Shown here one piece after another: positions 1 to 30,658 of a stretch of 30,658 nucleotides of DNA. The notes under the pieces were generated by a model. That model did not search any database. It saw nothing but the letters and a program-made list of their open reading frames with translations, and had not been told where the DNA came from. Positions within the stretch are counted from its first letter, which is position 1. Each line of letters begins with the position of its first letter. The stretch lies in NCBI GenBank assembly GCA_022360335.1, contig JAKSCZ010000327.1, positions 1 through 30,658 on the forward strand, written 5' to 3'. This stretch comes from Pseudomonadota bacterium. Lineage in GTDB: Bacteria; Pseudomonadota; Gammaproteobacteria; Steroidobacterales; Woeseiaceae. Made by a program: the position numbers and the translations under genes.

Positions 1-165
1 CATTTCCAGCAGGCCGTCGGCGGCCGCCGGTCGGTCGATGCCGGCGGGCCAGGCGCGCGATACGGTCCAACCGGCCGTGCGTCGGCGGTACGTGAATCGG
101 TAGTGGTCGAGTTCGGCGATGCGACGCTGTACTCGTACGTCGATCGCGTCGGGTTTCATCTGCAT
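1..165 (-). CDS. 5' part of a gene running off the left edge; possibly GH38 alpha-mannosidase N-terminus
   Basis: ATG at 165 opens a frame with no stop to base 1 (MQMKPDAIDVRVQRRIAELDHYRFTYRRRTAGW...). It starts 27 bp after the ABC ATPase stop on the same strand. The RRIAELDHYRF segment recalls N-termini of bacterial GH38 alpha-mannosidases from memory, but only 55 aa are visible and no catalytic domain is in the window. Confidence 0.4.
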   Translation of the reverse strand, partial: MQMKPDAIDVRVQRRIAELDHYRFTYRRRTAGWTVSRAWPAGIDRPAAADGLLEM

Positions 166-192
166 AGCGGCTGAGTTCTCTCGTCTGGGTGA

Positions 193-1329
<1,137 letters not shown>

Positions 1330-1363
1330 GAGTTCCCCCTGCGATGCATCGCTTCAGCCCGTC

Positions 1364-1423
1364 ATCTTAAGCGGCGGCGACGGCGTGTCGTTCGCATTCG
1401 CGCGGGAGAGGATTTTGAACATT
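1364..1423 (-). promoter_or_regulatory. Candidate AraC-activated promoter for the ATPase operon: 38-bp motif copy 1 (1386-1423) plus -10 TAAGAT (1364-1369)
   Basis: The minus strand reads AATGTTCAAAAT-CCTCTCCC-GCGC-GAATGCGAACGACA, then 16 nt, then TAAGAT. It matches the copy at 2387-2424 at 31/38 positions. Confidence 0.6.
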
Positions 1424-2386
1424 TCAGGGCCCGGGCACGCCCTTGCCGGCCCGAAACTCGCGCGGCGTGACCCCCACGTACTTGCGAAACACGGTCGCGA
1501 AATACTGGCTCGTCGAGAAGCCCAGGCTGTGGGCGACCGCGGTAATCGACCGGTCCGGCTCCACCAGCAGGACCCTGGCTTGCTCGATGCGACGGCGCGT
1601 CCGGTACTCGGACGGCGTCATGCCGACCTCCTGCAGAAAACGCCGATGGAACGCGCTGATACTGAGCCCGGCCCGGCGCGCGACCATCGGCACGTCGAAC
1701 GAGCGGGCCAGGTTGAGATTGATCCAGTCCAGCGCCGCATCGATCTCGGGCGACGGGCGGCGATGCGCTTCGACCGGGCGCCTCGATTGCGCGTGCCGGC
1801 TGCTGCAACGCAGCACCTCGAGCAACAGGCGGTGCAGCACGGTGCGGGCATCGAGGAGGCCGAGGCGTTCCGGCGGGTCGCCGTCGCGGGTGCCGTGCAG
1901 TGCCAGCAAGCGCTCGAACAGCCGGCCGATTGCGCCGTTGCCGGGAAACACCGGGTTGTCGATGTTCGCGAACGCCGCCGCCAGCGACGCCGTCTCCTGT
2001 CGCGTCGTGCCGGGCAGCGGCTTGCCGCCGGCCGGGACGATCAGTTCGAGATAGAACCGCTGACACGGTTCCTTGACGTCGTCCTGGCCGCCGTGGACCT
2101 GTCCGGGCAGGGTGACGAAAACGTCGCCGCGACGCACCTCGAAACTCCGGTCGTCGACGCGCCATGACACCTGCCCGTGCACGAAATAGCTGATTTCGAT
2201 GCCCTCGTCGTGCTGGTGGGTCCGCATCCCGCCGCTCTCGGCGCGGTCCGGGCTCTCCCAGCCGATGCCGACGTGAGGATAGAGCAGGCAAGCCTTGAAC
2301 CAGTAGACCCTGCGTTGCGGCTCCTCGATGCGGATCCTGTCGGGCAGTTCGACGTGCACGAAGGCATGGTCGGCGGCGCGGCGCAT
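1424..2386 (-). CDS. AraC-family transcriptional regulator with N-terminal cupin sensing domain
   Basis: Cupin motifs HQHDEGIEISY and GDVFVTLPGQVHG. C-terminal double HTH (VPMVARRAGLSISAFHRRF; SITAVAHSLGFSTSQYFATVFRKYVGVTPREFR). ATG at 2386 preferred over the TTG at 2395 used by the ORF track. Confidence 0.93.
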   Translation of the reverse strand: MRRAADHAFVHVELPDRIRIEEPQRRVYWFKACLLYPHVGIGWESPDRAESGGMRTHQHDEGIEISYFVHGQVSWRVDDRSFEVRRGDVFVTLPGQVHGGQDDVKEPCQRFYLELIVPAGGKPLPGTTRQETASLAAAFANIDNPVFPGNGAIGRLFERLLALHGTRDGDPPERLGLLDARTVLHRLLLEVLRCSSRHAQSRRPVEAHRRPSPEIDAALDWINLNLARSFDVPMVARRAGLSISAFHRRFLQEVGMTPSEYRTRRRIEQARVLLVEPDRSITAVAHSLGFSTSQYFATVFRKYVGVTPREFRAGKGVPGP

Positions 2387-2448
2387 AATGTTCAAAATAC
2401 TATCCCATTTGAATACGAACGACAGGTCGAATCGGAGCCGCCTACTGT
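2387..2448 (+). promoter_or_regulatory. Candidate AraC-activated promoter for the SBP-permease operon: 38-bp motif copy 2 (2387-2424) plus -10 TACTGT (2443-2448)
   Basis: The plus strand reads AATGTTCAAAAT-ACTATCCC-ATTT-GAATACGAACGACA, then 18 nt, then TACTGT; TATATT at 2448-2453 is an alternative -10. The region is an AT-rich island in a GC-rich background. Confidence 0.6.
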
Positions 2449-2457
2449 ATATTCAGG

Positions 2458-4911
2458 ATGATGTCGACGCGGTCCTCATGGTTCAGTCGCGCACGCAGCT
2501 TGCGAAGGCACCTGCAACGCCTGGCCGTGCTGGCGGCAGCGGCCGTTCTGTGGACGTCGCCGCCGGCAGGCGCCGAGGTGATCCGCAACGCCGGTTACGA
2601 CGGCGAACGGACGGTGATCCGCTGGACCTTCTGGGGCGGCGAACGGACGGTGCGCACCTATCGCGAGGTCGCTGCCCGTTTCGTGGCACGGCATCCCGAC
2701 ATCGCGGTCGACGTCGTCATTCTCCCGTGGGGACAATACTGGACGAAGCTGCAAACGCAGGCCGCATCGGGACTCGCCCCCGACGTCATCTCCCTGGTCA
2801 GCGCGTCGGCCGGTGTCTGGATCAATCACGGGGCGCTGCTGCCGCTCGACGATTTCGTGGCCCGGTCCGGGCTCGACCTGACGCAATACTACCGGGGCGC
2901 CGTCGACAGCATGCGCTGGTCCGGCAGACAGTACGCGCTGCCGATCGAGGTCGCGGCCGGCGCGGTGGTCTACTCGATCGACCGACTCGAAGAGCTGGGC
3001 ATCCCGCAGGAGGAATGGCCTCCGGCGGACCGGCCGATGAACTGGCGCGACTTCAAGGCCCTGGCCCGCCAACTGACCTTGCGCGACGAGCGCGGCAACG
3101 TCGTGCAGTACGGCATCGGCAGCGGCGGCTGGTGGAGCGACATCCTGTTCGGCCTGTACGGCGGTACCTTCGTCGACCGGCGCGTGAATCCGACACGGCC
3201 CGACATCGCCGGCGACGAGGCGCTGGTCAGGGCCTTGATCGAGGTGTTCCAGCTCATGCACGCCGAGCGCGTGCAGGCGCCTGCGTCGGTGTTCCAGACC
3301 TCGGATTACTCCGGCGATCAGGTACTCCGGTCGAATCAGTTCGCGATGGCGTATCACGGTCCCTATGTCCTCGAGACGCTCCGCGAGAACGGCGTGCGCG
3401 TCGGCATAACGCCCATCCCGGCCGGCGACGTGCCCATTCAGTCGGTGAGCGTGAATGCCGTCGGCATCTACCGGGATTCGGAACACCCGGACGAGGCCTG
3501 GGAGTTCGTGCGCTTCCTCGCCTCGCCCGACGCGCAGGCGGTGATCACGAACACGCTGCGCAGCGTACCCGTCAGCCGGCTCGCCGAAGGCGCGTTCATC
3601 GACAACGCGTACGGCATAGAAGGCGTCGAGGCGTTTCTTTACGATATCGAGCGCGCGCGGCCGTTCCTCGCGCCGGCCGCGACCTACGTCGAGCGGGCGT
3701 ACCTGACCTGGCTCGAGCGCCTGGACTTCGCGCTCGATTACGAATACGAGCGACGCCTGCGGGCGATGCAGGCGCGTCACGATGTGATCGACGATGCGAC
3801 CTATACGGCGTTCGTCGACGAAATGCGCGGCGTGGTGGAGCGGAGGATCAGAAGCGAGTTGCCGGTCCTGGAGGCCGACCTGCTGTCCGGATTCGCCCGC
3901 ATGCAGCGGCAGGACGGATCGGCGGGCAGCAGAGTGCTCATGCCGATACTGCTCGTGTCGCTGTTCGGCGCGGCGTTTCTCCTGTACCTGCGCTACGTGC
4001 GGCGCCAGGAGGGGAGTACCCGGGCCATGGCGTCGGCGGCGACGAACCTGGCCGCCTTCGTGTGCCTGTCGCCGTGGCTGTTCGGCTTCGCGTTCTTCAC
4101 CCTCGGCCCGATCGTCGCATCGGTGTACCTGTCGTTCACCGAATGGAACATGATCTCGGAGCCGGTGTGGGTCGGTGCCCGGCATTATCGCGACCTGTTC
4201 AGCGACAAGTATTTCCTGATCGGCCTCGAGCGCACGGTCCGCTACGCCGCATTCGTCATCCCGATCTCGCTGTTCGGCGGCATTGCGACGGCCGGCCTCC
4301 TGACCAGCAACGTCAGGGGCGCCGATTCGTTCAAGGCGATCTTCTATTTCCCGTCGCTGTTCACCGGCGCGGCGGCGGCCGTGCTGTGGGTCAACATGTT
4401 TCACAAGGAGTACGGGATCGTCAACCGGATCCTGTCGACGTTCGGCGTGCTGCCCATCAACTGGCTCGACGAGTATCACGCCTTCTATACGGTCGTTCTG
4501 ATGAACGTGTTCTGGATCGGTGGAGCGACGATCATCTACTACGCCGGGATGAAGCAGATACCCCGCACCCTGTACGAAGCGGCCGAGATCGACGGCGCCG
4601 GGACCGTGCGGCGGTTCTTCAGCATCACGCTGCCGATGCTGTCGCCCGTTATCCTGTTCATGGTAATCATGACTACGATCGGTGCGTTCCAGGTCTTTAC
4701 GCCCGCCCTGTTTTTCGTCGACAACCCGTCGCAGGTGGGCGGACCGGGCGACTCCCTGCGATTCTATGCGGTCAATATCTACGACGAGGCCTTCAACAAC
4801 CTGCACATGGGCAAGGCCTGCGCCTGGGCGTTCGTGCTCTTCGTCATCATCTTCGCCGTGACGATGATCCAGATAAAACTGTCCAAGCGATTCGTCTATA
4901 CGGAAACCTGA
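2458..4911 (+). CDS. Fused carbohydrate ABC transporter solute-binding protein (family 1) and MalF-like permease
   Basis: N-terminal signal peptide ending near A-G-A, followed by an SBP_bac_1-like domain (WTFWGG, YWTKLQTQAASGLAPDVI, AVGIYRDSEHPDEAWEFVRFLASPDAQ). Then a helical linker, one extra TM (VLMPILLVSLFGAAFLLYL), and a CUT1 permease with SPWLFGF/YLSFTEW and EAA motif LYEAAEIDGAG...FFSITLPMLSP. Start at 2458 or 2461. Confidence 0.9.
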   Translation: MMSTRSSWFSRARSLRRHLQRLAVLAAAAVLWTSPPAGAEVIRNAGYDGERTVIRWTFWGGERTVRTYREVAARFVARHPDIAVDVVILPWGQYWTKLQTQAASGLAPDVISLVSASAGVWINHGALLPLDDFVARSGLDLTQYYRGAVDSMRWSGRQYALPIEVAAGAVVYSIDRLEELGIPQEEWPPADRPMNWRDFKALARQLTLRDERGNVVQYGIGSGGWWSDILFGLYGGTFVDRRVNPTRPDIAGDEALVRALIEVFQLMHAERVQAPASVFQTSDYSGDQVLRSNQFAMAYHGPYVLETLRENGVRVGITPIPAGDVPIQSVSVNAVGIYRDSEHPDEAWEFVRFLASPDAQAVITNTLRSVPVSRLAEGAFIDNAYGIEGVEAFLYDIERARPFLAPAATYVERAYLTWLERLDFALDYEYERRLRAMQARHDVIDDATYTAFVDEMRGVVERRIRSELPVLEADLLSGFARMQRQDGSAGSRVLMPILLVSLFGAAFLLYLRYVRRQEGSTRAMASAATNLAAFVCLSPWLFGFAFFTLGPIVASVYLSFTEWNMISEPVWVGARHYRDLFSDKYFLIGLERTVRYAAFVIPISLFGGIATAGLLTSNVRGADSFKAIFYFPSLFTGAAAAVLWVNMFHKEYGIVNRILSTFGVLPINWLDEYHAFYTVVLMNVFWIGGATIIYYAGMKQIPRTLYEAAEIDGAGTVRRFFSITLPMLSPVILFMVIMTTIGAFQVFTPALFFVDNPSQVGGPGDSLRFYAVNIYDEAFNNLHMGKACAWAFVLFVIIFAVTMIQIKLSKRFVYTET

Positions 4912-4914
4912 CCG

Positions 4915-6180
4915 ATGCAGCAGGCCGCCTCCAAGAAAGCAATCCTGTACGCGATGTTGTTCGGCGTGTCGGTGTTCCTGCTGTTCCCGTTCTACTGGGT
5001 ACTGATCTCGTCGGTCAAGACGGTCGACGGACTGTCCATGAATCCGCCGATGCTCTATCCGAGCGAGTTCCGCAACGTCGACCGTGAGCTCCCGGCGGCA
5101 GGGCGGATCGTCGAGGCGGGGGGTGACTCGTGGTTTCGTCTTGCGCGCTCGCCGGATCTCGGCGCGGAGCGCGCCGGCGCCGGAGAGCCCGGCGCATACT
5201 ACGTTCGTCTGAACGAGGATGCGCCGTCGCAGCTGACGCGATGGTGGTCCGACACCGCCGTGTCGCGGCTGTCTCCGGCGGCGGCGAGGATCACCTTCGC
5301 CGGCTCGGAGGTCGTCGCGCTGGAGACCGACGGGCGGCGGGTTGCCGTCGTCTCGCGGATGATCCGGCAGAGCGACAGCGGATTCGACGAGCTGCTGTTC
5401 GTCGTGCCGCCGGACGGCGAGGCCACGGAAATCGAGATTCTGAGCAACGTCGACTACAGCAGGGTCACGCGCTGGAAGACGCGTTTCGAGAACTACCCGG
5501 AGACCCTGCGCGGGCCCGAGGCGTCGTTCGGCGAAGAGTCTACGGGCTTTCTCAAGTTCTCGCGCAACAGCTTCTTCATCGGCGTCATGGCCGTCGTCGG
5601 GCAGCTCCTGTCCAGCAGCCTGGTTGCGTTTGCGTTCGCACGACTCAAATTCAGGGGACGCGAAGTCCTGTTCGTCCTGTTGCTCGCAACGATGATGATT
5701 CCCGGCCAGGTCACGCTGGTACCGCTGTTCTCGATCTACAAGTCCCTGGGGTGGATCGACACGTTCCTGCCGCTGATCGTTCCCCACTTCACGGCGGGTG
5801 CGTTCAACGTCTTTCTGCTGCGACAGTACATGCTGACGCTGCCCAGGGAGCTGGACGAGTCGGCGCAGATAGACGGCTGCGGTCCGCTGCGGACCTACTT
5901 TTTCGTCATCCTCCCGAACTGCGTTCCGGTGCTGATCGTCGTCGGCCTGTTCACGTTCGTCGCCACCTGGCAGGACGTTCTCGGCCCGCTGATCTACCTC
6001 GACAATCCCGAGTACCGCACGGTGACGCTGGGGCTCGAGTACTTCCGGTCTCCGTACGTCGACAACCGCCACCTGCTGATGACCGGAGCCGTGCTGGCCA
6101 TGTTGCCCGTCGCGGTGCTGTTCCTGTTCTTCCAGCGTTTCATCATTTCCGGCGTCGCGACATCCGGGATCAAGGCGTGA
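4915..6180 (+). CDS. Carbohydrate ABC transporter permease (MalG-like) with large periplasmic insertion
   Basis: FPFYWVLISSVK, ENY, NSFFI, AFAFARLKFRGR, EAA motif PRELDESAQIDGCG and ATWQDVLGPLIYL. At 421 aa it is longer than typical MalG-type proteins. Confidence 0.93.
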   Translation: MQQAASKKAILYAMLFGVSVFLLFPFYWVLISSVKTVDGLSMNPPMLYPSEFRNVDRELPAAGRIVEAGGDSWFRLARSPDLGAERAGAGEPGAYYVRLNEDAPSQLTRWWSDTAVSRLSPAAARITFAGSEVVALETDGRRVAVVSRMIRQSDSGFDELLFVVPPDGEATEIEILSNVDYSRVTRWKTRFENYPETLRGPEASFGEESTGFLKFSRNSFFIGVMAVVGQLLSSSLVAFAFARLKFRGREVLFVLLLATMMIPGQVTLVPLFSIYKSLGWIDTFLPLIVPHFTAGAFNVFLLRQYMLTLPRELDESAQIDGCGPLRTYFFVILPNCVPVLIVVGLFTFVATWQDVLGPLIYLDNPEYRTVTLGLEYFRSPYVDNRHLLMTGAVLAMLPVAVLFLFFQRFIISGVATSGIKA

Positions 6181-7103
6181 TCGCGCGGCGTACGGCCGGT
6201 CGCGTTCAGCCGATCTACGCCGGCATCGACGGCGGCGGGACACGTTGCCGCGCGTTGCTGGCAGACGCCCGGGGCGTCGAACTCGGCGCCGGCAGCGCCG
6301 GGCCGGCAAATCCGTTCCAGGATCCGCGGCAGGCGGCGGTCTCCGTCGTCGAGGCCGTCGAGGCCGCATTGAGCGACGCGGGTTGCGCGCCGTCGGAGAT
6401 CGGCAACGTCGTCGCCTGCGTCGGCCTGGCGGGCGCGAACGTCAAGTCCGCTTACGAGCGTATGGTCGATTGGGACCATCCGTTCTGCGACATGCAGCTG
6501 ACGACGGACGTCGAGATCGCCTGCCTGGGCGCTCACGGGGGCCTGGACGGCGGCGTCGTGGTAGTCGGGACCGGTTCGTCGGGCTGCGCGCTGGTCGACG
6601 GGGAATGGCATTACCTCGGGGGATACGGTTTTCCGTTTGCGGACAAGGGCAGCGGCGCATGGTTCGGGCTCGAGGCGATTCGCGCCGTATTGCTCGATTT
6701 CGACGAGCTCGGACCGCCGACGGCGCTGCGCGGCGCGCTGCGCGAGGAAACGGGCTTCGGACCGCTGGAACTCGTCGATTTCATGAGCGGCGCCAGGCCG
6801 GCGAGGTTCGCGAGTATTGCACCGCTCGTCGTCGATGCGGCCGGGAGCGGCGACGCCGTCGCCGCCGGGATACTGCAAGACGGCAGCGCGTACCTGTCGG
6901 ACCTCGTGGTGCGCCTCGTGGCTTTCGGCGCGCCGGCAGTCGCGCTGGTCGGCGGACTCAGCCGCAAGCTGCTGCCGTGGCTCGGCGAAGACGCGGCGGC
7001 TCGCGTCGTTCCCGCGCAGAAGTCGGCGGAGCACGGGGCGCTGTTGTCCGCCATGCACTCCGGTGAGGCGCAAACGAGGGAGCGGGGCGCCGGCGATTCC
7101 TGA
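6177..7103 (+). CDS. nagK: N-acetylglucosamine kinase (BadF/BadG/BcrA/BcrD ATPase family, Shewanella NagK type)
   Basis: GTG start overlaps the permease stop (GTGA). Motifs GIDGGGTRCRA, GPANP, VGLAG, TTDVEIACLGAHGGLDGGVVVVGTGS and GGYGFPFADKGSGAWFG match the gammaproteobacterial NagK pattern; nagA and nagB-II are in the same locus. Confidence 0.8.
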   Translation: MIARRTAGRVQPIYAGIDGGGTRCRALLADARGVELGAGSAGPANPFQDPRQAAVSVVEAVEAALSDAGCAPSEIGNVVACVGLAGANVKSAYERMVDWDHPFCDMQLTTDVEIACLGAHGGLDGGVVVVGTGSSGCALVDGEWHYLGGYGFPFADKGSGAWFGLEAIRAVLLDFDELGPPTALRGALREETGFGPLELVDFMSGARPARFASIAPLVVDAAGSGDAVAAGILQDGSAYLSDLVVRLVAFGAPAVALVGGLSRKLLPWLGEDAAARVVPAQKSAEHGALLSAMHSGEAQTRERGAGDS

Positions 7104-7198
7104 CGGCCCGGTACGGCGGATGCCCGCGCCCGGAGCGCGACAGCAAGGGTCGCGTAGGGCATTATTCCGGGACCCGGCACGCTTCCCGCAGTACGACG

Positions 7199-8194
7199 AT
7201 GTCCAATATCCGCGAGGTTTCACAACTGGCAGGCGTTTCCACGGCGACCGTATCGCGGGCGTTGCGCAACCCGGAACTCGTCTCGAAAGAAAGCCGGCGC
7301 AAGGTCATGGAAGCCGTCGAACGGCTGAACTATCGGCCGAACATGCTGGCGCGGAATTTCCGCTCCGAGCGGTCGTATTCGCTCGTCATCCTCACCCCGA
7401 GCATTGCGAGTCCGTTCTATTCGCGAGTCATACGGGGCGTGGAGCTGGCGGCGCAGAATCGCGGTTACTCGGTCCTGCTCGGCGATACGCGCGATTCCCT
7501 GCGGCGGGAAGACGAGTACATCGAGTTGGTGGAGACCCGTCTCGCGGACGGCATCATCCAGTTCCGGCCCAGCGAGTCGAACTCGCGGATAGCGCGCCGG
7601 ACCAACTTCCCGATCGTGTACGCCTGCGGTTGCGCGGACACGGCATTGCCGTCCGTGCGCATCGACAACATCGAGGCGGCGCGCGCCGTCGTGAACTATT
7701 TCCTGTCGCTGGGACACCGGCGTATCGCCGTCATCTGCGGGCCGCCGGAGAATCCGCATTCCATCGACCGGCTGGCCGGCTACCGCCGGGCGCTGCAGGA
7801 TGCGGATATTGCCGAGGATCCCGATCTGATCGTCCACGCCGACGATTACTCGATGCAGTCGGGCGTCAAGGCCGGAACCCGTATTGCCGAGCTGCACGAC
7901 AGTCCGACCGCGTTGTTCTGCATGAACGACGAAATTGCCATCGGCGCGATTCAGAGCATCAAGCGCGCCGGAATCTCGGTTCCGGGCGACATGTCGGTGG
8001 CGGGCTTCGACAACATCGACTTCGCGCGTCACTACGATCCGCCGCTGACGACCATCGACCAGCCGTCGGACGAGATCGGCCAGATGGCCTGCAACATGCT
8101 GATCGACCAGATCGAGGAGCGCGGCGTGTCGCAGAACAACGTGATCCTCGACTACGATCTCATCGTCCGGGCGAGTACCGGTCCGGCCCCCTAG
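7199..8194 (+). CDS. LacI-family transcriptional regulator
   Basis: N-terminal HTH NIREVSQLAGVSTATVSRAL, hinge YRPNMLARNF, GHRRIAVICG, ALFCMNDEIAIG, VPGDMSVAGFDN, PPLTTIDQP, and C-terminal LIVRAST. Confidence 0.97.
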   Translation: MSNIREVSQLAGVSTATVSRALRNPELVSKESRRKVMEAVERLNYRPNMLARNFRSERSYSLVILTPSIASPFYSRVIRGVELAAQNRGYSVLLGDTRDSLRREDEYIELVETRLADGIIQFRPSESNSRIARRTNFPIVYACGCADTALPSVRIDNIEAARAVVNYFLSLGHRRIAVICGPPENPHSIDRLAGYRRALQDADIAEDPDLIVHADDYSMQSGVKAGTRIAELHDSPTALFCMNDEIAIGAIQSIKRAGISVPGDMSVAGFDNIDFARHYDPPLTTIDQPSDEIGQMACNMLIDQIEERGVSQNNVILDYDLIVRASTGPAP

Positions 8195-8247
8195 TCGGGC
8201 AGACGGGACACCGGGCCCTGCCGGCAGGCGCCGGCATGAAACAGTGG

Positions 8248-8261
8248 TGTAACCGGTTACA
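8248..8261. promoter_or_regulatory. LacI-type operator upstream of the beta-mannosidase
   Basis: Perfect 14-bp palindrome TGTAACCGGTTACA fitting the LacI-family TGnAAnCGnTTnCA pattern. An extended -10-like TGcTAGGAT lies at 8266-8274. An identical core recurs at 10949-10962. Confidence 0.8.
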
Positions 8262-8343
8262 TCCCTGCTAGGATGCCCGCACGAAAAAGAACACGAAAGG
8301 GGGTGGAATCCCGCTGCGGCGCGCGCGGGTTCCCGGATTCGAT

Positions 8344-10881
8344 TTGACCACACTGTCGAAAGACCTGCCATCGAACGCGTTGCCGATTCCGGTCCGGCAG
8401 GACGGCCCGGCAAGCGTTCCGCTGCCGCGCCGCTGGTCGCTGCGCGAGGTCGGCACGGAGCGGTGGCTGCCGGCGACGGTGCCCGGCTGCAACTTCACGG
8501 ACCTCATGGAGGCGGGCGACATTGCCGACCCGTTCGTCGGCGACAACTTCCGCAGCCTGCAGTGGATCGAGGAGCGCGACTGGGAGTACCGGACGACCTT
8601 CTTCCTCGAGCCCGGCGCCGAGGACCTGCACGCCGACCTGGTGTTCGAGGGCCTCGACACCTATGCAACGGTCCGCCTCAACGGCGACGTCGTGCTGGAG
8701 TCGGACAACATGTTTCGCCGCTACCGGGTTTGCTGCGACGGACGGCTGCGTGCCGGCGACAACGAGCTGTCCGTGACGATCCGTTCGCCGCTTGCCGCGG
8801 TGCGGGACCGTCACGAACGCGGCGGAATCACCTATCCCGCCGAGAACGACGATTCCGAGGCCAAGCTGAGCGTCTACACGCGCAAGGCCGCCTGTCATTT
8901 CGGCTGGGACTGGGCGCCGCGACTCGTCTCGTCCGGGATCTGCCGCCCGGCCTACCTGGAAGTCGTCCCGCACTGCCGCATCGCCGACGCCGCGATGACC
9001 GTCGAGCGACTCGAGGACGACAGCGCGACGGTGAGCTTCGCCGTCGAGGTGGACGCGCGCGAAGCGATCGACGGCGTGGTGCGCGTCCTGCGCGCCGGCG
9101 CGGTCGCCGCCGAGGCGCCGCTGGCGATGCCGCCGGGCCGGGCGTCCCGGCGGCTGAGCGTCATCATCGACGAGCCGCGACGCTGGTGGCCTCGCGGCCT
9201 CGGGGAGGCGCACCTTTACGCGTTCGACTTCGAAGTGGTCGCGGGCGAGCGGACGCTGGCCGCGCTGCGGCGGCGATTCGGTCTGCGGACCATTGAATTC
9301 GTCAATCAGCCGGACGAGCACGGCAGGTCCTTCTATTTCAAAATCAACGGGCTGCCCGTTTTCATCCGCGGCGCCAACTACATTCCGCCCGACATGTTCG
9401 CGCATCGCGTGGACGATCGTCCTTACCGGCAGATTTTCGCGGACGTGGTGCAGGCGAACATCAACATGCTGCGGGTCTGGGGCGGCGGCGCGTACGAGTC
9501 GCCGGCGTTCTACGATCTCGCCGACGAACACGGCATTCTCGTCTGGCAGGACTTCATGTTCGCGAACACGCTCTATCCCGCCGACGAGGCGTTCCTCGCC
9601 AACGTCAGCGGCGAAGTCGCCGACGTCGTTCGCCGGCTGCGCCATCACGCCTGCCTGGCATTGTGGTGCGGCAACAACGAAATCGACATGGGCATCGCGT
9701 GCTGGGACTGGCCCGCGAAGTTCGCTTACACCGACGCGCAGTTCGCCGCCATGGTGTCCGCCAACCAGCGGCTCTTTCGGCAGCTCATCCCGGACCTCGT
9801 TGCGACGCACGATCCCGGGCGGGCCGACTGCTACCTGCCGTCTTCGCCGCAGAGTTTCTGGGAGAAACCGTCGACGGCCGGGCAGGGGAACAGTCACTAC
9901 TGGGGTGTCTGGCACGGCGGCGAGGAGTTCCCGGCCTACCGCGAGAACGTGCCGCGTTTCATGACGGAGTTCGGATTCCAGTCGTTTCCCGGCGCCGCGA
10001 CGGTCGCCCGTTACGCAGGGCCCGAAGACTGGGACGTCGACTCGGCCGCGATGCGGGCGCACCAGCGGCACGCCACGGGCAACGAACGCATTACCGAGGG
10101 GATACGGCGCCGCTTCGGCGTTGCGCCGGGGTTCGCGAACATGCTGTACCTGTCGCAGGTGCTGCAGGCCGAGGGGGTCAGGATCGGCATCGAGGCGCAC
10201 CGGCTCGCGCGGCCCTACTGCATGGGAACGGTCTACTGGCAGCTGAACGATGCCTGGCCGGGCGCGTCGTGGTCGGGCATCGACTATTTCGGCCGGTGGA
10301 AAGCCCTGCACTACGAGGTCAGGCGCAGCTTCGAGCCGACGACTCTGTGCTTCGAGGCCGGGCGCAAGACGGTGACGGCGCACGTCGTCAACGACCGCAA
10401 CGAACCGCTGGCCCTGACGGTCGATCTCGAGATTCTGCGGTTCTCGGGCGAACCGGTCTGGGCGGGCCGCGTCGAAGTCGCCGCGGCGGGCGGCTCGGTC
10501 ACCCGGGCCTGGCGCGGAGACGTTGCCGGCCTGGCGGGCGGCCGGCAGCTCGCAGACTGCGTCCTCGTCGGCAGACTGCGCGGCGGCGGCGTGGACGTCA
10601 CTCGCTGCCATTACTTCGGCGCCGTTCGCGGGCGGGCGCTCACCGACCCCGGCGTCGTCGCCGCCGTCGGCGACCGCAATACGCTGCGGCTCGAAGCGAC
10701 CGCATCGCTCGCGCGTTACGTCCGGGTTTCGCAGCGCTCGGACGAGACCGCGAACTTCTCCGACAATTTCTTCGATCTCCTGCCCGGCCGGCCCGTGGAG
10801 ATCGCGCCGCCGGAGGGCAGGTCCGTGCGCCTCTCCGGGCTGAAAATAACGAGCCTCGTCGACGCGCTGCGCGGCGCCTGA
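8344..10881 (+). CDS. GH2 beta-mannosidase, no evident signal peptide
   Basis: ATVPG, LVFEGLDTYA, RKAACHFGWDW, GANYIP, NMLRVWGGG, WQDFMFA, acid/base WCGNNE, nucleophile region FMTEFGFQSFP, and YWQLND...SWSGIDYFGRWKALHY. The TTG start is uncertain. Confidence 0.93.
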   Translation: MTTLSKDLPSNALPIPVRQDGPASVPLPRRWSLREVGTERWLPATVPGCNFTDLMEAGDIADPFVGDNFRSLQWIEERDWEYRTTFFLEPGAEDLHADLVFEGLDTYATVRLNGDVVLESDNMFRRYRVCCDGRLRAGDNELSVTIRSPLAAVRDRHERGGITYPAENDDSEAKLSVYTRKAACHFGWDWAPRLVSSGICRPAYLEVVPHCRIADAAMTVERLEDDSATVSFAVEVDAREAIDGVVRVLRAGAVAAEAPLAMPPGRASRRLSVIIDEPRRWWPRGLGEAHLYAFDFEVVAGERTLAALRRRFGLRTIEFVNQPDEHGRSFYFKINGLPVFIRGANYIPPDMFAHRVDDRPYRQIFADVVQANINMLRVWGGGAYESPAFYDLADEHGILVWQDFMFANTLYPADEAFLANVSGEVADVVRRLRHHACLALWCGNNEIDMGIACWDWPAKFAYTDAQFAAMVSANQRLFRQLIPDLVATHDPGRADCYLPSSPQSFWEKPSTAGQGNSHYWGVWHGGEEFPAYRENVPRFMTEFGFQSFPGAATVARYAGPEDWDVDSAAMRAHQRHATGNERITEGIRRRFGVAPGFANMLYLSQVLQAEGVRIGIEAHRLARPYCMGTVYWQLNDAWPGASWSGIDYFGRWKALHYEVRRSFEPTTLCFEAGRKTVTAHVVNDRNEPLALTVDLEILRFSGEPVWAGRVEVAAAGGSVTRAWRGDVAGLAGGRQLADCVLVGRLRGGGVDVTRCHYFGAVRGRALTDPGVVAAVGDRNTLRLEATASLARYVRVSQRSDETANFSDNFFDLLPGRPVEIAPPEGRSVRLSGLKITSLVDALRGA

Positions 10882-10935
10882 GCGGCGGACGGGCGTCGTA
10901 TTTGCGCAACACTCCGGATTGATCGTCGTTCGGGC

Positions 10936-10965
10936 TGGACTTCCCGAATGTAACCGGTTACATTC
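10936..10965 (+). promoter_or_regulatory. Sigma70-like promoter of the TBDR operon overlapped by a LacI-type operator
   Basis: TGGACT (10936-10941), 17 nt, then TACATT (10959-10964). The perfect 20-bp palindrome GAATGTAACCGGTTACATTC (10946-10965) covers the spacer and -10. Confidence 0.8.
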
Positions 10966-11026
10966 AATCGGCAGGACCAATAAATACCGTGCGCAAAGTG
11001 CGTTAATCATTTCGGGGGAAACGAAT

Positions 11027-13888
11027 ATGTTCCGTTCCAATTTCCGTTTGGCGAGTTTCCGATCCGTCGGCCGCTTCCTGTTGACGGCGGTCTTCGGCTT
11101 CGCGGCAGCGCTGCCTGCAGCGGCGCAAACCGACGACGAGGAGACGATCGAGGAAGTCGTCGTTCTCGGCATCCGGTCCTCGCTGCAGAGCAACATCGAC
11201 CAGAAACGGCTTGCCGATTCGATCGTCGATTCGATCAACGCCGAGGACATCGGCAAATTTCCCGACAAGAACGTCGCCGACGCGCTGCAGCGCGTACCCG
11301 GCGTCTCGATCACCAGAGACGGCGGCGAGGGCGCACGTGTCGACGTTCGCGGCCTGGGATCGAGCCTGACGTTCACGCAGCTCAACGGCAATTACATTGC
11401 CGCCGCCGCCGGCGAACCGACGCGTTCGTTCCTGTACACGCTGTTGCCGTCGAACATGATCGCACGCGCCGAAGTGCTCAAGTCGCCGCAGGCTAAGTAC
11501 GACGAAGGCGGCGTCGGAGGCACCATCGTCCTGCACACGCACAAGCCGCTCGACCGGGACCGCAACAGCGGGTTCTTCACGGTCGAAGCGACGTATGCCG
11601 ACGTGACCGAGGATTTCGAACCGCAGTACAGCGGCAGCTTCTCGTGGAAGAACGACGACGAGACCTTCGGCGTCCTGGTCGGTTATACGCAGCAGTATCG
11701 TCTCAACCGGACCGTCGGTGCGAACACCGAGAACTGGAACTACGTGGCCGACCAGGCGACGTTCGACGCCATGATCGCCTCGGGCGCCCTGGCGGAGGGC
11801 ACGCAGCGCCGCGATCCGATCACCGACGACGCCGGCAACGGCACGACCTATTCCGGGTTCTACATGCCGACGGCCGTCGTCGGCATCGTCGAGGAGCAGG
11901 ATCGCGAGCGCCAGGGTATCCAGCTCAGTACCCAGTGGCGTCCGACCGAAGCGCTCGAAATCGGACTGGACTACTTCCGCTTCGAGCTCGGCAACGACTT
12001 CGAGCGTTACCGTCTGGTCCTGCCCGAATGGAACCTGGGCAACGCGATCGCCCCCGGCGGCGTCGTGCTCGATTCGGACGGCGATTCGCTCGTCAGCCTG
12101 ACGACGGTCGCGCCTGCCGGAACCCGCCTGTCGTCTCCACAGTACGCCGGCGACCGGGTCAGGCGCGACGCGGTGTCGGACACGTTCACGCTCAACCTGT
12201 CGTACGACTTCGACGCCTGGAGCATCGACGCAAAGGTCGGCAGGACCGACTCGGACGGCGGCGACCGCGACCAGTTCTTCAGCGCCATCTACTCGACCAA
12301 CCAGTGGGATTCCGCCAACCCGGTCGTCAATTCGGTGAACAGCTGGACCTGGGACTTCCGCGGTAACGAAGGCGTAACGATCACGAGCAGCGAGGACCTC
12401 GGGGCGATCCAGAACAACCCCGATGCGATTGCGCTCGACAACTTCACGTCGAGTTACGCGGACAGCACCGACGAGGAGACCTACGGCCAGATCGACCTGT
12501 CGTTCGACGTGGACTGGGGCGTCGTCTCCTCGCTCGACGCCGGCGTGAAGCTCCGTTCGCACGAGATCACGCGCCGTGTGCGTACGCAGAAGTGGGACGA
12601 CGCCAACGATCCGGCGGACTGCTCGCGGTTCATTCCCTGGGATCCGCCCGGCTCGCCCTGCCCCGGCTGGATCGGCACCGGTAATTTCGTATCGGATCTC
12701 TCGCTGCATCCCACCGGCCAGACGATCGCGAACCATTTCCTAAGGTCGAGCCCGATGGACAACATCGCCGGCGACGCGCTGAACGTCGCGCCGTTCTCCG
12801 TGTTCGACTGGGACAGCTACCGCTCCTGGCTGATCGGACGCTTCGGTCCGTCGAACATCGAAACGGAGGCGTTCAACGTTTACGAGGTGAGCGAGGACAT
12901 CACGGCGGGATACGTGCAGGCGAATTTCTCGACCGAGCGTATCCGCGGCAACCTGGGCGTCCGGGTCGTCGAGACCGACGTCGACACGCTGGTCTTCAAC
13001 CGCACCTCCGCTCCCGGCGCGCCGACCGACGAGTTCGTGACGCGCTCGGGCAGTTCATCGGACGTACTGCCGAGCCTGAACCTGGCATACGACGTCACCG
13101 ACGATCTGCTGCTGCGTTTTGCGGCGTCGAACGTCATGGCGCGGGTGCCTTACGGGAGTCTCGGCGGCGCCGAGGTACTGATCTTCGTTCCGGCGAGCCC
13201 GGGCGTTCCCGAGGAATGGAACGGCCAGGGCGGCAATCCCGACCTGAAACCCTACGAGGCGACCGCGTATGACCTGTCGCTCGAGTGGTACTATGCCGAT
13301 GCGTCGGCGGCCGGCATTGCGATTTATCGCAAGGACGTCGACAACTTCATCGTTACGGCCAATACCGCGGTGCAAAGAGAAGTCGACGGCGAGATCGTCA
13401 CCATCGATCCGTTCACGACGTCGGTCAACGGTTCCGACGTGAAGCAGGACGGCGTGGAGGTGTTCGTGCAACACGCGTTCGACAACGGCTTCGGCTTCAT
13501 CGCCAACTACACGTGGAACGACAGCGAACAGGCGGAAATCTCGGTCGACGGACAGGTGATCGGCAGAACCTCGGTGGAGGGCGTCGCCGATTTCCAGACG
13601 AACCTCGTGGGCTACTACGAGAACGACCGCTGGAGCGTGCGCGCGTCGTACAACAAGATCGGCGACCGCCCGCTCGGCCTGAGCCGCGGCCTGGAGGTCG
13701 TTGCGGAGGAGTACGACCAGATCGACATCAATGCATCGTATAACTTCAGTGAGAACCTGAACGCGACGCTCTCCGTCATCAATCTGACCGAGAACATTTC
13801 GCGCTCGTATCACGGTGAGCCCAATCGGCCCGCCGGCGTCGTATATCCGGGCCGTCGGGCGTACGTTGGCGTAAACTACAAGTTCTGA
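11027..13888 (+). CDS. TonB-dependent receptor (carbohydrate-type)
   Basis: SD GGGGGA then ATG 11027, rather than the ORF-track start at 10919. Signal peptide, TonB-box-like TIEEVVVLG, plug SINAEDIGKFPDKNVADALQRVPGVSI, GNPDLKPYEA, and a C-terminal beta-strand ending YVGVNYKF. Confidence 0.96.
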   Translation: MFRSNFRLASFRSVGRFLLTAVFGFAAALPAAAQTDDEETIEEVVVLGIRSSLQSNIDQKRLADSIVDSINAEDIGKFPDKNVADALQRVPGVSITRDGGEGARVDVRGLGSSLTFTQLNGNYIAAAAGEPTRSFLYTLLPSNMIARAEVLKSPQAKYDEGGVGGTIVLHTHKPLDRDRNSGFFTVEATYADVTEDFEPQYSGSFSWKNDDETFGVLVGYTQQYRLNRTVGANTENWNYVADQATFDAMIASGALAEGTQRRDPITDDAGNGTTYSGFYMPTAVVGIVEEQDRERQGIQLSTQWRPTEALEIGLDYFRFELGNDFERYRLVLPEWNLGNAIAPGGVVLDSDGDSLVSLTTVAPAGTRLSSPQYAGDRVRRDAVSDTFTLNLSYDFDAWSIDAKVGRTDSDGGDRDQFFSAIYSTNQWDSANPVVNSVNSWTWDFRGNEGVTITSSEDLGAIQNNPDAIALDNFTSSYADSTDEETYGQIDLSFDVDWGVVSSLDAGVKLRSHEITRRVRTQKWDDANDPADCSRFIPWDPPGSPCPGWIGTGNFVSDLSLHPTGQTIANHFLRSSPMDNIAGDALNVAPFSVFDWDSYRSWLIGRFGPSNIETEAFNVYEVSEDITAGYVQANFSTERIRGNLGVRVVETDVDTLVFNRTSAPGAPTDEFVTRSGSSSDVLPSLNLAYDVTDDLLLRFAASNVMARVPYGSLGGAEVLIFVPASPGVPEEWNGQGGNPDLKPYEATAYDLSLEWYYADASAAGIAIYRKDVDNFIVTANTAVQREVDGEIVTIDPFTTSVNGSDVKQDGVEVFVQHAFDNGFGFIANYTWNDSEQAEISVDGQVIGRTSVEGVADFQTNLVGYYENDRWSVRASYNKIGDRPLGLSRGLEVVAEEYDQIDINASYNFSENLNATLSVINLTENISRSYHGEPNRPAGVVYPGRRAYVGVNYKF

Positions 13889-13903
13889 TTCGTTGACACT
13901 GTC

Positions 13904-13937
13904 GCGGGACCCGTCCGTTCGTTCGGACGGGTCCCGC
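13904..13937 (+). other. Intercistronic stem-loop after the TBDR gene (stability element or U-tract-less terminator)
   Basis: Perfect 14-bp stem GCGGGACCCGTCCG / CGGACGGGTCCCGC with a 6-nt loop TTCGTT, followed by AGACGT and no T-run. Confidence 0.7.
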
Positions 13938-13956
13938 AGACGTACTCCATCAGCCC

Positions 13957-15669
13957 ATGCGCCGATTACCGACCACGATTCGCGTGCCTCGAAACCGTCG
14001 CCGGATCGCAGCCATGCTGCTGGCGACGGCGTTGTCGGGGTGCGGCGGCGGCGGCGGTTCGTCCGACCCCCCGCAGACGCAGACGCCGCCGCCGCCGGGC
14101 GGCGGCACCGCCGGTGTCGGCGCTTCCCCGACCTACGTCGATGCGACTCCCGGCAGCGGTATCGCCTACGTCCACGGCTATCTCGTGCCGACGGGGTCGG
14201 AGATGGAGTGGCAGGGCGGCGGCGTCGCGGCGGGCGACTACGACAACGACGGCGACGTCGATCTCTTCGTCGTCAGGGGCGACGTCGGTCCCAACCTGCT
14301 GTATCGCAACGAAGGCAATCTCGTGTTCGTCGACGTCGCGGCATCGGCGGGTCTCGCCTATACGAAGCCGGGGGACCAGAACGAGCGCCTGAGCGGACCG
14401 ACGTTTGCGGATATGGACGGCGATTCCGACCTGGACCTGTTCGTGGCCGGTTTCGAGGGCAGTCCGTCGTTCGTCTTCGAGAACAACGGCGACGGCACGT
14501 TCGCCGACGTCAGCCTCGCGTCGGGCATCCGCTCGATGCTGGCGGAGAATTCGGTCTCGGCGGCCTTCGGCGACTACGACAGGGACGGCGATCTGGATCT
14601 GTTCGTATCGCACTGGGGTACGCCGAGGGACAACACGAATCCGGGCGACACGGAACACCTCTGGCGCAACGTCAGCGACGCGGCCGGCATACGTTTCGAG
14701 AACGTCAGCGTCCCGTCCGGTATCTCCGCGACCATCATCCTGAACAGGCCGGGCGTCCTGGGCGCCGACCGCGACTACACTTTTGCGCCGACGTTCGCCG
14801 ACGTCAACGACGACGGTTTCCCCGACATCCTGAGCGTGGCCGATTTCGCCTCGACGCGCGTGTTCATCAACAATCAGGACGGTACGTTCGTCGACGTCAC
14901 CGATGAGGACGTCATCATCGACGACTCCGGCATGGGATCCGCGGTGGGCGACTACGACAACGACGGCGACCTGGACTGGTTCGTCAGCTCGATTCTGAAT
15001 TCGACCATCGGCTCGGTGATCGGAAATCGCCTGTACCGCAACAACAACGGCGTTTTCGAGGACGCGACGGACGAGGCGGGCGTCGAGGACGGAAGCTGGG
15101 GCTGGGCGGCGTGTTTCCTGGACATGAACAACGACCAGCACCTCGACATATTCCACGTGAACGGCTGGCGGGACCAGATACCGGAAACGAATTTCTCGTC
15201 GGACTACAGCCCGGTGTTCGTGTCGCAAGGCGACGGGACCTTCGACAACGTAGCGGACGAGGCCGGGATCGTCGACCAGGAGCAAGGCCGGGGCCTGGTG
15301 TGCGCCGACTTCGACCAGGACGGGGACGTCGACCTCTTCATCACGCACCGGGACGAGACCAATTCCGCAACGCTGTACCGCAACGACACCGACAACGGGA
15401 ACTGGCTCGCCGTCAAACTGCAGGGCGCGAACGGCAATACCGAAGCGGCGGGCGCGCGCATAGAGATCGTCGCGGGCGGGACGCGCCAGTTGCGCGAAAT
15501 CGTCATCGGCAGCAACTATACCTCGCAGAACCCGACCGAGCAGTTCTTCGGACTCGCGTCCCATGCGCAGGTGGACACACTCACGATCACGTGGCCCGAC
15601 GGCACCCGGGAAACGCACTCCGGCGTGGCCGCCAATCAGCGGCTCACGTATTCGCAAGCACAGCCCTGA
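13957..15669 (+). CDS. CRTAC1-family lipoprotein: FG-GAP/VCBS beta-propeller plus ASPIC/UnbV domain
   Basis: Lipobox LSGC after an Arg-rich N-region, then a Gly/Pro linker. Seven DxDxDG-type Ca-binding repeats and a C-terminal NWLAVKLQG...GARIEI...SNYTSQN...FFGL...ITWPDG ASPIC/UnbV pattern. Confidence 0.9.
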   Translation: MRRLPTTIRVPRNRRRIAAMLLATALSGCGGGGGSSDPPQTQTPPPPGGGTAGVGASPTYVDATPGSGIAYVHGYLVPTGSEMEWQGGGVAAGDYDNDGDVDLFVVRGDVGPNLLYRNEGNLVFVDVAASAGLAYTKPGDQNERLSGPTFADMDGDSDLDLFVAGFEGSPSFVFENNGDGTFADVSLASGIRSMLAENSVSAAFGDYDRDGDLDLFVSHWGTPRDNTNPGDTEHLWRNVSDAAGIRFENVSVPSGISATIILNRPGVLGADRDYTFAPTFADVNDDGFPDILSVADFASTRVFINNQDGTFVDVTDEDVIIDDSGMGSAVGDYDNDGDLDWFVSSILNSTIGSVIGNRLYRNNNGVFEDATDEAGVEDGSWGWAACFLDMNNDQHLDIFHVNGWRDQIPETNFSSDYSPVFVSQGDGTFDNVADEAGIVDQEQGRGLVCADFDQDGDVDLFITHRDETNSATLYRNDTDNGNWLAVKLQGANGNTEAAGARIEIVAGGTRQLREIVIGSNYTSQNPTEQFFGLASHAQVDTLTITWPDGTRETHSGVAANQRLTYSQAQP

Positions 15670-15687
15670 GCGGCTCTCGCCCGATCC

Positions 15688-17418
15688 ATGTGTGCAGCCG
15701 AACGCATTCTCATCCCGTGGATGCTGTCGGCGGCGCTGTGCGCGTGTTCGGCCGATCCGCCGCCGGCGGCGGAGCCGCCGCCCAGCCGCGCCCCGTTCCT
15801 GCTGACGCTCGACGAACTGCGCGGCTGGTCGCCGGACGGCCCGCTGGCCGACGCGCGCAACGTGTCCCGTGTCGTTCTCGCGGAGAGGTTCGCCGATCCG
15901 CAATCGCAATTGAACGGGGATCTCCCGGCCGATGCACGGGTGCTCATCGCGCCGGACGGGATCGACGGCCTGGGCAACTACCTCGATGAGCAGGAACGAT
16001 TCAACCTCTACACATTCACGCACTGGTCGTCGGTCGACGTCCTGAACTGGTTCGGCGGTACGGCCGAGCTGACCGTCAGCATCCCGTCCCGCCCCTGGGT
16101 CGAGGCGGCGCACCGCAACGGCGTCAAGGTCCTCGGGACCGTGTTCTTCGCGCCCGAAGCCTGGGGCGGCGGGGAGGAGGCGGCGATCGGGTTCCTGCGC
16201 CGCGACGGCGCGGGCGGTTTTCCGAGCGCACTCAGGTTGATCGAGATCGCCGAGTACTACGGATTCGACGGCTGGCTGGTGAACCAGGAGACGGATCTCT
16301 CGGGCGCCGTCGAGCGGGCCGGCGACGAGTTTCTCGATTTCATGGCCTTCATGGTCGCGCAGCGACCCGAGGGGATGGAGATCCACTGGTACGACTCGAT
16401 GCTTCCCGGCGGGAGAGTCGATTGGCAGAACGAGCTCAACGGCAACAACGCCAGGTTCCTCCAGGACGGAAACCGCAAGACGGCCGACGCGATGTTCGTC
16501 AACTACTGGTGGCGTCGGGACATGGTGCGCGCCAGCGCCCGGACTGCGCGGGGACTCGGGCGATCGCCGTTCGACGTGTTCACGGGGGCCGATCTGTGGC
16601 CCGGCCGGCGCGCACAGGCGCTCGACCGGATGCCGCGGTGGCTCGACGAGCTGTCGGGAGAAGACGGCAGCCCGATGACGTCGATCGCATTGTTTGCGAA
16701 CAACTTCAATTTTACGTTCCGCGGCAGCGACGAGTACGCCGCGGCGTCCGCGTTTGCCGACGACGCGAACGATGTCGCCGCATTCTACGCGTCGGCGGAT
16801 CGTCTGTTCGGCGGCGACGACCGCAATCCCGCCGTCCGGGACCCGGCCGGTTCCTGGCCCGGGATTGCGAGCCGTATCCCGGCGCGGTCCGTCCTCGATC
16901 GGCTGCCGTTCGCGACCGGTTTCAGTACCGGTCACGGCCGGTTCAGGGCCAGTGAGGGCGCAATCGTCGCCGGCCCGTGGCACGACATGGCCGCGCAGGA
17001 CCTCCTGCCGAACTGGCAGTTCGCGGTGAGCGGCAACCCGGAGACACGGGTCTCTTTCGATTTCGACCGGGCCTGGGAGAAGGGAAACTCCCTGCGACTG
17101 GACGCCAGCCCGCGAAACGGTGCGGCGTCCGTGCCGCTGTTCAAGACACGATTCGAGGCGGAGGCCGGCCTGCACGTCGACGTCGTCTACTCGCTGGCGG
17201 CCGACTACGACGGCGCCGGCCTGTGGCTCGAAACGGCTGCCGGGGAGGTCCGGCGCATCGCGCTCGAGAACACGGGCGGCGCGTGGCGGCAGAAGACGGC
17301 AAGCGTGCGCAGCGACGCCGCCGTGATTCGCATCGGCGTCGATCTGGCCCGGGCCGACGTTCGCGGCGCGTCGCTGTACCTCGGTCGTCTGGCGATCGGA
17401 CAGGCGGGCGGCGCTTGA
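15688..17418 (+). CDS. GH85 endo-beta-N-acetylglucosaminidase, predicted lipoprotein
   Basis: AAHRNGVKVLGTVFF, catalytic YYGFDGWLVNQET (N-x-E), HWYDSM, NELNGNN and DAMFVNYWW. N-terminal LCAC lipobox-like motif followed by a Pro-rich linker. Confidence 0.92.
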   Translation: MCAAERILIPWMLSAALCACSADPPPAAEPPPSRAPFLLTLDELRGWSPDGPLADARNVSRVVLAERFADPQSQLNGDLPADARVLIAPDGIDGLGNYLDEQERFNLYTFTHWSSVDVLNWFGGTAELTVSIPSRPWVEAAHRNGVKVLGTVFFAPEAWGGGEEAAIGFLRRDGAGGFPSALRLIEIAEYYGFDGWLVNQETDLSGAVERAGDEFLDFMAFMVAQRPEGMEIHWYDSMLPGGRVDWQNELNGNNARFLQDGNRKTADAMFVNYWWRRDMVRASARTARGLGRSPFDVFTGADLWPGRRAQALDRMPRWLDELSGEDGSPMTSIALFANNFNFTFRGSDEYAAASAFADDANDVAAFYASADRLFGGDDRNPAVRDPAGSWPGIASRIPARSVLDRLPFATGFSTGHGRFRASEGAIVAGPWHDMAAQDLLPNWQFAVSGNPETRVSFDFDRAWEKGNSLRLDASPRNGAASVPLFKTRFEAEAGLHVDVVYSLAADYDGAGLWLETAAGEVRRIALENTGGAWRQKTASVRSDAAVIRIGVDLARADVRGASLYLGRLAIGQAGGA

Positions 17419-18434
17419 CGCGGATGCTCGAAGAGGCGTCGTCCGCGCCCGACGCGGTCGCCGGGCAGTTGCAGCGAAACGCAGCACTGCTGCACGAGCT
17501 CGGAGGGAGGATTCGCGCGTTGTCGCCCAGGCTGGTGCTGACCTGCGCGCGCGGCAGCTCCGATCACGCGGCGACCTACGGCAAATACCTGATCGAGCGC
17601 TTCGCGGGCGTGCCGACGGCTTCGTTCGCCCCGTCGATCAGTTCCGTGTACGCCCGGAGACAGTCGCTGCAGGGCGGCCTGTTCATCGCGCTGTCGCAAT
17701 CCGGCAGGAGTCCCGATATCCTGAGCGCGGCGCAGGCGGCGGCCGACGGGGGAGCGCTGGTATTGGCCATCGTCAACGAGGCCGATTCGCCGCTGGCCGG
17801 GGTCGCCGACGTCGTCGTTCCGGTACACGCGGGGCCCGAGCGGAGCGTCGCCGCGACCAAATCCTACATCGGGACGCTGACGGCGCTGGTCGGCCTCGTG
17901 GCAGCCTGGACCCGGGACGACGGTCTGGGCGACGCGCTGCGCGACGTCCCGCAGCGCTTGAGGGAAGCCTGGCGCCTGGATTGGTCGCAGGCCGTGGCGC
18001 CGTTGCTCGAGGCAGGCAGCCTGTTTGTCGTCGGCCGGGGACTCGGGCTCGGAATCGCCCAGGAGGCGGCGTTGAAGTTCAAGGAAACCTGTCGGCTGCA
18101 CGCCGAGGCGTACAGCGCGGCCGAGCTTCGCCACGGACCCATAGCGATCGTGGAGGCCGGCTTTCCGGTGCTCGTCCTGACGCAGGCAGACGAGACGCGT
18201 GACGGCGTCGGCTCGGTGATCGATGAGCTCGCGGGCCTCGGTGCACGCGTGATCGCGGCAGGTACGGAACACGAGAACGCCGTCAACCTGCCGACGCTGC
18301 GAACGGTCGCTCCACCGCTCGAGCCGATACTGTTCGTCCAGTCGTTCTACCGGATGGTCGGCGCCCTGGCCGTCGCACGCGGTTGCGATCCGGACAATCC
18401 GCCGCACCTGCGCAAAGTGACGGAGACGCGGTGA
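17415..18434 (+). CDS. nagB: Glucosamine-6-phosphate deaminase, SIS-domain type (NagB-II)
   Basis: TTG start overlaps the GH85 stop (TTGA); ATG 17424 is an alternative. ARGSSDHAATYGKYL, SQSGRSPD, VAATKSY, EAALKFKE, HAEAYSAAELRHGP and PPHLRKVTET, with no glutaminase domain. Confidence 0.88.
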   Translation: MTRMLEEASSAPDAVAGQLQRNAALLHELGGRIRALSPRLVLTCARGSSDHAATYGKYLIERFAGVPTASFAPSISSVYARRQSLQGGLFIALSQSGRSPDILSAAQAAADGGALVLAIVNEADSPLAGVADVVVPVHAGPERSVAATKSYIGTLTALVGLVAAWTRDDGLGDALRDVPQRLREAWRLDWSQAVAPLLEAGSLFVVGRGLGLGIAQEAALKFKETCRLHAEAYSAAELRHGPIAIVEAGFPVLVLTQADETRDGVGSVIDELAGLGARVIAAGTEHENAVNLPTLRTVAPPLEPILFVQSFYRMVGALAVARGCDPDNPPHLRKVTETR

Positions 18435-19606
18435 CCGGCTTGTCGATACGAAACGCCCGGGTCCTGACGGAGTCCGGCTTTCACGCGGGCTTGTCCGTGA
18501 CGGTTCGGGCGGGGCGCATAGACTGTGTGGGCGGCGAGCGGAAACCGGCCGGCGCCGGCGGCGAAACGTTCGACGCAGACGGCCTGACCCTGTTGCCGGG
18601 ATTCGTCGATCTGCAGGTCAACGGCGGCGGCGGCGTTCTGTTCAACGACGCGCCCACCGTCGAAACCCTCGGCGCGATCGGAGCGGCCCATTGCCGCTTC
18701 GGCACGACGGGGTTCCTGCCGACGCTGATCACGGACGAGATCGAGACGATTGCCCGGGGGATGGCCGCGGTCGACGCCGCCATCGAAGCCGGCGTCCCGG
18801 GCGTCCTCGGGATTCATGTCGAAGGTCCGTTTCTGAACGAGAAACGCAGAGGCGTCCACGATGCGTCGCTGATGCGGCCGCCGGACGACGCCGCGGTCGA
18901 ACTGCTGACGTCGTTGCGGCACGGCCGGACGCTCGTCACGCTGGCTCCCGAGATCGTCCCGGCGCGATACCTGGATCGTCTCGTCGATTCCGGGGTGATC
19001 GTCGCGGCCGGGCACACCGATGCCGGGTATCCGGAGGTACGCGCCGCCCTCGACGCCGGACTGCACGGGTTCACGCACCTCTACAACGCGATGTCGCCGC
19101 TGGCGAGCCGCGCGCCGGGGGCCGTCGGTGCGGCGCTCGAGGATCCGAACAGCTGGTGCGGGCTGATCGCCGACGGTTTTCACGTTCATCCCGCGGCCCT
19201 GCGAATTGCGATCGCGAGCAAGCCGCAAGGGCGCTGCCTGCTGGTGACGGACGCGATGCCGTGCGTCGGGACGTCCCTGGAATCCTTCGAGCTGCAGGGA
19301 CGGACGATCCGGGTGGCGGGCGGCCGCTGCGTGACCGGGGACGGCGTCCTGGCGGGCTCTGCGCTGGACATGGCCGCGGCCGTTCGCTACGCGATGTCGG
19401 CGCTCGACGTGGATGAGGCCGACGCGGTCAGAATGGCGAGCGGCTATCCCGCCGACGCCGTCGGGCTGGGTAAGGAACTCGGCAGGGTCGCGGCCGGCTA
19501 TCGTGCGGACCTCGTGCTCGTGGACGAGGCCTACGGCGTGGTCGCGACCTGGATCGGCGGCCGGCAGGTCTTCGGGAGGGGAGCCGATGCGCCTGTCGAC
19601 GCTTGA
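18431..19606 (+). CDS. nagA: N-acetylglucosamine-6-phosphate deacetylase
   Basis: GTG start overlaps the nagB stop (GTGA). PGFVDLQVNGGGG, GTTGFLPTLIT, GIHVEGPFL, TLAPE, AGHT, THLYNAM, IADGFHVHP, LVTDAM and LAGSALDM. Confidence 0.95.
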   Translation: MTGLSIRNARVLTESGFHAGLSVTVRAGRIDCVGGERKPAGAGGETFDADGLTLLPGFVDLQVNGGGGVLFNDAPTVETLGAIGAAHCRFGTTGFLPTLITDEIETIARGMAAVDAAIEAGVPGVLGIHVEGPFLNEKRRGVHDASLMRPPDDAAVELLTSLRHGRTLVTLAPEIVPARYLDRLVDSGVIVAAGHTDAGYPEVRAALDAGLHGFTHLYNAMSPLASRAPGAVGAALEDPNSWCGLIADGFHVHPAALRIAIASKPQGRCLLVTDAMPCVGTSLESFELQGRTIRVAGGRCVTGDGVLAGSALDMAAAVRYAMSALDVDEADAVRMASGYPADAVGLGKELGRVAAGYRADLVLVDEAYGVVATWIGGRQVFGRGADAPVDA

Positions 19607-21380
19607 CTGGAGCATCGTCGTCGCGACCTTCGCCGTGACGCTCGGCATCGGTCTGTACAGCGCCCGCCGTGCCGGCTCGGGCGCCGACGAGTTCTTTCTG
19701 TCAGGACGCAACATGCCCTGGTGGCTGCTCGGCGTTTCGATGGTCGCCACGACGTTTTCGGCCGATACGCCGAACCTGGTCACCGACATCGTGCGCAAGA
19801 ACGGGGTCTCCGGAAACTGGGTGTGGTGGGCGTTTTTGCTGACGGGCATGCTGACCGTTTTCGTATACGCGCGTCTCTGGCGCCGGTCCGGCGTCACCAC
19901 GGACATCGAGTTCTACGAGTTGCGCTACAGCGGCAAGTCGGCCGCGTTCCTGCGCGGCTTCAGGGCGCTGTATCTCGGCTTCCTCTTCAACGTCACGATC
20001 ATGGCGACCGTGTCGCTGGCGGCGATCAAGATCGGCGGCATCCTGCTGGGCCTGTCACCGCTCGATTCACTCATCTGGGCATCGATCGTCACGGTCGCGA
20101 TCGCTACCCTGGGCGGCCTGCGGGCCGTGCTGCTGTCGGACTTCTTTCTGTTCGGGTTGTCGATGGCCGGGGCCGTTGCCGCCGCCGTGTTCGCGCTGGG
20201 CGCGCCCGAGATCGGCAACATGGATGCGCTTCGAGACGCGCCCCAGGTAGCGGATAAACTCTCGTTCGTGCCGCAGCTCGTCAGGGACGCCAGCGGCAAT
20301 TTCACCACCGAGAGCATCAATGTCTTCGTCGCGGTCATGCTGATTCCCCTGGCCGTGCAGTGGTGGAGCGTCTGGTATCCGAGTGCCGAGCCGGGCGGCG
20401 GCGGCTATGTGGCGCAGCGAATGCTGGCGGCGAAGGACGAAAAAAACGCGCGTGCTGCGGTGCTCCTGTTCACGGCGCTGTACTACGGTATCAGGCCCTG
20501 GCCGTGGATCGTCGTGGCGCTTTGTTCGCTCGTCGTGTTTCCGGATCTCGCGAGCATCGCCGCGGCGTTTCCGGACGCGGACGCGTCGATCGTCAATGAC
20601 GATCTGGCCTATCCGGCAATGCTGCAGAAAGTGCTTCCGCACGGCTGGCTCGGTCTCGTCGTTGCCTCGTTGTTGGCTGCCTATGTTTCGACGATCTCGA
20701 CTCACCTGAATTGGGGCTCGTCGTATGTCGTGCACGATTTCTACCGTCGCTTCGTAAGGCCGGAGGCCAGCGGGCGCGAGCAGGTGTTCGTCGGACGCGT
20801 GTCGACCGTACTCATGATGGTCATCGCCGGCCTGCTTGCATTGCAGCTTTCCAATGCTCTGCAGGGATTCGAGATCATGCTGCAGATCGGCGCAGGCACC
20901 GGTCTGTTGTTCATCCTGCGCTGGTTCTGGTGGCGGATTAACGCGGTGAGCGAGATCGTCGCCATGATCGTATCCTTCGTCGTCGCGATTACTCTCAAGC
21001 TCGGCACGTTCGGCCTCGCAAGCTGGCAGCAACTGCTGCTTGGCGTCGGCATTACGACGGCTTGCTGGGTAACCGCCGCATTGCTGACGCCACCGGCCGA
21101 CGCTGCGACTCTGCGGTCCTTCTGCGAACGCATCAACCCGGGCGGCCCCGGCTGGCGGAGGATCTATCGCCAGCTCGAGGACGCCGGTATCCGGCCGGCC
21201 GAGTCGCCGGTCAATATTCCGCGCGGCATTCTCTGTATGGTGCTCGGGTGTTCGGCGGTCTACGCCGTTTTGTTCGGTACCGGATTCTGGCTGTACGGCC
21301 AGGGCCCGAACGCGCTGGCGCTGTTCGCGCTCGCCGCCCTGTCGGCGCTCGGCATCATCGCGCTTCGATTCAATGACTGA
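19587..21380 (+). CDS. Sodium:solute symporter (SSS) family transporter
   Basis: SD GGGAGGGG then ATG 19587. EFFLSGRNMPWWLLGVSMVATTFSADTP, EFYELRYSG, GGGYVAQRMLAAKDEK and STISTHLNWGSSY, with many hydrophobic segments. Confidence 0.93.
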   Translation: MRLSTLDWSIVVATFAVTLGIGLYSARRAGSGADEFFLSGRNMPWWLLGVSMVATTFSADTPNLVTDIVRKNGVSGNWVWWAFLLTGMLTVFVYARLWRRSGVTTDIEFYELRYSGKSAAFLRGFRALYLGFLFNVTIMATVSLAAIKIGGILLGLSPLDSLIWASIVTVAIATLGGLRAVLLSDFFLFGLSMAGAVAAAVFALGAPEIGNMDALRDAPQVADKLSFVPQLVRDASGNFTTESINVFVAVMLIPLAVQWWSVWYPSAEPGGGGYVAQRMLAAKDEKNARAAVLLFTALYYGIRPWPWIVVALCSLVVFPDLASIAAAFPDADASIVNDDLAYPAMLQKVLPHGWLGLVVASLLAAYVSTISTHLNWGSSYVVHDFYRRFVRPEASGREQVFVGRVSTVLMMVIAGLLALQLSNALQGFEIMLQIGAGTGLLFILRWFWWRINAVSEIVAMIVSFVVAITLKLGTFGLASWQQLLLGVGITTACWVTAALLTPPADAATLRSFCERINPGGPGWRRIYRQLEDAGIRPAESPVNIPRGILCMVLGCSAVYAVLFGTGFWLYGQGPNALALFALAALSALGIIALRFND

Positions 21381-21392
21381 TTGGGTGGGTCA

Positions 21393-22169
21393 ATGACCGA
21401 CGACTGGCACGAGGGATTGAGAAGTCATTACGTCTGCAAGAGGGTATCGCGGGCGCTCGACCTCGGGCCGGGACGCGTGGACCCGTTGTGGGACGAGTTG
21501 CCCTGGAGCGAACCGTTCGTCGACATCACCGGCAACGACGACCTGCGGCCGCGTTTCGCGACGCGCGTCCGCATGGCCTGGGACGACGATCGTCTGTATG
21601 TCCAGGGGGACCTCGAGGAACCGCACGTCTGGGGAACGATCACCCGGGACAACGAGGTCATGTTCATGGACAACAACTTCGAGATCTTCATCGACCCCGA
21701 TTGCGACGGCCTCAACTACTACGAGTTCGAGATGAATGCACTGGGCAGCGTCTGGGAACTCAGTTTGCCGAAGCCGTACGGCGCCGGTGGCGAGCCGCGA
21801 CTCGGCTGCAATATCGACGGCCTGATCCGGCGGGTTCGAATCGACGGGACCCTGAACGATCCCCGCGATACGGATCGCGGCTGGCGTCCCGAAATCGCGA
21901 TTCCCTGGAGCGGGCTGGCCGAGTATCATCGCGGCGGGCATTGCCCGCCACGACCGGGAGACCGCTGGCGCGTCAATTTCTCGCGCGTCGAATGGCGCCA
22001 CGAGATCGTCGACGGGAAGTACGTGCGGATTCCGCCGCACGGCACCCCCGTAGCCGGGAGCCTGGATCCGCAACAGCAGGAACATCCCGAGGACAACTGG
22101 GTGTGGAGCCCGCAAGGCGCGGTCAACATGCACCTGCCGGAACGCTGGGGAGAGGTGAGATTCGAATGA
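21393..22169 (+). CDS. Stand-alone carbohydrate-binding family 9-like (DOMON-like) protein
   Basis: TRVRMAWDDDRLYV, EEPHVWGT, DNNFEIFIDP, YYEFEMNALG, EIAIPW, WRVNFSRVEW and NWVWSPQGAVNMHLPERWG. No signal peptide visible. Confidence 0.8.
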   Translation: MTDDWHEGLRSHYVCKRVSRALDLGPGRVDPLWDELPWSEPFVDITGNDDLRPRFATRVRMAWDDDRLYVQGDLEEPHVWGTITRDNEVMFMDNNFEIFIDPDCDGLNYYEFEMNALGSVWELSLPKPYGAGGEPRLGCNIDGLIRRVRIDGTLNDPRDTDRGWRPEIAIPWSGLAEYHRGGHCPPRPGDRWRVNFSRVEWRHEIVDGKYVRIPPHGTPVAGSLDPQQQEHPEDNWVWSPQGAVNMHLPERWGEVRFE

Positions 22170-23725
22170 AGAAAGGTCATTGGCTCGTAGTGATCGCGGC
22201 GGTGTGCCTCGCAGGCTGCGGCTCGAGGGAAACGGACCAGGGCCTGCCGCGCGTAGCGATCGCGGGCCTCGCCATCGAGTCCAGCACCTTCTCGCCGGCC
22301 CGCACGCACGAGGAGGCGTTTCGCGCCAGGCGCGGCGACGAGGTCTTCGCGTCCTACCCGTTCTATGCGGACGGCTCGCAGATCATGTCCCGTGCCCGGT
22401 ATTTTCCGGCATTGACGGGCAAGGCGATACCCGGCGGTACGGTCACCCGGGCCGCGTACGGGAAACTCATGGAGGAGATGCTCGACAGGCTGCGGCGGAA
22501 CCTTCCCTACGACGGTGTGTTCCTCGATCTGCACGGCGCGATGAGCGTCGAGGGGCTCGACGATCCGGAAGGCGACCTGATCGCGAGGGTCCGCGACGTC
22601 GTCGGCGACGACGCCCTCATCTCGACGTCCATGGATCTGCACGGCAACGTGTCCTGGCGGCTCGCGGCCGAGAGCGACCTGATCACCTGCTACCGCATGG
22701 CGCCTCACGAGGATGCGCTCGAGTCCAAGCAACGGGCGCTGACGAATCTGCTGGACCGGCTCGCCAGCGGCGCCGGCCGTCCCGCCTTCAAGGCCTGGAT
22801 CCCCGTGCCGATCCTGTTGCCCGGCGAAAAAACGAGCACGCGGGTCGAGCCGGCGAAGAGCCTGTATGCGCGAATACCGGCGATCGAGGCGCGTGACGGC
22901 GTCGTCGACGCCGCAATATGGATGGGATACCCCTGGGCCGACGAACCGCGCAATCATGCCGTCGTGATGGTCGTCGGCGACGACGAGGAGCAGGTCACGA
23001 GCGGCGCCGAGTCGCTGGCGGCACACTTCTGGGCGGTGCGCCACGAGTTCGAGTTCGTCGCGCCGGTTGCGAGCTTGCACGACGCCCTGGACCGGGCCCT
23101 CGCGAGTGACCAGCGACCGTTCGTCATCAGCGATTCCGGGGACAACCCGACGGCGGGCGGGGCGGGCGACGTGACCTGGACGCTCAACGAGCTGCTGCAG
23201 CGGCCCGAGTTCCGGTCCGGCGACGGGCCCTCCGTCATTTACGCATCGATACCCGACGCGCAGTTCGCCGACCGTGCGCTCGAGATCGGCGTGGGGGGAC
23301 GGATCGACGTGCACGCCGGCGCTCGTGTGGACGATCGCTACGCGCCGCCCGTGCGCCTCGCCGGTACGATCCGTTCGATATCGACCGGGGACCCGGACGC
23401 GCAGGTCGAGGTCGTGGTCCGGGTGGGCAGCGTCGACGTCATCGTGACTCGCAAACGCAAGCCCTACCACTACGAAGCGGACTTCGACCGCCTGCGGCTC
23501 GAGCCGCGCGACACGGACATCCTGATCGTGAAAATCGGCTACCTGGTGCCGGAACTCTACGACATGCGCGGCGGCTGGCTGATGGCGCTGACGCCGGGCG
23601 GCGTGGACCAGAACCTCGACCGCTTGCCGTACCGCCGGATCCGGCGCCCGATCATTCCGCTGGACCCGGATATGGCGGACCCCGACCTGCGCGCACGCCT
23701 GGTGCCGCCGTCGGACAGTTACTGA
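22166..23725 (+). CDS. M81-family (MlrC-like) metallo-hydrolase, predicted lipoprotein
   Basis: ATG overlaps the upstream stop (ATGA); lipobox LAGC. RVAIAGLAIESSTFSP, LDLHGAM, DPEGD, SMDLHGN, YRMAPHED, SDSGDNPTAGG and VKIGYL match the MlrC pattern. Confidence 0.88.
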   Translation: MKKGHWLVVIAAVCLAGCGSRETDQGLPRVAIAGLAIESSTFSPARTHEEAFRARRGDEVFASYPFYADGSQIMSRARYFPALTGKAIPGGTVTRAAYGKLMEEMLDRLRRNLPYDGVFLDLHGAMSVEGLDDPEGDLIARVRDVVGDDALISTSMDLHGNVSWRLAAESDLITCYRMAPHEDALESKQRALTNLLDRLASGAGRPAFKAWIPVPILLPGEKTSTRVEPAKSLYARIPAIEARDGVVDAAIWMGYPWADEPRNHAVVMVVGDDEEQVTSGAESLAAHFWAVRHEFEFVAPVASLHDALDRALASDQRPFVISDSGDNPTAGGAGDVTWTLNELLQRPEFRSGDGPSVIYASIPDAQFADRALEIGVGGRIDVHAGARVDDRYAPPVRLAGTIRSISTGDPDAQVEVVVRVGSVDVIVTRKRKPYHYEADFDRLRLEPRDTDILIVKIGYLVPELYDMRGGWLMALTPGGVDQNLDRLPYRRIRRPIIPLDPDMADPDLRARLVPPSDSY

Positions 23726-24382
<657 letters not shown>

Positions 24383-24383
24383 C

Positions 24384-25670
24384 ATGCGCTACGAGTCGAC
24401 GCTCGAGTTTGCGAAGGCGCAGGACGCGTCGGACCCGCTGCAAGCGTATCGCGACCGTTTTCACTTCCCGTCGTCCGATGCCGATCGACTCGTGTACTTC
24501 ACGGGGCATTCGCTCGGCCTGCAGCCGAAGCCGCTGCGGGCGGCCGTCGAGTTCGAACTCGGCGAGTGGGCGAAATACGGCGTCGAGGGGCATTTTCGCG
24601 CGGCGAACCCGTGGTACGGCTACCACGAGCTGCTGACCCCGCCCATGGCGGACATCGTCGGGGCGAAGGCATCCGAGGTCGTCTGCATGAACTCGCTGAC
24701 GACCAATCTCCACCTGCTGTTCGTTTCCTTCTATCGCCCGACGAAGGCGCGTTACAAGATCGTTTCCGAGGCGAAGATGTTCCCCTCGGATCGCTACCTG
24801 CTCGAGACCCAGGCGAGGTTCCACGGTTTCGATCCCGACGAGGCGATCGTCGAGGTCGGGCCCCGGGACGGCGAACGGCTGATCCGCGAAGAGGACATCC
24901 TCGCGGCGATCGACGCCAATGCCGATGAACTCGCGCTCGTCTTTTTCGGCGGTGTCAACTACTTTACGGGCCAGCTGTTCGATATGCCGCGCCTGACCGG
25001 GGCCGCGCACGCCGCCGGCGCCCCGGCCGGTTTCGACCTTGCCCACGCGGCCGGCAACGTGCCGCTTGCGCTGCACGACTGGGGCGTCGATTTCGCAGCC
25101 TGGTGTTCCTACAAATACCTGAACTCGAGTCCGGGCAACGTGGGCGCCGTCTTCGTGCACGAGAAGCACGGCCGGAGTTTCGATCTGCCGCGATTCGGCG
25201 GCTGGTGGGGGCACGACAAGGCGACGCGCTTCGATATGGAGCCCGGGTTCCGGCCGATGGAAGGCGCCGAAGGCTGGCAGCTGAGCAACGTGCCGGTCCT
25301 GGGGATGGCGGCGATGAAGGCATCGCTCGACATCTTTGCCGAGGCCGGCATGCCCGCGCTGCGCAGGAAAAGCGAGACGCTGACCGGCTATCTCGAGTTC
25401 ACTATCGATCGGCTCGCAAAGGACTGTCCCGACGCCGGGATCGGCCTCATCACGCCGCGCAACCCCGCGGAACGGGGTTGCCAGATCTCGATCGACGTCG
25501 CAGGGAGGGGAAAGAAGCTGTGTGACGATCTGATCGCGGCCGGCGTATTCGCCGACTTTCGCGAGCCCTGCATCATCCGCATGGCGCCGGTGCCGCTCTA
25601 CAATTCCTTCGAGGACGTGCAGGCGTTCGGCAGTATCATGCGGGGCTTGCTGGGGCAGGAGGCTGCGTAG
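24384..25670 (+). CDS. kynU: Kynureninase
   Basis: [41 protein letters not shown]-lysine motif [13 protein letters not shown] and WQLSN. Confidence 0.96.
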
Positions 25671-27035
25671 ATGAGCCGGGAGTCTTTCACCGTCGTCGGG
25701 GGCGGGCCCGTCGGGACGCTGCTCGCGATTCTGCTGGCACGCCGCGGATACGAGGTCGGGCTCTACGAAGGCCGGCCCGACTCGCGGCGGACGAGCCTCT
25801 ACGAGGGCAGGTCGATCAACATCGCGCTGTCCGATCGCGGCTGGACCTCGCTCGAGAAGATCGGTATCGGCGACGACGCCAGGGAGCGGGCCATCCCGAT
25901 GACTCACCGCGCCGTCCACGGCGTCGGCGGCGACGTCGCGGCGCTGCCGTACGGCAGGGAAGGGGATGCCATCTGGTCGGTGTCGAGGAGCGGTATCAAC
26001 GAGCACCTGCTGGACGTCGCGGACGCGGAGCCCAACATTGCGATGCAGTTCGGACACCGGCTGATCGACGTCGATTTCGAAACGGCGACGACCACTTTCT
26101 GGGTCAACAATACGGGCAAAGTCGTGGTCGGGGCCGACTACGCGTTCGGCGCCGACGGCGCGCACTCGAAGGTCCGGCGTCTGGCGCACGACCTGCCGCG
26201 CTTCAGTTACAGCCAGACCTGCATGCCGCAAAGCTACATCGAGCTCAACATACCCGCGAATGCGGACGGCACGCACAAGCTCGAAACGAACGCGCTGCAC
26301 ATCTGGCCGCGCAAGGATTTCATGCTGATCGCGTTGCCGAATGCCGACGGCACGTTCACCTGCACGCTGTTCCTGAACTACTCGGGCGATCCGTCGTTCG
26401 AGTCCTTGCAGGAACGGCCGGACGTCGAGGCGTTTTTCGAAGCCAACTTCCCGGATGCGATGGACTGTCTCGAGGAGCCCGTGGACGCGTTCCTGGCGAA
26501 GACGCCGTCTCCCCTGTTCCTCGTGCGGGTGTTTCCGTGGTCGTTCAACCGCAAGGTCGGGCTCATCGGCGACGCGGCCCATGCGATCGTGCCGTTCTAC
26601 GGGCAGGGCATGAACTGCGGTTTCGAGGACTGCGCCGAGCTCGATGCCCTGATCGCGGCCCACGATCACGACTGGGACCGGATCTTCCCCGCCTACGAAA
26701 ACGCCCGCAAGCCCAACGGCGATGCCATCGCCGAATTGTCCAGGCGCAATTTCGTCGAGATGAGCGAGCTGTCCGGCGACCGGCTGTTCCGGCTGCGCAA
26801 GATGATCGAGGCCAAGTTCAGCCGGCGCCACCCGGACCTGTGGACGCCGCTCTACTCGATGGTCACGTTCTCGCCCGACGTGCCGTACTCGGAGGCCCTG
26901 CGCGTCGGCGACGAGCAGAACCGGGTGATGGAGAAGATCATGGCAATGCCGGGCATCGAGGAGGACTGGGACGACGAAAAGCTCATGGAGCGACTGTTTT
27001 CGCTCGCATCCGAGACACTTGGGGACAGGCAGTGA
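25671..27035 (+). CDS. kmo: Kynurenine 3-monooxygenase
   Basis: GGGPVG FAD motif, GRSINIALSDRG, GADGAHSKVR, LHIWPR...MLIALPNADGTFTCTLF, GDAAHAIVPFYGQGMNCGFED and PLYSMVTFS. Confidence 0.95.
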   Translation: MSRESFTVVGGGPVGTLLAILLARRGYEVGLYEGRPDSRRTSLYEGRSINIALSDRGWTSLEKIGIGDDARERAIPMTHRAVHGVGGDVAALPYGREGDAIWSVSRSGINEHLLDVADAEPNIAMQFGHRLIDVDFETATTTFWVNNTGKVVVGADYAFGADGAHSKVRRLAHDLPRFSYSQTCMPQSYIELNIPANADGTHKLETNALHIWPRKDFMLIALPNADGTFTCTLFLNYSGDPSFESLQERPDVEAFFEANFPDAMDCLEEPVDAFLAKTPSPLFLVRVFPWSFNRKVGLIGDAAHAIVPFYGQGMNCGFEDCAELDALIAAHDHDWDRIFPAYENARKPNGDAIAELSRRNFVEMSELSGDRLFRLRKMIEAKFSRRHPDLWTPLYSMVTFSPDVPYSEALRVGDEQNRVMEKIMAMPGIEEDWDDEKLMERLFSLASETLGDRQ

Positions 27036-27877
27036 ACGAGACACCGACGAACTACCGCGAACTCGAGGAGAGTATCCATACCGACCTGAAGGACCGGATG
27101 AGCTACGGCAGGTACCTGCACCTGCCGGAAGTGCTGAGCGCGCAGCATCCGCTGACGGATCAGCACGACGAGATGCTGTTCATCGTCATTCACCAGGCGA
27201 GCGAGTTGTGGCTGAAACTCGCCGGGCACGAAGTGGAAGCGGCGATCGCCAACGTTGCGGAGGGCGACTTCCGGCACGCGTTCAAGGTCATCGCCCGCGT
27301 CAAGATGATCCTGGCCCAGCTGACGCAGTCCTGGTCGATTCTTGCGACGATGACGCCCGTGGACTACCTCAAGTTCCGCGACGCACTGGGCCCGGCATCC
27401 GGTTTCCAGTCCTACGCCTACCGCAAGCTCGAGTTCCTGCTCGGCAACAAGAACCGCAGGCTGCTCGGGGTGCATCGGCACGACCCCGAAGTCTGCGCGG
27501 AACTCGAGCGCGTGCTCGAGGCGCCCGGCCTGTATGACGTCGTCCTGCAGAAACTCAGTGACGACGGCTTTGCGATCGATCGGGAGAAACTCGAGCGCGA
27601 CTTCAGCCGGCCGTACGAGCCCAACGCGTCGGTACAGGCCGCCTGGCACGCGGTCTACGACGACCCGGATACCTATTTCGAACTCTACGAACTCGCCGAA
27701 AAGCTCGTGGACATCGAAGATGCCTTCCAGCTGTGGCGCTTCAAGCACATGTACACGGTGCAGCGCATCATCGGCAACCGCCCGGGCACCGGCGGATCGT
27801 CGGGCGTCCCGTTCCTCAAGCGGGCGATCGAGACGAGCTTCTTCCCGGAACTGTTCGCGATCCGGACCGAATTGTGA
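27032..27877 (+). CDS. kynA: Tryptophan 2,3-dioxygenase
   Basis: GTG start overlaps the kmo stop (GTGA). MSYGRYLHL, HDEMLFIVIHQASELWLK, FRDALGPASGFQS, WRFKHMYTVQRIIG and GTGGSSGVPFL. Confidence 0.96.
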   Translation: MNETPTNYRELEESIHTDLKDRMSYGRYLHLPEVLSAQHPLTDQHDEMLFIVIHQASELWLKLAGHEVEAAIANVAEGDFRHAFKVIARVKMILAQLTQSWSILATMTPVDYLKFRDALGPASGFQSYAYRKLEFLLGNKNRRLLGVHRHDPEVCAELERVLEAPGLYDVVLQKLSDDGFAIDREKLERDFSRPYEPNASVQAAWHAVYDDPDTYFELYELAEKLVDIEDAFQLWRFKHMYTVQRIIGNRPGTGGSSGVPFLKRAIETSFFPELFAIRTEL

Positions 27878-27890
27878 TTCGAGACCGCGG

Positions 27891-29327
27891 CTAGACGATC
27901 GCCATGCTGTGCGAGACGTTCTTGACGATCATGTAGTTGTGCAGCCCCTCGGTCCCGCCCTCACGGCCGTAGCCGCTCGACTTGACGCCGCCGAACGGCG
28001 TCTCGGGCAGGGACGCCTCGAGCGTATTGATCGACACGTTGCCGGCCTCGATGCCTTCGATCATGCGGTCCGCGTAGTCGGCCCGGTTGGTGAAGCCGTA
28101 CGCGGCGAGCCCGTAGGGCACCGAGTTCGCTCTCTCGATACCTTCGTCGAGCGATGCGACGGGGTTGACGATCGCGAGCGGCCCGAACGGTTCGACCTGC
28201 ATTACGCGTGCATCGTCCGGGACGTTCGCCATGACGGTGGGCTCGAAGAAGTAGCCGGCGTCGCCCATCCGCTTGCCCCCGGTCAGTATCTCGGCGCCTT
28301 TTGCGCGCGCGTCCTCGACGAGATCCGTCAGTGCGCCGACGCGGCGGTCGTGCGCGAGCGGCCCCATCTCGACGTCGGGATCCACGCCGTTGCCGACGAC
28401 GGTCGCGGCCGCGCGGCGCACGAAGATCCCGGTGTACTTCTCGAAGACGTCCTCATGCACGAAGAACCGCGTCGGCGAGGTACAGACCTGCCCGGCGTTG
28501 CGCATCTTTCTGACGGCGCCGCTGACCGCCGCGGCCTCGACGTCGGTGTCCTCGCACACGATGACCGGTGCGTGGCCGCCCAGTTCCATCAGCACCGGCG
28601 TCATGTGCCGCGCCGCGAGCGTCGTGAGATGCCGGCCGACGACCGTCGAGCCCGTGAACGCAACGAGGCGCACCGGGTCCTGCCCGATCAGATGCTCCGA
28701 AATGTCGGCGGGCGTGCCGAACACGAGGTTCAACACCCCGGGCGGGAGACCGGCGTCCTGTAACGCCCTGGCAATGTGCAATGCACCGGCAGGGGTTTCC
28801 TCGGCCGCCTTGAGGACGATCGAGCAGCCCGCGGCGAGCGCGCCGGCGACTTTGCGACACGGTTGGCTCAGAGGGAAGTTCCAGGGCGAGAACGCCGCAA
28901 CCGTGCCGATCGGCTGGTGGTGCACGACGTAGCGGATGCCCGGTGCGCTCGGGATGACGCGACCGTAGGTGCGCGTCGCCTCGCCCGCGTCCCATTCGAA
29001 GAACTCGCAGCCGCGGATCACCTCCAGCCGCGCCTGCGCCAGCGGCTTGCCGTGTTCCGCCGTGATCGCCGCAGCGATTTCCTCCCGGCGCTCGCGCATC
29101 AGCGCCGCGGCCCGGTACAGGACGTTCGCCCGGTCGACCGGCGCCGTATTGCGCCAGACGTCGAATCCCTTCGCCGCCGCGTCGAGCGCATCGTCGAGGT
29201 CGCCCCGTTCCGCGTGCGGCAGCCGGCCGATCTCTTCCTCGGTTGCCGGGTTCAGGACCGGCAGGTCGCTCGCCGTCTTGCGCCACTCGCCGCCGATGAA
29301 GAGGCGTAGATCCGGATAGGTGCTCAT
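27891..29327 (-). CDS. NAD-dependent aldehyde dehydrogenase, succinate-semialdehyde / alpha-ketoglutarate-semialdehyde dehydrogenase-like
   Basis: ATG 29327 (MSTYPDLRLFIGGEW). FSPWNFP, KAAEETP, FTGSTVVG, catalytic ELGGHAP and RNAGQVCTSP, EPFGP and PFGGVKSSGYGREGG. Confidence 0.93.
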   Translation of the reverse strand: MSTYPDLRLFIGGEWRKTASDLPVLNPATEEEIGRLPHAERGDLDDALDAAAKGFDVWRNTAPVDRANVLYRAAALMRERREEIAAAITAEHGKPLAQARLEVIRGCEFFEWDAGEATRTYGRVIPSAPGIRYVVHHQPIGTVAAFSPWNFPLSQPCRKVAGALAAGCSIVLKAAEETPAGALHIARALQDAGLPPGVLNLVFGTPADISEHLIGQDPVRLVAFTGSTVVGRHLTTLAARHMTPVLMELGGHAPVIVCEDTDVEAAAVSGAVRKMRNAGQVCTSPTRFFVHEDVFEKYTGIFVRRAAATVVGNGVDPDVEMGPLAHDRRVGALTDLVEDARAKGAEILTGGKRMGDAGYFFEPTVMANVPDDARVMQVEPFGPLAIVNPVASLDEGIERANSVPYGLAAYGFTNRADYADRMIEGIEAGNVSINTLEASLPETPFGGVKSSGYGREGGTEGLHNYMIVKNVSHSMAIV

Positions 29328-29354
29328 GAAACCGATTATAAGTATATTTCGGCT
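29328..29354. promoter_or_regulatory. Bidirectional leaderless-type promoter
   Basis: 27-bp AT-rich gap. Minus strand: TATAAT (29340-29335), 7 nt, ATG. Plus strand: TATATT (29343-29348), 6 nt, ATG. No room for an SD on either side. Confidence 0.65.
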
Positions 29355-30314
29355 ATGGCCGGCAAATACTCGAAACTCGACGCCAAGGACTACGCCCGCG
29401 AGAACATGCGCGGCATCTGGGCGGCCGCGCTGAACCCGTTCGACGACGATCTGTCGCTGAACGAGAGCGGTCTGCGTTCGAATATCCGTCACTGGATCGA
29501 CGACCTCGGCATCGAGGGGCTGTTCATCGCCGGCAAACAGGGCGAGTTCTTCTCGATGAGCCTCGACGAGCGCAAGCGCAATTTCGAGATCGCCGTCGAG
29601 GAATGCGACGGCAAGGCGGGGGTCATCGTGTCGGTGTCGGACCAGAACTTCGACACGGTCGGGGAACTCGCCGCTCACGCCGAAGACTGCGGGGCCGACT
29701 ACATCGTGGTTCACGCACCGGTACTGAGTTTCGTGCACGACCGCGGCGAAGTCCTGTATCGGTACTACGAGGCGCTCTGCGACCGTCTCGACATCGGCAT
29801 CGCGATGTGGAGCCACCCGGACTCGGGCTACCTGATGCAACCCGGGGAGTGCGCGCGCATCGCCGAGCTACCGAACGTCGTCGCGATCAAGTACTCGGTG
29901 CCGCGCGAGATGTACGTGCGGCTGACGCACATGGTCGGCGACAGAATCCAGGTGTCGACGTCGGCCGAAGACGACTGGCTCGACAACATCGAGGAACTGG
30001 GCTGGCGGCTGTATCTCTGCTCCTCGCCGCCGTACCACCTGCAGACGAGCAGCGACAGGCGCATGAACGAATACACGCGCCTGGCGTTCGACGGCAGGTT
30101 CGACGAGGCGCGTCGCGTGCGCGACAGCCTGGACCCGGTGCGCGACGCCATGGCGCGCACGCGGCCGGCCGACAAGCCGCAGGCTTTCGGCAAGTACTGG
30201 CAGGAGCTGCTCGGGCAGGTGGGCGGCCGGGTACGACCGCCCATGCTCGAGTTGACCGACGCAGAGAAGGCCGCGATTCGCGAGGCCTTCGAGAACTGCG
30301 GCCTCAGAACATGA
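29355..30314 (+). CDS. Dihydrodipicolinate synthase (DapA/NAL) superfamily protein with atypical active site
   Basis: AAALNPFDDDLSLNESG, GxxGE as AGKQGEFFSMSLDERK, GADYIVVHAP, PNVVAIKYS (Schiff-base Lys) and VGGRVRPPM. Confidence 0.88.
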   Translation: MAGKYSKLDAKDYARENMRGIWAAALNPFDDDLSLNESGLRSNIRHWIDDLGIEGLFIAGKQGEFFSMSLDERKRNFEIAVEECDGKAGVIVSVSDQNFDTVGELAAHAEDCGADYIVVHAPVLSFVHDRGEVLYRYYEALCDRLDIGIAMWSHPDSGYLMQPGECARIAELPNVVAIKYSVPREMYVRLTHMVGDRIQVSTSAEDDWLDNIEELGWRLYLCSSPPYHLQTSSDRRMNEYTRLAFDGRFDEARRVRDSLDPVRDAMARTRPADKPQAFGKYWQELLGQVGGRVRPPMLELTDAEKAAIREAFENCGLRT

Positions 30315-30658
30315 AGGCTTCCGCGTCCATCTTCATGAGCGGGTCGGGGCCCGACGACATCGTCTCGAGCAGCGATGTCGTCCGCGGCAGGATTTTGGCG
30401 AAGTAGAATTCCGCCGTCTGGATCTTGGCTTCGTAGAATGCCGTCTCGGACGTACCTTTACCGAGGCGCCAGTACGCTGCACGCGCGCTCGCGGCCCAGG
30501 CGACGGCGAGTAGCAGGTAGCCCGAGAACATGATGTAGTCGACGGACGCGGCGCCAACGGCGTCGCGATTGCGCATGGCGGCAAAACCGATTTTGCGCGT
30601 CAGGGACTTCCACTGCTTCGTGAGTTTCACGATGGTCTTGAGGTAAGGACGAATCTCC
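30304..30658 (-). CDS. Acyl-CoA dehydrogenase, C-terminal part (runs off right edge)
   Basis: VGAASVDYIMFSGYLLLAVAW and FYEAKIQTAEFYFAKILPRT. The frame is open to the window edge, and its stop overlaps the DapA-like 3' end convergently by 11 bp. Confidence 0.88.
   Translation of the reverse strand, partial: EIRPYLKTIVKLTKQWKSLTRKIGFAAMRNRDAVGAASVDYIMFSGYLLLAVAWAASARAAYWRLGKGTSETAFYEAKIQTAEFYFAKILPRTTSLLETMSSGPDPLMKMDAEAFMF

Follow-up and report, generated by a model that had tools for sequence, protein, structure and literature searches.

The closest described systems are the AraC-type regulators of E. coli. AraC itself combines a cupin domain with a dual helix-turn-helix domain, and its gene is divergent from a sugar operon. 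Its activator site of about 38 bp, with the araI1-araI2 geometry, extends as far as the -35 region, having 4 bp in common with the -35 of araBAD, and AraC limits its own synthesis via a site on its own promoter (PMC11983282). At rhaBAD and rhaSR, RhaS and RhaR use inverted half-sites overlapping the -35, those of RhaS being 17-18 bp long, 14-16 bp apart and about 50 bp in total, and there is established precedent both for AraC autoregulation and for AraC and RhaS sites that overlap the -35 in part (PMC11983282). In the function of the surrounding genes, the locus described below resembles the genes for N-glycan import and breakdown of Streptococcus pneumoniae (GH85 endoglycosidase, ABC importer, GH38 and other mannosidases), which are reportedly under the two-component system TCS07 (PMC7075642, PMC9603416).

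The window analyzed here, a stretch of 30,658 nt from a member of the Woeseiaceae, contains the gene of an AraC-family regulator, referred to as araC, between two inverted copies of a 38-nt element. The following features of this locus are discussed:

1-165, minus strand: start of a GH38 alpha-mannosidase gene, truncated by the contig end, the second gene of the left operon (tblastn with the GH38 protein of locus L085: 73% identity over 55 residues)
193-1329, minus strand: MalK/UgpC-type ABC ATPase gene, the first gene of the left operon (Pfam ABC_tran, OB_MalK and TOBE_2; NCBIfam UgpC subfamily, 493 bits)
1364-1369, minus strand: -10-like TAAGAT of the ATPase/GH38 promoter, 16 nt past the left copy (TATGAT in L004, L085, L086 and L092 and TAAGAT in L084, at equal spacing)
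1386-1423, minus strand: left copy of the 38-nt putative operator, reading toward the ATPase promoter, with distal block ATGTTCAAAAT and proximal block CGAACGACA
1424-2386, minus strand: AraC-family regulator of 320 aa with a cupin sensor and a dual helix-turn-helix (Pfam HTH_18, 87 bits; AraC_binding, 41 bits)
2387-2424, plus strand: right copy of the 38-nt putative operator, reading toward the SBP-permease promoter, its minus strand bearing araC promoter-like elements
2394-2402, minus strand: araC -10-like region, with TAGTAT (2402-2397) 10 nt before the ATG and the overlapping TATTTT (2399-2394) 7 nt before it
2420-2425, minus strand: araC -35-like CTGTCG, 17 nt upstream of TAGTAT, overlapping the outward -35-like ACGACA (2419-2424) on the opposite strand
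2443-2448, plus strand: -10-like TACTGT of the SBP-permease promoter, 18 nt past the right copy (identical in L004, L084, L085, L086 and L092; TAGTTT at equivalent spacing in L091)
2458-6180, plus strand: right operon, consisting of a solute-binding protein fused to a permease (2458-4911; Pfam SBP_bac_1 and BPD_transp_1) and a second permease (4915-6180; Pfam BPD_transp_1)

As in E. coli, the gene of a cupin and dual helix-turn-helix regulator is divergent here from a sugar operon, a site of about 38 bp with the araI1-araI2 geometry extends to the -35 region, and the regulator is predicted to limit its own synthesis via a site on its own promoter. In contrast to E. coli AraC, activation and self-repression here appear to depend on a single element, a co-directional operon has a full copy of its own, about 1 kb away on the far side of araC, and araC appears to have neither a leader nor a ribosome-binding site; neither a CRP site nor a lone half-site of the O2 type was identified at this locus. 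The half-sites also differ from those of araI, as they are not evident direct repeats, and in particular not clean 17-bp direct repeats. A hand count on the conserved columns gave only 3-4/14 matches between the element halves at an offset of 20-21 bp, and the sole internal symmetry found in this way was a weak dyad, GTTCnnAnT / AnTnnGAAC, centered on position 19 and comprising the most conserved columns. This dyad (GTTC...GAAC) would fit the inverted half-sites of the rhamnose systems, to which it seems closer than to direct repeats, although the element here is 38 bp as a whole, and the regulator scores far below the NCBIfam cut-offs for RhaS and RhaR.

The two copies match at 31/38 positions, as the sequence-only reading had claimed, which is the top 38-nt inverted match in the region 1000-2900; in 100 first-order shuffles the mean was 26.2 (sd 1.1) and the maximum 29. 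The perfect 12-bp core that it had described was likewise confirmed, the exact 12-mer AATGTTCAAAAT occurring in the window at just these two sites, with a chance expectation of 0.02. The repeat search of the window showed that the arms could be extended to 1381-1423 and 2387-2429 (43 nt, 79%). The left arm adjoins the araC stop codon (TCA, 1424-1426) and the right arm adjoins its start codon (CAT, 2384-2386), and both arms, read outward, terminate in ACGACA. The sequences flanking them, CGGCG and GGTCG, form no direct duplication, in agreement with the earlier statement that a clean target duplication is absent. When the element is oriented to its target promoter, a distal block (block A) occupies positions 2-15 with the sequence ATGTTCAAAAT.CT, a C-rich patch positions 18-20, a conserved GAA positions 25-27, and a proximal block (block B), CGAACGACA, positions 30-38.

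Each arm is followed, in the outward direction, by a -10-like hexamer, and the claim that ACGACA is separated by 16 or 18 nt from such a hexamer held for both sides, with TAAGAT and TACTGT located at these distances. With a spacer of 16-18 nt to the -10, the element covers about -30 to -67, and within the proximal block GACA forms the 3' part of the -35 hexamer with GAAC directly upstream of it. Hence, both arms and their counterparts in relatives have the geometry of an araI-type site, for which a length of about 38-50 bp and an extension into the -35 region of a promoter that is otherwise weak are typical. A consensus promoter scan called no sigma-70 promoter at either arm, because each candidate matches just 8/12 consensus positions; such sub-threshold matches are as expected for activator-dependent promoters, yet they are not positive evidence for them. 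No terminator was predicted between araC and the ATPase gene, and therefore read-through from araC may give the left operon a basal level of expression. A search for known RNA families in positions 1-8300 returned none.

The regulator is a bona fide member of the AraC/XylS family. Its C-terminal dual helix-turn-helix domain (residues 235-313) was recognized by HTH_18 at 87 bits, with a cut-off of 33.6, and by HTH_AraC at 64 bits, while the N-terminal, cupin-type ligand-binding domain was recognized by AraC_binding at 41.4 bits (cut-off 21.1) and by Cupin_2 at 29.6 bits. Its matches in the PDB were the DNA-binding domains of AraC, XylR and MarA. None of the NCBIfam equivalogs (AraC, RhaS, RhaR, MelR, XylS-like) was reached at its cut-off, the best being AraC with 79.7 versus 208 bits, and a literature search found no description of this regulator or of the motif.

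The AraC protein was not found at E<=1e-30 in 60 related genomes, including 36 of the same genus, and for this reason the comparison loci were drawn from a Woeseiaceae MAG (L004, AraC 68% identical) and from metagenome contigs (P0002-P0008, 48-73%). The data showed that the 38-nt element is kept in eight orthologous loci with AraC proteins 48-73% identical. The gene order of ATPase (followed by GH38), araC and SBP-permease is found in L004, L084, L085, L086 and L092, and partly in L089 and L091, and both promoters bear the element in the first five of these loci as well as in the latter two, whose AraC proteins are 49-50% identical. In a four-way alignment of the window with L084, L004 and L086 (AraC 67-73% identical), 34/38 positions of the right arm and 26/38 of the left arm were invariant, the invariance of the last eight bases, GAACGACA, being in part ascertainment, since that word was the search term for the instances. 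A search anchored on the distal block alone retrieved the same sites, with proximal variants such as GAACGCCA and GAACGAAA. In the same alignment, 54% of the whole araC gene and 31% of its third-codon positions were invariant, and the most conserved 38-nt stretch within araC had 33 invariant positions. Hexamers resembling a -10 lie 16-18 nt past the element in the orthologous loci (TAAGAT, TATGAT, TACTGT, TAGTTT, TACTTT, TATTTT); at the left promoters this is TAAGAT or TATGAT at 16 nt, while at the right promoter TACTGT is identical in five further loci. The conservation of the arms, together with the fixed spacing to the -10, is the pattern expected under selection on non-coding regulatory DNA.

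The exact framing of araC by the two arms, which the sequence-only reading had emphasized, holds in the window at both the stop and the start codon, but relatives do not preserve the contact with the stop codon, the distance ranging from +37 to -41 nt. The left element begins at +1 relative to the araC stop in the window and in L084, at +7 in L004, at +37 in L089, at -26 in L086 and L092, and at -41 in L091, so that in L086, L092 and L091 it encodes the last residues of AraC. The motif was also kept where the position of araC relative to the right copy had changed: in L089, about 250 nt separate the right element from the araC ATG, and the element points toward different genes, namely small ORFs and an ABC exporter. 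The element thus appears to follow the promoters rather than the gene ends, and because its position shifts among relatives, the exact framing of araC is best seen as a by-product of tight gene packing.

The right arm overlaps the predicted promoter of araC, covering its -35-like and -10-like elements and ending at the ATG, and the same overlap is present in seven distant loci. Of the earlier proposal that this copy covers a -10 sequence TATTTT located 7 nt before the ATG, the position was confirmed, and the assignment can be refined, as TAGTAT with CTGTCG at 17 nt may serve instead or additionally. The two -35-like hexamers of araC and of the divergent operon overlap on opposite strands within 2419-2425. 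No purine-rich Shine-Dalgarno sequence precedes the araC ATG at 2386, the sequence there being GAACATT. In seven distant homologues (L007, L008, L011, L012, L034, L060, L066) the sequence TA[GA]nAT is followed by 7 nt and the first in-frame ATG, and in the Planctomycetota loci L007, L008 and L011 TTGTCG lies 17 nt upstream of TA[GA]nAT. The Woeseiaceae-type loci have three extra bases (ATT) before the araC ATG, from which a leader of 0-3 nt would follow. At the sequence level araC therefore has the features of a leaderless gene, with a -10 at 6-10 nt before the start and no Shine-Dalgarno sequence. As the putative operator covers the -35, the -10 and the start of araC, binding of the regulator should activate the divergent promoter and at the same time prevent transcription of araC, which suggests that araC is near-leaderless and self-repressed. 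Elsewhere in the window, at 29325-29357, similar back-to-back -10 hexamers are found 6-7 nt before start codons, and leaderless-type starts therefore seem to be in use in this organism.

The number of copies of the element in the genome was examined with a position weight matrix built from 13 instances. In the scan of the whole 2.9-Mb assembly, which had been proposed in the sequence-only reading as a check, just two sites exceeded 12 bits; both were the araC arms, and there was no third site. A pattern search of the 4.1-Mb Woeseiaceae MAG similarly returned two sites only, homologous to the arms in the window. In a genome scan with block A only, a look-alike on contig C318 was dismissed as a coding coincidence, as it consists of the first codons of a 393-aa ORF.

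The link between the motif and AraC homologues was analyzed in 80 loci that had been picked solely because they encode AraC homologues, with 29-68% identity. A loose pattern, in which ATGTTCAAAAT with at most two mismatches is followed by N19 and GAACG (GAACG 29 nt on, at most one mismatch), gave 17 matches in these loci and 3 in reversed-sequence controls. All but two of the matches (15/17) were located directly upstream of the araC start or downstream of its stop, all of these facing outward, and in most of the distant loci a TAnnnT hexamer lies 17 nt past the element. AraC homologues 27-43% identical have this loose form at their borders, in Planctomycetota and other phyla, and in one Planctomycetota contig (L073, AraC 31% identical) both arms flank its araC. 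The adjoining target genes encode PhyH-family dioxygenases in L006, L007, L008, L017, L034 and L087, URO-D-like proteins in L026, L061 and L068, and a DUF1861 protein in L023; as these differ from each other and from the ABC/GH38 genes of the window, the motif goes with the regulator and not with the cargo. A motif-first scan of metagenome contigs, using exact matching to 20 specified bases, returned eight loci, among them L097, L098, L099 and L101 with an adjoining AraC homologue 27-31% identical, and L096, which is the same DNA as L099; the three loci without an AraC homologue are about the chance level for a pattern of that size. The fact that the motif was kept while the protein diverged to about 30% identity argues for an operator recognized by this protein family. 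Among the distant homologues, identity in the DNA-binding domain was 0.44 with the strict motif and 0.44 without it, so that the two groups are inseparable by this measure.

Taken together, these data suggest, with a probability of roughly 0.8, that the two 38-nt copies are operators of the AraC regulator encoded between them, acting on two outward promoters and on the araC promoter. The sequence-only reading had likewise regarded them as regulatory sites, and this gains support from their conservation, the fixed -10 spacing, the presence of two copies per genome and their travel with AraC homologues. From the anatomy of the locus, its conservation and the association with AraC homologues we infer binding by the regulator, the sign of regulation, the positions of the transcription starts and the nature of the effector, while the geometry would point to activation, a class II contact and autorepression.

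Because block B and TAGTAT can be read as the -35 and -10 of araC, the araC promoter could account for some of the conservation seen across phyla upstream of this gene. The element might then be merely a compact bidirectional promoter, with a shared -35, the araC -10 and a leaderless start, its left arm being a duplicated and partly decayed copy, and no regulator would bind it specifically. On the araC strand the right arm does read CTGTCG-17 nt-TAGTAT-10 nt-ATG, the Planctomycetota homologues read TTGTCG-17-TA[GA]nAT-7-ATG, and ACGACA is placed exactly at the -35 position on the outward strand. However, the conservation extends beyond the hexamers, to TTTGAAC between the -10 and the ATG and to CGAAC beside the -35, which are present in both arms in the close loci and, as variants, across phyla. 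At the left arms the -10 is replaced by GAGGAT or GAGAAT, yet block A of these arms is equally conserved, an inward promoter at the left arm would merely read antisense into araC, and the copies downstream of araC in L026, L045 and L073 serve no araC start. Hence, we consider a promoter without a dedicated regulator to be an improbable explanation of the element. It is also quite improbable that the sites are operators of another transcription factor, such as a global carbon regulator or the LacI protein encoded at 7199-8194. This LacI gene does lie within the same window, and the tie between AraC and the motif comes from sequence association, but the motif borders AraC homologues in unrelated neighborhoods and phyla, two copies per genome are unlike the site of a global regulator, and the LacI gene has its own exact CG-centered palindromes at 8248 and 10949.

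The sequence-only reading had also offered the alternative of a relic mobile cassette that contains araC and has the arms as its terminal inverted repeats, with Tn402/Tn5053-like ends; MITE-like ends were considered here as well. This view would be consistent with the outer ends TGTCGTT...AACGACA and with the occurrence of araC with flanking copies in different neighborhoods. The likeness to the Tn402/Tn5053 termini presumably covers the first seven bases only (TGTCGTT). The locus is unlike these elements in its copy number, in the lack of a target duplication and of transposition genes in the ORFs scanned, and in the variable placement of the repeats relative to the cargo. Each of the genomes searched (G000, G061) has two copies only and no dispersed termini, the flanks CGGCG/GGTCG contain no target duplication, Pfam detected no transposition domain in the window ORFs scanned, and the sole plasmid match consisted of 66 nt of helix-turn-helix coding sequence. 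The left arm is located inside the araC coding sequence in three loci and 37 nt away from it in L089, while the -10 hexamers lie outside the repeats at fixed spacing. Moreover, the repeats were kept while the protein diverged to about 30% identity, which indicates selection on the repeats themselves. A mobile cassette was therefore rejected as an explanation, with hardly any probability left to it. Two further candidates were set aside by eye: for GAAC as the -35 of an ECF sigma factor, and for CTGTATAT as a LexA box, the relatives showed no conserved partner motif at the required spacing.

If the 38-nt copies are operators of the AraC regulator, each would be positioned directly upstream of a weak sigma-70-type promoter facing away from araC, with the proximal block CGAACGACA at the -35 position and TAnnnT 16-18 nt further on. 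In the presence of a sugar signal, which is probably a mannoside or a Man-GlcNAc oligosaccharide, the regulator would recruit RNA polymerase at both promoters, and both halves of the ABC importer would be switched on together, the ATPase and GH38 on the left and the binding-protein/permease genes on the right. Occupancy of the right copy would at the same time turn off the leaderless or nearly leaderless araC transcript, resulting in negative autoregulation. It is conceivable, although we regard it as unlikely, that the element represents a portable module, with a leaderless, self-repressed regulator promoter on one strand and an activator site with a -35 on the other, which would be conserved from Planctomycetota to Gammaproteobacteria and copied past araC for each second operon; uninduced copies might then be paired via one dimer, looping the approximately 1-kb araC gene in a long-range version of the araO2-araI1 arrangement.

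As divergent activation together with self-repression is what textbooks describe for AraC, no new principle is involved. What appears to be new is the motif, its tie to a widespread uncharacterized AraC subfamily, the apparent use of one element for activation and self-repression, and the predicted leaderless nature of the regulator gene. The analysis provides a concrete operator motif, ATGTTCAAAAT-N19-GAACGACA, and a promoter map for this subfamily across several phyla. The motif could be useful for regulon reconstruction in metagenome-assembled genomes, and it may offer a compact inducible promoter/regulator pair.

The gene content of the window matches, as judged from the predicted functions, the use of N-glycans or mannosides. 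Besides the two operons, the window encodes the LacI regulator, a GH2 beta-mannosidase, a TonB-dependent receptor, an FG-GAP/ASPIC protein, a GH85 endo-beta-N-acetylglucosaminidase, SIS-domain and NagA-like enzymes, and a sodium:solute symporter. The same functional set as in S. pneumoniae is thus present here and in relatives, comprising GH85, GH2 beta-mannosidase, GH38, a CUT1-type ABC importer and amino-sugar catabolism; in contrast to the control by TCS07 reported for the pneumococcal genes, an AraC-type regulator with paired predicted operators is found here. Plausibly, the ABC importer takes up oligomannose-GlcNAc products, which GH38 would trim intracellularly. Given this gene set, a mannoside would be the probable effector of AraC, or alternatively a Man-GlcNAc oligosaccharide. 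In this N-glycan/mannoside locus of an uncultured marine bacterium, the AraC subfamily appears to coordinate a split ABC importer with GH38. On the right, the ORF 2458-4911 alone carries both SBP_bac_1 and BPD_transp_1 by Pfam, and the same SBP-permease pair is divergent from araC in L084, L085 and L086. On the left, the ATPase gene, which had been named as the target, is indeed the first gene of the operon, and the target can be extended by the GH38 alpha-mannosidase gene (165-1) as the second. In L085, L089 and L091, too, the gene immediately after the ATPase is GH38, and in L086 the two are separated by a 361-aa gene without a known family.

In three relatives, the left copy of the 38-nt operator flanking araC overlaps the coding end of this gene (L086:3961-3998, L092:2596-2633 and L091:3255-3292), so that the predicted binding site of the regulator encodes the regulator's own C-terminal residues, for example ...NVQNPPPR. 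The DNA shared by the araC end and the left operator in these three loci is under both coding and regulatory constraint.

The left promoter reads toward the gene of the MalK/UgpC-type ABC ATPase, and the window opens inside the gene that lies directly after it:

1-165, minus strand: GH38 alpha-mannosidase, partial, the contig start falling inside the gene; directly 3′ of the ATPase gene

The two genes thus probably form an ATPase-GH38 operon under the left promoter. A second, separate 2.5-kb contig of the same assembly, C75, also contains the 3′ end of an ATPase gene together with a GH38 gene, the latter 78% identical to the GH38 of L085, an orthologous-type locus with both operators. This copy may represent a strain variant or a paralogue within the bin.

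The element was also found at the locus of a 48% identical AraC homologue (L087:530-615; L088 is the same DNA), where a full element faces a gene of a PhyH-family dioxygenase, and an additional distal block, the part furthest from the target promoter, stands alone 42 nt, or four helical turns, further upstream than the full element. The same locus contains another regulator gene:

L087:1779-2663, convergent, downstream: second AraC-family gene

Divergent pairing with a gene of the PhyH (phytanoyl-CoA dioxygenase) family recurs among the motif-bearing distant AraC homologues, in loci from Planctomycetota and relatives (L006, L007, L008, L017 and L034). The AraC homologue and the PhyH gene are a conserved regulator-enzyme pair.

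The palindrome TGTAACCGGTTACA is present in the window in two exact copies, at 8248-8261 and 10949-10962, while 0.01 are expected by chance. One copy adjoins the GH2 beta-mannosidase gene, and the other lies over the annotated start of a TonB-dependent receptor ORF. As probable operators of the LacI regulator, whose gene spans 7199-8194, the two sites would make up a second regulon within the same sugar locus, distinct from that of AraC.

The 273-aa ORF that separates the second permease gene from the LacI gene (6245-7066) had no Pfam match, nor did the minus-strand ORF overlapping it (5994-7223). A 36-nt tandem direct repeat (2577-2648, 72% identical) falls in the part of the SBP-permease gene that encodes the N-terminal region, and it duplicates a 12-residue stretch immediately after the signal peptide. 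Further downstream, at 29325-29357, two divergent start codons are about 27 nt apart, each with an upstream -10-like hexamer at leaderless spacing, as verified in the sequence:

within 29325-29357, minus strand: -10-like TATAAT, 7 nt before the start codon
within 29325-29357, plus strand: -10-like TATATT, 6 nt before the start codon

Follow-up and report, generated by a model that had tools for sequence, protein, structure and literature searches.

A sugar-binding domain fused to a MalF/UgpA-like permease in a predicted CUT1-type ABC importer of a Woeseiaceae bacterium

The 817-aa protein encoded at positions 2458–4911 (+) of the window, by which we mean the whole 30,658-nucleotide stretch of Woeseiaceae DNA analysed here, is explained, with a probability of about 0.8, as one membrane subunit of a CUT1-type (MalEFGK-like) ABC sugar importer, in which the binding protein is fused N-terminally to a MalF/UgpA-like permease. 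Translation gave a single uninterrupted frame with one terminal stop, and its parts follow in the order signal peptide, CUT1-type sugar-binding domain, helical strut, an additional transmembrane helix (TM0) and a six-helix MalF/UgpA-like permease. Pfam SBP_bac_1 was matched at residues 66–361 (E 4e-34) and BPD_transp_1 at residues 610–805 (E 1.3e-12), with an NCBIfam UgpA-like permease match covering residues 532–811. The Kyte-Doolittle hydropathy profile revealed the additional helix at residues 493–511, followed by RYVRRQ and then by the six permease helices, and the AlphaFold2 model reached a pLDDT of 90.3 and a pTM of 0.86. The architecture, its conservation, the logic of the topology and the extra domain of the partner permease are established, as detailed below.

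The signal peptide (residues 1–39; 2458–2574, +) was read directly from the sequence as Sec-type and ends in AGA before a glutamate. Sec-type signal peptides with AXA-like sites were also observed in the fusion homologs, in which the mature N-terminus E-V/I-x-E-N is conserved, so the peptide is of the cleavable type and is presumably cleaved. A Tat-type export signal (SLRRHLQ) was considered and rejected, with RR-type motifs found in only 5 of 103 homologs. The periplasmic domain that follows (residues 40–440; 2575–3777, +) is about 400 aa long and of the CUT1 oligosaccharide-binding type according to Pfam, PDB profile and Foldseek searches; the latter two returned sugar-binding proteins only. 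The PDB profile matches include AbnE (6rjy, 1.7e-55), Lmo0181 (5f7v) and CpMnBP1 (4r9f), and the Foldseek target TM-scores against oligosaccharide-binding proteins range from 0.66 to 0.78.

Two long helices, at residues 409–440 and 446–482, were predicted by AlphaFold2 behind the binding domain. The first of them is probably the binding protein's own last helix, because AbnE, a binding protein that is free, aligns in the PDB profile search over profile positions 31–433, which by our estimate reaches to about residue 440. The true linker would therefore comprise about 48 aa (residues 441–488; 3778–3921, +), so that the charged helical linker of about 70 aa proposed from the letters alone stands as a helix (446–482, pLDDT 95–98), but not at that length. 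Among the main-family homologs, 79 of 94 have a strut of exactly 48 aa (range 44–48), though the mean identity in this segment is only 29% and no strongly conserved motif was seen beyond M456. The confident helix in the model and the conserved length suggest that the linker is a strut with a structural role and not a spacer to be cleaved.

TM0 and the short basic cytoplasmic loop after it (RYVRRQ...) are encoded together at 3922–4035 (+), with TM0 at residues 489–518 (Kyte-Doolittle peak 2.45 at 493–511). The sequence-only reading had held that this extra helix gives the out-to-in topology required by an N-in MalF/UgpA-type permease, and the homologs bear this out: the segment is hydrophobic in 103 of 103 aligned fused homologs, and the 12 residues that follow carry a mean net charge of +2. 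The permease core of six helices (4036–4911, +), assigned by Pfam BPD_transp_1 and the NCBIfam UgpA-like model, has SugA (7cad), AlgM1 and MalF among its PDB matches, and harbors the EAA coupling motif EAAEIDGAG at residues 707–715 (4576–4602).

The search for full-length relatives and their taxonomy yielded more than 100 homologs of about 800 aa, 42–85% identical, which carry both Pfam domains and represent eight or more phyla, as far as the sequence source names an organism. The named sources include Woeseiaceae, Rhodothermales/Rubrivirga, Bacteroidota, Latescibacterota, Ignavibacteriales/Melioribacteraceae, Armatimonadota, Planctomycetota and Verrucomicrobiota, and the fused architecture is common in public data, where about 35 ESM Atlas clusters that contain it have at least 50 members each. 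Annotations call the fused genes "solute-binding protein" or else "permease", and the fusion is therefore overlooked when transporters are counted in Planctomycetota, Armatimonadota, Rhodothermota and similar groups. These homologs bear directly on whether the 817-aa frame could be an artefact of chimeric assembly, or of a sequencing error or recent stop-codon loss that merged a binding-protein gene with a permease gene. The window does come from a fragmented metagenome-assembled genome of 656 contigs, and canonical CUT1 operons place the binding-protein gene directly 5′ of that for the MalF-type subunit, an order also seen in the unfused loci L011–L013 and L015. Against this, more than 100 independent homologs agree with the window protein in their single frame, additional helix and linker length, and TM0 would not be supplied by simple loss of a stop codon. 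The junction (3700–4050) was checked on contigs: those from four coral-reef metagenome runs, which belong to one study and possibly to the source sample of the window, span 3300–4231 with zero inserted or deleted letters; of their 19 substitutions, 12 are synonymous, and no stop is created. An artefact is thus extremely improbable and refuted in practice, and the earlier view of a genuine fusion rather than a lost stop codon holds. Unfused close relatives of the binding domain were looked for without success: among genuinely free binding proteins, the best match is 28% identical, and one candidate of 659 aa turned out to be a fused member that is truncated or scrambled after about residue 603. 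The permease-core tree, which samples eight unfused sequences only and is rooted on a distant paralog, is compatible with a single origin of the fusion.

The fusion gene is followed after only 3 nt (junction TGA-ccg-ATG) by PERM2 (4915–6180, +), a MalG-like partner permease of 421 aa with Pfam BPD_transp_1 at residues 237–412, a VIA-align Z of 22.5 to MalG (2r6g_G) and the coupling motif ESAQIDGCG, so that both permeases possess an EAA motif. Its first outer loop, between TM1 and TM2, contains an all-beta periplasmic domain of about 150–180 aa (residues 33–215, with beta strands at 50–187; 5011–5559, +), which AlphaFold2 modelled at a pLDDT of about 96. This domain had no match in Pfam or in a profile search against PDB sequences, and an exhaustive phmmer search retrieved its own family only. 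Likeness to a carbohydrate-binding module was rejected, as the comparison with 48,161 PDB chains gave only partial SH3/Tudor-like matches with Z of about 5. A PERM2-type permease (about 410–440 aa) is the next gene in the window and in 13 of the 14 related loci checked; in the remaining one, L025, none was located within 9 kb. In E. coli, the MalG P1 loop and the MalF P2 loop touch the N-lobe of MalE (PMC6906923). Since the first outer loop is where MalG of E. coli meets MalE, the position of the beta domain and its co-occurrence with the fusion lead us to infer, by analogy, that it may help to dock or cradle the tethered binding domain.

The MalK-type ATPase encoded at 193–1329 (−), with Pfam ABC_tran, OB_MalK and TOBE_2, is the likely energiser of the importer; in the syntenic Woeseiaceae locus L001 it is found at the equivalent place, and this synteny suggests that it serves the fusion. 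The family-1 solute-binding fold, the two different permeases with EAA motifs and the MalK-type OB/TOBE ATPase place the system in CUT1 (TC 3.A.1.1), for which ATP-driven sugar uptake is predicted. Like E. coli MalEFGK2 and mycobacterial LpqY-SugABC, the canonical members, it combines MalF/SugA-like and MalG/SugB-like permeases carrying EAA motifs with a MalK-type ATPase that has a C-terminal regulatory domain, and with a bilobed binding-protein fold. The canonical systems, however, have a free or lipid-anchored binding protein; that of the window is part of the permease chain, and the large periplasmic domain, which is P2 on MalF in E. coli, is found on the MalG-like subunit instead.

An AraC-family regulator (1424–2395, −; Pfam HTH_18, AraC_binding) is divergent from the fusion gene, and an AraC gene is also located upstream in L001 and L020. 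The downstream genes comprise a BadF/BadG-type, GlcNAc-kinase-like sugar kinase whose start codon is uncertain (6245–7103, +; Pfam BcrAD_BadFG on frame 5130–7103), a GH2 beta-mannosidase (8344–10881, +; Pfam Glyco_hydro_2_N2, Mannosidase_ig, Ig_mannosidase) with no visible signal peptide in its N-terminus and hence apparently cytoplasmic, a TonB-dependent outer-membrane receptor (10919–13888, +; Pfam Plug, TonB_dep_Rec_b-barrel) and a GH85 endo-beta-N-acetylglucosaminidase (15688–17418, +; Pfam Glyco_hydro_85, 7.6e-72), exported and with a lipoprotein-like N-terminus (...LSAALCAC...). From these neighbours, the cargo in the window organism is likely an N-glycan-core beta-mannoside, such as Man-beta-1,4-GlcNAc or a small Man(n)GlcNAc; the outer-membrane receptor and GH85 would thereby be connected with a plausible path for N-glycan core fragments across the inner membrane. 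No alpha-mannosidase was found in the window, so a larger Man(n)GlcNAc cargo would be without the expected catabolic enzymes here. It is possible, though we consider it the less probable case, that the architecture is right and the cargo is another oligosaccharide, the place in this locus being incidental. Many relatives are indeed isolated two-gene units without glycoside hydrolases, and the nearest solved binding proteins bind ligands as diverse as arabino-oligosaccharides, cycloalternan, manno-oligosaccharides and cello-oligosaccharides; on the other hand, the pair adjoins a GH2 beta-mannosidase, GH85 or GH130 in the window and in L001, L018, L004, L021 and L020, and GlcNAc-catabolic genes (GlcNAc-type kinase, NagA and SIS) belong to the same window cluster. 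Tethering might, as suggested in the sequence-only reading, help to catch bulky oligosaccharides that enter through the TonB-dependent receptor. An outer-membrane receptor adjoins the fusion/PERM2 pair in three loci only (the window, L001 and L018), and none was detected within the fetched flanks of the other loci read. No glycoside hydrolase lies near the pair in L019, L022, L026 and L027, and L025 has only a weak Melibiase-like neighbour. With several relatives thus devoid of a nearby glycoside hydrolase, the N-glycan-core assignment may apply to the window's clade alone.

The sequence-only reading had implied that tethered binding domains are characterised only for OpuA and GlnPQ, and this premise is incomplete, since a CUT1 MalE-MalF fusion of Bdellovibrio bacteriovorus has already been purified, assayed and described as an active transporter (Licht et al. 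2019, Res Microbiol 170:1-12; as summarised in PMC6906923). Our literature searches on CUT1 fusions found none beyond this one. The Bdellovibrio MalE-MalF/MalG/MalK2 maltodextrin importer resembles the window system in being CUT1, with a lone binding domain placed first and fused to the MalF-type subunit; according to the same review (PMC6906923), it belongs to a Gram-negative, two-membrane host and its fusion fixes a 1:1 ratio of receptor to transporter. The two differ in sequence, as the Bdellovibrio binding domain (PDB 6ffl) is absent among the phmmer matches at E 1e-5 with the window protein (P0001) and at E 1e-10 with P0117, and it was recovered by Foldseek as a fold-level match only, ranked 43rd at 16% identity. 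They also differ in context, maltodextrin in Bdellovibrio versus the N-glycan/beta-mannoside setting of the window (GH85, GH2 beta-mannosidase and GlcNAc-catabolic genes), and in the partner MalG, which carries the orphan beta domain in the window. Judged by sequence, the present fusion is a member of a large family not detectably related to the Bdellovibrio binding domain, which is new here, as are the near-constant 48-aa linker and the adjacent MalG-like permease with an all-beta periplasmic domain.

The usual account of type I ABC importers involves a binding protein that diffuses freely, and studies of MalE have raised the question of whether the receptor needs to leave the transporter at all. 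In the mechanism that we propose, the Sec signal peptide would export the binding domain to the periplasm, and the helical strut, with its conserved length of 48 residues, would run into TM0, which would bring the chain back to the cytoplasm so that the six-helix permease core starts N-in as usual. The partners of the fusion would be the MalG-like PERM2 and, most probably, a MalK-type ATPase dimer (193–1329). Since its two membrane subunits are not the same, the assembled complex would hold exactly one tethered binding domain; the PERM2 beta domain in the first outer loop might help to dock or cradle it. Any advantage of tethering is likewise one that we infer. A rather different view is that the fusion is a delivery device only, with the binding domain cut off after membrane insertion and thereafter functioning in the periplasm like any free binding protein. 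The Bdellovibrio transporter was stimulated further when soluble MalE domain was added, so a free domain can be functional, but that protein is also described as working at the fixed 1:1 ratio set by the fusion (both from PMC6906923); the linker of the present family is a confident predicted helix of conserved length (48 aa in 79/94), and nothing in it beyond M456 resembles a strongly conserved motif. Such release is accordingly improbable, and we favour a binding domain that stays attached. A more far-reaching proposal, which we regard as tentative and rather doubtful, is that the importer is self-contained: the binding domain would remain with the translocator throughout, the rigid 48-residue strut would set its reach, and the orphan beta domain of PERM2 would replace the MalF P2 cradle of E. 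coli, so that the complex would cycle around a single, permanently docked receptor. If true, this arrangement could serve to examine, in a natural system, whether the ABC import cycle requires dissociation of the binding protein, a question of long standing. A natural sugar importer having one tethered receptor with a fixed-length strut and a dedicated partner domain would suit structural and single-molecule studies.

The identical membrane subunits of OpuA and GlnPQ give complexes with two or four small binding domains of the amino-acid or osmolyte type. These Lactococcus lactis systems are likewise type I ABC importers with a binding domain linked covalently to the membrane domain (PMC8025302), whereas the window encodes two different permeases in adjacent genes, only one of them with a binding domain, and this is a single oligosaccharide-type domain of about 400 aa joined through the added TM0.

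Fused proteins also occur in alpha-glucan loci of Planctomycetota (P0107–P0120, about 30% identical); they share the N-terminal leader, binding domain, linker, TM0 and permease in this order, and form one clade with the window family in the permease-core tree (SH-aLRT 96, with eight unfused sequences sampled). They differ in that the linker and last helix together comprise about 50 aa, compared with 78 aa in the window family, and in that the partner MalG is of normal size (286–288 aa in the two loci read). Their neighbours encode GH13, GH77 and, in one of the two loci, a glycogen-type phosphorylase, and the N-terminus of several of these Planctomycetota fusions resembles an uncleaved anchor.

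Translation of window 2458-4911 (+) yielded 817 residues with one terminal stop, carrying the Pfam domains SBP_bac_1 (residues 66-361, E 4e-34) and BPD_transp_1 (residues 610-805), while the NCBIfam profiles matched a UgpA-type permease at residues 532-811 and MalF more weakly. The hydropathy profile revealed one extra helix at residues 493-511 (TM0), followed by RYVRRQ and then by six permease helices. At its N-terminus the protein carries a Sec-type signal peptide that ends at AGA/E; those of the homologs are short, likewise Sec-type and followed by a conserved mature start. Tat export was dropped because the RR motif occurs in only 5 of 103 homologs.

The sequence-only reading had taken this frame for a genuine fusion, and the architecture is indeed real, conserved and widespread. 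More than 100 full-length homologs of about 790-825 aa, with 42-85% identity and both Pfam domains in all of them, were obtained from a search of 5.8 billion protein clusters, and none of the relatives in the homolog searches showed a stop or start separating the two domains. When one genome per species was scanned, the MAGs with the fused gene bore the labels Woeseiaceae (78% identity, with complete synteny), Rhodothermales, Rubrivirga, Bacteroidota, Latescibacterota, Melioribacteraceae, Armatimonadetes and Verrucomicrobiota, and further homolog sources in the protein-cluster search were labelled Planctomycetota, Phycisphaerae and Ignavibacteriales. The extra hydrophobic helix was present in all 103 aligned fused sequences, with net positive charge downstream of it. 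At the junction, window 3300-4231 was covered by Logan contigs from four coral-reef metagenome runs of one study, which may include the source sample, with zero inserted or deleted letters and 19 substitutions, 12 of them synonymous and none creating a stop. Searched on its own, the binding domain had no close match among free-standing proteins; the closest genuine free binding protein shared 28% identity, and the sole longer close match (659 aa) was a fused member whose permease match ends after about residue 603. Unfused systems, with ordinary binding-protein, MalF-like and MalG-like genes, were all at about 30% identity and came from Bacillota, Spirochaetales, Pseudothermotoga and Victivallales.

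In the AlphaFold2 model of the fusion, built on a 103-sequence alignment (pLDDT 90.3, pTM 0.86), the binding domain extends to about residue 408 and is followed by two long helices (residues 409-440 and 446-482), TM0 (residues 489-518) and the permease core, which opens with helix 527-558. The profile alignment with the free binding protein AbnE (profile positions 31-433) reaches, by estimate, about residue 440 of the fusion, and therefore helix 409-440 is probably part of the binding-protein fold, which shortens the linker of about 70 residues originally proposed to about 48. Linker length in 94 main-family members ranges from 44 to 48 aa and is 48 aa in 79 of them, at a mean sequence identity of only 29%. 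This near-constant length, together with a pLDDT of 95-98, suggests that the linker may act as a fixed-length strut, not a floppy tether.

The partner permease PERM2 (window 4915-6180, +), whose ATG lies 3 nt after the fusion stop codon, is a MalG-like protein of 421 aa (VIA-align Z 22.5 against 2r6g chain G), about 140 aa longer than MalG, and both permeases retain the EAA coupling motif. Inserted in PERM2 between TM1 and TM2 is an all-beta periplasmic domain (about 150-180 aa; window 5011-5559, +; strands at residues 50-187, AlphaFold2 pLDDT about 96) that looks like an orphan. Pfam gave nothing even at E 10, a 41-sequence profile hit no PDB sequence, and phmmer, run exhaustively against 1.84 billion representatives, recovered only the domain's own family and three marginal matches; structure comparison yielded only partial SH3/Tudor-like matches (Z about 5) and no resemblance to a carbohydrate-binding module. 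In the window, and likewise in 13 of the 14 related loci with sequence available, a long permease of this type lies directly downstream of the fusion; the sole exception is L025 (9001-11397; homolog 55% identical), with no such gene within 9 kb. Normal-sized MalG-like partners of 274-288 aa were found in the unfused relatives and in both loci read from a second fused group (L023 and L024). In the maltose system, the MalE N-lobe is contacted by loop P1 of MalG and loop P2 of MalF (PMC6906923); the PERM2 insert sits in the corresponding P1 loop, and a large loop is missing from the fused MalF-like subunit. Given this arrangement, the beta domain might help to hold the tethered binding domain, a role suggested by its position and co-occurrence.

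Fusions in OpuA and GlnPQ had been set against CUT1 sugar importers with a free binding protein; this contrast is incomplete, given that the purified maltose transporter of Bdellovibrio bacteriovorus has MalE fused to MalF, which sets a 1:1 ratio (Licht et al. 2019, summarised in PMC6906923). The window fusion has no detectable sequence relation to the Bdellovibrio MalE domain (PDB 6ffl), and differs from that system in gene context and in a partner with an orphan domain. It departs from OpuA and GlnPQ (general knowledge and PMC8025302) in that its two membrane subunits differ, so that each complex has one receptor, in its large binding domain of oligosaccharide type and in the extra TM0. Most interesting are the inferred strut of fixed length and the orphan periplasmic domain that PERM2 carries.

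The window cluster encodes a TonB-dependent receptor, an FG-GAP/ASPIC lipoprotein, a GH85 endo-beta-N-acetylglucosaminidase whose N-terminus resembles that of a lipoprotein, and a GH2 beta-mannosidase in which no signal peptide is visible, together with NagA, a SIS-domain protein and a kinase of the BadF type. GH85 enzymes cleave the bond joining the two GlcNAc residues of the N-glycan core. The beta-mannosidase is predicted to be cytoplasmic, which implies that the imported sugar retains its Man-beta-1,4-GlcNAc bond. Relatives adjoin a GH2 beta-mannosidase (L001, L018), GH85 (L004) or GH130 (L021; about 10 kb off in L020), and several other related loci read had no glycoside hydrolase near the fusion. 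For this clade, an N-glycan-core beta-mannoside is the cargo with slightly better than even odds. The lipoprotein at window 13957-15669 (+), which combines FG-GAP repeats with an ASPIC/UnbV domain, lies between the receptor and GH85, the place that a SusD-like protein would have in Bacteroidota. The Rubrivirga locus L018 (10001-19074) is a PUL-like cluster with an ABC importer at the inner membrane, in which a SusC/SusD-like pair directly follows the fused importer pair, with the GH2 beta-mannosidase and LacI upstream. Window 24384-27877 (+) holds a kynurenine-pathway block unrelated to the sugar locus (kynureninase, FAD-dependent monooxygenase and tryptophan 2,3-dioxygenase).

The second fused group, about 30% identical, comes from Planctomycetota wherever a phylum is given and lies in alpha-glucan loci. 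In L023 (8001-12367) and L024 (8001-11254), the fused gene was found with GH13, GH77 and MalK, apparently a fusion of the MalE-MalF style that serves alpha-glucans, and MalG is of normal size; one of the two also has a glycogen-type phosphorylase, and one is from a Planctomycetota MAG. In a permease-core tree with MalG-like paralogs as the root, both fused groups fell into a single clade (SH-aLRT 96) that excluded eight unfused sequences, a thin sampling, and this would fit one old fusion followed by a substrate change. In the ESM Atlas, this domain pair occurs in about 35 clusters with 50 or more members each. The window's own genome, a 2.9-Mb MAG, has only two family-1 binding proteins, one fused and one free. 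The free one adjoins a permease in one canonical CUT1 system on another contig (C534, about 5090-6789), and therefore the fused and unfused designs coexist in one cell.
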